NCBI GenBank assembly: GCA_963758695.1
Contig: CAVWWM010000009.1
Location: forward strand, 263,521 to 327,520
Direction of reading: 5' to 3'
Source of the DNA: an uncultured Actinomycetes bacterium
Lineage (GTDB): Bacteria; Actinomycetota; Acidimicrobiia; Spongiisociales; DATADW01
DNA: 64,000 nt
In this document: piece after piece, positions 1-64,000 of the stretch
Numbering within the stretch: position 1 is the first letter of the stretch
Layout of the letters: each line of letters begins with the position of its first letter
The notes under the pieces: model-generated
Databases searched by the model: none
What the model saw: the letters and a program-made list of their open reading frames with translations, nothing else
What the model was told of the DNA's origin: nothing
Program-made: the position numbers and the translations under genes

Positions 1-333
1 GATCTCGGTCAGCAGCACGACCTCATCCGACGCGCTCTCTGGTGTGACCGGATGCTCACTCTTGAACTTGTTGTACGCCTTGATGATCAGGAAGACCACG
101 AACCCGACGGCGACGAAATTGATGATTGCGCTGAGCACCCGCCCAAAGGCGAAGGACCCGACCATCCACTGCCCCAGGTCGTCCAGCCCGGGGATCACCA
201 GCGCAATCAATGGGTTGACCACACCCTCGACTATGGCGGTGACGATGGCCGTGAAGGCGATGCCCAATACGAACCCCACCGCAACGTCGATCACGTTGCC
301 GCGATTGAGGAAGTTACGGAACTCCTGCAGCAC
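1..333 (-). CDS. mscL: large-conductance mechanosensitive channel MscL (3' end runs off the window)
   Basis: Reverse translation from GTG 331-333 (GGGAGGA SD upstream) gives MLQEFRNFLNRGNVIDVAVGFVLGIAFTAIV...FVVFLIIKAYNKF...VVLLTEI, the MscL TM1/TM2 and C-terminal signature. It is absent from the ORF track because no stop lies inside the window. Confidence 0.88.
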   Translation of the reverse strand, partial: MLQEFRNFLNRGNVIDVAVGFVLGIAFTAIVTAIVEGVVNPLIALVIPGLDDLGQWMVGSFAFGRVLSAIINFVAVGFVVFLIIKAYNKFKSEHPVTPESASDEVVLLTEI

Positions 334-378
334 CTGACATCCTCCCTTGGTCGACGGCCGACCTTAGGTGGGTGGTTG

Positions 379-831
379 TCAGGCCCCCCGCAACTCCAAC
401 CGACGCGCCCTGCGCTCGTCGGCCGCCGCGGCTCGGCGTATCTGCTCGTCGGTCTCGGCCTCCAGTGGTGGTACCGGCATGGGTCTCCCCTCCTGATCCA
501 CGCCGACCATCGTGAAGAACGCCGTGGTCGTGAGTTCGCTCTGACCGGTGCTGACAACCTCCCGCCAGACCTCGACCTCGACCTCCATCGACGTCCTCCA
601 CACCCTGGTGAGTTCGGCAACGAGGTGGACGAGATCGCCGACGTGCACCGGGGCGAGGAAGGCGAGCGAGTCAACCGATGCGGTGACCACCGCCATGGCT
701 GCATGTCGCACAGCCGCCAGCCCGGCGGCCGTGTCGGCCAGCCGCATGATCACACCGCCGTGGACGAACCCGCGGATGTTGACATCGCCCGGTTCCATCA
801 GTTCGACCAGTTCGATTCTCGACACAGGCAT
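379..831 (-). CDS. acyl-CoA thioesterase, hotdog fold
   Basis: ORF 379..879. The motif GFVHGGVIMRLADTAAGLAAV is typical of YciA/Acot-type hotdog thioesterases. ATG 831 (MPVSRIE) is preferred over TTG 879. Confidence 0.75.
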   Translation of the reverse strand: MPVSRIELVELMEPGDVNIRGFVHGGVIMRLADTAAGLAAVRHAAMAVVTASVDSLAFLAPVHVGDLVHLVAELTRVWRTSMEVEVEVWREVVSTGQSELTTTAFFTMVGVDQEGRPMPVPPLEAETDEQIRRAAAADERRARRLELRGA

Positions 832-838
832 CCTCAAA

Positions 839-859
839 CTTGATAGAATACGACTCAGG
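839..859. promoter_or_regulatory. HAIR-like inverted repeat (putative HspR operator) upstream of clpB
   Basis: CTTGATA-N7-ACTCAGG matches the consensus CTTGAGT-N7-ACTCAAG at 11/14 positions. It lies about 70 nt upstream of the clpB ATG. Confidence 0.45.
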
Positions 860-927
860 TTTTCTGCGTTGAACAGCAAGGCTCTGGGAATTGACCCTCG
901 AGGACGCTACACGGGGATGACACACCG

Positions 928-3525
928 ATGGATTTCGAGAAACTGACAACCAAGAGCCGCCAAGCGCTCATTGACTCCCGCCAGCTGGCGGTGGATGCGA
1001 ACCATGCGGCCATCGAGCCAGCTCACATGGTCACCGCCTTACTGGGGCAGACCGATGGGCTGGTCTACCCGCTGCTTGCCCGCATGGGGATCCAGCCGGC
1101 CGAACTGAGGATGCAAGCGGAGCGTGTGCTCGACGGCCTCCCCAAGGTGTACGGGGCAAATGAGCCTGGACTCTCCCCTGGGTTGAACCGGGTGCTCGAA
1201 GCGGCCGACACTGCCCGCGCCGATCTCAAGGACGACTACGTCTCGGTGGAGCACCTTCTCTTGGCTTTGTCGGAGTCGGATGACCCCATCGGCGTGGAAC
1301 TGCGTCGGCTTGGCATCGACCGGCAACGGCTATTGGAGGCGCTCGCCGCGGTGCGGGGCACACAGCGCGTCACCTCGCCCGACCCCGAGTCGACGTTCAA
1401 CGCACTCGAGCAATACGGTCGCGATCTCACCGAGTTGGCCCGCCGTCAGAAGCTCGACCCGGTGATCGGACGCGATGAAGAGATCCGCCGTGTGATCCAG
1501 GTTCTCTCCCGGCGCACCAAGAACAACCCGGTGCTCATCGGCGAGCCGGGGGTCGGGAAGACAGCGATCGTCGAGGGGCTGGCCCGTCGAATCGCCGACG
1601 GCGACGTGCCTACCTCGCTGACCGACAAGCGGATCATCGCCCTCGACCTGGGTGCCATGGTCGCCGGGGCCAAGTACCGGGGCGAGTTCGAGGAACGGCT
1701 CAAGGCGGTGCTCGACGAGATACGCGCATCCGAAGGGAGCGTGATCACCTTCCTCGACGAGTTGCACACCGTCGTCGGGGCCGGTGCCGCCGAGGGCGCC
1801 ATGGACGCATCCAACATGCTCAAGCCGATGCTCGCTCGGGGCGAGCTCCGCATGATCGGCGCCACCACTCTCGACGAATACCGCAAGCACATCGAGAAGG
1901 ACGCCGCCCTCGAGCGCCGCTTTCAGCCGGTCTTGGTCGAACCGCCGTCGGTGGAGGACACCATCGGGATCCTGCGCGGGCTCAAGGAGCGCTACGAGGT
2001 CCACCACGGTGTCCGGATCACCGATGCCGCCCTGGTGGCGGCAGCGGTCCTCTCCGACCGCTACATCACCGCCCGGTTCCTCCCCGACAAGGCGATCGAC
2101 CTCGTGGACGAGGCTGCCAGCCGGCTCCGGATCGAGATCGACTCGATGCCAGAGGAGATCGACGAGCTGAAGCGGCGCATCATCCAGCTCCAGATCGAGG
2201 AGGCCGCTCTGCAGAAGGAGTCCGACCGCCCCTCGATCGAGCGTTTGGAGTCGCTCCAGAAGGAACTGGCCGACCTCGAGGAGGAGGTCCAGCGGCTCGA
2301 GGCGCACTGGACGATGGAGAAGGAGGCGATCACCGCCATCCGCGCCACCAAGGAGCAGATCGAGCAATCGAAAGCCGAAGCGGAGCGCGCCGAGCGTGAG
2401 GGAGACCTGCAACGAGCTGCGGAGCTCCGCTATGGGCGGCTGCGCGACCTCGAACGGACCATGACCGAACAGGAGGCCCGCCTCGGCGAGCTGCAATCCG
2501 AGATGCGGATGCTCTCCGAGGAGGTCACAGAAGAAGACGTCGCCGAGGTGGTCAGCCGGTGGAGCGGGATCCCGGTGTCGCGCCTGATGGAGGGTGAGAT
2601 CGAGAAGCTGATCCGCTTGGAGGAGCACCTCCACAACCGGGTCGTCGGACAAGACGACGCCGTCGGGTCCGTCTCCAACGCCATCCGCCGCAGCCGTGCC
2701 GGTCTCTCAGACCCGCACCGTCCCATCGGCTCTTTCATCTTCCTCGGACCCACGGGTGTCGGCAAGACCGAGCTGGCGCGGGCGCTCGCCGAGTTCCTCT
2801 TCGACGACGAGCGGGCCATGGTCCGCATCGACATGTCGGAGTACATGGAGAAGTACTCGGTGTCCAGATTGATCGGCGCCCCGCCCGGCTATGTCGGGTA
2901 CGAGGAGGGTGGACAACTCACCGAGGCCGTCCGCCGCCGCCCCTACGCGGTGGTGCTGCTCGATGAGATAGAGAAGGCGCACCCCGACGTCTTCAACGTG
3001 CTCCTCCAGTTGATGGACGATGGCCGGCTCACCGACGGTCAGGGTCGCACGGTGAACTTCTCCAACGTCGTCGTGATCATGACCTCCAACCTTGGCTCCG
3101 AGTTCATCGACCCCGGACTCCCCGAGGAGGTCATCGAGGACCGGGTCTTGGGACGTGCGCGGGAGCACTTCCGACCTGAGTTCCTCAACCGGGTCGACGA
3201 GATGCTGGTCTTCCACCGGCTGAGCCCGGAGGACCTGAGGCAGATCGTGGACATCCAGCTTCGTCACCTGGCGCAGCGACTCGAGGTGCGCCGCATCACC
3301 CTCCACGTCTCCGACCAAGCCAAGGACTGGCTCGCAGAGCGCGGCTACGACCCCACGTATGGGGCGCGGCCGCTCAAGCGGGTCATCCAGACGCAGTTGG
3401 CCGACCCGCTGGCCATGTTGCTGCTCGAGGGGAAGATCTCGGAGGGCGACATCCTCAACGTGGGAGTGGCCGGCGACGAGTTGCTGCTGACCCCGGAGCC
3501 GATGGACCTCACCATCAGCGCCTGA
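928..3525 (+). CDS. clpB: ATP-dependent chaperone ClpB
   Basis: 865-aa ORF with two AAA+ modules ([32 protein letters not shown]), a coiled-coil middle domain and a Clp N domain. Confidence 0.98.
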
Positions 3526-3526
3526 T

Positions 3527-3545
3527 CTCCAACTCAGGGTTGGAG
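3527..3545 (+). terminator. stem-loop just after the clpB stop
   Basis: CTCCAAC-tcagg-GTTGGAG is a perfect 7-bp stem followed by TTGTCTCTG. The U tract is weak. Confidence 0.35.
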
Positions 3546-3605
3546 TTGTCTCTGTGGCGCGCTTCGAACCCTGGGTTGCGGGGTTGTCGCTGGCAGAATG
3601 TGGCC

Positions 3606-4055
3606 ATGGCCGATGTCACCTTCTCGCCGGAAGGACCGCCCGAGACTGTTCTCCCCGAGGTCGACCCGCAGGTCACGCTGGGTCTGTCGCAGGCGCTCTC
3701 GGGTGATGACCCGCGGCTGACCCTGGCGGCCGTGACCGCCGCCGAGCCCACCGTCTCGCTCAGCTGGGCAACACTCGGCGAGTTGGTCGAGAGCAGCGCC
3801 GCCACGGTTCCGCAACTGGTCGAGTCCTATGCCTATTTCCGCGTTGGATACCACCGCGGTCTCGACGCACTACGGGCCAACGGGTGGCGCGGATCCGGTT
3901 TTGTTCGATGGGAGCATCCATCGAACCGGGGGTTCCTCCGCTGCCTCGATGGGCTGCGGAGGGTGGCGGGGGCCATCGGAGAGAGCGGGGAAGCGCAGCG
4001 CTGCGCCGAGTTCCTCAACCAACTCGACCCAGGGTCCTACCCGGCGACCGCGTGA
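3606..4055 (+). CDS. DUF3151-family protein
   Basis: YAYFRVGYHRGLDALRANGWRGSGFVRWEHPSNRGFLRCLDGL...IGE...RCAEFLNQLDP matches the conserved actinobacterial DUF3151 core. ATG 3606 is preferred over 3540. Confidence 0.65.
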   Translation: MADVTFSPEGPPETVLPEVDPQVTLGLSQALSGDDPRLTLAAVTAAEPTVSLSWATLGELVESSAATVPQLVESYAYFRVGYHRGLDALRANGWRGSGFVRWEHPSNRGFLRCLDGLRRVAGAIGESGEAQRCAEFLNQLDPGSYPATA

Positions 4056-4065
4056 CCGTCGCCGC

Positions 4066-4782
4066 TCAGGTCTCGGAGGTGACAACCCTCCCGCTGGCGA
4101 GCCTTCGCTGGCGCTGGACCGCAGTCAGCACTCCGAGAGCATTGACGGCCCAGTGGAGCAGGAAGGGGGCGAGGATGCCGCCGCTCCATACCCGGAGCAA
4201 CCCAAATCCGAGCCCCGCCAATGTGGTGAGGACGAGTCCGCGCCACAAACCTGGCCACCCACCGGGGCTCCCCGGTGGCGACCCGTTGGCCCGAAGACCG
4301 CGGAGCACCGGGCCTACATGCCAGATGCCGAAGATGACGCTGCTCCCGATCACGGCTACCCATTGCGAGAAGGCCGACTCCAAGAGCGCAAATAGGATGC
4401 CGCGAAACGCGACTTCCTCGAGCAGTGCCGTTCCCAGCGGCACCCTGACCAGGGCGTGCCTCACCGCATCGGCATCGCTCAGCTCGGCGTAGCGCCGGTC
4501 CTCGAAGGTCTTCGCAACGGCCGGCACACGCTGCGACACGAAGAGCACCCCCGCCCCGGCGACCATGGTCACCGCTCCCCAGGCAAGCCCGGGAATCCAT
4601 GAGTCCTCTCCCAACCCGAGCTGGGCGGCGGTGAGCAGGGGCCGCGCCAAGAGAAGCATCGAGCCGGCCACGGCGAGATTGAGGACGACATAGCTGCGGC
4701 TCCAGACCTTCTCCCACAAGGAGATATGAGCCACGTTGTTGTAGACGGCGAGGAACACGGCAGTGACGACGAGGACTGTCAT
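4066..4782 (-). CDS. CPBP-family intramembrane glutamic endopeptidase (CAAX protease-like)
   Basis: Motifs EEVAFRG, FGIWH and HWAVNA in a multi-TM protein. The start is trimmed to ATG 4782 because the 336-aa ORF extension overlaps the next gene. Confidence 0.75.
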   Translation of the reverse strand: MTVLVVTAVFLAVYNNVAHISLWEKVWSRSYVVLNLAVAGSMLLLARPLLTAAQLGLGEDSWIPGLAWGAVTMVAGAGVLFVSQRVPAVAKTFEDRRYAELSDADAVRHALVRVPLGTALLEEVAFRGILFALLESAFSQWVAVIGSSVIFGIWHVGPVLRGLRANGSPPGSPGGWPGLWRGLVLTTLAGLGFGLLRVWSGGILAPFLLHWAVNALGVLTAVQRQRRLASGRVVTSET

Positions 4783-4924
4783 TAGCTCAGCAGTGTCATA
4801 CCCGCCCTGTCGAAGATCAACCTCGAGTGATTCCCGCCTTGCGAGAGCCGCCGCTACGAAGCGCGCTCCATCGAAGCTGGCAACACCGCCTCGGGTACCC
4901 TCGCCCGGTCGGGTGAGGAGGCTG

Positions 4925-6094
4925 ATGGAGCACAAAGAGCGGGCAGAACAACGGTTCGGCGAGGTAGAGGCCGAACTGCGCGAATTGAGCCAATGGATGT
5001 ACGACAACCCGGAGATCGCCTTCGAGGAGCACGAGTCCGCTGCCCGGCTCGCCCGGTTCCTCGATGGTCGGGGCATGGAGGTCGAGTTCCCCGCTTACGG
5101 TCTGGAGACGGCTTTTGTCGCCAGATCGGGTTCCACCGGGCCCGAAGTGGTGATCTGTGCCGAGTACGACGCCCTGCCCGCCGTCGGCCACGCCTGCGGG
5201 CACAACCTGATCGCCACCGCGGCGCTCGGTGCCGGGTTGGCGCTGGCGCCGCTCGCCGAAGACCTGGGTTGCCGAGTCACCGTCCTAGGTACCCCCGCCG
5301 AGGAGCAGTACGGGGGCAAAGTGGACCTCATCGGGGCGGGCGCCTTCTCCGATGCCGCCGCCGCCATGATGATCCACCCGGCACCATTCGACATAGTCGA
5401 CCCGGCGATGTTCGCCGTCGCCCACCTCGACGTCCATTTCCGTGGCAAGGAGTCACACGCCTCCTTCGCCCCCCACCTCGGGGTGAACGCGCTCGACGCC
5501 TTTGTGCAGGCCTACGTCAACGTCGCCACCCTCCGTCAGCAACTCTTGTCCTCTGACAAGGTGCATTGCATCGTCACCCACGGCGGTGACGCCGCCAACG
5601 TCATCCCCTCATCGACAAGCTCGACCTGGTATGTGCGGGCCCCGGAACGCAAACGCCTCGATGAGGTAATGGCCAAGGTTCAGGCATGCTTCGAAGCGGC
5701 GGCGCTGGCGACGGGGTGCACCGTCGAGATCGAGCCCGTCGGCCATGCGTACGACAGCCTGCGGAGCAACCCTCTGCTGGTTGATCTCTACGCAGCCAAC
5801 AGCGAGGAAATGGGACGCACCATGCTCCACGCCAGCGACTTCCCTCCCGAGGCGGCGGGGTCGACCGACATGGGAAACGTCTCCTGGGTGGTTCCCTCGA
5901 TCCATCCCTTGCTGGGATTGGATTGCTTCCCGGCGGTAAACCATCAGCCCGAGTTTGCCGCCAAGACCGTGACCGAGTCCGGGGAGAGCGCGATCCGCGA
6001 CGGCGCCCTTGCCATGGCATGGACCGTGATCGACCTGGCGGAGAAGGACCTGTGGGATGACCTCGATCAAGGTGTCGGCAAGACGAGGCACTGA
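4925..6094 (+). CDS. M20-family amidohydrolase / metallopeptidase
   Basis: AEYDALPAVGHACGHNLIA and the surrounding sequence are typical of M20D amidohydrolases. The start is ATG 4925 (MEHKERAEQ). Confidence 0.8.
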   Translation: MEHKERAEQRFGEVEAELRELSQWMYDNPEIAFEEHESAARLARFLDGRGMEVEFPAYGLETAFVARSGSTGPEVVICAEYDALPAVGHACGHNLIATAALGAGLALAPLAEDLGCRVTVLGTPAEEQYGGKVDLIGAGAFSDAAAAMMIHPAPFDIVDPAMFAVAHLDVHFRGKESHASFAPHLGVNALDAFVQAYVNVATLRQQLLSSDKVHCIVTHGGDAANVIPSSTSSTWYVRAPERKRLDEVMAKVQACFEAAALATGCTVEIEPVGHAYDSLRSNPLLVDLYAANSEEMGRTMLHASDFPPEAAGSTDMGNVSWVVPSIHPLLGLDCFPAVNHQPEFAAKTVTESGESAIRDGALAMAWTVIDLAEKDLWDDLDQGVGKTRH

Positions 6095-6176
6095 AGGCCG
6101 CGGCCCCGGCTCGATTCCCTCCGCCACAGAGAAGGCTCTGCCTCACCCGATGAGGGGAGGCGCGAGCGGAGCGAGC

Positions 6177-6248
6177 GGAGGGGGTGACTCAATGCGGGCG
6201 CGGGACACGAATCACCCTCCCCCAACCCCCTCCCTCACCGGGAGGGGG
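6177..6248. repeat. GC-rich hairpin module of the intergenic repeat family
   Basis: CCCCCTCCC-tcacc-GGGAGGGGG (6226-6248) is a perfect 9-bp stem. GGAGGGGGTGA (6177-6187) pairs imperfectly with TCACCCTCCCC (6212-6222). A tandem GCGAGCGGA x2 lies at 6162-6179. Confidence 0.6.
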
Positions 6249-6253
6249 CGCCG

Positions 6254-6281
6254 CGTCTTCCGTCTGCCGTCTTCCGCCTCT
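6254..6281 (-). repeat. heptanucleotide tandem repeat, 4 units (locus A)
   Basis: cgtcttc cgtctgc cgtcttc cgcctct abuts the TAG stop (6282-6284) of the ABC ATPase gene. The sense strand of that gene reads (GAAGACG/GCAGACG)n. Confidence 0.85.
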
Positions 6282-7046
6282 CTAGAGGATCTGACTGAGG
6301 AACAGCTTGGTGCGGTCCTCCTCGGGGTCCTCGAAGAAGTGCTCGGGGGTGCCGACCTCGACGATCTGGCCGTCGGCCATGAAGACGACACGATCGGCAA
6401 CGGCGCGGGCGAATCCCATCTCGTGGGTGATCACGATCATGGTCATCCCAGATTGGGCCAATTCCTCCATCACCTCGAGCACCTCCCTGATCATCTCGGG
6501 GTCGAGCGCCGAGGTGGGCTCATCGAAGAGCATCACCTTGGGCTGCATGGCGAGGGCACGGGCGATGGCGACCCGCTGTTGCTGGCCGCCCGATAGCTGG
6601 CCGGGGAACTTGTGCGCCTGTTCGGGGATCTTGACCCGCTCCAGCATCCGATGTGCCAGGCCCTCGGCTTCCTTCTTGGGAAGGTGACGGACCTCATGGG
6701 GGGCGAGGGTGATGTTCTCCATCACGGTGAGGTGGGGGAAGAGGTTGAACTGCTGGAAGACCATCCCGGTCTCGCGCCGGACCTCTTGGATGTGTCGGAT
6801 GTCGTCGGTCAACTCGATGCCATCGACGACGATCCGCCCGCGATCGTGCTTCTCAAGACGGTTTATGCAACGGACCAAGGTCGACTTACCCGACCCCGAG
6901 GGGCCGATCACGACCACCACCTCCTGACGACCGACCCGCATGTCGATCGAGTCGAGCGCCTGAAAATCGCCGAAGAACTTGCTGACGCCCTCCAACTCGA
7001 TGATCGCCTCGCCCTTGGCCTGCGTGGCGTCGGATATCTCTGTCAT
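6282..7046 (-). CDS. amino acid ABC transporter ATP-binding protein (AapP/GlnQ-like)
   Basis: Walker [10 protein letters not shown], signature [15 protein letters not shown], Walker [12 protein letters not shown]. Confidence 0.93.
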
Positions 7047-8290
7047 CTCTCACCCACCCCGAGTCGCTTCTCCAGACGCCGCGCCTCACGCGACATTGTG
7101 TACGAGCCAGTCCAGAAGATGAGGGCGATGAAGGCCAAGGTGATCACGTCGAGACCACGTCCGAGAAAGTCCGGTTGGGTCGTCGCCAGCGTTGAGACAC
7201 GCAGCACATCGGTGAGCCCGATGATCGTCACCAGCGATGTGTCCTTGAAGAGCGATATGAACTGGCCGACCATTGCGGGGATCACCGTCCGCAGAGCCTG
7301 GGGGAGGACAATTAGGCGCGTGGTCTTCCAGGCGGGGAGTCCGAGCGCCTGCGACGCCTCCACCTGCCCACGTCGTATGGACTGGAGTCCGCCCCGCACT
7401 ATCTCGGCGATGTAGGCCGCCTCGAAGGCGGTGATGGCGATCAGGGCCCTGGTCACCTGCCCCGGCCGGAGGTTGACCGGGATGAGGAACCCGAGGGCGA
7501 ATGCAGCCATGAAGAGCAGCGTGATCAGGGGAACGCCGCGGATGAACTCGATGTAACCCACGGCGATGGTCCGCACCACGGGCAAGGTGGATCGGCGGGC
7601 CAGCGCCAGCAGCACCCCAATCGGGAACGCGAAGAGGATCCCGGCCGCTGTGAGGAAGAGGTTCAGGTGGAGGCCGCCCCACTGCTCCCAACCCACACCG
7701 CCCCCGGAGAGCACCAGGTAGATCGCGACCAACAATCCGAGCGCGATCAACCAGGTCCAGCGACGGACGCCGGCGGGGAGCCGCAGCCCGACGGCGTAAG
7801 CGCCGACCCCGGCGGCGACGCACCCCACGGTGAGCAGCGCCGGGATCCAGGTACGGGTGAGCGCCAGCAGCACCCCGATAAGGACGATCACCGGCCAGAA
7901 GCGACGCACCCAGCCCTGCGGAGTTGTGGACCGAGGGGGAGGGAGCCCTGACTCGGCGGCTCGGCCCGTTGCCGTGGCTCGAGCGGCACCGGCCACGACA
8001 CCGATCAGGACGGCGATGAGCCCGGTGGCGACCCAGGGACGCCATAGCTGGTCGCGGGGGAATCGCCCCATCAGGAACAGCAGGAGATTTACCCGGATGA
8101 TCTCCCAGTCGGCCTCGAAGAAGACCCAACGAAGCAGAAGGACTGCGCCCGCCACGAGGGCCCCTCCGACCAGGAGGGTGAGCAGGGTGTTGTACCAGGT
8201 GGAGAACAGGTTGCGCTTGGCCCACTCCCTCGGTCGCAACCTGGTCGATGGCGCCTGGTGCTGCTCGGGGGGAGCAAGCTCGACGCTCAT
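7043..8290 (-). CDS. amino acid ABC transporter permease (AapM-like)
   Basis: The C-terminal half carries the polar amino-acid permease EAA-type region ([18 protein letters not shown]). The start is ATG 8290, in an ATGA overlap with the upstream stop. The 645-aa ORF extension is an overprint. Confidence 0.85.
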
Positions 8291-9456
8291 CGCTCCACCA
8301 ATTGGAGCCTGCGGTTGACCACGTTGGCCACCAGCGAGATCACGATCGAGAAAGCGAGATAGGCCAGCATGAGAAGGAGGATGAGTTGGGGTGCCGGCTG
8401 CCCGTTCCCGATGGTCTGACGCACGATGCGTGTGATCTCCGCATATCCCACCGCCAAGGCGAGCGACGTGTTCTTCACGAAGTTGAGGAACTGGTTGATC
8501 ATGGGTGGGACGGCGATACGAAAGGCTTGGGGAAGCACCACGAAGCGGAGTCGCTGGAACGGGCGGAGGGCGAGCGCCTCCGCCGCCTCGGTCTGGCCCT
8601 TGGCGACCGCCTGGATGCTCCCCCGCACGATCTCGGCGACATGGCTCGCCGTGTAGAGGACGAGAGCCACCATCACCGCCACGAACGAGCCGAGCGCGCT
8701 GAACCCCCCTGCGATGCGCCGCCCCTCGAGCGCTGGAAGCGAGATGGTGAACGGCCGATCGAGGATCAGGTAGCCGACCACGGCGAAGAGGAGAAACACG
8801 CCGCCCGCCCACAGAGCCCGGTGGTGTGGCTCGCCGGTCCGCTCCGAAACCCTGGTTCGCCACCACCAGATGAATCCCGCCACCACGAGACCGGTGCCGA
8901 GCAAACCGAGGAACACCGCAAGGTTGGCGCCGGCACTCAGTCCGGGAACCGCGATGAACAGGTTGCTCACCACGAACCATCCGAATGGCGTGTAGCCCTC
9001 GCGGATCGGGGGGAGTTGCAGGATCACCGCGTTGAAGGCGAAGAAGATGATCAGCAGCGGCGGAATGTTGCGCAGGACCTCGACATAGACCGCCGCCGCC
9101 TTGGCCACCAGCCAGTTCGTCGACAACCGGGCGATGCCGACGATCACGCCGATGATGATCAGCAGCGGTACTCCGATGACGGCCAGTGCCAGCGTGTTCT
9201 TCACACCGACCAGCAGGGTGCGCCTTATGGCAGCTCGGGAGCTGATTGGGCTGCCGGCGATGTCGACCCCCGAGGGCTGGTTGAGGAAGTCGAAGTCGGT
9301 CGAGATCCCCGCACGCCGCATGTTGTTGGTCAGGTTGAACCAGAGGACGTAGAAGATGAGGATCACCGCCCCCGCCGCCACGACCTGGGCGCCGACGCGC
9401 AGCACCCTGGTGTTGCGCCAGAACGGGATGCGGGCTGCTTGGCCCGGTGCGCTCAT
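8287..9456 (-). CDS. amino acid ABC transporter permease (AapQ-like)
   Basis: 389-aa multi-TM ORF with NIPPLLIIFF, TEAAEALAL and LPQAFRIAVPPMINQF. Confidence 0.88.
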   Translation of the reverse strand: MSAPGQAARIPFWRNTRVLRVGAQVVAAGAVILIFYVLWFNLTNNMRRAGISTDFDFLNQPSGVDIAGSPISSRAAIRRTLLVGVKNTLALAVIGVPLLIIIGVIVGIARLSTNWLVAKAAAVYVEVLRNIPPLLIIFFAFNAVILQLPPIREGYTPFGWFVVSNLFIAVPGLSAGANLAVFLGLLGTGLVVAGFIWWWRTRVSERTGEPHHRALWAGGVFLLFAVVGYLILDRPFTISLPALEGRRIAGGFSALGSFVAVMVALVLYTASHVAEIVRGSIQAVAKGQTEAAEALALRPFQRLRFVVLPQAFRIAVPPMINQFLNFVKNTSLALAVGYAEITRIVRQTIGNGQPAPQLILLLMLAYLAFSIVISLVANVVNRRLQLVER

Positions 9457-9466
9457 CGGGTTTGGT

Positions 9467-9496
9467 GGAGGGGAGCGGCCCTGCGGCCGCCCCCCT
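9467..9496 (-). other. intercistronic GC hairpin between the binding-protein and permease genes
   Basis: GAGGGGAGCGGCC-ctgc-GGCCGCCCCCCTC forms a 13-bp stem with one mismatch. Confidence 0.6.
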
Positions 9497-9505
9497 CAGC
9501 GATGA

Positions 9506-10681
9506 TCACCGGTATGGAGGGGCGTAGAGCAGCCCTCCATCGGTCCAAAGTGCGTTGAACTCCCGCTCCAGCCCGAGGGGGCTGTTCGGCCCCACGTTGC
9601 GATCATAGATCTCGGCATAGTTGCCTACCGCCTCGATCATCGTCGCCTGCCAGCCGGGCTCGATTCCCAGACCGGGGTCGAATACCGCCAGCTCACCGGT
9701 TTCCGGGTCCTCGATCTCGAGTCCGAGGAAGCGTCGGATATTGGGGTCTTCGGTGTCGTCGAAGGTGGCGACGTTGGTGGAGTCGATCCCGAACTCCTCG
9801 GCCTGAATGGTGGTGAGCACCACCCAATCGACCACCTGCGCCCACTGGCTGTCGCCGTCGCGCACCACCGGGCCCAGCGGCTCCTTGGAGAAGATCTCGT
9901 CGAATATGACCAGCGAATCCGGTCCGCCCTCTTCATCGGGGAAGGTCGAGCGAACGCCGGCGAGCTGGCTCCGGTCGGACGTCCAACCGTCGCATTGGCC
10001 GGCGATAAAGGCCGCCTGTATCTGCTCGTTTTCCTCGAAGGTGATCGGCTCGTACGGAATGTCGCCCATCCGGTCGGAGAGGTTCCCTTCGGTGGTGGTT
10101 CCCGACAGCGTGCAGATGGCGGTGTCCGTCATGTCATCGATGGATTCGAACCCGCTGTCGGCCCTCACCATCATCCCCTGACCGTCATAGAAGGTCGTGG
10201 TCAGGAATGTCGATGTGAGCTCACCGTCGCGCCCCGCGGTGCGGGTCGTGTTACGGATGAGCACGTCGACTTCGCCCGACTGGAGAGCGGTGAACCGCTG
10301 CTCGGTGGTCAGAGGCCGGTACTCCACCGCCTCGGGGTCGCCGAGGACCGCAGCGGCGACCGCCCGGCAGAAGTCAATGTCGAACCCGGCGAAGTTGCCA
10401 TCGGCGTCGACAAACCCGAATCCGGGCACGGCGTCGTTGACCCCGCAGATCAGGGTGCCCCGCTCCTGCACTGCGGCCAGCGTCTCGCCGGCCGGCGCAG
10501 CGGCGGCGGTCGTGCCTGTGTCACCGGCGACGGTCGTGCCGGTGCCTCCTGCGACGGTCGTACCGGTGCCACCTGCGGCCGTCGTGTCGGTGGCCCCACC
10601 CGTCGTATCAGGAGCAGCCGCAGTGCATGCCGCCATCACCACGGCGAAACAGACGAGAAGCAACATCCTTCGTTTCATCAT
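9506..10681 (-). CDS. amino acid ABC transporter substrate-binding lipoprotein (AapJ-like)
   Basis: Signal peptide with a lipobox Cys (VVMAAC), a T/G/A-rich linker, then a type-3 periplasmic binding domain. Confidence 0.85.
   Translation of the reverse strand: MMKRRMLLLVCFAVVMAACTAAAPDTTGGATDTTAAGGTGTTVAGGTGTTVAGDTGTTAAAAPAGETLAAVQERGTLICGVNDAVPGFGFVDADGNFAGFDIDFCRAVAAAVLGDPEAVEYRPLTTEQRFTALQSGEVDVLIRNTTRTAGRDGELTSTFLTTTFYDGQGMMVRADSGFESIDDMTDTAICTLSGTTTEGNLSDRMGDIPYEPITFEENEQIQAAFIAGQCDGWTSDRSQLAGVRSTFPDEEGGPDSLVIFDEIFSKEPLGPVVRDGDSQWAQVVDWVVLTTIQAEEFGIDSTNVATFDDTEDPNIRRFLGLEIEDPETGELAVFDPGLGIEPGWQATMIEAVGNYAEIYDRNVGPNSPLGLEREFNALWTDGGLLYAPPYR
10504..10599 (-). repeat. four tandem 24-nt coding repeats in the lipoprotein linker
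   Basis: Units lie at 10504-27, 10528-51, 10552-75 and 10576-99. They encode GGTGTTVA-type octapeptides. Confidence 0.8.
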
Positions 10682-10759
10682 TTGGCCCCTTCCTTGGGAG
10701 TCCTCGGCACTGTGAACATAACGGGCGCAGCGGGACGATGCCTTCGGTGAAGGCTCCGG

Positions 10760-11687
10760 TCAGCGGCCGTTGCGCAAAAGGCTGCGCACTTCGCGCACCG
10801 GATAGGACACGTTTCCGGCGAGTTCCACCGGCCCCACAGGGGCAGAACCGGTGTAGCCGGTGTAGGTGTATGTCCCCACCCAGCGGACCGATGTGTCGAT
10901 CTGGTAGACGCCCTTGGTCTCGTACAGATGAGTCGCCGCCGCCTCGGCCTCCGACCCCGCCCCTGGCGAGGTCGACTCGTAGACCGAGCCCTCGGTGGCC
11001 CAGCGGAACCAGGTAGCCCATGCCGAAGCCGATACCTGATATGAGACTCCGCTACCCGGGTCGGTCACCGGAAACCCGATGGTCAGCTCGGGGTCGGGAC
11101 CAAACGTTGAGTTCTGCTGGTACCAGATCCAGGTGTCCATCCCGGTTATCCCCCCGAATTCCGGCCCGGGGGCTGACACCGACCTCGGGATCCGGCAAAG
11201 CCTCGTAGAGAGCGGCCTCGACATCGGGCAACGGCGGGCCGTAGCAAACATGGGTGAACCACACCTCGAGGGCGGTGTCATAGACCGTCGGGTTGATCGG
11301 GCTGTTCTCCTCGAACTCGGGGTCACGCCCCGATCCGTCGCTGGTGAGCCGGTAGAAGCGGAGAACCCACCCGGTGGCATTGTCGATCCGCCATGCCTGG
11401 TAGTCGGTCTGGCCAGGATCGCAGTTGCCCGGCTGGAGGATCCACTCCCGGAACACCCACCGGTACGGAGGCGGCGGGGAACTGGTTGAGGGCTCGTTGT
11501 CCCTTGCGATGCGGGCGGCGATTCCGAGCCCCTGGCTGTTGAGCTCGCCTCGCACCTCGGGCGGTGGGACTGCGCCGAGGTCGGCGGAGGCAGGGGGAGC
11601 CAGCGCCATCCCCAGCGTCGCCATCAGCAGGACGACGGCGAGACGGCGACCAATCACCCTGCGTCTACCAGCTGTGCGATCCGCCAT
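10760..11687 (-). pseudogene. secreted hypothetical protein, frameshifted as assembled
   Basis: ORF 11052..11687 carries a signal peptide and runs to ...EALPDPEVGVS. It continues in the frame of ORF 10760..11380 (APGPEFGGITGMDTWIWYQQ...). The junction lies at homopolymers 11150-11155 (C6) and 11168-11172 (G5). The length is not a multiple of 3. Confidence 0.6.
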
Positions 11688-12320
11688 CGCCCGTCCTCAC
11701 CTCTGCGCAACAGCACTGACAGATTCGACCTCACCGGGGGCTCGCGGCGCACCACGGCGCCGGTGGCATCGAGCACCTGATCCGCCGGCGACCTGGTCTC
11801 AACCGCCACGACCACCTCGGTCGGTGAGATCTCCTCCACCACCAGGAAGTCGGTCGTAACCGTAGGGGAATCGCCCGAATACCTCCACCCGTTCTCCTCC
11901 AACTCGGCCAGAACGTCGTCGTAGCCGCGGTAACAGGGGCACTCCGGATCGACCACCAATGGCAGTGACGACCGGTCAGGGGACACACTCAGCTGTGCGA
12001 GGAAATCGAGGATCCCATTCCAGGCAAGCTCGGGGTCGTCTTGTTTGTTACGAGGCTTTCCCGGTCCGGCCTCAGCCACGGTTGTCGACGGGGCCATCGT
12101 CGTGGTCGAAGCCGCAATCGTGGACGTCACCGGCACGGTGGTCGAGAGGGCCAAGGACGTCCCCGGAATCGTGCTGGCGGTAATGACAGAAGCGACCGTC
12201 GTGTCGGCACTGGTCGAAACCACCGTTGTGCCTTCCGATGTTGACGCGGCAAGCTGCGAGCAGCGCGCCCAAGGCGACGGCCAACAGAGTGCGCCAGGCT
12301 GCGGCGCGATCGTCCGTCAT
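11654..12320 (-). pseudogene. hypothetical lipoprotein, frameshifted as assembled
   Basis: ATG 12320 gives MTDDRAAAWRTLLAVALGALLAAC (a lipobox). The S/T-rich mature protein is in the frame of ORF 11654..12223. The junction is at about 12225-12250. Confidence 0.55.
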
Positions 12321-12330
12321 ACGGTCGTTG

Positions 12331-14214
12331 TCAGAGGTTCCGGGTCAACTCGAGGATCCGCGTGCTGATCCCCTCGACATCGAGCCCGGCGGTGCGGAGG
12401 ACCTCGTCGGCGGAGCCGGCGGGGAGAAAGCCGTCACCGATCCCCAGCATCCGCACCTTCCCCGCCATGCCGGGAGTGGACAGCGCCTCGAGCACCGCGG
12501 CTCCGAACCCGCCGCTGACGACATTGTCTTCGATGGTGAGCACCAATTCGTGGTCGCCCGCCCAATCGATCAGCCGCGCGTCGAGCGGCTTGACCCAGCG
12601 GGCGTTGACGACCCGGCACGAGATCCCGTTGCCCTCCAGTCCTATGGCCGCCTTGAGCGCGGGTTCCACCATCCGACCAACCGCAAGGACCAACACGTCG
12701 GTCCCGGGACGGACCTCGTCCCAGCGGCCCACCGGAAGCGCCGGGGCGGGAAGGCTGGGGAGGGCCGACCCGGCCGCCTTGGGGAAGCGGATGGCGATCG
12801 GGCCGGGATGGTCGATCGCCGTCTCGATCATCGAGCACAACTCGTCCGCGTCGGCAGGGGCGCCCACCACCATGTTGGGGACCATCCGAAGGAAGGTGAG
12901 ATCGAAGACGCCGTGGTGCGACGGACCATCGGGCCCGGTCACACCCGACCGGTCCACCAGGAAGGTGACCGGCAGGTCGTGGAGCGCCACGTCGCTGATT
13001 ATCTGATCGAGGGCCCGCTGGAGGAACGTCGAGTAGATCGCCACCACCGGGCGAAGCCCCCCCATGGCAAGACCGGCGGCGAGTGTGACCGAGTGCTGCT
13101 CGCAGATGCCGGTGTCGATCACCCGCTCGGGCATCTCGGTCTCCATGTCGTGGAGTCCGGTGCTCGACACCATCGCCGCCGAGATCGCCACGACATCGGG
13201 CCGCCGCCTCGCCGCATCGAGCAGCGCGGCCCCGGCCACATCGGTCAGCTTGCGCTCTTCCTTGAGCGGCCTGCCGGTGCCCACGTCGAAGGCACCAACG
13301 GAATGGAGGCGGTCGACCTCGTCGGCGATCGCAGGCGGGTAGCCGCGGCCTTTCTCGGTCTGCACCCTGATCACGACCGGTTCGTCGAGCCCCTTGGCCC
13401 TGACCAGCGTCTCCTCGAGCCGCTCGAGGTCGTGGCCGTCGACCGTGCCGGCGTACTTGATACCCATGGCATCGAAGACGGTGCTCGGTTCGACCAGTTG
13501 CTTGAGGCTCTCCTTGAGACGCCTCGCCAGCTCGTCGGCGGTGTCGCCCACAAGCGGCATGCTCCGCAGCACACGGCCGATGGTCCGCTTGACCCACTCG
13601 TAGCGCCGGTCGAGCCGGACGCCAGACAACGTTGCAGCCACCCCGCCCACCGTGGCCTGATATGACATCCCGTTGTCATTGAGCAGTATCACAAACCGAC
13701 GGGGTCTCCGAACCGCGATGTGGCTCAGGGCCTCGTATGCCATGCCACCGGTCAGCGCGCCGTCCCCGATCACCGCCACCGTCCACCGCTCCTCTCCCCG
13801 ATCCTCGGCGGCAATCGCCAGCCCGAGCGCATAGCTCAAGGCGGTGGAGGCGTGGCTGTTCTCGACATGATCGTGGGGGCTCTCGGCGCGCGACGGGTAC
13901 CCGGAGACACCACCGAAGGTGCGCAGCGAGTCGAAGGTGTCGCGACGCCCGGTAATGAGCTTGTGGACATACGCCTGGTGACCGACGTCCCAGATGATCC
14001 GATCGTTGGGGCTGTCGAATACACGATGCAAAGCCAGCGTCAACTCGACGACCCCCAAATTGGGCGAGAGATGACCACCGGTGCGTGCCAGCGTCTCGAT
14101 CAGCCGAACGCGGATCTCAGCGGCGAGGTCGACGAGTTGTTCCGAGGTCAGATCGCGCAGATCGGACGGGTTATCTACTCGGTCGAGGAGTGGCGTCATG
14201 GCTCGGGGTCCCAT
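12331..14214 (-). CDS. dxs: 1-deoxy-D-xylulose-5-phosphate synthase
   Basis: 627-aa ORF with GHLSPNLGVVELT, GDGALTGGMAYEA (TPP motif) and a transketolase-like C-terminal half. Confidence 0.97.
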   Translation of the reverse strand: MGPRAMTPLLDRVDNPSDLRDLTSEQLVDLAAEIRVRLIETLARTGGHLSPNLGVVELTLALHRVFDSPNDRIIWDVGHQAYVHKLITGRRDTFDSLRTFGGVSGYPSRAESPHDHVENSHASTALSYALGLAIAAEDRGEERWTVAVIGDGALTGGMAYEALSHIAVRRPRRFVILLNDNGMSYQATVGGVAATLSGVRLDRRYEWVKRTIGRVLRSMPLVGDTADELARRLKESLKQLVEPSTVFDAMGIKYAGTVDGHDLERLEETLVRAKGLDEPVVIRVQTEKGRGYPPAIADEVDRLHSVGAFDVGTGRPLKEERKLTDVAGAALLDAARRRPDVVAISAAMVSSTGLHDMETEMPERVIDTGICEQHSVTLAAGLAMGGLRPVVAIYSTFLQRALDQIISDVALHDLPVTFLVDRSGVTGPDGPSHHGVFDLTFLRMVPNMVVGAPADADELCSMIETAIDHPGPIAIRFPKAAGSALPSLPAPALPVGRWDEVRPGTDVLVLAVGRMVEPALKAAIGLEGNGISCRVVNARWVKPLDARLIDWAGDHELVLTIEDNVVSGGFGAAVLEALSTPGMAGKVRMLGIGDGFLPAGSADEVLRTAGLDVEGISTRILELTRNL

Positions 14215-14240
14215 GTTGGCACGGCAAGAGAGGCTACTTG

Positions 14241-14282
14241 TCCGCCGTCCGCCGTCTGCCGTCTGCCGTCTGCCGTCTCGCT
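14241..14282 (-). repeat. heptanucleotide tandem repeat, about 6 units (locus B)
   Basis: tccgccg x2, tctgccg x3 and tctcgct end 1 nt from the TAG stop (14284-14286) of the second ABC ATPase gene. Confidence 0.85.
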
Positions 14283-14283
14283 G

Positions 14284-15048
14284 CTAGAGAATCTTGGCGA
14301 AGAAGTTCTTGGTCCGTTCGTGTTGAGGGTTGGCGAACACCTCATCGGCGGGACCCTCCTCCACCACCTTGCCCTCATCCATGAAGACGAGGTGCGACCC
14401 GACCTGCCTGGCGAACCCCATCTCGTGGGTAACCACCACCATCGTCATCCCGGTGTTTGCCAGATCACGCATGACGTCGAGCACTTCCTTGATCATCTCC
14501 GGGTCGAGCGCCGACGTAGCCTCGTCGAAAAGCATCACTTTCGGGGTCATGGCCAGCGCCCGGGCGATGGCGACCCTCTGCTGCTGACCTCCGGACAGAT
14601 GCGACGGCTTCTTCCCAGCCTGCTCCGGGATGCCGACCCTCTCCAAGATCGACCTGGCCCGTTCCTCGGCCTCCTGGCGCTGTCGCTTGAGCACCTTCCG
14701 CTGGGCCACGGTGATGTTGTCCAGAACCGAAAGATGCGGGAATAGGTTGAACTGCTGGAAGACCATCCCCACCTCGGCCCTGACCTGGTTGATGTCGGTG
14801 CCCGACGCCTCGAGATGAACGCCGTCGATGTAGACCTCACCGCTGGTGGGCACCTCGAGATGGTTCATGCACCGCAGAACGGTCGACTTCCCCGAGCCCG
14901 ACGGCCCGACGATGACCATCACTTCCCCCGGTCGCACCGTGAGGTTCACCCCGGCAACGGCATGGACCTCGCCAAACCACTTGTGAAGGTCGCGCACCAC
15001 CACCCGCTCGGTTGGGACGGCTTCAGACACGTTGGAGCCGCCGGCCAT
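14284..15048 (-). CDS. polar amino acid ABC transporter ATP-binding protein
   Basis: [24 protein letters not shown] and MLFDEATSALD. It is a paralog of 6282..7046. Confidence 0.93.
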   Translation of the reverse strand: MAGGSNVSEAVPTERVVVRDLHKWFGEVHAVAGVNLTVRPGEVMVIVGPSGSGKSTVLRCMNHLEVPTSGEVYIDGVHLEASGTDINQVRAEVGMVFQQFNLFPHLSVLDNITVAQRKVLKRQRQEAEERARSILERVGIPEQAGKKPSHLSGGQQQRVAIARALAMTPKVMLFDEATSALDPEMIKEVLDVMRDLANTGMTMVVVTHEMGFARQVGSHLVFMDEGKVVEEGPADEVFANPQHERTKNFFAKIL

Positions 15049-15841
15049 ACCACTGCACCACGAGGGAAAGTATGAGCGTGAACAAGAGGTAGAGAAATGT
15101 CATGGCAAGGAACGTCTCCCGGAACTCGAAAGACGAGTTGGCATAGAGCCTCCCCATCTGGGTGATCTCGCGAACCCCGAGCACTGACAGCAGCGACGAG
15201 TCCTTGAGCATGGCAATGAAGTCGTTTCCCAACGCGGGCAGCACGTTGCGCACCGCCTGCGGCAGGACGATGACCCGCATCGCGGTCCGGTGCTTCATCC
15301 CCAACGAACGGGCCGCCTCCATCTGTCCGACCGGCACCGACTCGACACCTGCCCGGAACACCTCGGCTATGTAGGCGCCGTAGATGATGGTCAATGCAAG
15401 GATCGCCCTCCATTCCTGAGAGATCCGGTTGGCCAACCCGAGGGCGTCGCTCACCTCGGGAACGATCCATAGCGCCACCACAAAGATGAGCACCAATATC
15501 GGGACCCCTCGAACGAACTCGACATAGAGCGTCGCCAGGTTGCGGATGACCACGTTGCGCGAGATCCGCCCCAACCCGGTGAAGAGTCCCACCACAAGTG
15601 CCAGGGCGAAAGCGAGGATCGTCGACCGAAGGGTGACCGGTATCCCCTGTATCACCGCGTCCTTGGCACCGGCATACCTGGGGTCGAAGAAGACCAGGTA
15701 GCCAAGGAAGATGAGTATGCCCACCAGGGCGAAGAACCACCAAGGGGCGTCGACGAGCCGCCGGCTGAGCCCGGGAACGTCGATGGCGGCGTGCTCCAAC
15801 TCAGGGTTGCGCTCAGACTCGGAAACCCGTCTGATGGACAC
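15023..15841 (-). CDS. polar amino acid ABC transporter permease
   Basis: 272 aa, HisM/GlnP-type: RGVPILVLIF and EAARSLGMKHRTAMRVIVLPQA. Confidence 0.9.
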   Translation of the reverse strand: MSIRRVSESERNPELEHAAIDVPGLSRRLVDAPWWFFALVGILIFLGYLVFFDPRYAGAKDAVIQGIPVTLRSTILAFALALVVGLFTGLGRISRNVVIRNLATLYVEFVRGVPILVLIFVVALWIVPEVSDALGLANRISQEWRAILALTIIYGAYIAEVFRAGVESVPVGQMEAARSLGMKHRTAMRVIVLPQAVRNVLPALGNDFIAMLKDSSLLSVLGVREITQMGRLYANSSFEFRETFLAMTFLYLLFTLILSLVVQWYGRRLQRV

Positions 15842-15851
15842 GATCAGCTCC

Positions 15852-15877
15852 GGGGCGCCAGGCTGGCCCGGCGCCCC
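15852..15877 (-). other. intercistronic GC hairpin between the binding-protein and permease genes
   Basis: GGGGCGCC (15852-59) pairs perfectly (8 bp) with GGCGCCCC (15870-77). Confidence 0.5.
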
Positions 15878-15896
15878 TTGCTGTTTCCGGGTGTGT

Positions 15897-16832
15897 TCAG
15901 CCGGTGAACCAGGTGGCGTTTATCTCCTCGAGAGTCCCGTCTTGACGCATCGACTCCAGTGCGGCGTTGACCGGATCGACCAGTTCGCTCCCCTTGGGGA
16001 AGATGAAACCGAGCTCGTCGGACACGAGCGATCCCTGCACCAGTTTGATCTTGTTGGCGTTCTGACCGATGTAGCCCTGGCCAGCGGTGTCGTCGATGAT
16101 CACCGCATCGACATCACCGCCGATCAGTGCTTGGACGGCGAACCCGAACTGCTCGAAGGCCTGGACACGCTCCTGGCCGTACTCGGCGGTCGCCGTCTCC
16201 AGGTTGGTTGTCCCGGTCTGCGTGGCGACGATGTAGTCACCCGCCTTGAACTCCTCGAGCGTGGTGAAGCGGTCCTCATCGATGCGCACCATGAGGCGCT
16301 GCTCGACCGAAATGTAACCATCGGAGAAGTCGACCTGCTTCTTGCGGTCTTCGGTGATGGTGATCCCATCGGCAGCGACGTCGTACTGACCCTGTCCGAC
16401 GGCGATGATCATCCCGTCCCAGGCCGTCTCCACGAACTCTGGTGTGCAGTTGAGCCTCGAGCAGATCTCGTTCCAGGCGTCGTAGTCCCACCCCACCGGC
16501 TCACCGCTGTCCTCGTCGATGTAGTTGAACGGCGGGTAGGCATTCTCCACCGCCACGGTCACAGCCTGGCCGCCAAGATCGGGCAGTGCTGCAGCCGACG
16601 CCGTGGTGTCGGTTGCTGCCTCGGTGGTCTCGGTCGCCATCGTCGTTTCCGCAGCCATGGTCGTGTCGGCCGCAGCCGTCGTATCGGCGGCCACCGTGGT
16701 CTCGGCGCCACCTGCGGCAGTGGTCTCGGCGCCGCCACCCGCAACGGTTGTAGCGGACGTACCGCCACCGCATGCCGCCAGCAACAACACCACCACCAGA
16801 AGGGCAGAAGTCGCCCATCGCTTCCTGATCAT
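15897..16832 (-). CDS. polar amino acid ABC transporter substrate-binding lipoprotein
   Basis: Lipobox LLLAAC, a T/A/E-rich repetitive linker, and a type-3 periplasmic binding domain (PPFNYIDE...GWDYD). Confidence 0.88.
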
Positions 16833-16969
16833 TTGCTTCCTCCGTTTTGGCCCCTTAGGGGGACCGGCATGGTACCGAGCGTCAAATGATCGGCCGCCGC
16901 CCAGCGGGCTCTTTTCTCCCGGCGAAGGGAGTACCTGCCCGGCTCTTCTCCGTCCCCTCGGCTGCCCCT

Positions 16970-18736
16970 TTACCCGCTGCTCCGCAGCGGGTCCCTTCCC
17001 CCCTGCGGGGGGACGGAGGAAGAGGAACCTCCAGGTAGGGACAAACGGAACACGCTGCCGCTGCCTAGTTCGCTCTCGGCTTCGATGCGGCCGCCGTGGC
17101 GGTGGGCGACGTGGCGGACGATGGCGAGGCCGAGACCGGTTCCACCGGTGTTGCGGGAGCGAGAGGCATCTACCCGGTAGAACCGCTCGAAGATCCTGGG
17201 CAGATCGCGGGTCGGTATGCCGATGCCGGTGTCCTCGACCACGAGCACCGCGCCTCCTTCGACGTTGTCGAGACGGACCGTGACCTTGCCGCCCCGATCG
17301 GTGTAGCCGATGGCGTTTTCCACCAGGTTCCTCACCGCCAGCACGAGGTCGCTCTGCTGACCCGACACCTCCACCGGGTGGAGGCTGCTCTCGAGCGTCA
17401 CCCCGCGCTCCCCCGCCAACGGCGCGGCTCGGTCGAGTACCTCGGCAACCAGACCGGCAAGCTCGACCTTTTCTGGACTGATCTGCTCCGTCTCGAGCCG
17501 AGAGAGATCGAGAAGGTCACCGACGATCCGGCCGAGTCGGACCGCCGACTGCTCCGCACCAGCGGCGAGACGCTTGGCAGTCGCCGGGTCGCGGTCTATC
17601 GCCGTCTGGACGGTCTCCATTGCCGCCTGGATCGCTGCCACCGGGGTCTTCAACTCGTGCGATGCGTCGGCGACGAAGGAGTAGCGCATCGACTCGATTC
17701 GGCGCTGCTCGGTCACGTTCCGGATGGCGAGAACCACATCGCCATGCACATCCAACGGTACGGCGCTCACCTCGAAGACCTGCTCGGGGCGACCGTGCCG
17801 GATCTCGTCGGTCGCAGTCTCGCCCGATTCCCGTGCCGTGCGCACCAGCCCCTGTAGCGGGTGGGGGACCAACCGAGAGAGCGTCTCGGGAGTTGGGCCG
17901 ATCAGGTCCGCTGCCGCCTTGTTGGCGTAGGCAACCGCGTCGTCCGGTTCGATGAGAACAACGCCGCTGTCCAGGGTGGCCAGCACCAGGTCCCGCCGCG
18001 CCCGCTCGTGGTCGGCCTCCTCCAACCGAGCCCCGAGTTGCTCCGCCATGTGGTTGAAGGCGGAACCCAACCGCCCCACCTCGACCACCCGGCTCGGCGG
18101 CACTCGCGTTGCGAGGTCGCCCTCGGCGATTCGGTCGACCGATACGGTGAGCTTCTCGATGGGTGCGGCGAGGCGACGCGCAACCAGCCACACCACCAAG
18201 AGCCCGACGGCGGCCACCGCCAGACCCACCAGGAACATCGCCAGCCGGGAGCGATCGAGCCGCTCCTGCACCTCCACGAGCGGGAGGGCGACCCTCACGA
18301 TGAGGCCGTCGCGTGGCGGTATGGCGGTGTACAGGTATGCCTGCCCGGTCGTTTCGCTCTCCCGTTCCGCCGACCCGACTTCGCCCTGCATCGCCTCGCG
18401 CACCTCTTCGCGCGTGCTGTGATCCTCCAACGCGGCGGCATCTGCGTCCGAGTCGGCGAGGACGACGCCCTCGATATCGATGAAGGTGACCCTCATGCCG
18501 GTTTCCTCGCCCAGACGGCTCGCCATGCTGTGCAATCCGTCGGGCTCGGCAAGTGCGACGATGGTCGTCGCCTGCCTCTCCAGCGACTCGGTGAGCAACT
18601 GGCGGACCTGGTCGGCAAGCAAGCGGTCCACCCCCACACCCACACCCATCAGGACGATGAGAACGGTGAGGGCGTACCAGGTGACTAGACGTCGGCCCAG
18701 CGTCGAGGGTCGGCGCGCCCCGACGGCTTCAGGCAT
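16970..18736 (-). CDS. sensor histidine kinase (HAMP-PAS-HisKA-HATPase; SenX3/PhoR-like)
   Basis: [13 protein letters not shown] (H box), N box [10 protein letters not shown], and G boxes DTGIGI and [10 protein letters not shown]. It follows the response regulator with an 8-nt overlap. The last 17 codons lie in the 47-nt repeat. Confidence 0.9.
16971..17017 (-). repeat. 47-nt double-hairpin repeat, copy 1
   Basis: Stems CCCGCTGC/GCAGCGGG (16973-80/16984-91) and CCCCCC/GGGGGG (16998-17003/17007-12). It is the reverse complement of 55174-55220 with 46/47 identity. Confidence 0.9.
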
Positions 18737-19439
18737 CGATCAGCTTGTACCCCAGACCGCGGACGGTGGTGATCAACGCCGGTCGGTGTGGATCGGATTC
18801 GAGCTTCTGACGGAGGCGTTTGATATGGACGTCCAGGGTCTTGGTGTCACCGAAGTAGTGCGGGCCCCACACTTCTTCAATGAGTATCTCGCGGGTGGCA
18901 AGCTTGTCCTTGCGGCGTATCAGCGCCTCGAGCAGCTCGAACTCCTTGGGCCGCAGCGGGACAAGGCTACCGGCAACCCGGACCTCGTGGCGGTCGATGT
19001 CCATCTCGACCATGGCGGCACGAAGGACCTCTCCTCCGTTGACTGCCCTGATGTCTGCCATGTCGTAGCGGCGCAGCGCCGCCCGCACCCGCGACACCAA
19101 CTCTCGCAACGAGAAGGGTTTGGTCACGTAGTCGTCCGCTCCAAGCTCGAGTCCGGCGACCTTGTCTGCCTCGCTGTCCTTGGCGGTGAGCACGATGATC
19201 GGCACGTCGGAGATCGCCCTGATATGGCGACAGACATCCAGACCTGAGATCTCGGGGAGCATGAGGTCGAGCAACACCAGGTTCATCTGTCCCTTGCGGG
19301 CCTCTTCCAGCCCGGCCCGCCCGTTCTCGGCAATGACGACCTCGAACCCCTCCATCTCTAGGACATAACGGACCGAGTCGGCCAGTGCCGGTTCGTCCTC
19401 GACGATCAAGATCCTCGGTGGGCGATCAGTCGTGACCAT
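18729..19439 (-). CDS. OmpR-family response regulator (RegX3/PhoP-like)
   Basis: Receiver domain ILIVEDE...LLDLMLP...KPF plus a winged-helix C-terminus (TLDVHIKRLRQKLE...I.TVRGLGYKL). Confidence 0.93.
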   Translation of the reverse strand: MVTTDRPPRILIVEDEPALADSVRYVLEMEGFEVVIAENGRAGLEEARKGQMNLVLLDLMLPEISGLDVCRHIRAISDVPIIVLTAKDSEADKVAGLELGADDYVTKPFSLRELVSRVRAALRRYDMADIRAVNGGEVLRAAMVEMDIDRHEVRVAGSLVPLRPKEFELLEALIRRKDKLATREILIEEVWGPHYFGDTKTLDVHIKRLRQKLESDPHRPALITTVRGLGYKLIDA

Positions 19440-20118
19440 TCCTGTTTGAGATGCCTTCCTCGATGAATTCCTGAAGCTGCCCTGTGGTCACGAATGCGAC
19501 CTGCTCGCCGATGTCCACAGCTTGGTCGCCGATCCTTTCGAGCGCACGCGACACCATCATCATCCGCGTCGCCCACTCGAGCATTGCCGGATCTGACCCC
19601 GTGTCGACCACCTCCCGGTACATGTTGCGATTGAGCCTGTCGATTGGCTCGTCCATGGACGGAAGCAACCGAGCCTCGTCGGGATCGCGCCGCACGAACG
19701 CCTGCAGAGCGGTACGGATCATGGGGAGAACCTGGTCGCCCATCTCCCTGATCTGGCCGACTATCCGGTCGCTGCGTGGCAGCCCCGCCGTGGCCTTGGT
19801 GATTGTGGCGATGTTGACCGCCTGGTCACCCATTCGCTCCAGCGTTATCAGCATATGGAGGAGCGAGGAGAGCATCCGCAGGTCCGCACCCATCGGGCTC
19901 TGACGAGCGACTATCTCGATCCATTGACGATGGGCCTCGAGGTAGATCCGGTCAATCTCGTCGTCCATCGCCACCACGAGATTGGCTGCAGCGATGTCGT
20001 CGGCGACGAAGGCGTCGACCGCGGCTGCGACCGCCCTCTCCGCCCTGTCGCCGACGTCGAGCACCAGCTCCTCCAGGGCGGCCAGGTCTTCGTGGAACCG
20101 GGCCCTGGTGTCAGCCAT
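19426..20118 (-). CDS. phoU: phosphate signalling complex protein PhoU
   Basis: Two PhoU repeats (DDEIDRIY..., ERMGDQAVNIA and ERIGDQAVDIGE). ATG 20118 is in an ATGA overlap with the pstB stop. The 441-aa ORF extension is rejected. Confidence 0.93.
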   Translation of the reverse strand: MADTRARFHEDLAALEELVLDVGDRAERAVAAAVDAFVADDIAAANLVVAMDDEIDRIYLEAHRQWIEIVARQSPMGADLRMLSSLLHMLITLERMGDQAVNIATITKATAGLPRSDRIVGQIREMGDQVLPMIRTALQAFVRRDPDEARLLPSMDEPIDRLNRNMYREVVDTGSDPAMLEWATRMMMVSRALERIGDQAVDIGEQVAFVTTGQLQEFIEEGISNRNGHD

Positions 20119-21002
20119 CAGCCAAATCTCCCGGTGATGTAGTCCTCGGTCTCTGTCTTTGACGGGGAGGTGAATAGCTGATCGGTGTGGTCGAACTCGA
20201 CGAGACGCCCGGTCCTGTCGCCTTGAGAGCCGACATCGACGCTGAAGAAGGCGGTCCGGTCGCTTACTCGGGCGGCCTGCTGCATGTTGTGAGTGACGAT
20301 GATGATGGTGTAGTCCTTCTTGAGCTCGAGCATGAGCTCCTCGATCCTCAGTGTCGCGATCGGGTCGAGCGCAGAGCAGGGCTCGTCCATCAGCACCACA
20401 TCGGGGTTCGTGGCGATGGCCCTTGCGATGCAGAGTCGCTGTTGCTGGCCACCGGAGAGCGCAAGCGCCGACTCTTGGAGCTTGTCCTTGACCTCGTCCC
20501 AGAGGGCCGCCCTGGTGAGGCTCTCTTCGATGAGCGCGTCGGCATCCCCCTTGAACCCGGCGATCTTGGGCCCAAACATGATGTTCTCGTAGATGGTCTT
20601 GGGGAAAGGGTTCGGCTTCTGAAAAACCATCCCCACGTGGCGCCGCACCTGAACGGCGTCGACACCCTCCCCGTAGAGATCGACACCGTGGTAGAGGATC
20701 TTGCCCTCGACGCGGGCGATCTCGATGAGGTCGTTCATCCGGTTGAAGCAACGGAGCACAGTCGACTTACCGCACCCGGACGGGCCGATGAGGGCGGTGA
20801 TCTCGTTCTGGCGTATCGGCAGGTTCACCTCTTTCACCGCCAGGAAGTCCCCGTAGTAGACGTGCAGGTTTTGCACGTCGAGCATCACCGGCCGGTCATG
20901 ACCGGCGTCGGCCGCGTGGAGAACCGCCGGTGCTGCGATGTGCGGGGCGGTGGCCGAGTGATCGAGTACCTCCTCGATCTGCGCCGGTTGGTGCGTCGTC
21001 AT
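20118..21002 (-). CDS. pstB: phosphate ABC transporter ATP-binding protein PstB
   Basis: [24 protein letters not shown], and a TGRFG C-terminus typical of PstB. ATG 21002 has a GGAGGA SD upstream. Confidence 0.95.
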
Positions 21003-21021
21003 GGGTTCGGTTCCTCCGGGA

Positions 21022-21968
21022 TCAGCTTTGTCGGGCATAGCGGTCTCTCAGGATGATGGCTACGGCGTTGATGATGAGCAGCAGGACGAGCAGCACGAGA
21101 ATGCCAGCGGCGGTGAGGGCTTGGAAGTCTGGCTGGGGCTGGCGTGACCAGTTGAAGATGACAACTGGGAGAGCGGTGTACGGCTCGGCCGTGATCAGCT
21201 CCACGAAGCTGGCGCCCGCCGCCACCTGGAAGAAGTTGGTCACCAACGCCCCGGCCAGCAGCAGGGGCGCCGCCTCTCCAAAAGCGCGGGCGATGGTGAG
21301 CACCGACCCGGTGAGCACCGCCGGCATCGCCACCGGGAGCACATGGTGGCGGATCGTCTCCCACTTGGTGGCGCCGACCCCGAACGAAGCCTCGCGCAGT
21401 GCCTGGGGCACGGCGCGGAGCGCTTCCTGGGTGGTGATGATCATGATCGGTATGACCAGGACGGCCAGGGTCAGCCCACCGGCGATGACTGTTCGCCCGT
21501 TGGTAATCGAGGACATTGCCTGGACGAACACCGCCAGACCGAGCAACCCGTAGACGATTGATGGGACCCCGGCCAGGTTGCGGATGTTGGCCACCAACAG
21601 CCGGCTGAGGGCGCTGTCCTTGGCGTACTCCTCGAGGTAGATGGCTGCCCCCACCCCGAGCGGGAAGGCGACGACAATGACGATGCCGGTGAGCGCCAGC
21701 GACCCCATGATCCCCTGGAGAATTCCCGACTGCGACGGGTCGGGGGACAACGGTGAGGTGATGAAGCTGAGTCCGCGCTCGGCGAAGACCGGCCACGCCG
21801 TCCTGATCACATCGATCAACAGGACACCGCCAGGATCAGGAGCGAGGACAGAAGAGCGGCCAAGAGCAGGAGCTGGATGAGGACATCAACCCAGCTGAGC
21901 CTCCTGCCTTGAAGGCTGCGGCGCACCAACTCTGGCGTCAATTCGCGGCGCTCGGTGGTGATAGCCAT
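21022..21968 (-). pseudogene. pstA: phosphate ABC transporter permease PstA, one frameshift as assembled
   Basis: The N-terminal TM (MAITTERREL...LLILAV, ORF 21816..22025) is in a different frame from the body (ORF 21022..21819, IDVIRTAWPVF...). The junction is at about 21820-21830. Confidence 0.8.
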
Positions 21969-21969
21969 C

Positions 21970-22897
21970 TCAGTACTTCTGCCTGAACCGACGGACGAGA
22001 CGCTCGCTGAGGATGTTGAGCCCAAGCGTCATCAAGAAGAGCAACAACCCGACGAAGAAGAGGCTCTGAAACGCGGTCGAGTCGCCCGCCACCTGGTCGG
22101 AGCCTATGGCGAGCGAGGCCATCGCCGCCGTCATCGTGGTGCCTCCCTGGGTTATGTCGACGTTGAGGAGCGCCCCACCTGACGCTCCTGCAGCGATGGC
22201 GACCACCATCGTCTCGCCCAGCGCCCGGGCGAACCCGAGGATCACCGCCGCAACGATCCCCGAGAGCGCAGCAGGAAATATGACGCGGAGGCTGGTGTGC
22301 CAGCGTTTGGCGCCGAGCCCATAAGACGCCTCGCGCAACGACTGGGGGACCGCGCGCATGGCGTCTTCGGCGACCGATGCGACCAAAGGGATGATGAGGA
22401 TGCCCACGGCGATCCCGGCTGCGCCATAGTTGAACACCTGGGTGTCCTCCCAAATGGCCTGCATGATGTTCGGAGTGATGAAGGAGAGGGCGAAGAACCC
22501 GAGCACCACGCTCGGGACCCCGGCCAGGATCTCGAGCGTCGGTTTGAGCGTCCTTCGCACCGCGGGGCGGGCGTACTCCGAGAGGTAGATGGCGGCGCCC
22601 AAGCCGAGGGGCAACGCCACGACGAGGGCAACCAGAGTGATCATCAACGATCCGACGAAGATCGTGGGGATGCTGAATCTGCCGCGCCTGGGAAACCACC
22701 CATCGGCCCACAGTTGGCTGAGGTCGATTGATCGCACGAACTCGACCGCATCGATCAACACCGAGAGCACGATGCCAACGCTCACCAGGATCGGAGAGCG
22801 CCGCGGCCAGGAAGAAGAGGGTTCGAACGATCGCCTCGCGCCTACGCCGGCGCGGGTTCCCCCTCAGCATCCTGGCCATGTCCCGTTCTGTGGTCAC
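21970..22897 (-). pseudogene. pstC: phosphate ABC transporter permease PstC, one frameshift as assembled
   Basis: The N-terminus MTTERDMARML...LFFLAAALS (frame of ORF 21938..22897) joins the body ILVSVGIVLSVLIDA... (ORF 21970..22785). The junction is at about 22790-22800. Confidence 0.8.
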
Positions 22898-22915
22898 GTA
22901 GCTCCTCGTTGGATT

Positions 22916-22945
22916 GACCGGGCGGGCACGGCTACCCGCCCGGTC
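22916..22945 (-). other. pstS-pstC intercistronic hairpin
   Basis: GACCGGGCGGG-cacggcta-CCCGCCCGGTC is a perfect 11-bp stem. Confidence 0.65.
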
Positions 22946-22955
22946 GATCCCGTTC

Positions 22956-24044
22956 TCAGCCTCCGGCTGCCGCCTTGGCGTCCTCCCAGGCGGTCCGTGT
23001 CGCTTCCAGTTCAGGGGTGTCGACGTACCCCGCCTCGGTGGTGGCGGTGATGCCCTCGTCGCTCAGATAGAAGTCGACGAAGGAAGACAGCTCGGGCCGG
23101 CTAGCAAGGTCGTTGGTCTTGACGTAGATGAACAGGGGACGTGAGATCGGGTAGCTGCCGTCTGCCACCGTCTCGATGCTCGGTGCCACACAACCCTCGC
23201 CGCCGTCGACCTCAATCGCCGTGACAGTGCCCTCGTTGGCGGTGAAGAAGGCGAACCCGACCCAACCGAGCGAGGTGTCGTTGCCGGCTACTCCCTCGAT
23301 GATGACATTGTCGTTAGGCGACGCCTGGTAGTCGGCCCGGGTGAAGTAGTCGTTCTCGCCGTCACCGTCTAGATCCTCAGGGAGCCCGCTCTTCCTGGAT
23401 CGGTTCGATGACGGTCTCCACGAAGAAGTCGTAGGTGCCCGACTCCTCACCCGGGGCCGTGATAACGAGAGGTGCCTCGGGGTAGGGAGCGTGCCCAGCG
23501 CCCAGTTCGGCAGCAGGTCGTTGGCGTCCGACCAGTTGGCGAAACCCTCTGATTCCGGCCCAACCAGCGCGTAGAGGTCGTTGAAGTCGAGGCAGGTGAC
23601 CTCGGCGTTGTTGGGGCTGGTGATGACGGTCAGTCCGTCGAGCCCGATGAGCAGCTCGACGTACTCGACCCCGGCCTCCTCGCAAAGGGCGATCTCGTCC
23701 TCTTCGATCGCCCGCGAGGCGTCGGAGATGTCGATCTCGTTATTGCAGAAGCGGGCGAGCCCGTCGCCGGTCCCGGGACCCTCGACCGAGATGGCCACCT
23801 CGGGGTTATCAGCCCCCCAGTTCTGACCGACCAGCGCGGTGATGGGCTCGACCGTGGACGATCCGGAGACGACGACGCTCCCGGCTGCTCCGGACGCAGT
23901 CGTGGCGGACCCTCCGTCGGCGGCGCTGGTATCAGCCCCACCTCCAGCGGTCGTGGTGTCGCTGGTCCCGCCCCCGCATGCGGCGACCACCAGCGCCAAG
24001 AGGCTCACCATGACCACGATTCGGACCTGCTTGCCGAATATCAT
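22956..24044 (-). pseudogene. pstS: phosphate-binding lipoprotein PstS, compensated double frameshift as assembled
   Basis: Lipobox VVAAC and a PBP-like fold. The conserved segment ELGAGHAPYPEAPLVITAPGEESGTYDFFVETVIEPIQEE is encoded in another frame (ORF 23377..23685). Junctions lie at about 23505-23512 and 23380-23397. The main frame stays open. Confidence 0.8.
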
Positions 24045-24149
24045 CGTTGCTCCCTTGCAGCTTCGATTTCTGGCCCGAAGGCCGCGGGTCGGCCCTACGC
24101 CCGACCGCCGGCCGGCAAGGTATCCACAGGTCTTGACCGCACCCTGGCT

Positions 24150-24204
24150 CGAAGATGAACGCAGGGTGAACGTTCCGACGGTTTCGCGGCCTGTGAAAGT
24201 GAAC
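24150..24204 (-). promoter_or_regulatory. putative PHO boxes upstream of pstS
   Basis: On the pstS sense strand: GTTCACTTTCA, then 22 nt, then GTTCACCCTGC GTTCATCTTCG. All three 11-nt units are in 11-nt register (offsets 0, 33, 44). They lie 106-160 nt upstream of the start codon. Confidence 0.5.
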
Positions 24205-24227
24205 GCGGAGTGTCCGGAGAACGAGTC

Positions 24228-24383
24228 GGAAGATGGAAGACGGAAGACGGAAGGAGGAGGAGAGCCCAGCGGGCTTTATGGGGGGTGCTCGAGGGGACGG
24301 CTCCTGCCTACGCGTGCCGCCTATTCAGGCGTGGTGGCCGCGGGATTTCACTTCCGTCTTCCGCCTTCCGCCTTCCGTCTTCA
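24228..24383. repeat. inverted pair of heptanucleotide tracts flanking an 88-nt core (locus C)
   Basis: The left arm is (GGAAGAC)-type x5 at 24228-24262. The right arm is (CTTCCGT/C) x5 at 24351-24383. The arms are approximately complementary. The right arm contains the CHAD gene stop codon. Confidence 0.8.
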
Positions 24384-25849
24384 CTTGAGCCACTTCGATC
24401 GGTTGCGGACCCGGTCCCAGGCTGCGGTCCACTCGGCGCCGGTGCGCGCCGCGGTCGATCGCTCGAGACCGGCGAGCTCTCCGACCACAAAACTCAGGTC
24501 GGGGTCACCGGCGCGGAACTCGTCGCGGAGCCAGCGCTGACCGACGACGGCGTCCTGGTGGGACCCGAGCACCTCCTGCAGGTCGGCGGCGGCCGAGGCG
24601 AATGATGAGGCATCCTTGCCGGCCACAGGTTCCACCGCCTCGGCGGCGTAGCGCGCCCGTTTAGCCCTGAGACGGACATTGTGGAGTTGCTCGTCGGCGG
24701 GCGGGTCGTCGAGTTCCCTCACAGCGTTGCGCAGTTTGCGCCACCGCTTGGCCACCATCGGTCGGAGTGCCTCGACGGCGGGCTCGCCGGCGTTGTCGAG
24801 AAGCCTTGGATTCACTGCCCCCTCGACCATGCGGTCGAGAAGTGCCAGGTACTCCGGCTGTTCGAGGAAGTGAATGAGGCGTGCCCGGGCGACGTGTCTG
24901 TCACCGAGACGCTGTAGCACGATCTTGTCCACCATCGATGCGTCCTCGGCCGGTAGTTGGTCGCCCATCCTGGTTAGGCGTTCGATGAGGACATCGGCGT
25001 CGCGCACCTCGCCGAACATGTTGGCCAGCAGATCGAGATCGGCACGAAGAGCTTCGGACCACTCCTGGTCGAGCACCGGGCGGAAGCTCTGCAGATACGA
25101 GCGGAACCTGCGAACGGCGACCCTCGCCTGGTGGACGCCTTCTGGGTCCACCCCTTCGACCGCCATCGGCGCATGGAGGATGAACCGACGGACAGCCGAC
25201 GAAAGCTCGGAAACGAGCAATTCCGCCGCGGTCGAATCGTCTCCCAACTCACAACGGGGACGTCTGACGGATCGACAGCTCTCGGTCCCAACACCCGAGC
25301 GAGACGCGTCTCGATGGCGTCTCCGATGTCTCCACGAAGTGCCGCCAGGAGTTTGTCGGCGCGTTCGCCGTCTGCGACAAACTGGACCTCGAGCTCGCGG
25401 AACCCCGAGGCAGGGCCTGCATCACGTCGCACGATCACGGCGTCCTCGTGCAGTTCGGCCAACAGACCACCCGCACCGTCGATGAGGCGGTAGGTGCGAC
25501 GGCTGCTGCGGAGCGACGCCAAGGGCACGATCGGCGCACCGCGGGAAAACGAGCGGGTCAGGCTGAGGGCGTCGAGCGGTACGACATCGCCATCGCCACC
25601 GAGCAGGCGCCCGATTGCTCGTGGCCTGCCATCGGGGTCGGGAAGCTCGACAGCCCACCCCTCCCCCGCCCGGAATGTCAGGGTGGCCCCCCAGCGCGCC
25701 AGCCGCAGGTCGGTGGTGTCGTGATAGGTCGTCTCGAACAGCGAAGGCGGGGCGGGGGGCGCCACCACCCGGAGGCCGAGCGAGCCCAGGTCCGGGATCC
25801 TTTCCCCGCGCTCCAATGCGAAACGAAGCGTTCGCCTCGCCTCAGTCAT
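24381..25849 (-). pseudogene. CYTH-CHAD domain protein, one frameshift as assembled
   Basis: The N-terminal CYTH-like half is ORF 24974..25849 (YHDTTDLRLARWGATLTFR...ELEV). The C-terminal CHAD half is ORF 24381..25247 (VHQARVAVRRFRS..., LHNVRLRAKRARYAAE). The junction is at about 25245-25252. Confidence 0.75.
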
Positions 25850-27923
25850 CGCGGCTCGACGCCCTCTCTATCGCCAATTCCTGGAGCCGTCTGTGGGTCT
25901 CGATGCCCCTCCCCGTGGGAACTTTCACCCAGCTTCCGTTCGCCTTCAGTTCCCAAGCCAACTCGTCATCCTCACGAAGGACGTCGAGCACCTCTTCGAG
26001 CCGTGATTGCAGCGCCGGGTCCTCCACCGGTGTCAGCGCTTCGACTCTTCGGTCGAGGTTGCGGGGCATCATGTCGGCCGATCCGATGTAGTAGAGAGGC
26101 TGTTCGGCGCCGAAGCGGTAGATCCGTGAGTGCTCCAGATATCTGCCAACGATCGAGCGGACGGTGATGTTCGATGACATCCCCTCCACGCCGGGACGGA
26201 GACAACAGATCCCGCGCACAAACAGTTCTATCCGGGTTCCGCTCTCGGAGGCCTTGTACAGCGCCTCGATCATCTCGGCGTCCACCAGCGCGTTCATCTT
26301 CATCACGATGTGTCCGCCGGGGCGGGAGGTCTCGCGGTCGATCAGCGCCAGGATCCGCTGTCTCAACTCGACCGGGGCCACGAGCAGCTTTCGGTAGTGG
26401 CTCTGCTCGCTGTATCCGGTGAGGAAGTTGAAGAGATCGGAGAGGTCGGCGCCGATGTCGTCGTCCGTGGTGAACAGTCCGACATCCTCGTAGATGCGCG
26501 CGGTGGAGTCGTTGTAGTTGCCGGTGCCGATGTGGGCGTATCGCCTGATGACGCCCTCCTCCTCGCGCACCACGAGCGTGGTCTTGGTGTGGGTCTTCAG
26601 CCCGACCAGCCCGTACACGACGTGCACCCCCACCTCCTCCAAGGCGCGCGCCCACTCGATGTTCCGCTCTTCGTCGAAGCGCGCCTTGAGCTCGACGAGG
26701 ACGGCGACCTGCTTGCCCTCGTTGGCGGCCTCGATGAGCGCCTCCATGATCGGGCTCCCGAGGACGTGCGGTAGAGGGTCTGCTTGATGGCGAGCACATC
26801 GGGGTCGGCTGCGGCTGCGGCCAGGAAAGCCTCGACCGAGGTGGAAAAGGAGTCGTATGGATGGTGTACGAGCAGATCGCCTTTGCTGATGGCAGACGAA
26901 CACGTCCGGTGGCTCGCCATCGACCGTGGCCAGCCTGGGGTCGGTCACCCAGGTCGAAAGCCGGCCAGCTGAGGTCGGGTCGGGACGAGGGCGAGACAGC
27001 GAGAACAGACCAGCCATGTCCAGCGGCCCAGGCATCTGGTACACGTCCTCGGGACCGACTTTCATCTCGCGCATGCAGGAGTTCGAGGGCGTGGTCAGGG
27101 ATCCCCGGCTCGACCTCGAGCCGCACCACCCGGCCGAAGCGCCGTCGTGTGAGCTCCGACTCGATGGCGGCGAGCAGGTCGTGGGCCTCCTCTTCCTCCA
27201 CCTCGAAGTCGGCGTTGCGGGTTACCCGGAAGGGGTGATGGTCGACGATCTCCATCCCGGGAACAACGCGTCCAGATGCGCCGCGATCACCTGCTCGAGC
27301 GACACGAAACGCTCGCCGTCGGGCATTACCACGAACCGGGGGAGGATCGGGGCACCTTGACCCTGGCGAAGCGGGTCACCGCCGGTCCGCGGGTTGCGGA
27401 CGAACACCGCCAGGTTGAGCGAGAGATTGGAGATGTAGGGGAAGGGGTGCGCCGGGTCCACGGCAAGCGGTGTCAGCCACCGGGAAGACGCGCTCGCGGA
27501 ACTGCTCGTCGAGATACTTCCGATCGTCGTCGTCGAGACTGTCGTAAGAGGAGAAGGCGATCCCGGCTTCCTCAAGGCGGGAGCCACCGACTCGTGGAAG
27601 CAGCGGGATTGGCGGTCGGACAGACCTAGGACCCGTTGCCGGATGGCCTCCAGCTGATCGGTGGCGGACAACCCGTCCGCGGAAACAGTCCGCACACCCG
27701 CCGCTTGCTGTTCCAGGAGCCCCGCCACCCTCACCTGGAAGAACTCGTCCAAGTTCGACGAGTAGATGGCGAGGAACTTGGTTCGCTCCAGCAGGGGGGT
27801 CGCCGGATCCTCGGCGATCGCGAGGACCCGCTCGTTGAAGTCGAGCCAGGAGAGCTCACGATTGGTATACCGATCCGACACTGGCCCTCGGGCTGACGAC
27901 GCAGCGAGGCTAGTAGGAATCAC
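25842..27923 (-). pseudogene. ppk: polyphosphate kinase 1, multiple frame disruptions as assembled
   Basis: PPK1 motifs are spread over all three minus frames: [76 protein letters not shown] and [15 protein letters not shown]. At least 8 frame switches were counted by eye. The net length is a multiple of 3. Confidence 0.85.
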
Positions 27924-27961
27924 GCCCTCACGTCAGATCGGCCGATGCCTCGTGCCGGACC

Positions 27962-29084
27962 TCAATCCGGGAGCACCCGCACCTCGGCGGCGGGGAATCC
28001 CTTGGCCCACCAGTGGGCATAGCGGCTGTCGACCCTCGGGTCCCTGTCGGCGAGGAACGAAACGAGCGCCCGAGCCTCTTCGGCCAGCCCATCCCAATCC
28101 TCGTCATCGAGGCGGTGGAAGGCAGTCGCCTCGATGCCTCCCTCGACCGGGCGCCAGACACCGGCGACATAGCCGTCGATGAGCAGCGTGGGGAGGACGT
28201 CGCCATTGCGCTTGATGACCAGGGCGGTATTCGGGGGGGACGATGCGGCTGCGGTCGAAGTAGGCGAGGAGGGAGTTGTCCACATCGGGAGAAGCCGCGG
28301 GGGTGCACTGGTGTCCTCGGCTGGGAGGGGCCCCGGGCACATCGAACAGCTTGGCGCCTCCGGGACCTTCCACCTCGACGACCCGGCCGTCGAGCGTCTT
28401 CAGTGCCTGCTGCGTCACCGGCCGGCGCAGAATGGTGAACAGGGCGAAATCGGGCACCGAGGCGGGGCCGAACGCCTCCAGGTAGCGCAGCACCAACGAC
28501 TGGGTGCGACTCCTCCGGTGACGCGTTCTTGGTCTTGGCAGAGAAGTACGAGGCCGCTGACCAAAAGACCATGGCCCGCCGGTCGGTGCGTGGTGCAGGG
28601 GGGCGAACCTGCGCAGCGCCCACCACACCCGTGGCTTGCGTTCGCCCACCAAGCCTTCGAGCAGGTCCTCGATCTCGACACCACGCCGCGGCTCGGCGGT
28701 GAATTCGACGAGCGGGGAAACGAGCGCGTCCGCATCGGGGATCGACAACCCGGTCGAGGTGAAGCGGGTGTCGTGGAGCACCGAGCCACGGAGGCTGGGA
28801 ACCATCACGTTGTGAAAGCCCGGGTAGTCCTCCGCGCGACGGCGTGGAGCGTGAGGCGCAGCAACGATGCCTTGACCACGATGCGGTCGGCAAATGCCGT
28901 GTCGAGGTCTGCGGGGTCGAAGTCGGCGAGCCGGTTCCACAGGGCGAGGTACGGCGAGGCTGCGTGCTGTGCCTGCAGAGCGACGATGCGGCGGACCGCT
29001 TCGACCACGTCGATCGATTCCCGACGAAGCAGCATCTGGCGAGCAAGGGTGCGCCCGGTTCAACCCTCGGGCGGTGAGGCTCAT
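27962..29084 (-). pseudogene. winged-helix DNA-binding protein (YcaQ/DUF1006-like), multiple frame disruptions
   Basis: Segments VEAVRRIVALQAQHAASPYLALW, LVLRYLEAFGPASVPDFA and LLIDGYVAGVWRP...FHRLD lie in different frames. ATG 29084 is in an ATGA overlap with the upstream stop. Confidence 0.6.
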
Positions 29085-30287
29085 CCCTTGACGCGCACCC
29101 GTCCTTCCAAACCTCGACGATGGCGGCGGACAGTGCCTCGAGATCGAGCGGGTCGCCATCCACCACCACCAGGTCGGCACGCTTCCCTGGTTGGAGAGTC
29201 CCGAACTCGCGGTCCGAGACCCATCAACTCGGCGGCGCTGTGGGTGGTGGCCACCAACACGTCGATCGGCAACATCCCCGCCCTGCTCCATCAAGCTCAG
29301 CTCCACGAGGTTGTCGCCGTGGGCATGACTCCCGTGTCCCGTGCCCATCGCCACTTTCACCCCGGCGGAAACCGCTCGGCTGAAGGAGTCGCGGTGGATC
29401 TCGATCACCTCGGTCGCCTTACGGACTGCGCTATCGGGCACCCGAGCACCCTGCTCCACCGCGGCGATCACACCATGCGGCGCCATCAGGGTCGGGACCA
29501 ACCAGGTGCCCGCGCTCCACCATCAACTCGATCGCCTCGTCATCGAGATAGATGCCGTGCTCGATCGACCTGATCCCGGCGCGGATCGCGTTCTTGATCC
29601 CGAGGTCGCTTGAGCGTGCGCCATGACGAACCGTCCTGCGGCGTTTGCCTCTTCCATCAGCAGCATCGAGTTCGGCGGTGACAGATGGGCGTGGGTCGGC
29701 TCGTCGGAGGCGGAGAGGACTTCCCCGGAGGTGGCCACCTTGATCACGTCGGCGCCACAGCGGATCAACTCCCTGACCTTGCGGCGCACCTCGTCGGGCC
29801 CGTCGACCATGGTCTCGGGGCTTCCCGGCCATGCGGGGAACAGCGGTGCGGTGACCCCGGACGCGAGCCACGGGTCGCCGTGTCCTCCGGTCTGGCTGAG
29901 CATTCCGATCGACACCTGCATCCGTCGGGCCCGGAATCAGACCCTCATCCACCGCTTTGCGCAGCCCGGCATCGGCGCCGCCCACGTCGCGCGCCGTGGT
30001 GATCCCGGCGTCGAGCGTGGCCTCCAGATTGCGCGCCGCCTCGAAGAAGCGATACGAGAGGGGCGTTTGCAGCATCCCCACATATCGATGCCGCTGATCA
30101 TGAAGTGGACATGCGTGTCGAAGAGACCGGGGATGATCGTCCGCCCCGAGCAGTCGACCTGCTCGTCGCCATCGAGACCGGAACCGATGTCCACCACGCG
30201 GCCGTCCTCGATGACCACGTCACCCGGCCCTGGAGGATGCCCGGTGCCGTCGAACACCGACCCTCCGCTGAAGACGATGCGGGTCAC
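29081..30287 (-). pseudogene. amidohydrolase-family (metal-dependent hydrolase) gene, multiple frame disruptions
   Basis: IIPGLFDTHVHF, GADVIKVATSG, RFVMAHAQ, IRSIEHGIYLD and ADLVVVDGDPL are spread over three frames. At least 7 switches were counted by eye. Confidence 0.65.
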
Positions 30288-30896
30288 CGCGCCGACAATC
30301 CGTGGAGCAGGAATTCGGCCATGGCGCCGGTGGTCTCACCGGCCACAGCCCGCGGGTCGGGGGCGTCGACCAGGGCACACGCCGACGACATGATCAGGTC
30401 CTGGATAAACCGCCCCACCAACCGGGGCGGGAGCGCCCGGAAGCGGCCCTGCTCGACGCCGACCAGGTAGAGCCGGGCGATCTCGGCTCGACAGATCCCG
30501 GTGGGCGCCATTGATCCTCTCCTGGGTCGACTCGGAGAGCTTGGAAACGTCACGGTGGAGAACCAGGCCGAGAACCGGATCGCTGGCGACGAATCCCACG
30601 GTGGACTCGGCGAGCACGGTCAGCCGGCGCTCCACGGGGAGGTCGTCGGGGACCGAGGCGATGATTTCCTCCACGACCTGGGGGAGAGCCTCCTCGACCA
30701 GCGAGGCGAGCACGTCCTCCTTGTCGCGGAAGTACTGGTAGATCGTGGTACGCCCGATCCCTACGGCGGCGGCGATGTCACCCAGGGTGAGCATCTCGTA
30801 TCCGACTTCAGCCAACAATTGGCGTGTGGCATCGATCAACTGATGCCGGGTCAGTTCCTTGTGCTCCTCGATGTTGGCGGCGCGTATCCGCGGCAT
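30284..30896 (-). pseudogene. TetR-family transcriptional regulator, one frameshift as assembled
   Basis: The HTH LTLGDIAAAVGIGRTTIYQYFRDKEDV is in ORF 30336..30986. The C-terminal half is in ORF 30284..30553. The junction is at about 30500-30515. Confidence 0.75.
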
Positions 30897-32001
30897 GGCG
30901 CTCCAGGTTACGGTCCGGTTGTGTCCGAGGTCGCCGTCGCCGTCTCTCCCGGTAGAGCGAGGCGCCCCAGTGGGCACCCGCGCCAAACACGGTCAGGCAT
31001 ATGAGGGCTCCGGGCGGAACTCTTCCTTCCCGCCGCATCTCGTGGAGGAGGATGGGGAGCGTGGCGGCGGTGGTGTTGCCGTATCGGGAGATGTTGACCG
31101 GGACCATTTCGGGGTCCACTCCGATTGCCTTCCGGACCGCATCGACGATCCGGGCATTGGCCTGGTGGGCGAGGACGAGGTCGAGATCGGCGACATCGAG
31201 CCCGTGATCGGCGAGCACCACCCTGATCGCATCCGGCATCAGCTCGACCGCCTTGCGGAACAACTCGCGCCCGTCCATCACCGGTATGTGGAGCCCGGCT
31301 TCGAGTTGAGAGTGGTCCACCCAGGGCTGGTGGCGAAAGCCCACCCCGGGGACGTGGATCAACTCCAGCATGTCGCCATCGGTCCATAGGCGCGATCCGA
31401 GGTACCCGGACCCGGGATCGTCGTTCCGCCTGAGCACCACGGCACCCGCCCCGTCACCGAAGAGCACGCTCCACGACCTGTGCCGGGTGTTCTCGTCCCA
31501 CTGGTCAGGTGTCGGTGGTTCGTCGGACAGGCCATACAGGTAGTCGCGGTTCTGCCACCAGGGGTGGTAGCCGGCGTGTACCTCGGCCCCGACCACGAGG
31601 ACGGTTGCAGCCCGCCCCGACACGATGAGGGCGTCGGCCAGGTCGAGCCCGTAGAGGAATCCGGAGCACTGCGCCCGCAGGTCGTGTGCCGGGATCCGTC
31701 GCAGACCCATCGCCTTCTGGATCATCGGGGCGATCCCGGGTGCGAACAGGTCAGGGGTCATGGTGGCGGTGACAATCGCGTCTATCTCGTCGGCGACCAG
31801 ACCGGCATCGTCGAGCGCCGCCAGCCCTGCCTGAGTTCCCAGTTGGGAGGCGCCCACGCCCGGATCGGCGAACCGGCGCTGCTCCACGCCGCTCCTCGAT
31901 CGGATCCACTCGTCAGAGACGTCCATGACCCGGGACAGGTCGTCGTTGGTGACGATGCGATCGGGTAAGTGGACGCCGGTGCCGACGATGACGCTCCCCA
32001 T
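30808..32001 (-). CDS. 3-oxoacyl-ACP synthase III (FabH-like KAS III)
   Basis: Catalytic Cys (AQCSGF), His (LAHQAN) and Asn (YGNTTAA) contexts are intact. The ORF reads about 90 nt past the usual C-terminus and into the TetR gene. Confidence 0.8.
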   Translation of the reverse strand: MGSVIVGTGVHLPDRIVTNDDLSRVMDVSDEWIRSRSGVEQRRFADPGVGASQLGTQAGLAALDDAGLVADEIDAIVTATMTPDLFAPGIAPMIQKAMGLRRIPAHDLRAQCSGFLYGLDLADALIVSGRAATVLVVGAEVHAGYHPWWQNRDYLYGLSDEPPTPDQWDENTRHRSWSVLFGDGAGAVVLRRNDDPGSGYLGSRLWTDGDMLELIHVPGVGFRHQPWVDHSQLEAGLHIPVMDGRELFRKAVELMPDAIRVVLADHGLDVADLDLVLAHQANARIVDAVRKAIGVDPEMVPVNISRYGNTTAATLPILLHEMRREGRVPPGALICLTVFGAGAHWGASLYRERRRRRPRTQPDRNLERHAADTRRQHRGAQGTDPASVDRCHTPIVG

Positions 32002-32007
32002 CTGGCC

Positions 32008-33248
32008 TCAACCCCCTGTGCCGTCTTCGGCAAGCTCCAGATCGACCCGTCTCTGGTGTCTTTGACGGTTATCCCGAGTGCATCGAGTCGGTCGCGTATG
32101 GCGTCGGCTTCGCCCCAGCGATCGTTGGCGCGCGCCGCAGTCCGCGCTTCGAGCACAATCTCGACGAGCCCACCGACGAGTTCCCGGCGATCGCGTACCC
32201 CTTGTTGCGCCAATCCGAGCAAGCCGCACCAGCATTCCACGCAAGGCACGTTCGGCCCGCTCGCTCTCCGGGGACTGGTTGGTGTCGGCGGCCCAGTCCA
32301 GGATCAACTGATGCAGGCCCACCACCGAGTCGAGGGCAGCATCGAGGTCGCCGTCAAGGAGTGCCGGTTCGAACCGCTGCTCCAACTCGCGCCAGCCCGC
32401 GGCGAAGGGATCACCGCTCTCGGGGTCCGACGGTGCGAACTCGGCCAGGCCGTGCTCCGTTGTCGCGTCCACCGCCGATCCCAACTCGGACAGAGTCGCC
32501 TCGTCACCGGCACCCATCACCTCGGAGCCGGCATCGGTGAGGATGGTCACGGTCCCCAACCCGCTCACCGAAGCAACCGCCGCGTCGAGGTCGATGGTCA
32601 GGGCCGTGTGCTCGTCCACACCGATGATCGTCGACGACTCGGGGAGCAGCGAGCGCATCACCGCCAGCCGGCGAGCCCCCAGATAGCAGAAGCGGGTGTC
32701 GTGGTTCCCCCCTCGGCGTTGTCGAAATGGGGGATCACCGCCCCGTCGATCCCGGTCTGGCTGAGGAGATCGAGCCCTTCGAGCCAATGCGGGTCCTCGC
32801 CCACCTTGTAGATCTCGTACACAGGGACGGTCCACCGACCGAGCGTCAACGCCGCTGCGCTGGCGAACACCACGGCGCCGCCGAATGCGATGGTGTCGTC
32901 GAGGACCGCCGGGATGTCCGACCCCCGCCACCGACGCAGCGCATAGCTCGGGCTACCCGGGCCGGAGAAGACGTAGTTGGCGTGCCGTATGGTCTCGATG
33001 ACGCTCGCCGTGCCCCCGGCTCACCTTCCTCGGGGAGCGTGGCCACCGAGATCGCCTGACTGAGACTCGACCGGAAGTGCTCGACGATCCGCCCGAGATG
33101 TCGGCGGCGTTCTCCTGAAAGCGGTATGGCGTGTCGAGTAGGACGGCAGGGACCGGAGCGTCAAAGCGCTCCAGCACGACGCGATGGGTCTTGACCATGG
33201 TCGGTGCGGTTCGCCCGAACCCATGATCACGAGTAGGCGTGCCGTCAT
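32008..33248 (-). pseudogene. S51/GATase1-like domain fused to a CysRS C-terminal-like region, multiple frame disruptions
   Basis: N-terminal half: LLVIMGSGE, ANYVFSGPGSPSYAL, VVFASAAALTLG and HFDNAEGGNHDTRFCYLG. C-terminal half: FEPALLDGDLDAALDSV and EARTAARANDRWGEADAIRDRLDALGITVKDTRDGSIWSL. The segments lie in several frames. Confidence 0.55.
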
Positions 33249-34112
33249 CCGAAGAACCCGGATCCTCGGTGGCGTCGATGAGATCCGCTACCTCGACCGG
33301 ATGCTGGGCATGGAGGTCGTGGTCACCTTGGAGGAGCACCACCCGAGACCGCGGTATGGCTCCCGCGTCTTGCTCGATCTTCTCCGCTCTGGCGGCTGAG
33401 TCGGGCCGGGACCGCAAGCCACGACGAAGAGCATGGGGACGAGAGCCCCGGAAAGCGGCGGCCCGGACGGTGGTCCCACAGTTGTTGGAGGATCTCGAGA
33501 ATGACGGTCCAGCGGCAGCCGGCGTTCCGGGCCCGCCCTGGCCCACCTGGAGGTTCTCGAGGCTCCCGGCGATCCCGGTCTCCGGCCAGTCTGGGTGTCG
33601 GCGGCGAAGCCACTCTTCGGCATCCTCGAGGTTCATCCCGTCGAGCTCTCGGGGGGGTCAACGCCTCGAGCGCCAATTCCCAAGAGGCGAAGGATGAGGT
33701 CAGATCGATGAACCCTCCGTCCACCCCCGTGACCGAGGCGACCTCCCCGGGGTGCAGGTAGGCCAGTTCGAGCGCAACGTTGCCTCCCCACGACTGCCCC
33801 GCCACAAGCGGCGTATCCACGCCGCGCCGAACCATCACCGAGCGGAGATCCTCGACCAGCGTCCCGAAGTCGTAGCCGCGTACGGGTCTGTCCGAACGAC
33901 CGTGACCCCTCTGGTCGACGGCCACGACCCGGTGGCCCTTCCCCGCCAGGCGCCGGCCGACGCCTTCCCAGACGAAGGCATTTGAGGCGAGCCCGTGGAC
34001 GAGCGAACACCTCGCGGTGTTCGCCGTCGGGAAGCTGGGGAGCCCACTCGACGACGTGGAGGTGTGTCCCGTCACCGGTTCGCACCGTGTGGCTCGAGCC
34101 CATGGAATCCAT
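33245..34112 (-). pseudogene. alpha/beta hydrolase, multiple frame disruptions
   Basis: LVHGLASNAFVWEGV, VVAVDQRGHGRSD and LVAGQSWGGNVAL (nucleophile elbow). The N- and C-terminal parts lie in other frames (ORFs 33633..34112 and 32953..33636). Confidence 0.65.
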
Positions 34113-34242
34113 CGGCCCTCAAGGGTAGGAGGGGAGACAGAGACGACATACGGCGGAGATCGCGCGGAGGCGCTTGCTCGGGCTATGCGATGAACGACAT
34201 CGGTGCGAGAGGTTCAGGCCGCAAGAGTTGGAGAGGATTTTC

Positions 34243-34316
34243 GTTCTTCCGCCCTCCGTCGCCCGTTCTTCGTCTTCCGTCTTCCGCCTTCCGTCTTCCG
34301 TCTTCCGTCTTCCGTC
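34243..34316 (-). repeat. heptanucleotide tandem repeat, about 10 units, the longest tract (locus D)
   Basis: Six near-perfect CTTCCGT/C units at 34274-34315 follow degenerate units. The tract abuts the sortase TGA stop (34317-34319). Confidence 0.9.
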
Positions 34317-35181
34317 TCAGTCGCCTGGCACGGGTACCGCATAGACCACCACGTTCGAGTCGTAGCGCCCGATCGACGTGTTGAAACCGCCTCCGCAGGT
34401 CACCAGCGTGAGCACCGGGCTCCCTCCCCGCGAGAAGATCGCCTCGACGGGTAGCTCGGTCTTCAAATAGGTGTTCCGCGCCTCGACGGTGAACTCGGCG
34501 GACGTGCCGTCCTCATAGTCCACGACGATGCGGTCACCCGGAACGAGGTCACCGAGCGACCAGAAGAGACCCTGGCCCGGGCCACTGAGGTCGACGTGTG
34601 CCGCCATCACCGAGGAACCTGGCTCGCCAGGGACAGGGCCGTGCCGATACCAACCGACTTCGCTCACATTCGGTGGCACGTCCATTTGACCGCTGGCTGG
34701 GTCGATACCCAGGGCGGCGACTGGTGCGTCCAACCCGATGGCCTCGATCCGTATCCGCACCGGTGCCGGGGGTGACGCCGTGTCGAGATCTTCGATCCCG
34801 GCGGGCCGGAAGTCGAGAAGCGCGGCCCTCGCCTCCTGCCGGCGCTGCCTGGCGCAAACGGCGCCTGCTCTCTGCCAGGCGCAGGTGGTCGGCCTCCGAC
34901 TCCTCGGACTCGTCGACTTCGGGAAGCCGAAGCGAGCCTGCCGGCGCAGTCGTAATCGCCATCGGCTCTTGAACGGGCGCCTCCACCGCAGGCGTCGGTT
35001 GGAGGTTCGCCGACTCCCGGTCGGTGGCGCCGATTGCAGGCTCAGCCGACATCAACCGGTCTACCACCGCGGCATGGTCTCCCGCCGACGCCGCCGGCCT
35101 CTCGGCAAGCCAGATCAATGGCGCGCCAACCAACACACCGGCGCAGACAGCGGCGACCAACCCGAGGGCGATTCGAGACAT
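34317..35181 (-). pseudogene. class F-type sortase, frameshifted as assembled
   Basis: The catalytic domain is ORF 34317..34760 (AAHVD, TLVTCGG). The N-terminal TM anchor MSRIALGLVAAVCAGVLVG is in ORF 34549..35271. The junction is at about 34800-34900. Confidence 0.7.
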
Positions 35182-35233
35182 CCCATCCAATGTACGGAGC
35201 AGAACGCCGATCGGGTTGGTCCCCAATCCCGTT

Positions 35234-36025
35234 TCAGCGCCGGCGTGCCAGGGCGATCGAGCCCGCCACACCGACCGCGGCCACTGCCATCAACAGACCC
35301 AACCACAACGGAAAGGCACCGGCAGCACCGCCATCGCCGGTGGGTGTTCCAGATGGTGACCCGTGCAGACCGGCGATGGTCTGAACTGCGACAGTGAACG
35401 GACCGTCCACCGTTCCGATGGCGTAGGCGATCAGCGCCTCACCCTCTGCTACCGGCACCGCATCTGTCGAGAACACCGGGTCACCGCCGCCCGCAGGCAC
35501 GATGCTGACCGGATAGTCGGCAGCCGGAACGTCGAGTTGCGCCTCGTTGGGGTTTGTCAGACCCTCGGCGAGCGCGGTGTCGTCAGAGAGAATGTCGACG
35601 GCGGGGGCCGCCGCCGTATGGCGAAGAACAACCCTCCCGTTACCGGCGTCTATCGGCGACGTGTCGTTGACGAATACCGTGAGTGCAGGGTCACCGCCTT
35701 CTGTGAGGTGCGCCACGATCGAGGCGTTCGCACCGGCCGGGAGGGTCACCGTGTCGGCGAGCGCCGGCTCGTCGGCCTCTGGGTCGGCTCCACCCGCGAA
35801 GATCTCGATGTCGTAGTCAGCGGCTGGTAGTTCCAACGGATCGGTCACCGTCGCAAATGTGAATCCTTCGAGCGTCAGGTCTCCGTTGACATACACGTCA
35901 ACTGGGAAGTCATCCTCGCCCGGGATCCCATGGACCACGGTGACGATCCCGGTCTCCTGAGCCAAGGCGGCCGATGCCGGCAGTATCGCAAGTACGAACG
36001 CCACGGCCAATGTTCTGATCCGCAT
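35234..36025 (-). CDS. DUF4397-domain surface protein with a C-terminal sorting-signal-like tail
   Basis: Signal peptide; repeated VVHGIPG..VDVYVNG and VLRHTAAAPAVDI segments; and a tail of GTPTGDGG + hydrophobic helix + ARRR. Confidence 0.7.
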   Translation of the reverse strand: MRIRTLAVAFVLAILPASAALAQETGIVTVVHGIPGEDDFPVDVYVNGDLTLEGFTFATVTDPLELPAADYDIEIFAGGADPEADEPALADTVTLPAGANASIVAHLTEGGDPALTVFVNDTSPIDAGNGRVVLRHTAAAPAVDILSDDTALAEGLTNPNEAQLDVPAADYPVSIVPAGGGDPVFSTDAVPVAEGEALIAYAIGTVDGPFTVAVQTIAGLHGSPSGTPTGDGGAAGAFPLWLGLLMAVAAVGVAGSIALARRR

Positions 36026-36128
36026 TTCTTTCCCTTCTCTCGAGCACGTGCCTCACATACGGAGCGCATCTCGGTTGGGATGACTCTGCGGCCTTTGCGT
36101 TGCAAATATTTAGTGCTAAAACTCACTC

Positions 36129-36713
36129 ATGACGACTCGACGCAGCCATACCCGGGCCGAGCCAGGTGATATGCGGCTTCGGTCCCAGCTCACGTCTCGC
36201 GACCACGAATCGCTCGCCGAGGCGTACAGACTCCACTCCGGCTCGGTTCACGGCCTGGCCCGCCGGCTCACCCACGACCACGCATTGGCCGACGACGTCG
36301 TCCAGGAAGTGTTCCTCCGGCTTTGGCGAAGCCCGGAGCGGTTCGACCCGTTCCGTGGAACCCTCCGCTCCTATCTCCTTTCGCACACCCATGGCCGAAG
36401 CGTCGATCTCATCCGATCCGAGGCGGCACATCGTTCACGCCAGGAGAGGGCTGGGCTGCAAAGTGTCAGTGTGTCGGCCGCCCCGGAGGAGGAGGTGTGT
36501 AAGTCGGTGGAGGCCGAGCGGCTCCGCGCTGCACTGATGCGCCTCGACCACAGAGAACGGCGCGCCATCGAACTGGCCTATTTCGACGGGCTCACCTACC
36601 GCCAGGTGGCGGATTTCCTCGGTGAGGCAGAGGGGACCGTGAAAAGCAGAATCCGATCGGGCATGAGGCGACTCAGGACGGCACTCGAGCGTGAGGGCAT
36701 CGGCGCGCGGTGA
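36129..36713 (+). CDS. ECF-type RNA polymerase sigma factor
   Basis: Region 2 is DDVVQEVFLRLW. Region 4 is LTYRQVADFLGEAEGTVKSRIRSGMRRLR. The start is uncertain (36129 or 36171). Confidence 0.88.
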   Translation: MTTRRSHTRAEPGDMRLRSQLTSRDHESLAEAYRLHSGSVHGLARRLTHDHALADDVVQEVFLRLWRSPERFDPFRGTLRSYLLSHTHGRSVDLIRSEAAHRSRQERAGLQSVSVSAAPEEEVCKSVEAERLRAALMRLDHRERRAIELAYFDGLTYRQVADFLGEAEGTVKSRIRSGMRRLRTALEREGIGAR

Positions 36714-36764
36714 TGGCACCGGCCGAACCTGCACCAGGCTGCTATCAACCTGCTCGATGCGGGA

Positions 36765-37811
36765 GTGGCGCCGAACCGAGACCGGGCACCGATGACGAAC
36801 CGCTTGTCTACGCCGATCGAACAAGACTCCGAGCGGCTCGCCCGGAGGGCGCGGACGATTTCCACCGTGGTGGTGCTGTTCATTGCGGTCAGCCTGTTGT
36901 CACCGGCGATTCTCGGGCTGACCGTGATAGCCGATCTGATCAGGGGGGTGGGAAGACACCGCTGGATGATCACCCGGCTCGCCGTGTTCGGTTGGGTGTT
37001 CCTCGCCTCCGAGACGATCGGGCTCATCGGGCTCGGTGCGGCCTGGTTGGTGGGTGGCGGTGGCCGGCGAACCGTCGATCTCACCTGGAAGCTTCAGAGG
37101 TGGTGGTCGTCCACCCTCTTCAAGTCGCTTCGCTCGGTGTTCCAGCTTCGATTCGTCGTTCAGGGTGACGAGCAGATCGCTCCGGGGCCGATCCTGTTGA
37201 TGATGCGCCACGCCAGCATCGTCGACAACCTGCTGCCAGCCGGGCTCGTGAGCCTTCCTCATGGCATCCGGCTGCGCTACGTGCTCAAGAATGAGCTTCT
37301 CTGGGACCCTGTCCTCGACATCGGTGGTCAACGGCTCCCCAATGTCTTCGTGCGCCGCGAAGGCGCCGACTCGGTGAGCGAGATCGCCCAAATCCGACGT
37401 CTAGGGACTGGCCTGACCGAGCGTGACGGGGTGCTGATCTACCCCGAGGGGACCCGGTTCACGCCAAGGAAGCGCGACCAGGCGATCCGTCGGCTGGAGA
37501 GGACCGATCCCGCGTTGGCGGATGGGGCGAGGCGGCTCCGTCGACTGCTGCCGCCCCGGCCGGGTGGGCCACTGACGCTGCTCGAGTCGGGCGCAGACGT
37601 GGTGTTCTGCGCTCATCAGGGCCTAGAAGGACTGGCCCGGGTGAGCGACGTGCTGCGGGTCGGGTTGGTCGGGAAGACCATCCACGTCGGATTCCGCCGG
37701 GTCGAGGCGGATCAGATACCCGAGGACCGCAGCGGGCGCGTCGCCTGGCTGTTCGATCAATGGCAACAGGTCGACCATTGGATCGAATCGGTCCAGTCCG
37801 AGGTCGGATGA
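36765..37811 (+). CDS. lysophospholipid (PlsC-type) acyltransferase family protein
   Basis: The HX4D motif RHASIVD and YPEGTRFT follow an N-terminal TM segment. The start is uncertain. Confidence 0.75.
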   Translation: MAPNRDRAPMTNRLSTPIEQDSERLARRARTISTVVVLFIAVSLLSPAILGLTVIADLIRGVGRHRWMITRLAVFGWVFLASETIGLIGLGAAWLVGGGGRRTVDLTWKLQRWWSSTLFKSLRSVFQLRFVVQGDEQIAPGPILLMMRHASIVDNLLPAGLVSLPHGIRLRYVLKNELLWDPVLDIGGQRLPNVFVRREGADSVSEIAQIRRLGTGLTERDGVLIYPEGTRFTPRKRDQAIRRLERTDPALADGARRLRRLLPPRPGGPLTLLESGADVVFCAHQGLEGLARVSDVLRVGLVGKTIHVGFRRVEADQIPEDRSGRVAWLFDQWQQVDHWIESVQSEVG

Positions 37812-38605
37812 TGGAGGGCCTCGGATCGGTGCTCATAGCCTCGGCGGTGGCGGTCGCAGTTGCGATGATCGCCACTTGGCTGGTGAGCCTCCCCATCCGC
37901 AATGCATCGATCGTCGACATCGTGTGGGGTCTCGGCTTTGTCATCGTGGCTTGGACGGCGTTCCTCGTCGCCGATGGTGCCGACCCGCGCCGCTGGCTGC
38001 TGACCGCGCTCACCACGGTCTGGGGGCTGAGGTTGTCCATCTACCTGGCGATGCGCAACCTCGGCAAGGAGGAGGACTATCGGTATCAGGAGATGAGGCG
38101 CCGCCATGGTGACCGCTTTGGCCTCGTCAGCCTGGGGATCGTCTTCGGTCTGCAGGGCGCGCTCATGTGGGTGGTCTCGCTCCCGGTACAGGCCGGCCAG
38201 GTCCCGACAACACCACCCAGGTTGACTTGGGTCGACTACGTCGGAGCGGGCGTCTGGCTGGTGGGACTGGTGTTCGAATCAGTCGGGGATTGGCAACTGG
38301 CCAGATTCAAGGCCGATCCGGCGAACAAGGGCAAGGTTATGGATCGTGGGCTTTGGCGGTACACCCGTCACCCCAACTACTTCGGTGACTTCATGGTCTG
38401 GTGGGGCCTCTACGTGATCGCCCTGGCCACCGGTGTCGCCTGGTGGACGGTCATAGGGCCCATCGTGATGTCCATCCTGCTCATCCGGGTCTCCGGCAAG
38501 GCAATGCTCGAGAAGACCATTGGGAAGCGGCGCCCCGGATACGACGACTACGTCAGTCGTACCAGCGGGTTCTTCCCGATGCCGCCAAGAAGAGAGGGCC
38601 GGTAA
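37808..38605 (+). CDS. DUF1295-family membrane protein (steroid reductase / ICMT-like fold)
   Basis: GLWRYTRHPNYFGDFMVWWGLY. ATG 37808 is in an ATGA overlap with the upstream stop. Confidence 0.75.
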   Translation: MMEGLGSVLIASAVAVAVAMIATWLVSLPIRNASIVDIVWGLGFVIVAWTAFLVADGADPRRWLLTALTTVWGLRLSIYLAMRNLGKEEDYRYQEMRRRHGDRFGLVSLGIVFGLQGALMWVVSLPVQAGQVPTTPPRLTWVDYVGAGVWLVGLVFESVGDWQLARFKADPANKGKVMDRGLWRYTRHPNYFGDFMVWWGLYVIALATGVAWWTVIGPIVMSILLIRVSGKAMLEKTIGKRRPGYDDYVSRTSGFFPMPPRREGR

Positions 38606-38641
38606 GGGGCCTGTCCGAGCGTCGCGGCCCCGGTGCGATGC

Positions 38642-39496
38642 TCACCGATTGGGGGCGGGCCGACCGTTCGTCCCCCGCTCCGCCAAGAGGACTTCGAGCA
38701 ATTCGACGCCCTCAACGGCGGTTTCGGCCCATCCGTCCGCTCCCATGCCGGTGGCTTCTTCCTGGTTAGTTCCCCGGCCGCCGAGGATCACTGGAATGTC
38801 CGGCCCAGCGGCGCGCCGAGCCGTTCGAACGGCCGCTGCCAGATGCCTGCGGTTGTTGGACACCACCGCGCCAATACCCACCGCCCTGAGGCGATCGACC
38901 CGTCCGATGGCAGATGCCAGCGAGCCGAGTGGGACATCGCCCCCGAGATCGATCGGCTCGAACCCGGCGCCGAGTAGGACATCACCCGCCATGGCTATCC
39001 CGAGTCCATGCCTGTCGTGGGGTGGCATGGCCAGCACCACCGAACCACGGGTCCTCCCCCTGCGCGCAAAGCGAGGACCGAGCCGCCCTATCAGTCGGTG
39101 GGCGATGGCCGTGGCCAGATGTTCCTGCCCCGGGTCGATCTCGCCGGCAGCCCAGCGATCGCCGATCGACCTCAATGCCGGGCCGAGAGCCTCGGTGTAA
39201 ACCTCCACAGGCTCGATGCCACCGGTGAGAGCAGCCTCGACTATCGCCCAGGCGCCCGACTGGTCGCCACCGAGAAGCCGCGCCTCCATCCGGCTCGCCC
39301 AGTCGGCGCGGCGGCGGGGTGATGTCTCCCCGCGACCGCGCTCGAGAAATCCGTCGAGGTCGCACCGGTCGACCTGCCACACCGACCCGACCTTGTTCGC
39401 CGGCAACTGCCCGAGCCGCACGTAGCGGTATGCCGTCATGTAGTGGACGCCAAGCGCCTGCGCCACTTCCACCAGGCCCAACACGTCACCGGACAC
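38642..39496 (-). CDS. HTH (excisionase/MerR-superfamily) regulator with a cobalamin-binding domain
   Basis: N-terminus LVEVAQALGVHYMTAYRYVRLGQLPANKVG. B12-binding signature DRHGLG (DxHxxG) and a downstream ILGG. Confidence 0.7.
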   Translation of the reverse strand: MSGDVLGLVEVAQALGVHYMTAYRYVRLGQLPANKVGSVWQVDRCDLDGFLERGRGETSPRRRADWASRMEARLLGGDQSGAWAIVEAALTGGIEPVEVYTEALGPALRSIGDRWAAGEIDPGQEHLATAIAHRLIGRLGPRFARRGRTRGSVVLAMPPHDRHGLGIAMAGDVLLGAGFEPIDLGGDVPLGSLASAIGRVDRLRAVGIGAVVSNNRRHLAAAVRTARRAAGPDIPVILGGRGTNQEEATGMGADGWAETAVEGVELLEVLLAERGTNGRPAPNR

Positions 39497-39603
39497 TTAG
39501 CCAGGCTAGGAGGAGAGAGCATTGAGTGGTAATGGGGCGGCTGGTTGGGCCCACAGACGGCGAGAACGCGAAGACAGCCGGTTGCGCTCCCCGCCCGATG
39601 ACC

Positions 39604-39609
39604 TAGATT
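39604..39609 (+). promoter_or_regulatory. candidate -10 hexamer TAGATT upstream of the WhiB-like gene
   Basis: Fits TANNNT and lies within a CCTAGATT octamer that also occurs upstream of corA. It ends 27 nt before the ATG. Confidence 0.3.
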
Positions 39610-39636
39610 TAGCGGGAATCGATAAGGGGGTCCCGC

Positions 39637-39930
39637 ATGGAGAGCCGAGAGGACGGCCAGCAGATTGCCACGATCCTCCAATGGAGGGCGTTGGCATCGT
39701 GCGCCAGGTACACACCCGAGCTCTTCTTCCCGGCGGGAGAGACCGGACTGGCTGGAGCGCAGATTGCGATGGCCAAGCGAATCTGCATCGGCTGCCCGGT
39801 ACGCCAGGAGTGCCTCGACTACGCCCTGGTCAGTAATCAGCGCTTTGGAATCTGGGGAGGGCTCACCGAAGAGGAGCGGCGTCCGGTCCGCCGCCGCTGG
39901 CTGATGCAGACCCGTCGTCTCGTCTCCTGA
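39637..39930 (+). CDS. WhiB-family (Wbl) transcriptional regulator
   Basis: Four Cys residues in WhiB spacing (C...C..C.....C: ASCARY...CIGCPVRQEC) and GIWGG followed by a basic tail. Confidence 0.93.
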   Translation: MESREDGQQIATILQWRALASCARYTPELFFPAGETGLAGAQIAMAKRICIGCPVRQECLDYALVSNQRFGIWGGLTEEERRPVRRRWLMQTRRLVS

Positions 39931-39993
39931 GCGCCTGCGGATCCAATCTTCCGATCCGTCGTCGTTGCGGTCCGCCCAGCCCGCTCAAATCCC

Positions 39994-39999
39994 TAGATT
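39994..39999 (+). promoter_or_regulatory. candidate -10 hexamer TAGATT upstream of corA
   Basis: The same CCTAGATT octamer. It ends 24 nt before GTG 40024, with a GGAGGT SD at 40014-40019. Confidence 0.3.
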
Positions 40000-40023
40000 G
40001 CGGACTAAGGCCCGGAGGTAACG

Positions 40024-41001
40024 GTGATCGTCGATCAGGCGCTCTACGTCGACGGGAAACGCAGCGAGGAGCCGTTCATCCTCGAAGGTTCGCGCCACGC
40101 CTGCCGCGACCCGAACGTCTTCGCCTGGATCGGCCTCTATGAACCAACCGAGGAGGAGTTTGACGCAGTTGCCGCCGAGTTCGACCTACACGAACTCGCC
40201 GTCGAGGACGGACGGCTGGGTCACCAGCGACCAAAGCTCGAGGTGTACGACGACACCCTGCTCGTGGTCCTCAAGACGGCCCGCTATGTCGATCACGAAG
40301 AAGTGGTGGACTTCGGCGAGATCGCCCTCTACCTGAGCAAGCAGTTCGTGGTGGCAGTGCGGCATGGGCCGGCCACCGGTCTCGCGGGGGTAAGGAAGCG
40401 GATCGAGGACCGTCCTGACCTTCTCGCTCTTGGCCCCGGAGCCGTGCTCTACGGGATCCTCGACAAGGTGGTTGACGACTACCTACCGGTCATGGATGGG
40501 CTCGACAACGACATCCAGGAGGTCGAGAAGGAGGTCTTCTCGGCAGTCGGCGGCGGGGACAACCCTGCGGCGCGCATCTATTACCTGAAGCGGGAAGTGC
40601 TCGAGTTCGACAGGGCTGCCCATCCCCTGCTCGAGCCGCTCGATCAATTGGCCAAGGGCCGCTTCGAGCAGCTTCCAGAGTCGTTGAACTCCTACTTCCG
40701 CGACGTCGCCGACCATCTGACCCGTGTGGTGGAGCAGATAAACCAGTACCGCGACCTGCTGACGTCGATTCTCGAGGCCAACCTCACCCAGGTAGGCGTC
40801 CGTCAGAACAATGACATGCGGAAGATCACCGCCTGGGTGGCGATCGTCGCAGTGCCCACCATGCTCGCCGGCATCTGGGGTATGAACTTCGAATTCATGC
40901 CCGAGTTGAACTCACCATTCGGGTATCCGGCAGCGTTGCTCATCATGATCGGTTCGAGCTTGTTCATCTACCGGAGGCTCAAGAAGAGCGGCTGGCTCTA
41001 G
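40024..41001 (+). CDS. corA: magnesium/cobalt transporter CorA
   Basis: GMNFEFMPEL (the GMN motif) precedes the last TM. The 325-aa length is typical for CorA. GTG start. Confidence 0.92.
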   Translation: MIVDQALYVDGKRSEEPFILEGSRHACRDPNVFAWIGLYEPTEEEFDAVAAEFDLHELAVEDGRLGHQRPKLEVYDDTLLVVLKTARYVDHEEVVDFGEIALYLSKQFVVAVRHGPATGLAGVRKRIEDRPDLLALGPGAVLYGILDKVVDDYLPVMDGLDNDIQEVEKEVFSAVGGGDNPAARIYYLKREVLEFDRAAHPLLEPLDQLAKGRFEQLPESLNSYFRDVADHLTRVVEQINQYRDLLTSILEANLTQVGVRQNNDMRKITAWVAIVAVPTMLAGIWGMNFEFMPELNSPFGYPAALLIMIGSSLFIYRRLKKSGWL

Positions 41002-41025
41002 CTGGTTGACGGCGACGCCCTCGGC

Positions 41026-41697
41026 TCAAGCCAAATCGTCGAGATATAGCGGGAGCATCTGCGCCCAAGTCGGCCAGTCGTGATCGTGCTCATGTCCCCA
41101 AAGATCCACGCGGTTGGGGATGCTCTTCGTCCCGAGGGCGTGGGCCATCTTCCATGTCTCACCCGGGTTCTCCCAGCGCCCCCTCCCCGTGGCGAGCACC
41201 ACGAATCTCCGCCGGAGCTGATCGAGCTGTTCTCCCTCGAGACCGGGTAGGAAGTGAAGCGGCGACGAGTAGTAGACGTCGTCGCTCGAGGTTCCGTGGA
41301 GCCAGGCGGCGAGGTCGTACGACCCGCTCATCCCTATCGCCGCCCGGAACGTCCAAGGGTGCCGGCACAACGAGGCCACCGCGTTGAAGGCGCCGATGGA
41401 GGCGCCTGCCGCGATGATCTCGATGTTGCCGTCGGAACAGTCGGTGCGGATGGCGGGCACCAGCTCCTCGTGGATGAAACCGTCGAACTGGCCCTGGAGC
41501 CAGGCAGAGTGCCGCGGGTCGGCGCCCACCAGCCAGGAGCGCCCGGCGACGCTGTCGCAGGAATAGACCTTGATCCGCTTCCGCTCGATCAGACCCGAAA
41601 GGGCGCCGATGAGCCCCATCCGCTCGATCTCGCCGGCGTCACCGCCTGCGGTGGGGAAGACGAGGATCGGTGTGCCCCAAGACCCCCACCTGGCCAC
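41026..41697 (-). CDS. esterase-family protein (PF00756-like alpha/beta hydrolase)
   Basis: Nucleophile elbow GASIGAF and a C-terminal HDHDW. It is the last gene of the four-gene operon. Confidence 0.65.
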   Translation of the reverse strand: MARWGSWGTPILVFPTAGGDAGEIERMGLIGALSGLIERKRIKVYSCDSVAGRSWLVGADPRHSAWLQGQFDGFIHEELVPAIRTDCSDGNIEIIAAGASIGAFNAVASLCRHPWTFRAAIGMSGSYDLAAWLHGTSSDDVYYSSPLHFLPGLEGEQLDQLRRRFVVLATGRGRWENPGETWKMAHALGTKSIPNRVDLWGHEHDHDWPTWAQMLPLYLDDLA

Positions 41698-41744
41698 CGT
41701 GACATGCTGCCCCAGTCTGTCCGAAAACCACCCGGTGAACTCTC

Positions 41745-42986
41745 TCAGGCTTCACCCCGTGCGTGGTCATCACGCCACTGCTGGATGAGCCCCCAGAAAT
41801 GGTCGGTGAACCGATCCCACTCGTGTTCGGGGAATAGGGCGACGACCTTGGAACGGACCGCCTCGCGCGCCTCGGGGCTGCTGAAGAAGTCGTGCGCCAC
41901 CTCGTCCAGGTCGGCCAGGGTCGTGTCGCAAAACTCCTCGAAGCGCTCGGTCTCGAACCGATCCCTTGCTATGGCACCGTACCCGGCGAGGCACTCCCGG
42001 TAGGGGAGGCCTCGGTCTGCCAACTCGAAGTATGCGTCCCAATCGAGGTTGATCCTCATGGGCCTCTTGGTGATGGCGCAGAACAGCGCCCATCGCACCT
42101 TGGCCATGACCAGCCAGGGGAAGTGGTAGTGCAGCGAGGTCACCTGCGAGTCCGGGCAGGCGTTGGCGAAGTCGATCGGCACAAAGCTCCCGTTGGAGCG
42201 CAGCGCCTCGCACGAGTTGAAGTCCCAACCGAAGAAGCTGTTGATCGTTAGGGCCATGTCCTCGAGAAGCAAGGCCTCATCGGCATCTACGAACCCGAAG
42301 TCGATCGAGTACCGCTCGTGGAGCGGGGCGCCCGGGTCGTAGCGGATGATCCGGGTCTGCGGTCCCACCCCGAGGACCCGGACGAACACGTCCCAGGGCT
42401 CTGCGGCGCGCTGGAGGTGCATGACACGGCGGCCCGACTCCTCGTACGCCCTCTGCAACTGGTCGGCGTCGTCGATCCTGCTCACCCCCACCCAAGCGCC
42501 TCCGTCGTACGGTTTCATGTACATGGGGTAGCCGAGTTCCTTGCCAACCTGGCCGAGGTCGAACAACCGGGCGTAACGCTGCAGGGTTGGCTCCAGGTCA
42601 CTGGTGGGCTCGTACTCCTTGGGTGGGACCATCCAGGTGTCGGGTACTGGCAGCCCGAGCCGCATCATCGCGACATACGAACTGTGTTTCTCCATCGCCT
42701 GGAGGGACCACGGGTTGTTGAAGACATAAAGTTCGTCCATGAGTACGGCCTTCTTGATCCACTCCCGGCTCGTCTGGTACCAGTGGGTGAGCCGGTCGAG
42801 CACGACGTCGTACCGCGTGTCCTGCCGTAGGTCGAACGGCTCGATGGTGACCCGCTCGACTTCTATCCGGTGCGTCTCGCCTTTGTAGGTGACGGCGCCG
42901 AGGCGATTGACGATCCCCTCGAAACAAGCCGGCCAGCAGAGATCCGCCCCCAACGACAGCCCGATGACCCTGGTCGCATCACCCAT
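41745..42986 (-). CDS. ATP-grasp domain protein (uncharacterised ligase)
   Basis: 413 aa with an ATP-grasp-like core (YPMYMKPYDGGAWVGVSRI..., SFVPIDFANACPD). I cannot assign a characterised family. Confidence 0.6.
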   Translation of the reverse strand: MGDATRVIGLSLGADLCWPACFEGIVNRLGAVTYKGETHRIEVERVTIEPFDLRQDTRYDVVLDRLTHWYQTSREWIKKAVLMDELYVFNNPWSLQAMEKHSSYVAMMRLGLPVPDTWMVPPKEYEPTSDLEPTLQRYARLFDLGQVGKELGYPMYMKPYDGGAWVGVSRIDDADQLQRAYEESGRRVMHLQRAAEPWDVFVRVLGVGPQTRIIRYDPGAPLHERYSIDFGFVDADEALLLEDMALTINSFFGWDFNSCEALRSNGSFVPIDFANACPDSQVTSLHYHFPWLVMAKVRWALFCAITKRPMRINLDWDAYFELADRGLPYRECLAGYGAIARDRFETERFEEFCDTTLADLDEVAHDFFSSPEAREAVRSKVVALFPEHEWDRFTDHFWGLIQQWRDDHARGEA

Positions 42987-43030
42987 GACCGACAGGGTAC
43001 GGGAGCGGACCGAACAGGTGAGCGGCTGGG

Positions 43031-44170
43031 CTACTCATATGTCAGCCAGAGCGGTCCGGGGAAGAGATAGGACAATCCCTGTCTCATCCTGTCGCGCCAA
43101 TTCTCCCAGTTGTGCCCGTCGCGGGCTTCGGTGAAGAGGACCTGCATCTCCGCTTGCTGCAGCATCGGCACAAGCGACCGGTTCTCGTAGATCAGCGATT
43201 CATACACACCGCAGCTCACGTACACACGGTCCGCAGGTCGCCCCGGATCGGATCGGAACCGGTTCATCCAGGTGACCACTGGCTCGAACTCGGGGCCGCG
43301 CCGGGTCTGTCCGATATCGGTGAAGGCGAACGATCCTGACTGGAGCATTAGACGCCCCCAGGTATCGGGGTGCATCCATGCGGTCGATAGGGAGGCCACT
43401 GCGCCAAGGCTGGCGCCCATCAGACCTCGCCCCCCGGGCTCGTCGACCAGCGGGTACCGGTCTGCCAGCAAAGGCAGTACCTCCTGGGTGATGTGCCGGG
43501 CGTGGCGGGCGTCGCCGGCGTACTCCTTGAGCCGATTGCCAGGGTCGGTGAAGGCGACGATGAGCGGCGCCACCTCGAGCCGGGTGATCAGGTTGTCGAG
43601 CACATTCCTCAGCGACGAATAGCGCAGGTAGTCGGACCCGTCATGCACCACCAGGAGCGGGTACCTTCGCCCACGCCGAAATCGCGCCGGCAGGTAGACG
43701 TGGAGAGTCCTCCGACTCCTTAGCGCGGCGCTGTCGATTTCCAGGTCCTCGATCGAGCCAGGTCGAGACTCAGGGTCGTGGCCCGCCCATTCGGGGATCT
43801 GGTAGCCCTCGGTGGAGCAGACCGAGTTGGCACCGAAAGGATCGTGTGCCCGCCGGGGGTTGAGCGGGTCGAGGATGGTGTCGCGGTGACCATTGCGGGT
43901 GATCCCCAGCTTGTATTCGATGCGCGACCGGGCGGGGAGATCGATCGAGAGGTGCCACAGCGTCGTGCCGGGAACGCGATCGAATGGCTGGGTGCCGGGA
44001 AGCCCGTAGATCCAGTGGTCCAGGTCGACTTTGTCGGCCTCCCCCACAAACACGAAGGTGGTCAGCCCTTCACCCTGGATGGGGACGCGGTGCCGCTCCA
44101 GGAACCGCTGAAGTGCCGCCTCGCCCCGACGGGCCGCCGCCCGGAGCCGTCGCACCGTAGGGGTCATCAT
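43031..44170 (-). CDS. esterase-family protein with an N-terminal beta-rich domain (enterochelin-esterase-like architecture)
   Basis: GASLGAVASL nucleophile elbow, and HVYLPARF...YPLLVVHDGSDY. The ATGATGA start overlaps the upstream stop. Confidence 0.65.
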   Translation of the reverse strand: MMTPTVRRLRAAARRGEAALQRFLERHRVPIQGEGLTTFVFVGEADKVDLDHWIYGLPGTQPFDRVPGTTLWHLSIDLPARSRIEYKLGITRNGHRDTILDPLNPRRAHDPFGANSVCSTEGYQIPEWAGHDPESRPGSIEDLEIDSAALRSRRTLHVYLPARFRRGRRYPLLVVHDGSDYLRYSSLRNVLDNLITRLEVAPLIVAFTDPGNRLKEYAGDARHARHITQEVLPLLADRYPLVDEPGGRGLMGASLGAVASLSTAWMHPDTWGRLMLQSGSFAFTDIGQTRRGPEFEPVVTWMNRFRSDPGRPADRVYVSCGVYESLIYENRSLVPMLQQAEMQVLFTEARDGHNWENWRDRMRQGLSYLFPGPLWLTYE

Positions 44171-45099
44171 GACGTCTGCTCGATCGGCATCACCGATCCA
44201 TCGGCAGTGAGACGCCGCCCCCCATTGTGGACGGTGACCCGATCCCCGTCGAGCACGACCCATTCGTCTTCATCGAGCGGGACCGCTACCGCCGGTACCA
44301 TCCGCCGGGCAAGCACCGCGGTCCGCACCGGGTCGTCGAGCCGGAGCCGCCGCTTGGCGTGTGGAAACGGCTGCACCGACCGATATCTGGCGAGCCCATT
44401 CTCCAAGACCTCGGTGTTGGCGGCCCCCTGTGGAGGGTTGTCGTGATAGACGAAGACCCTCCGAGCCAAGGCCATGGCTCCAGCAGACCACGCAACCACC
44501 GAGCCGTCTCCCCATAGCCCAACCACATCGAACAGCCGGAGCCGGTTGAGGACCACCACGACGTGGCCCCCGGCGATGGCCAGCAACGACATGCCTCCCA
44601 AGAGCTCAGCCACCTCGGCCCGGTGGCGCGATACCGATGGTCGTTCGGCAAGACGGACCTCGTCGTCCCACGCCGCGTGGACCGCTTTCAACCTCTCGGC
44701 ATGCTCGGTATCGAGGTCGGCCAGCTGGCGAAGGGCGGCCTCCCTCTCGGCATCGAGGTCGTCGCTCTCCCCCTGTCGCCCCATGAGCTGCCGTGCCGCC
44801 TCGAGTGTGTGCCGAAGTCGGACCCGGTGGAGCGACTGCAGCGCCCTGAGTCGGTCCTGCCGTCTCCGATGCGATTCGGCGAGTTCAGGGTCGTCGGCAA
44901 AGACCTCCTCGGCCCGGCGATACAACTCGAGGTTGACCACATCTGTGGCGAGGTGCTCCCGAAGCTCGGAATCGGCCGACTCGAGCTCCTGCCAGCCCGC
45001 CGTGACCAAGCCGACCGGCCCCTCCAGCCCAAGCCGTTGGGTCACCGGGCCCAGCGTCGGCCCGAGACGTTGCGGACCGAGCAGGACGGTGATGGGCAC
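44167..45099 (-). CDS. S51-like (cyanophycinase / peptidase E family) protein with a charged helical insertion
   Basis: LLAIAGGHVVVVLNRLRLFD and VVAWSAGAMAL (SAGA nucleophile context). There is an R/E/L-rich insertion of about 110 aa. Confidence 0.55.
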   Translation of the reverse strand: MPITVLLGPQRLGPTLGPVTQRLGLEGPVGLVTAGWQELESADSELREHLATDVVNLELYRRAEEVFADDPELAESHRRRQDRLRALQSLHRVRLRHTLEAARQLMGRQGESDDLDAEREAALRQLADLDTEHAERLKAVHAAWDDEVRLAERPSVSRHRAEVAELLGGMSLLAIAGGHVVVVLNRLRLFDVVGLWGDGSVVAWSAGAMALARRVFVYHDNPPQGAANTEVLENGLARYRSVQPFPHAKRRLRLDDPVRTAVLARRMVPAVAVPLDEDEWVVLDGDRVTVHNGGRRLTADGSVMPIEQTS

Positions 45100-45165
45100 G
45101 GATGGGAGGGTATCGGCATGGCTTGGAGAGCCAAGGTCAAGTACCTATCCGTCCCCCGAAGGGGG

Positions 45166-45197
45166 GAAGACGGGCAGACGGCAGACGGCAGACGGGA
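45166..45197 (+). repeat. heptanucleotide tandem repeat, about 4.5 units, opposite orientation (locus E)
   Basis: gaagacg ggcagacg gcagacg gcagacg is preceded by the hairpin TCCCCC-gaa-GGGGGA. It is not adjacent to a stop codon. Confidence 0.8.
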
Positions 45198-45242
45198 CGC
45201 ATGGCGGAACACACGTCGAGAGGGTCAGCAAGAATGGGGGTG

Positions 45243-45299
45243 CTGGTCGAGCCGGCGTGTACGGCTCGACCAGCCAAAGGCTGCGCGGCCGAAGGCCGC
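45243..45299 (-). terminator. two stacked hairpins downstream of the deazaflavin-oxidoreductase gene
   Basis: CTGGTCGAGCCG-gcgtgta-CGGCTCGACCAG is a perfect 12-bp stem (45243-45273). GCGGCC-gaa-GGCCGC lies at 45285-45299. There is no clear U tract. Confidence 0.4.
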
Positions 45300-45304
45300 A
45301 CCGT

Positions 45305-45709
45305 TTAACTGCCCGGCGGCTTGCCGCCGGGCAAGACTGTGAACCGGACCAGCGGTGCGGTGGACACCCATGTGTCGAGGTCGGCGCGGGCGCGCTCGGG
45401 GTCGGTGCCCCAGCTCTCGGTGAGGACCCTGAAGAGGATGGCTCCCCGCTCATCGGGGTCGCGGATCGGCTCCGCCACGGCATCCAGGTCTGCGGTCACA
45501 CCACGCTTGAGGTGAAGGGTGAAGCGGGGATCGGCCACCAGGTTCGCCAGCCAGTCGCGCTTGAACCCGGGCCGGCCGCTGATGAAGTGCTCCCCGTCGA
45601 AGGTGTGGAAGAAGATCTCCTTGCGGCGGGGTGCGCCGCTCTTTCTCCCCGTCGTCGTGATGTCCACGGGACCGCCGGCTGCCAACGCTTCCTCGATGTT
45701 GCTGTCCAT
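45305..45709 (-). CDS. nitroreductase-family deazaflavin-dependent oxidoreductase (DUF385-like)
   Basis: TTTGRKSGAPRRKEIFFH...DWLANLVADPRFTLHLKRG resembles the F420-binding split-barrel family. The start is ATG 45709. Confidence 0.6.
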   Translation of the reverse strand: MDSNIEEALAAGGPVDITTTGRKSGAPRRKEIFFHTFDGEHFISGRPGFKRDWLANLVADPRFTLHLKRGVTADLDAVAEPIRDPDERGAILFRVLTESWGTDPERARADLDTWVSTAPLVRFTVLPGGKPPGS

Positions 45710-45804
45710 GGATCCGGCAACGGCGTGGGTCGGGATCGTATTCCGCTGGGAGCCTCGCATGGCGGCCGACCACTACCATCGCCGCTCCACCGTCCCGGAG
45801 GGTC

Positions 45805-47079
45805 ATGCCCGCCACCATCGTTCTCGGTGCCCAATGGGGTGACGAAGGGAAAGGGAAGGTGGTCGACGCCCTCGCCGAGACCGCCGACATGGTCGTCCGT
45901 TATCAGGGCGGCAACAACGCAGGGCACACCATCGTCGTCGGCGCCGAGCGGTTCGCCCTTTCGCAGATCCCGAGCGGTGTCATGTACCCGCACTGCACAC
46001 CTGTGATCGCCTCGGGCTGTGTCGTCGACCCGAAGGTTCTCCTCGATGAGATCGACATGCTGACCGAGCGGGGAATCGACCCAGGCCGGCTGCGGGTGTC
46101 CGGCAACGCCCACCTGGTGATGCCCTATCACCGCAAGCTCGACGCGGTCATGGAGCGCTATCTGGGTAAGAACAAGATCGGGACCACCAAGAAGGGAATC
46201 GGTCCGGCGTATACCGACAAGGTGTCGCGCACCGGGATCCGCTTCCAGGATCTGTTCGACCCGAGCATCTTCCGTGACAAGCTGGAAACCGCGCTGATCG
46301 AGAAGAACAAGATCCTCTCCAGGGTCTACAACCAGCTTCCGATGGAGACGGCGCCCATAGCTACCGAGTACCTGGGGTACTCGGAGAGGTTGTTGCCCTT
46401 CGTCGCCGACACGTCGCTCCTCGTGTGGGAAACGATGAGTGAGGGAGGTGACGTCGTCTTCGAAGGCGCCCAAGCCACCCTGCTCGACATCGACCACGGG
46501 ACTTATCCGTTCGTCACCTCCAGCAATCCCACGGCGGGTGGCGCTCTGACCGGCACCGGGATCGGCCCGACGGCGATCGACAGGGTCATCGGGGTGACCA
46601 AGGCATACATCTCGAGGGTGGGGACCGGCCCCTTCCCCACCGAGCTCGATGACGAGGTGGGTGATGCGATGGTCGAGCTCGGAGGTGAGTACGGGACGGT
46701 GACCGGTCGTCGCCGACGCTGCGGCTGGCTCGACCTGGTGGCGCTGCGCTATGCCGCTCGGATCAACGGGCTCACCGGGCTGTTCCTCACCAAGCTCGAC
46801 ATCCTTTCCCATTTCGAATCGATACGGGTTGCCGTCGCCTACACGTCGCTCGGTGAGCGATACACGGACTTCCCCCGGCAGCAACGCGTCCTCTACAACT
46901 GCGTGCCCGTGTACGAGGACCTCCCCGGCTGGTCGAGCGACATCAGCGGGGTGCGCACCTACGACGATCTCCCCAAGGAGGCGCGCCAGTACATCGATTT
47001 CATCGAGGAGCGCACCGGGGTCCCGGTGGAGTGGGTGTCGGTCGGCCCGGAGCGCCAGCAGATGATCTCGAGGACATGA
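45805..47079 (+). CDS. purA: adenylosuccinate synthase
   Basis: GAQWGDEGKGKVVD, GGNNAGHT and TTKKGIGPAY. Confidence 0.97.
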   Translation: MPATIVLGAQWGDEGKGKVVDALAETADMVVRYQGGNNAGHTIVVGAERFALSQIPSGVMYPHCTPVIASGCVVDPKVLLDEIDMLTERGIDPGRLRVSGNAHLVMPYHRKLDAVMERYLGKNKIGTTKKGIGPAYTDKVSRTGIRFQDLFDPSIFRDKLETALIEKNKILSRVYNQLPMETAPIATEYLGYSERLLPFVADTSLLVWETMSEGGDVVFEGAQATLLDIDHGTYPFVTSSNPTAGGALTGTGIGPTAIDRVIGVTKAYISRVGTGPFPTELDDEVGDAMVELGGEYGTVTGRRRRCGWLDLVALRYAARINGLTGLFLTKLDILSHFESIRVAVAYTSLGERYTDFPRQQRVLYNCVPVYEDLPGWSSDISGVRTYDDLPKEARQYIDFIEERTGVPVEWVSVGPERQQMISRT

Positions 47080-48392
47080 AGGCGCTCCTCGTCGGTGGGG
47101 GCGGGCGGGAGCACGCACTGGCATGGTCGATGCGGCGTAGCGGGTCGTTGCGCGACTTGCTCCTCTTGCCGGGAAACCCCGGGATGTCGGCCCTTGGCCA
47201 TCGAATCGAAGGCGTCGAGCCCACCGACGTCGGAGCAGTGGCGGCCGTCGCCGCTGCCCAGCGGGTGGATCTGGTGGCGATTGGCCCCGAGGCGCCGCTT
47301 GCCGCCGGGCTGACCGATGCTTTGACTTCCCGCGGCATCCCGGTGTTCGGGCCGACCAGGAGCGCGGCGAGGCTGGAATCATCGAAGTCGTTCGCCAAGG
47401 AGATCATGCGAAGGGCTGGGGTCCCCACCTCGACCGCTGCCGTCTTCAACGAAACGGCCGCAGCCCACGACCACCTCAGCAATGGCACCGGTCCTTTTGT
47501 CGTCAAGGCCGATGGGCTTGCCGCAGGCAAGGGCGTCCTCGTGACCGAGGACGTCGACGCAGCACATCGCTGGGTGGACCGGTGCTTCGGCGGCGACTTC
47601 GGCACCGCGGGGAGCGTCGTCCTCATCGAGGACTTTCTGGCGGGTCCCGAAGTCTCGATCTTTGCCTTGTGTGCCGGCGGCAAAGCGGTGACGCTGACGC
47701 CGGCGCGCGACTACAAGAGACTCCTCGACGCCGACCTGGGACCGAACACCGGAGGCATGGGTGCCTTCTCCCCGGTTGAGGATCTTCCCAGCGGGCTGGT
47801 CGAGGAGGTGCGTGACCAGGTGATCCTTCCCGTCCTGAGGGAGATGGGCGAGCAGGGCGACCAATACACGGGGTTCCTCTATGCGGGATTGGTCCTGACG
47901 GAGGACGGTCCCCAGGTGCTCGAGTTCAACTGTCGCCTCGGTGATCCCGAGGCGCAGGTGGTGCTTCCCCGGTTGCAGGACGATCTGGTCGGGGTGATGC
48001 TCGGCGCAATCGAGGGGAGCCTGCCCGAGACCCTGGGGTGGTCACACCGCGCTGCGGTCGACGTGGTGCTCGCCTCGGCCGGCTACCCCGACCACCCCCG
48101 CACCGGCGACCGCATAGGCGGGACCGATTCCGCTGCCGACCTCGAAGATGTGCTCCTCTTCCACGCCGCAACGGCAGGCGATGCCCGACGGCCGCTCACC
48201 GCAGGTGGCCGTGTACTCAACGTCGTCGGGCTGGGCGACGACACCGCTACCGCCCGCCGACGCGCCTATGAGGCGGTGGATCTGATCGGATTTCCCGGAA
48301 TGCACTACCGAACCGACATCGGAGCACCGATCTCCCCTGTCTCCGAGACCGGTACCGTGCCCGCTCCAGATCAGAGGAGTGTGATCGCTTGA
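47076..48392 (+). CDS. purD: phosphoribosylamine-glycine ligase
   Basis: [17 protein letters not shown] and an ATP-grasp core. ATGA overlap with the purA stop. Confidence 0.96.
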
Positions 48393-48880
48393 CCTCTTCC
48401 GATGAGCCGAGGAGCGGCCGGGGCCGCGTGGCGATTCTGATGGGCTCGGGATCGGATCGGCCCGTGATGCAACGCGCTGCGGACACGCTGGAGCAATTCG
48501 GTGTGGACCACGAATTCAGAGTGCTCTCGGCCCACAAGACCCCGGACGAGGCGTTCGCCTTTGCCGCATCTGCCGCCGATGACGGGTTCAAGGTGATCAT
48601 CGCCGGAGCCGGCAAGGCGGCGCACCTGGCAGGTGTGATGGCGGCCAAGTCCACCCTCCCCGTAATCGGGGTCCCACTGGCAGCGTCCCTCGATGGCCTG
48701 GACTCGTTGTTGGCGACCGTTCAGATGCCGACCGGCGTCCCGGTGGCGACGGTCGCCATAGACGGTGCGGTCAACGCCGCGCTGCTCGCCGTCTCCATCC
48801 TCGCCCTGTCGGACGACGATCTAGCTGCTTCGCTGGTCAAGTACCGGGTCGACCTGGCCGAGGCGACCCTGCGGGGTTGA
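48389..48880 (+). CDS. purE: 5-(carboxyamino)imidazole ribonucleotide mutase
   Basis: [14 protein letters not shown] and [26 protein letters not shown] start overlaps the purD stop. Confidence 0.93.
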
Positions 48881-48923
48881 GCGCCCGGGTCGGCTGTGGC
48901 CACCCGGCCCTACCCTGGCTCGG

Positions 48924-60181: not shown

Positions 60182-60420
60182 AGGTCGAGGTGACAGTCAC
60201 CCGCCGGGCGGACATCGCCGATCCGCAAGGCACCACCATCGCCCGCGCTCTCCACCAACTCGGATTCGACGAGGTCACGTCGGTGCGGGTCGACAAGCTG
60301 ATCACCCTCGAATTCGGAGATGGCGATCGAGAGGCGCTGTCGGCACGTGTCGACGAAATGTGCCGTCGTCTCCTGGCCAACCCGGCGCTCGAGGACTTCA
60401 CCGTCGAGGTCGTGGAGTGA
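60178..60420 (+). CDS. purS: phosphoribosylformylglycinamidine synthase subunit PurS
   Basis: 80 aa: KVEVTVTRRADIADPQGTTIARALHQLGF. TTG start overlaps the purC stop. It lies in-frame inside the spurious ORF 59272..60420. Confidence 0.88.
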   Translation: MKVEVTVTRRADIADPQGTTIARALHQLGFDEVTSVRVDKLITLEFGDGDREALSARVDEMCRRLLANPALEDFTVEVVE

Positions 60421-61082
60421 CCGCCCGGGTCGCTGTCGTGATCTTCCCGGGAACGAACTGCGAGCGCGACGTCCTCCGCACCATTCGGGCCGTGGGAGGA
60501 GATCCAGAGTTCGTCTGGCACGGCGACAGGGATCTGAGCGGCGCCGATGGAGTGATATTGCCCGGGGGATTCGCCCATGGCGACTATCTGCGCACCGGGG
60601 CGATAGCTCGCCTGTCCCCCGTCATGGCCGAGGTGGAGCGGCGTGCTGCCGAGGGCGCTCCTGTGCTCGGCATCTGCAACGGCTTCCAGGTGCTTTGTGA
60701 GGCTGGTCTCCTGCCGGGGGCGCTGATCGCCAATCGGGACCTGCGTTTCATCTGCCGGTTCGTGGAAGTAGAGGTCGCCGACAACACAACGATCCTCACA
60801 TCGGCGCACCGGGTGGGCGACCGGCTCCGCATCCCGTTGAACTCTTACGAGGGAGCCTGGGTCGACCCGGACGGGTCGGGGCGCGTGGTCATCCGCTACA
60901 CCAACGATCCCAACGGGTCGCAGCTCGCCGCAGCCGCCGTCGCCAATGAAGCGGGGAACGTCGTCGGGGTGATGCCGCACCCCGAGCGGGCGGTGCTCGA
61001 CCGATCCGAGACCGGGGGGGTAAGGCTGCTCGAGAGCTTCCTCGGCGCCTGCGAGTCAGGTGCCATGCGGCGAGCTTCGTGA
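60417..61082 (+). CDS. purQ: phosphoribosylformylglycinamidine synthase subunit PurQ
   Basis: [23 protein letters not shown] and MPHPER. GTGA overlap with purS. Confidence 0.94.
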
Positions 61083-63290
61083 CCGCCGGACCCGACACCG
61101 ACCCCACACCGGCCCACCGTCTCCTCGGGTTGAGCGACGAGGAGATGGGGGACATCTCCACCCGGCTGGGGCGTCAACCATCAGCGGCCGAGCTCGCCAT
61201 GTTCTCGGTGATGTGGTCGGAGCACTGCTCCTACAAGTCGTCGCGCGCCTACTTGGGTCGCCTCCCGTCCACGGCTCCATGGGTCGTCGTCGGTCCCGGC
61301 GAGAACGCCGGGGTGGTCGACCTGGGTGATGGATGGCTGGCTGCATTGCGGATCGAGAGCCACAACCATCCATCCTTCGTCGAGCCCCATCAGGGCGCCG
61401 CCACCGGGGTGGGCGGCATCCTGCGCGACGTGTTCACCATGGGAGCCCGACCCGTCGCTCTCTGGGACTCGATCCGGTTTGGTCCGCTCGACGACCCGCT
61501 CAACCGCTACCTGTTCACCGGAGTCGTGGGAGGGATCGCCTCTTACGGCAACGCGGTGGGCGTCCCAACGGTCGGCGGTGAGTTGGGTTTCGAAGAGTGC
61601 TATTCAGGCAACCCGCTGGTGAACGTGATGTGCCTCGGCGTCATGAGGCGCGATCAACTGGTGCTGGGGACCGCAGGAACCCCCGGGTCGGTGGCGGTCC
61701 TGCTCGGGGCATCCACCGGACGCGACGGGATCGGTGGAGCATCGGTGCTGGCATCGGCCGGCTTCGAGGAAGACAGCGGTTCGAAACGTCCCGCGGTCCA
61801 GGTGGGCGACCCGTTCGAGGAGAAGAAACTCATCGAGGCATGCCTCGAGCTGTATCGCCGCCGTCTCGTGGTTGGGGTACAGGACCTGGGGGCAGCCGGG
61901 CTCTCCTGTGCCGCCGCCGAGCCGGCGGCGCGGGCCGGTGTCGGGCTCGACCTCGACCTCGACCGGGTCCATGTCCGAGAGAGCGGGATGACTGCGGCCG
62001 AACTCCTCATGTCGGAATCGCAGGAGAGGATGATGGCCTTCGTCCTCCCCGAGCGGGTCCCCGAGGTCCTCGAGGTGGCGGGTCGTTGGGAAATCGAAGC
62101 CTCGGTGGTGGGCACGGTCCGATCGAGTGGCATGGTGAGGGTGAGTCACCGCGGCGAGGTCGTCGCCGAGGTACCCGCCGAATCTCTCGCCGCCGGCCCC
62201 CGATACATCCGACCCGCAGGTGAACCATGGTGGCTGGAGGACCGTTGGGGCAGCACCTACCGCTACCTTCGTCCACCCGATCCCGCTGAAGCGCTCCTTG
62301 CGCTGCTTGACGATCCTGCTCTTGGCGACCGCAGCTGGGTCTACGAGCAGTACGACCACATGCTCTACCTAGACACCGTTGTCGGCCCGGGTCATGGCGC
62401 AACGCTGTTGTCGCTGGGTGAGACCGGCAAGGGGATGGCGGTCTCGGTGGATGGGAACGGCAGGCTCTGCTCTCTCGACCCGCGCCGCGGGGCAGCACGA
62501 TTGGTCTACGAAGCTGCGCTCAACGTCGCCATGGTGGGGGCGAGACCGCTTGCAGTGGTCGACAACCTCAACTTTGGCAACCCGGAGCGCTCCGAGGTGA
62601 TGTGGCAGTTCATCGAGACCGTCGAGGGCATCGCCTCGGCTTGCGAAGCGCTGGCGATCCCTGTCATCGGCGGCAACGTCTCCTTCTACAACGAGACAGA
62701 CGGGCAGGACATCGACCCGACCCCTGTGGTCGGGATGCTCGGAGTGGTCGACCCACTGCCCACCAACCCTCCCCGCCTCGACCTGGCCAATGAAGGCATG
62801 GAGCTTTGGCTTCTGGGCTCGCCTGCAGGACGGGGACTTGCCGGTAGCTGTTTGGAGAAGGTGCTGTTCGGCCACGTCGGAGGTAGGCCGACCGCTCCGG
62901 ACCCGACCGCGGCCCGCGCTGCGGTGGCGCTGGCGAGACGGCTGGCAGACGCCGGGATTCGCCCCCGTGCTCCAGGATGTCTCTGATGGTGGGCTGGCGA
63001 TGGCCATGGCCGAGATCTGCATCCGGTCATCGGTCGGCGCCTCCATCGGGTGCCCCGACTTCATGCGGCTCTTCAGCGAGGACCCCCACCGGTTTGTCGC
63101 CGCCATCTCCCCTGGTTACGGCGACGTCCTTGCCGCGGCGGCGGGCGAGATGGGTGTCGCCGCATCTCGCGTCGGGGGGTTCGGGGGCGATGCCATCGTC
63201 CTCCGGGTCGGCTCGACGACGTCCACCGTCCCCCTGGAGGCCGCTGCCGAGATCTGGAGACAAGCCATACCGCGGCGGCTCGCCGGCTGA
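61079..63290 (+). pseudogene. purL: phosphoribosylformylglycinamidine synthase subunit PurL, one frameshift in a C5 run as assembled
   Basis: ORF 61079..62986 carries SEHCSYKSS and ESHNHPS. The C-terminal 100 or so residues ([17 protein letters not shown]...) continue in ORF 62790..63290. The junction is CCCCC at 62962-62966. The total length is 3n+1. Confidence 0.9.
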
Positions 63291-63350
63291 CATGAGCGGC
63301 CCGATCGGATGGCGGCTCGCCGGTTGGCCCCCCTCCTACACTGGCCAGCA

Positions 63351-64000
63351 GTGAACGCTTCGAACCCGACGATGGAACGGCCCGGCGAGGCCTGTGGGGT
63401 GTTCGCCGTATACGCCCCCAACCAGCGCGCCGCCCACCTCATCTACTTCGGGTTGTTCGCCCTCCAGCACCGCGGCCAGGAGTCGGCGGGGATGTCCGTC
63501 TCCGACGGGGAGACCGTCACTGTTCTCAAGGACCTCGGGCTGGTGGCCCAGGTCTTCGACGAGCGATCGTTGTCGGCGCTCGCCGGCCACCTCGGGATCG
63601 GGCACACCCGCTACTCGACGACCGGGTCGAACCTCTGGGAAAACTCGCAGCCTGCGTACCGCCAGGTCGGCAGCATCGGGGTGGCCCTGGGCCACAACGG
63701 CAACCTGACAAACACCGCCCGGCTGGCATCGATGAACCCCGACTGCCCGGGGACCACCGACTCCGAATTGATGCTCGATGCCATAGCCGCCGCCGTCGAG
63801 GACGAGCGCTCCGATGGCAGGGGCTTGGAGAGTGCCCTGTTTTCCACCCTTCCCAAGTTTGAGGGCGCCTTCTCATTGGTGGTGATGGACCAGGGCCGGA
63901 TCATCGGGGTCCGCGACCCAAACGGGTTCCGCCCGCTTTGCCTGGGACGTCTTGCCGAGGACGGTTGGGTGATCGCCTCGGAGACCGCCGCCCTCGACCT
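63351..64000 (+). CDS. purF: amidophosphoribosyltransferase (3' end runs off the window)
   Basis: Translation gives ...GEACGVFAVYAP...ALQHRGQESAGM...GIGHTRYSTTG...GHNGNLTN. Start is GTG 63351 or ATG 63372. It is not in the ORF track because no stop lies inside the window. Confidence 0.92.
   Translation, partial: MNASNPTMERPGEACGVFAVYAPNQRAAHLIYFGLFALQHRGQESAGMSVSDGETVTVLKDLGLVAQVFDERSLSALAGHLGIGHTRYSTTGSNLWENSQPAYRQVGSIGVALGHNGNLTNTARLASMNPDCPGTTDSELMLDAIAAAVEDERSDGRGLESALFSTLPKFEGAFSLVVMDQGRIIGVRDPNGFRPLCLGRLAEDGWVIASETAALD

Follow-up and report, generated by a model that had tools for sequence, protein, structure and literature searches.

Why does one heptanucleotide repeat recur through a stretch of bacterial DNA, and why does it so often begin where a gene ends? 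The question arises from 64 kb of an Acidimicrobiia genome (the window: the whole stretch of 64,000 nucleotides analysed), in which G+C content is 64-69% throughout. The original prediction placed seven tracts of a 7-nt unit here, and Tandem Repeats Finder (TRF) reports a period-7 array at each of the seven places, with copy numbers of 3.3-10.4 (Table 1). The units are GACGGAA, GACGGCA and near variants, written together as GACGGMA. As is usual for long SSRs, the tracts are head-to-tail copies of a single unit and are longer than chance would give. The 19-mer GACGGMAGACGGMAGACGG, with up to two mismatches, has 18 matches in the 64-kb window against 0.04 expected from dinucleotide-preserving shuffles. 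The exact two-unit 12-mer GACGGMAGACGG has 13 matches, all within the tracts, against 0.09 expected, and none of 100 shuffles attained either count.

Chance or an assembly artefact is given a negligible probability. The same repeats are present in independent assemblies, some of them from isolates or closed into complete chromosomes (Streptomyces, Actinoplanes, Sorangium, Niastella and Litchfieldella; CP191846 and CP150359 are complete genomes of Actinoplanes and Sorangium with the unit), and at orthologous sites in separate MAGs. Apparent indel errors favour an artefact to the extent that gene calls are fragmented in the related assembly L199 and the IS110-family gene of the window is frameshifted, so exact unit counts may be slightly off.

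Table 1. Heptanucleotide tracts and the dispersed hairpin element of the window, with the period-7 arrays reported by TRF
Feature	Position	Strand	TRF array	Units or form	Location
Tract	6254..6281	-	6254-6276	GGCGGAA GACGGCA GACGGAA GACG, ~4 units	directly past TAG 6284-6282 of ABC ATPase 6282-7046(-)
Tract	14241..14282	-	14240-14278	(GACGGCA)4(GACGGCG)2	1 nt past TAG 14286-14284 of ABC ATPase 14284-15048(-)
Tract	24228..24262	+	24227-24253	purine strand on +	inverted partner of tract 24351, 88 nt away
Tract	24351..24383	-	24351-24382	T-GAAGACG GAAGGCG GAAGGCG GAAGACG GAAG	first triplet is the TGA stop of the CHAD gene, 24383-24381
Tract	34243..34316	-	34245-34317	longest, ~10 units	adjoins TGA stop of the sortase gene, 34319-34317
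Tract	45166..45197	+	45164-45196	(GACGGCA)3-4	205-nt spacer between two (-) genes
Tract	55134..55163	+	55135-55162	GACGGCA GACGGAA GACGGCA GACGGCG	2 nt past TGA stop of purB, 55129-55131
Double-hairpin dispersed element	55174..55220	+		47 nt	adjoins the purB tract

The tracts belong to none of several familiar classes of element. CRISPR had been dismissed from the outset, and rightly so: CRISPR arrays contain repeats of 24-48 nt with unique spacers of similar length, and the units here are contiguous and 7 nt long. A search of the whole window against Rfam 15 gave no matches at gathering score, and no tRNA or tmRNA was found in the window. Phase-variable SSRs sit early in an ORF or between the elements of a promoter, where a change in unit number switches expression; these tracts lie past stop codons. 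All seven are outside Pfam-verified ORFs. The accompanying argument that a 7-nt unit cannot be a coding repeat is mistaken. Three units make seven codons, so a heptamer can sit in coding DNA, and the end of purB in relatives of the window is heptamer-encoded.

Five of the seven tracts begin at the stop codon of an upstream gene, as had been proposed. With the boundaries first given, the distances from stop to tract are 0, 1, overlapping, 0 and 2 nt; with boundaries set by periodicity, they range from -3 to +5 nt from the verified stops. Pfam identifies the five genes as two ABC ATPases (with SBP_bac_3 and permease neighbours), a CHAD gene of 346 codons (24381-25421(-)), a sortase (34317-34760(-)) and purB (53716-55131(+)). 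These assignments agree with the earlier ones except for the CYTH part of ‘CYTH-CHAD’, as no CYTH domain was found by Pfam in the CHAD ORF ending at 24381. The genes associated with tracts have housekeeping or transport functions. The ABC ATPase genes form a paralogous pair, offset from each other by exactly 8002 nt, and each ends in CTC-TAG with a tract behind it. Tracts 6254 and 14241 may therefore be one event inherited through duplication. The dxs gene starts (~14199) about 40 nt downstream of the second of these tracts. The sortase tract is perfect next to the stop, with four copies of GACGGAA, and becomes degenerate toward its 3′ end.

The purine-rich strand is the sense strand in all five anchored tracts, so that, as had also been claimed, the mRNA would carry a purine-rich tract right past the stop. 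Within the 64-kb window the orientation of the tracts tracks that of the local genes and not one DNA strand. Tract 24228, the inverted partner of the CHAD tract, is 184 nt upstream of the start of a PstS-like gene (24044). Tract 45166 is unanchored. It lies 108 nt past the stop of an F420H2-quinone-reductase-like gene (45305-45760), adjoins a hairpin (TCCCCC-GAA-GGGGGA), and would be read as a pyrimidine-rich tract in the direction of its two flanking genes, which are both on the (-) strand. The other flanking gene starts at or before 45099 and has an orthologue called in the relative L198.

The unit is not confined to this lineage. Four unit sequences of this repeat, and of no other, were sought in 185,579 species-representative genomes, giving at least 116 loci in at least seven phyla. 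The hosts among the matches listed are Streptomyces and other Actinomycetota, Acidimicrobiia, Gemmatimonadota, Chloroflexota, Bacteroidota, Planctomycetota, Myxococcota, Desulfuromonadales, Gammaproteobacteria, Acidobacteriota and Armatimonadota. Several Acidimicrobiia MAGs have 3-6 loci each among these matches. The occurrence of one unit in all seven tracts and across phyla would be unexpected from independent random seeds.

The position of the tracts was measured in a sample of 130, comprising those of the matches listed (L001-L116) and the window, each oriented with the purine strand on top; genes in the comparison loci were called by a rough heuristic based on GC3 and length. Where the gene on the 5′ side of the purine strand runs in the same direction, 25 of 55 tracts start no more than 5 nt from its stop, and the median distance is 9 nt. 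Where a gene ends on the other side, so that its mRNA would carry the pyrimidine strand, the corresponding figures are 3 of 51 and 155 nt. Where both flanking genes were called, 23 anchored tracts were observed in the purine orientation against 2.5 expected if each tract were placed uniformly inside its own intergenic region, and 3 against 1.8 in the opposite orientation. The two orientations differ with Fisher p = 2e-6. The enrichment within 5 nt of stop codons and the orientation bias anticipated by the original prediction are thus present in this sample, and the view that placement and orientation are not due to chance is upheld in both the window and the sample. No anchoring to gene starts was seen on either side of the 130 tracts.

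Among the matches listed, anchored cases are found in Bacteroidota, Chloroflexota, Actinomycetota, Gemmatimonadota, Desulfuromonadales, Gammaproteobacteria and Myxococcota. Often a T and the two purines that open the tract together make up the stop codon; examples are TAG-ACGGAAG, TGA-CGGAAG and TGA-GACGG. Outside the window only about one quarter of the listed tracts are anchored, and 104 of the 130 tracts lie outside the rough gene calls. Period 7 is by a wide margin the commonest in the loci listed: among about 370 arrays of three copies or more it accounts for 193 (81 of these with other units), against 37 arrays of period 6 and 15 of period 8. Different heptamer units often lie side by side in these loci, and eight arrays of other heptamer units are also anchored at stops, six of them purine-rich on the sense strand. 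Inverted second tracts no more than 150 nt away all lie 3′ of the purine tract, in nine of the loci listed and with no case of the reverse order (binomial p = 0.004).

The tracts are also polar, with a sharp 5′ boundary: degenerate units in phase with the repeat persist for ~4 units 3′ of the core and are absent 5′ of it, a modest signal derived from the heuristic. Two candidate origins of the boundaries were set aside. That the stop codon is a mutated unit of a tract running into the coding sequence is in general not supported, as upstream in-phase similarity is at background beyond one unit. The long 3′ spacer is not a decayed purine tail, since no purine excess is found beyond the tract and in-phase similarity lasts for only ~4 units.

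Related genomes show how the tracts change with time. The closest named homologues of purB and Dxs are those of Acidimicrobiia, and the Acidimicrobiia MAG SMAG_U8718 (L088) is syntenic with positions 25978-40905 of the window at ~70% nucleotide identity. Closer relatives by purB identity are L197 (96%), L198 (88%) and L199 (89%), and L200 has 86% nucleotide identity to the window over 15 kb. At the ABC-ATPase/dxs site the window has 6 units and L200 has ~2.5, with flanks conserved on both sides. In two Streptomyces species (L046 and L115), orthologous tracts anchored to a stop differ by an exact 7-nt indel. Both L198 and L199 carry a tract between the purM gene and one for an aminotransferase, of 4.9 and 4.3 copies, respectively. 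L198, the one relative that covers the site of tract 45166, has no such tract in its orthologous spacer. Unit number thus differs at orthologous loci, as the original prediction had asked to be compared, and the proposed behaviour of a slippage-prone VNTR is supported, with the length polymorphism between related genomes that is typical of long SSRs. Tract 45166 and the purM tract of L198 and L199 are also counter-examples in the opposite orientation.

The 3′ end of purB shows a change of the unit itself. In L197-L199 purB and a ROK gene are convergent, and their spacer of 37-50 nt contains TGAGTAM heptamers followed by inverted CCANTAC. The purB stop falls inside the TGAGTAM repeat, which thus encodes the C-terminal residues; the end of the protein reads EKLV-V/L-S... 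with the TGAGTAM repeats. In the window the protein ends in EKLGL before the stop, which is followed by four GACGGMA units, the 47-nt double hairpin and an IS110-family transposase gene. A heptamer tract has been kept past purB in four relatives despite the changed unit. In a metagenome scan of purB, in which the best relatives have 68% identity, no GACGGMA tract was found past purB in 42 loci at 47-68% purB identity, which are not close orthologues; L120 has yet another heptamer right past its purB stop. What can persist is the 7-nt periodicity and the site; the number of units, and even the sequence of the unit, turn over fast, which is the behaviour of a microsatellite.

The replacement at purB, which extends from the last codons on, would also fit a mobile element that left its footprint or cargo behind. 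A cassette would then have brought the stop codon together with the tract and the GC-rich hairpin, for example with REP-like elements or with the IS110-family element by purB. The 47-nt element has a second copy at 16971-17017(-) with 98% identity, and a histidine kinase gene owes its stop codon at 16970 to this copy, which favours a cassette. This second copy has no tract beside it, however, and only one of the seven tracts adjoins an IS. The flanks of the window tracts share no sequence beyond the heptamer repeat, and the ABC/dxs tract varies in place by its number of units between flanks that are conserved. A mobile origin is for these reasons considered very unlikely.

The explanation favoured here, held as slightly more likely than not, is that the tracts are lineage-amplified heptanucleotide microsatellites of the long SSR class, with the spacer and stem roles in RNA described below as part of that reading. 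The class is a known one. Heptanucleotides are the most abundant long SSRs in prokaryotes according to Mrazek 2007, as cited in PMC4679880, and the same source gives a hypothesis of Mrazek et al. in which a 7-nt segment interacts with DNA polymerase and favours slippage. LSSRs, as outlined there (5-11-nt units; Mrazek 2007 per PMC4679880), resemble the present tracts in having tandem 7-nt units that are more numerous and longer than expected by chance, a sporadic phylogenetic distribution, a mostly intergenic location, a dominant period of 7 and length changes of the slippage type. The difference is in the GACGGMA unit and the Acidimicrobiia host, neither of which had a match in the literature searched; the exact GACGGMA repeat string likewise had none in that literature.

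A close described likeness is to the GGGAATC repeats of Xanthomonas and the GGGGA(C/T)T repeats of Nostoc (Rehm et al. 2015, PMC4692102), which are intergenic, near or overlapping a stop codon, and have the G-rich strand as the coding strand. They share with the present tracts the position next to stops, the coding-strand bias, the occurrence of ‘tandemly inverted’ forms, the retention at the same gene pairs in related species and the extensive variation in length (PMC4692102). Placement as in these repeats, at 0-50 nt from or overlapping a stop with the G-rich strand coding, is seen in five of the seven window tracts. No functional class was found among the genes associated with the Rehm et al. 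repeats, their function is unknown, and no effect on expression was seen in Xanthomonas (PMC4692102). They differ from GACGGMA in their runs of three to four G, their G-quadruplexes and their preferred copy number of 4 (PMC4692102), and GACGGMA, unlike them, recurs in at least seven phyla. A G-quadruplex (G4) requires runs of at least three G in at least four units. With no run longer than GG, GACGGMA should not form a stable G4 (the folding here was run with no G4 model), and the bias is not attributable to one.

Two further heptamer families are comparable. The STRRs of cyanobacteria are 7-bp tandem repeats in non-coding DNA that can form intergenic hairpins, for which roles in transcript stability and translational coupling have been proposed and are unproven (PMC2670836). 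The direct TAACTGA repeats of marine Beggiatoaceae are found immediately 5′ of start codons and include stop triplets (MacGregor 2015, PMC4679880); as here, one heptamer dominates the genome, the unit is also present in distant phyla, and its position is fixed relative to a translation signal. The window tracts differ from the latter in following stop codons and in being free of T on the sense strand. STRRs were defined in filamentous cyanobacteria, whereas the window belongs to an Acidimicrobiia genome of 65% G+C. The unit sequences of STRR1-3 differ from GACGGMA. The description of the tracts as an undescribed repeat family is not supported as to kind, given the heptamer LSSRs, the Rehm et al. 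repeats and the STRRs.

Under the microsatellite reading, the birth of the tracts and their changes in length in 7-nt steps would occur via strand slippage, which is the presumed generator. Repeat expansion consumes no flanking DNA, so slippage alone does not place a tract at a stop codon. Background composition does not account for the strand bias either. In 464 tract-free genes the purine fraction is 0.50-0.51 past the stop and 0.507 in the coding sequence, with no excess, and general purine loading or purine-rich seeds were rejected as its source on these figures.

The anchoring could instead be set by mutation. When the ribosome stops, RNA polymerase runs on uncoupled, and a purine-rich nascent RNA may lead to R-loops or backtracking and in turn to slippage during repair or replication. 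The tracts would be neutral by-products of such a hot spot, with purine-sense repeats being born and expanding preferentially right past stops. This covers both the strand bias and the location past stops in many phyla with no need of a lineage-specific factor, and it agrees with the dependence of tract orientation on local gene orientation. The sharp 5′ boundary and degenerate 3′ tail suggest polar growth, although that signal is modest and heuristic-derived, and the rapid turnover between relatives also fits. A hot spot of this kind, however, predicts tracts anywhere between stop and terminator, and not a peak at -4 to +5 nt, and unanchored or opposite tracts exist, such as 45166 and the one at the purM site. 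It is therefore regarded as a possible but rather unlikely cause.

At the level of RNA, any role of the tracts would depend on their belonging to the transcript of the upstream gene, as their position suggests. With the microsatellite reading, the tract would fill the first nucleotides of the 3′-UTR, with the T-free, purine-rich strand as the mRNA, starting at the T of the stop or a few bases from it. Folding with ViennaRNA predicts that lone tracts are essentially single-stranded (centroid energies of 0 and -2.6 kcal/mol, z near zero), and the RNA of the sortase tract is essentially unstructured (centroid 0 kcal/mol). The RNA of a lone tract may keep the terminating ribosome apart from the hairpin or gene that follows, as an unstructured spacer that contains neither start nor stop codons. 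Such hairpins are present at some tracts. A GC-rich hairpin, CCCCCTCCC-GGTGA-GGGAGGGGG, lies 5 nt beyond tract 6254. The first letters of the 47-nt element past purB, TTCCGTC, are complementary to one heptamer unit, and in the predicted fold the last unit of the purB tract pairs with the CCGTC that opens this element.

A systematic hairpin after anchored tracts was considered, but the enrichment is not significant: the 60 nt past them have z < -2 in 24% of cases against 16% and 10% in controls (p ~0.2-0.3), a trend only. Shine-Dalgarno-like pairing and Hfq ARN motifs fit poorly by eye, and the Bacteroidota carriers use no SD.

Where an inverted second tract lies downstream, it would pair with the first to give a very long stem. 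On the CHAD transcript, tract 24228 reads CUCCUCCUCCUUCCGUCUUCCGUCUUCC and pairs with tract 24351, which forms the 5′ arm of a long stem starting at the CHAD stop (MFE -64.5 kcal/mol, z -2.9). The inverted pairs of L016, L041, L058, L061 and L111, some of them between convergent genes, have energies of -50 to -72 kcal/mol, so that intergenic hairpins of the STRR kind are predicted in the window and in other genomes. Transcripts that enter the stem of an inverted pair from either side are probably ended or stabilised by it. Similar to intrinsic terminators and to REP/BIME elements, the inverted pairs are stems of 15-35 bp starting from the stop, often between convergent genes. They differ from these in that no U-tract follows and a consensus terminator scan gave no matches at the tracts, single tracts have no dyad symmetry, and the arms are tandem heptamers and not a unique palindrome.

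A stronger version of an RNA role is an array under selection. The sense repeat would bind a multimeric RNA-binding protein, and the antisense (CUUCCGU)n, which is C-rich, G-poor and unstructured, would be where Rho loads and halts antisense or read-through transcription before it enters the neighbouring gene; the purine sense strand would be invisible to Rho. The single unit family of all seven tracts, the restriction of anchoring to the purine orientation and the retention of a heptamer tract past purB through a change of unit agree with such an array. The purine-then-pyrimidine order would also put a pyrimidine tract in each transcript just before the convergent gene. Several points count against it. 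No candidate binding protein was identified and Rfam had no match in the window; the sites are not conserved at 60-70% protein identity and copy number drifts; and an occurrence in at least seven phyla argues against a lineage-specific partner. Cyanobacteria have the same heptamer bias and are not known to have Rho, which counts against the Rho reading. The lack of an expression effect for the analogous Xanthomonas repeats is a further objection (PMC4692102). A functional array is accordingly thought improbable, and slippage-driven microsatellites, with spacers and stems as their putative RNA forms, are retained as the better account.

The heptamer long-SSR class and the stop-proximal, coding-strand bias of the Xanthomonas and Nostoc heptamers are already known (PMC4679880, PMC4692102). 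New with respect to the literature searched are the GACGGMA unit, the Acidimicrobiia host, the anchoring of one unit in the same way across many phyla, the strict purine-then-pyrimidine polarity and the inability of the unit to form a stable G-quadruplex. The tracts are VNTR markers for strain typing of uncultured Acidimicrobiia. As they are free of T, they extend spurious ORFs, which calls for caution with gene callers. Cultured carriers in the sample are Niastella soli, Streptomyces canus DSM 40017 and Litchfieldella qijiaojingensis KCTC 22228, the last with (GACGGAA)10 immediately past a TGA stop.

The quadruplex explanation of the best-studied families does not fit GACGGMA, and this points toward a universal cause tied to the termination of transcription and translation. 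It is conceivable, if doubtful, that anchoring of the purine strand at stop codons is a general rule for heptamers across phyla, independent of G4 and linked to ribosome termination and the uncoupled polymerase. The rule could take the form of a selected 3′-UTR module, consisting of a Rho-invisible spacer with an antisense Rho-loading site or hairpin arm, or of a transcription-driven hot spot of repeat birth. If it is true, heptamer arrays would in either form be a natural read-out of the uncoupling of transcription from translation.

The region downstream of purB contains a gene for an IS110-family transposase, which lies between purB and a ROK gene (56647-57561, minus strand), immediately beside a 47-nt hairpin element. 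As its domains are split among three reading frames, either the transposase is a pseudogene or the assembly contains indel errors. It is absent from three close relatives, L197-L199 (purB 96%, 88% and 89% identical), where the two genes are separated by only 37-50 nt. As the heptamer tract is free of stops, a spurious ORF (55052-56329) can read across it into purB.

The 47-nt element forms a double hairpin, and its two copies in the window share 98% identity. It is also present in the MAG MFD00962. A histidine kinase ORF, whose HATPase_c domain ends at residue 568 of 588, owes its final ~16 codons and its TAA stop to the copy at 16971. The element looks like a REP-like dispersed repeat able to provide the stop codon of a gene.

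Coordinates of the transposase and repeat features in the window and in comparison loci
Feature	Locus	Position	Strand	Detail
IS110-family transposase	window	~55240-56340	-	DEDD_Tnp_IS110 and Transposase_20 domains
47-nt double hairpin, TCCGTCCCCCCGCAGGGGGGAAGGGCCCCGCTGCGGAGCAGCGGGTA	window	55174-55220	+	copy 1
47-nt double hairpin, TCCGTCCCCCCGCAGGGGGGAAGGGCCCCGCTGCGGAGCAGCGGGTA	window	16971-17017	-	copy 2
47-nt double hairpin	L045	~6533-6598
47-nt double hairpin	L078	~7465-7561
Period-24 and period-18/36 repeats	window	10501-10592, 16624-16712, 23923-23974
(TGAGTAM)n/(CCANTAC)n spacer	L197	3860-3923
(TGAGTAM)n/(CCANTAC)n spacer	L198	11285-11350
(TGAGTAM)n/(CCANTAC)n spacer	L199	11285-11352
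Other heptamer	L120 (more distant purB relative)	~1427-1490		after purB stop
Other heptamers	L045, L064, L088, L024			beside GACGGMA tracts

In genes for solute-binding proteins (SBP_bac_3, PstS-like), the N-terminal region contains repeats with periods of 24 and 18/36 (GCGACGGTCGTGCCGGTGCCACC-like), which probably encode low-complexity linkers following the lipoprotein signal. The window holds two paralogous sets of genes for amino-acid ABC transporters (6282-10681 and 14284-16832). Their ATPase genes (6282-7046 and 14284-15048) share 74-80% nucleotide identity at a constant offset of 8002 nt, nearly equalled by the 7992 nt between the heptamer tracts after the two ATPase stops.

Dense C-run/G-run hairpins, CCCCCTCCC-GGTGA-GGGAGGGGG and GGGGGAGGGTGA...TCACCCCCTCC, fill the spacer (6095-6253) where the M20 peptidase gene and the ABC ATPase gene converge. 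At L198 (~1300-1345), orthologous to the window spacer at 45166, an AT-rich near-palindrome, AAAATCATTAGTCGTTGACTAGACAACTAATGATCG, stands in place of the heptamer tract and resembles an operator site.

In L197-L199, the purB-ROK spacer consists of another heptamer, (TGAGTAM)n, and then of this unit in inverted form, (CCANTAC)n. Because purB terminates within this repeat, the last PurB residues, which vary among the genomes of the relatives (e.g., VSTSN*, LSNE*), are repeat-encoded. Other heptamers, such as GTARTCC, GGGTKAT, GAGTGGT and GGTGGGT, were found directly 3′ of stops or adjoining GACGGMA arrays. The 7-nt period thus appears to be retained while the sequence of the unit drifts.

Follow-up and report, generated by a model that had tools for sequence, protein, structure and literature searches.

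Several described systems resemble parts of the locus reported here. The pair of cyanophycin synthetase CphA and cyanophycinase CphB (peptidase S51) shares with it a cytosolic ATP-grasp ligase genetically paired with a cytosolic S51-fold serine hydrolase, and a plausible reserve role. The l-amino acid ligases RizA, BL00235 and BacD/YwfE have in common with its ligase an ATP-grasp core, while the enterochelin esterase Fes/IroD and the CBM48-CE1 feruloyl esterases combine an E-set beta-sandwich with a PF00756 domain and conserved Ser and His residues. The microviridin macrocyclases MdnB and MdnC are ATP-grasp enzymes that form esters from carboxylates and hydroxyls. Relatives of our locus are also embedded, in many phyla, among genes of the classical glycogen pathway (GlgC, GlgA, GlgB, GlgP, GlgX, MalQ). 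To our knowledge, the described pathway includes no ATP-grasp ligase, S51 hydrolase or PF00756 esterase. Our literature searches found no description of the four-gene system and no match for glgA, glgC and ATP-grasp jointly.

The locus lies in a 64,000-nucleotide stretch of DNA from an uncultured Actinomycetes bacterium (hereafter the window). Four minus-strand genes, A-B-C-D, form a true operon encoding one ATP-using ligase and three serine hydrolases. All features below are on this strand. Genes A (44167..45099; 310 aa) and B (43031..44170; 379 aa from its ATG) are joined by an ATGATGA stop/start overlap (44164..44170). Direct reading of the junction, gtcATGATGAccc, places the TGA of A (44169-44167) within the ATGATG of B; the longest possible B reading frame extends to 44263. 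A 4-nt A/B overlap was also called in two related loci, L087 and L090. Between the TAG of B (43033-43031) and the ATG of C (42986) are 44 nt. Direct reading of all four N-termini revealed neither a signal peptide nor a hydrophobic stretch. Upstream, about 200 nt separate A from the neighboring minus-strand gene (45305-45760). This intergenic region (45100..45304) presumably holds the operon promoter, although scans of it for sigma-70-like sites, terminators and Rfam elements were all negative.

The initial annotation had described the A/B overlap, the 44-nt gap and a further 47-nt gap between C and D. While the first two were confirmed, the third is probably coding. The frame across 41698-41744 is open and extends D upstream, and the residues it encodes can be aligned to the beginning of D homologues called at 241-243 aa. 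Across the 17 codons of this stretch, comparison with L090 revealed 7 synonymous and 2 non-synonymous differences. Based on the open frame, the conserved N-terminus and these substitutions, D (41026..41748) most likely starts at a non-canonical CTG (41748) overlapping the TGA of C as CTGA (41745..41748). This start would give a protein of about 240 aa, compared with 223 aa from the GTG at 41697. A 4-nt C/D overlap is present in another locus (L088).

Gene A encodes an S51-like serine hydrolase with a class I glutamine-amidotransferase fold, in line with its earlier assignment. Pfam and NCBIfam searches with the window protein gave no match, and PF03575 was matched by 23 of 26 homologues. Foldseek comparison of its AlphaFold (AF2) model (pLDDT 89) with the PDB returned S51 enzymes for all of the top 19 matches (6nqc, 7uqv, 6a4r, 3en0). 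Cyanophycinase and pseudo-CphB are among its structural neighbors, and the entries 3en0, 7uqw and 7uqv mark its likeness to CphB. The nucleophile motif WSAGAM (Ser205; 44473..44490) is strongly conserved: all 40 homologues have W204, G207 and A208, and 39 of them have S205. Two features distinguish A from CphB. One is a helical insertion, about 110 residues long (residues ~59-167; 44599..44925), a family hallmark that had been recognized from the sequence and that the AF2 model resolves into helices H59-69, H71-107, H113-148 and H154-167. The other is a variable canonical S51 histidine position, where just 28 of 40 homologues have His, suggesting that A may have a mode of action unlike that of PepE or cyanophycinase.

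Both B and D exceeded the PF00756 cut-off of 22 bits (81.5 bits, E 1.1e-22, and 28.3 bits, respectively), which upholds their annotation as serine esterases. D consists of this single domain. Its nucleophile elbow GASIGA (Ser100; 41389..41406) was present as noted earlier, with S100 and H206 each at least 97% conserved among homologues. In B, the PF00756 alpha/beta hydrolase domain follows an N-terminal E-set/Enterochelin_N-like beta-sandwich. B itself scored below the PF11806 cut-off (24 bits), and 22 of 24 B homologues matched this model. The GASLGA elbow (Ser254; 43400..43417) is likewise present, and G252, A253, S254, G256 and H353 are each at least 97% conserved across 51 homologues. The top PDB match of B was Fes (2b20, E 1.8e-12); entries 8bbp and 6rzn, both for ferulic acid esterase, ranked next. 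B resembles Fes and CBM48-type CE1 esterases. However, it is below the NCBIfam Fes equivalog cut-off (91.7 vs 222 bits), has no siderophore or xylan-utilization genes around it, and is a cytosolic protein whose operon also encodes an ATP-grasp enzyme.

Gene C (41745..42986; 413 aa) is the core of the module and belongs to an uncharacterized ATP-grasp family. It has more than 7,200 homologues, nearly all annotated as hypothetical; identity between phyla is 59-71%, and 117 positions are at least 97% conserved. The initial annotation could not place C in a characterized family, and neither could we. No Pfam or NCBIfam threshold was passed, all D-Ala-D-Ala ligase (Ddl) matches were sub-threshold, and no housekeeping family was found for it. 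Foldseek with the C model returned ATP-grasp folds exclusively. The best matches were MdnB and MdnC (E 2.5e-5), but TM-scores were just 0.4-0.5 and the matches also included Ddl, RimK and ITPK1. As the central domain of the model is weak (pLDDT 69), these neighbors do not discriminate between families. C further differs from MdnB and MdnC in its greater size, in a degree of conservation well above that of RiPP enzymes and in the lack of a precursor-peptide gene at A-D.

Sequence comparison located the ATP-binding motif GYPMYMKPYDGGAWVGV (Lys158; 42483..42533), the sole stretch of C to match solved ATP-grasp enzymes. K158 is invariant even among relatives of 30% identity. Family-wide invariance also delineated a predicted Mg/ATP-ligand region (E260 ... 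D272-F-A-N275 ... P278-D279; 42150..42209), and the conserved residues comprise EK100, K158, E260, D272 and N275. Aligned by hhalign with the l-amino acid ligase paralogues described below (97.4% probability, 141 columns), E260 of C pairs with E275 and D272 with E287. Nevertheless, only the nucleotide-binding core aligns, and C is not a member of that clade. Residues ~289-413 (41748..42122) form a family-specific, all-helical C-terminal domain (H289-306 to H387-409; block pLDDT 81-96 in AF2) with no counterpart among the aligned ATP-grasp structures. C also differs from CphA: it is a single ATP-grasp protein, has a distinct N-terminal region and this helical domain, lacks a Mur-ligase-like domain and gave no significant match to cyanophycin synthetase models.

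To assess neighborhood conservation, we surveyed the loci of the 80 best matches to C among its more than 7,200 homologues, almost all on MAG contigs. Forty of these were well flanked (at least 5 kb on either side). The same-strand order A-B-C-D was kept in 24 of the 40, and others retained BCD (4), CD (7) or ABC (2). The module occurs in at least seven phyla (Actinomycetota, Myxococcota, Acidobacteriota, Planctomycetota, Pseudomonadota, Eisenbacteria and Gemmatimonadota), such that its synteny extends beyond this genome and beyond the Actinobacteria, within which conservation had been proposed as a check. A divergent C subfamily is likewise paired with an A-type S51 protein, whose helical insertion is longer than that of A. 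One divergent C homologue has a MATCAP-family carboxypeptidase gene beside it, a single case.

The survey also revealed a linkage to glycogen genes that is new here. Three l-amino acid ligase paralogues, G1-G3, are located within 7 kb of the module in 26 of the 40 well-flanked loci. These belong to the same clade as RizA (4wd3; E 1e-33, with a range of 1e-33 to 5e-22). A bona fide glgA adjoins the module in 13 of the 40, sometimes together with glgC; the neighboring glgA scored 530 bits on TIGR02095 (cut-off 328), and the neighboring glgC passes TIGR02091. For example, L046 has the one-strand order glgA-G1-A-B-C-D, and a 4.7-Mb contig (L087) carries an island of malQ, glgP, an amylase-family gene, glgC, G1, A, B, C, D, glgA, G2 and G3. 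L004 lacks A, B and D but has C together with glgA, glgC, G2 and G3, and even a C homologue of just 29% identity has a GT5 glycogen synthase gene 2 kb away. This frequent placement inside a glycogen-synthesis locus suggests that the module is a hitherto undescribed component of storage metabolism. The link is facultative, as neither the window operon, which comprises the four-gene core only, nor its relative L090 has a glycogen or G1-G3 gene nearby. Instead of a common substrate, the linkage could indicate that separate storage pathways are regulated together.

We tentatively favor, at somewhat less than even probability, a model in which A-D are a cytosolic build-and-break module of a glycogen-storage program, with C making an ester- or amide-linked compound that A, B and D dismantle. 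Extrapolating from superfamily membership, C would use ATP to activate a carboxylate, most plausibly of an acidic amino acid, as an acyl-phosphate, and would then form an ester or amide bond between this carboxylate and the hydroxyl or amino group of an acceptor. Chemistry of the MdnB/MdnC type, if used by C, would explain its esterase partners. B and D would hydrolyze or transfer ester linkages, with B carrying an E-set beta-sandwich of the type that docks CE1 esterases on polysaccharides, and A would cleave the product of C at an aspartyl-type (iso)peptide bond. The co-occurrence of G1-G3 with glgA and glgC in the same locus in most phyla suggests that the acceptor or product may be either the alpha-glucan or a peptide produced in parallel with it. 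The initial annotation had suggested that the operon makes and turns over an amide- or ester-linked product, a storage polymer being one example. While unproven, this idea gains support from the location of the module in or near glycogen-synthesis loci with three l-amino acid ligase paralogues, and from recurrence of the S51/ATP-grasp pairing in the divergent subfamily.

Much of the same evidence bears on a cyanophycin-like alternative, which we consider doubtful but worth serious attention. Here C, with G1-G3 where present, would polymerize amino acids into a nitrogen-rich reserve, a peptide or polymer with no chemical tie to glycogen, and A would depolymerize it in the manner of cyanophycinase, with glycogen genes adjacent only through co-regulation of reserve pathways. 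The recurrent ligase and S51 hydrolase pairing follows CphA/CphB logic, and this reading also accommodates the cyanophycinase-like neighbors of A, the amino acid ligase identity of G1-G3 and the window operon, which stands without glycogen genes. However, two of the three hydrolases are of carboxylesterase type and superfluous for a pure polyamide, and the 413-aa C is small and has no Mur-ligase-like domain. The two esterases and the glgA and glgC linkage also set the A-D unit apart from CphA/CphB, and mere co-regulation does not readily account for loci where module genes are intermingled with glgC and glgA inside one transcription unit. Reversible protein modification is improbable. C would add amino acids to a protein, at a side chain or at the C-terminus, in the manner of RimK or tubulin-tyrosine-ligase-type enzymes, and A, B and D would remove this tag; an enzyme of glycogen metabolism is a conceivable target. 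High cross-phylum conservation of C fits recognition of a conserved macromolecule, RimK and peptide-modifying ligases are among its Foldseek neighbors, and a MATCAP-family gene adjoins one divergent homologue. Yet that gene was found only once, the operon contains no conserved candidate target, and three hydrolases of two folds are too many for tag removal.

The best structural matches of C and B would also fit a role in secondary metabolism: the genes could be a cluster for a graspetide-type RiPP, in which C esterifies side chains of a precursor peptide, or could serve to salvage an enterobactin-like siderophore by means of the Fes-like esterase. We regard this as highly improbable. The junctions (ATGA, 44 nt and CTGA) leave no space for a precursor-peptide gene, no conserved small reading frame was seen, and the conserved gene set has no transporter, NRPS or TonB genes. 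The low TM-scores of C, for matches common to Ddl, RimK and ITPK1, and the sub-cut-off Fes score of B argue in the same direction, and cross-phylum conservation of about 70% is atypical of accessory biosynthetic clusters. Scarcely more probable is that C is an ATP-grasp kinase of the inositol-phosphate-kinase type, phosphorylating a sugar or glucan hydroxyl while the hydrolases act on another substrate. ITPK1 and the Asp1/PPIP5K kinase were at Foldseek ranks 8, 14 and 20, the Mg-ligand motif of C is D-x-x-N rather than the ligase-typical E-x-N, and the glycogen-locus setting is compatible with such a substrate. Against this, the structural matches are weak and non-specific, no phosphatase is among the partner hydrolases, and the best profile alignment of C is with amino acid ligases.

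Relatives of the ATP-grasp gene C, the third of the four minus-strand genes A, B, C, and D, proved numerous. More than 7,200 were present among 90%-identity clusters, almost all named 'hypothetical', and identity to the window protein was 59-71% across phyla. When one genome per species was scanned, 590 stretches matched; the best 80 represent Actinomycetota, Myxococcota, Acidobacteriota, Planctomycetota, Alpha- and Gammaproteobacteria, Eisenbacteria, and Gemmatimonadota. We compared gene order in the 40 of these 80 loci that were flanked by 5 kb or more on each side. The comparison loci, nearly all MAG contigs, were chosen as best matches to C, and their gene content was mapped by tblastn of the window proteins, not by curated gene calls. 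The order A-B-C-D was kept on one strand in 24 of the 40 loci. Shorter runs, again in the same order and strand, comprised B-C-D (four loci), C-D (seven), and A-B-C (two), while C stood alone in three. The initial annotation had named lack of synteny outside this genome as grounds for refuting its reading of the four genes. Retention of the order across phyla clearly goes against such a refutation, and chance adjacency was rejected on the same evidence.

Two loci, L001 and L090, share the wider window neighbourhood, consisting of purE-purD-purA, an F420H2-reductase-like gene, ABCD, CorA, and WhiB. L001 is the closest relative (C 96% identical), and its A and B are split into several frames (4880-6952). 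These breaks are probably indel errors of long-read MAG assembly and not real pseudogenes.

All four genes lie on the minus strand of the window: A at 44167-45099 (310 aa ORF), B at 43031-44170 (379 aa from the ATG overlapping the A stop; longest ORF to 44263), C at 41745-42986 (413 aa ORF), and D at 41026-41697 (223 aa counted from GTG). The A/B junction reads gtcATGATGAccc, with the TGA of A inside the start of B, so the overlap proposed earlier stands, as does the 44-nt gap between B and C. The 47-nt gap described between C and D is only an apparent spacer, since the stretch is an open D frame with protein-level conservation. This frame is open upstream from just past an in-frame stop at 41754-41752, and D homologues called at 241-243 aa have N-termini to which the upstream translation, LREFTGWFSDRLGQHVT, can be aligned. 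Across these 17 upstream codons the window and its 92%-identical relative L090 differ by seven synonymous and two non-synonymous changes, and window 41698-41748 (minus strand) is accordingly read as being under protein-level selection. The junction has the sequence CTGA in the window, L001, and L090, and C and D overlap by 4 nt in another locus, L088. Taken together, the open frame, the N-terminal alignment, the mostly synonymous changes, and the junction overlaps indicate that D most likely starts at a non-canonical CTG at 41748, overlapping the TGA of C. The operon would thus be tighter than first described. Overlapping junctions were also called in L087, L088, and L090. With one strand, minimal spacing, and an order kept in distant genomes, ABCD is, judged from its sequence, a translationally coupled operon, its joint transcription being predicted.

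G+C was 64-69% across the entire window, and long antisense ORFs in the operon region are ordinary high-GC shadows. An Rfam scan of window 40000-46500 gave one chance-level match only, a promoter/terminator scan gave nothing useful, and a repeat search gave short chance matches only. No signal peptide or hydrophobic stretch was found at any of the four N-termini.

The AlphaFold (AF2) model of A (pLDDT 89, pTM 0.89) adopted the class I glutamine-amidotransferase-like alpha/beta fold of S51 enzymes. Foldseek ranks 1-19 in the PDB were all S51 enzymes (E 1.7e-7 to 1e-4), with acI actinobacterial peptidase, pseudo-CphB, peptidase E, and cyanophycinase as neighbours. The helical insertion anticipated by the initial annotation is present in the model at residues 59-167. 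The window protein had no match in Pfam (PF03575 included) or NCBIfam. PF03575 (Peptidase_S51) was matched by 23 of 26 A homologues (E up to 1), several of them above its gathering score (26.4-48.9 bits vs 23.9). Searches of the PDB by single sequence, family profile, and insertion-free profile reached no S51 entry, and S51 relatives there were recovered by fold search only.

The nucleophile motif of A, W-S205-A-G-A-M, places the serine in a G-x-S-x-G-type elbow. Of 40 homologues, 39 have this serine and all have the W, G, and A beside it. In S51 enzymes, the catalytic His and Glu follow the serine by ~37-42 and ~69-72 residues, respectively (spacing as in PepE and CphB). H247 (window 44359-44361) fits the His spacing, but only 28 of 40 homologues have a His at this position; 35 of 40 keep D276. 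H179 (44563-44565; GGH) and H219 (44443-44445; HDxPPQG) are conserved in all 40. The combination of a variable canonical His with two invariant, family-specific His residues suggests a rearranged S51 catalytic centre in the A subfamily. As modelled, A is S51-like in fold and nucleophile, and its remaining catalytic residues are putative.

Both B (81.5 bits, E 1e-22) and D (28.3 bits) exceeded the PF00756 gathering cut-off of 22, and all 24 B homologues matched this family. The GxSxG serine and the histidine (S254/H353 in B, S100/H206 in D) are each at least 97% conserved. B is predicted to be a two-domain esterase and D a single-domain PF00756 esterase. An N-terminal Enterochelin_N/E-set beta-sandwich was found in 22 of 24 B homologues. 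The closest solved relatives of B were the enterochelin esterase Fes, then the ferulic acid esterase entries 8bbp and 6rzn, which we take to be CBM48-CE1 enzymes. B shares only its architecture with Fes, scoring 91.7 bits against an equivalog cut-off of 222 (NF007758), and was rejected as an enterochelin esterase. Precedents for its two-domain build include enzymes acting on small-molecule esters (Fes) and on polysaccharide-bound esters (CBM48-CE1).

The best 50 Foldseek matches of C were ATP-grasp folds, including MdnB/C, ITPK1, Ddl, RimK, PurK, synapsin, and LysX, for a model of only moderate quality (pLDDT 69; weak in the central domain). The ligands EK100, K158, E260, and D272-x-x-N275 were invariant down to 30% identity, and the predicted nucleotide/Mg ligands line up with their counterparts in L-amino-acid ligases. 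By fold and ligands, C is a member of the ATP-grasp superfamily. It reached no cut-off in Pfam or NCBIfam, its best scores being 18.5 bits for PF07478 (cut-off 24) and 23.5 bits for NCBIfam Ddl (cut-off 262). Identity as D-Ala-D-Ala ligase, RimK, LysX, cyanophycin synthetase, or another named ATP-grasp enzyme was rejected on these family cut-offs, in agreement with the earlier claim that C could not be placed in a characterised family. Profile searches against the PDB matched only a motif at residues 138-182, and GxPxxxKPxxGGxxxGV is the sole stretch resembling known families by sequence. The all-helical C-terminal domain (~125 residues) is confidently modelled and family-specific. Conservation reached at least 97% at 117 positions among 81 sequences. 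Long homologues of C were dismissed as informative fusions; only B-C and C-D read-throughs were identified and the rest had no Pfam match, so they add nothing beyond adjacency.

Among 50%-identity representatives, we identified 1,551 relatives of C, including full-length ones at 29-47% identity. Two divergent relatives lie directly downstream of a longer S51 protein (464-486 aa) homologous to A, helical insertion included (hhalign 97.5%). In both pairs (L081 5305-7991 and L091 4540-7230), the insertion in the S51 protein is larger. Since S51 pairing is kept in these divergent relatives, the ATP-grasp/S51 pair would be the oldest association of the module. The glycogen association recurs in another divergent relative, which has a GT5 glycogen synthase gene 2 kb away. 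L081 and L091 also carry DUF3806 and HEAT-repeat genes just upstream of the pair on the opposite strand. Once only, in L082 (4118-7837), a 47%-identity C homologue had a MATCAP-family (PF08014) peptidase gene as a near, convergently oriented neighbour, which hints at a link to peptide-tail ligation/removal systems. The genes adjoining this homologue were considered as counterparts of A and D and are unrelated to them by profile comparison.

Clustering of flanking ORFs followed by tblastn mapping revealed three further ATP-grasp genes, G1, G2, and G3, beside the module in many loci. Each encodes ~405 aa, has orthologues sharing 45-65% identity across phyla, and belongs to the L-amino-acid-ligase clade (RizA, E 1e-33; BL00235; BacD). 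In 26 of 40 loci, G1-G3 lay no more than 7 kb from C; a glycogen synthase was equally close in 13 of 40. This synthase is a bona fide glgA (TIGR02095, 530 bits vs a cut-off of 328), and several loci contain a bona fide glgC. By estimate, chance would place two single-copy genes no more than 7 kb apart in far fewer than 1% of genomes. Set against this figure, the presence of glgA in 13 of 40 loci from several phyla indicates a functional or regulatory link.

The arrangements varied. L046 has glgA-G1-A-B-C-D on one strand, while L030 (G1-G3 at 786-4692), L045, and L069 have G3 and G2 divergent from G1-A-B-C-D. On the 4.7-Mb contig L087, malQ, glgP, an alpha-amylase-family gene, glgC, G1, A, B, C, D, glgA, G2, and G3 form one island (G1-G3 at 6552-7772 and 13584-16032). 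L004 carries C with glgA, glgC, G2, and G3, without A, B, and D. The window and L090 have no G1-G3 or glycogen gene near ABCD, which marks ABCD as an autonomous core. Once, in L089, a GCS2-family (YbdK-like) carboxylate-amine ligase gene (4769-5866) was seen 2 kb upstream of ABCD; this may be coincidence.

The predicted active-site residues of A, B, C, and D are all intact, the module is under strong purifying selection, and ABCD is physically linked to glycogen synthesis genes and amino-acid ligases. Tentatively, and with slightly less than even confidence, we read ABCD as a module that builds and breaks down a cytosolic compound with ester or amide linkages, as part of a glycogen-storage programme. 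C would activate a carboxylate as an acyl-phosphate and couple it to a hydroxyl or amine; the acceptor may be either the glucan or a peptide product of G1-G3. ATP-grasp enzymes can make esters (VanA, graspetide ligases). Given these precedents and two carboxylesterases among the three partner hydrolases, the product of C probably contains at least one ester bond. PepE and cyanophycinase, the characterised members of S51, hydrolyse aspartyl bonds, so that by analogy the product may include an acidic amino acid. A cyanophycin-like reserve peptide made independently of glycogen would fit this S51 parallel, and we consider it somewhat unlikely.

In a more specific proposal, which we regard as quite doubtful, bacterial glycogen is covalently decorated. 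C, with G1-G3 where present, would esterify alpha-glucan hydroxyls, and A, B, and D would strip the groups. Amino acids or short peptides on the alpha-glucan would then constitute a combined carbon-nitrogen reserve, from which esterase B with its E-set domain, esterase D, and the S51 hydrolase A would remove groups before glucan mobilisation. Reversible protein tagging, which would likewise pair a ligase with hydrolases, is very doubtful. That C, with ITPK1 among its fold matches and L-amino-acid ligases aligned to its predicted ligands, acts as an ATP-grasp kinase is highly improbable. MdnB/C and Fes resemblances notwithstanding, a RiPP (graspetide) or siderophore cluster is the least probable reading and was rejected. 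No precursor-peptide gene or conserved small ORF lies beside C, the intra-operon junctions are overlaps or 44 nt, transport and biosynthetic genes are absent, and scores were below threshold.

A literature search of incomplete coverage found no description of this ATP-grasp/S51/esterase/glycogen-locus cluster. A term search within a graspetide phylogenomics paper and a search for an amidoligase survey likewise returned nothing on it. The component superfamilies are known, as is the logic of synthetase plus hydrolase, from cyanophycin. We found no description of the combination, of the unplaced and highly conserved ligase C, or of the embedding in a glycogen locus. To our knowledge, the enzymes of glycogen metabolism in bacteria are regarded as a closed set (GlgC, GlgA, GlgB, GlgP, GlgX, and MalQ). 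The loci described here intersperse as many as four ATP-grasp ligases and three serine hydrolases with glgC and glgA, in at least seven phyla, around a protein ~60-70% identical across phyla that could be assigned to no family. Should the link prove functional, abundant bacteria of soils, sediments, and the sea (Acidobacteriota, Planctomycetota, Myxococcota, Actinomycetota, and others) would have a product or modification, as yet undescribed, that is connected with carbon storage. With a regulatory link alone, ABCD would still represent a new synthetase-hydrolase system of the ATP-grasp/S51 type, its logic comparable to that of cyanophycin. Because the C family is so large, characterising a single member biochemically would give a function to thousands of genes now named 'hypothetical'.

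In the window, a gene resembling F420H2-dependent quinone reductases (45305-45760, minus) lies directly upstream of the operon. Across a divergent intergenic region follows a purA-purD-purE run (45805-48880, plus), in which purA and purD overlap by 49 nt; this arrangement is repeated in L090. On the other side of the operon, a gene at 38642-39496 (minus) combines HTH_17, B12-binding_2, and B12-binding domains, the set of CarH/LitR-type light-responsive regulators, and adjoins a WhiB-like gene at 39637-39930.
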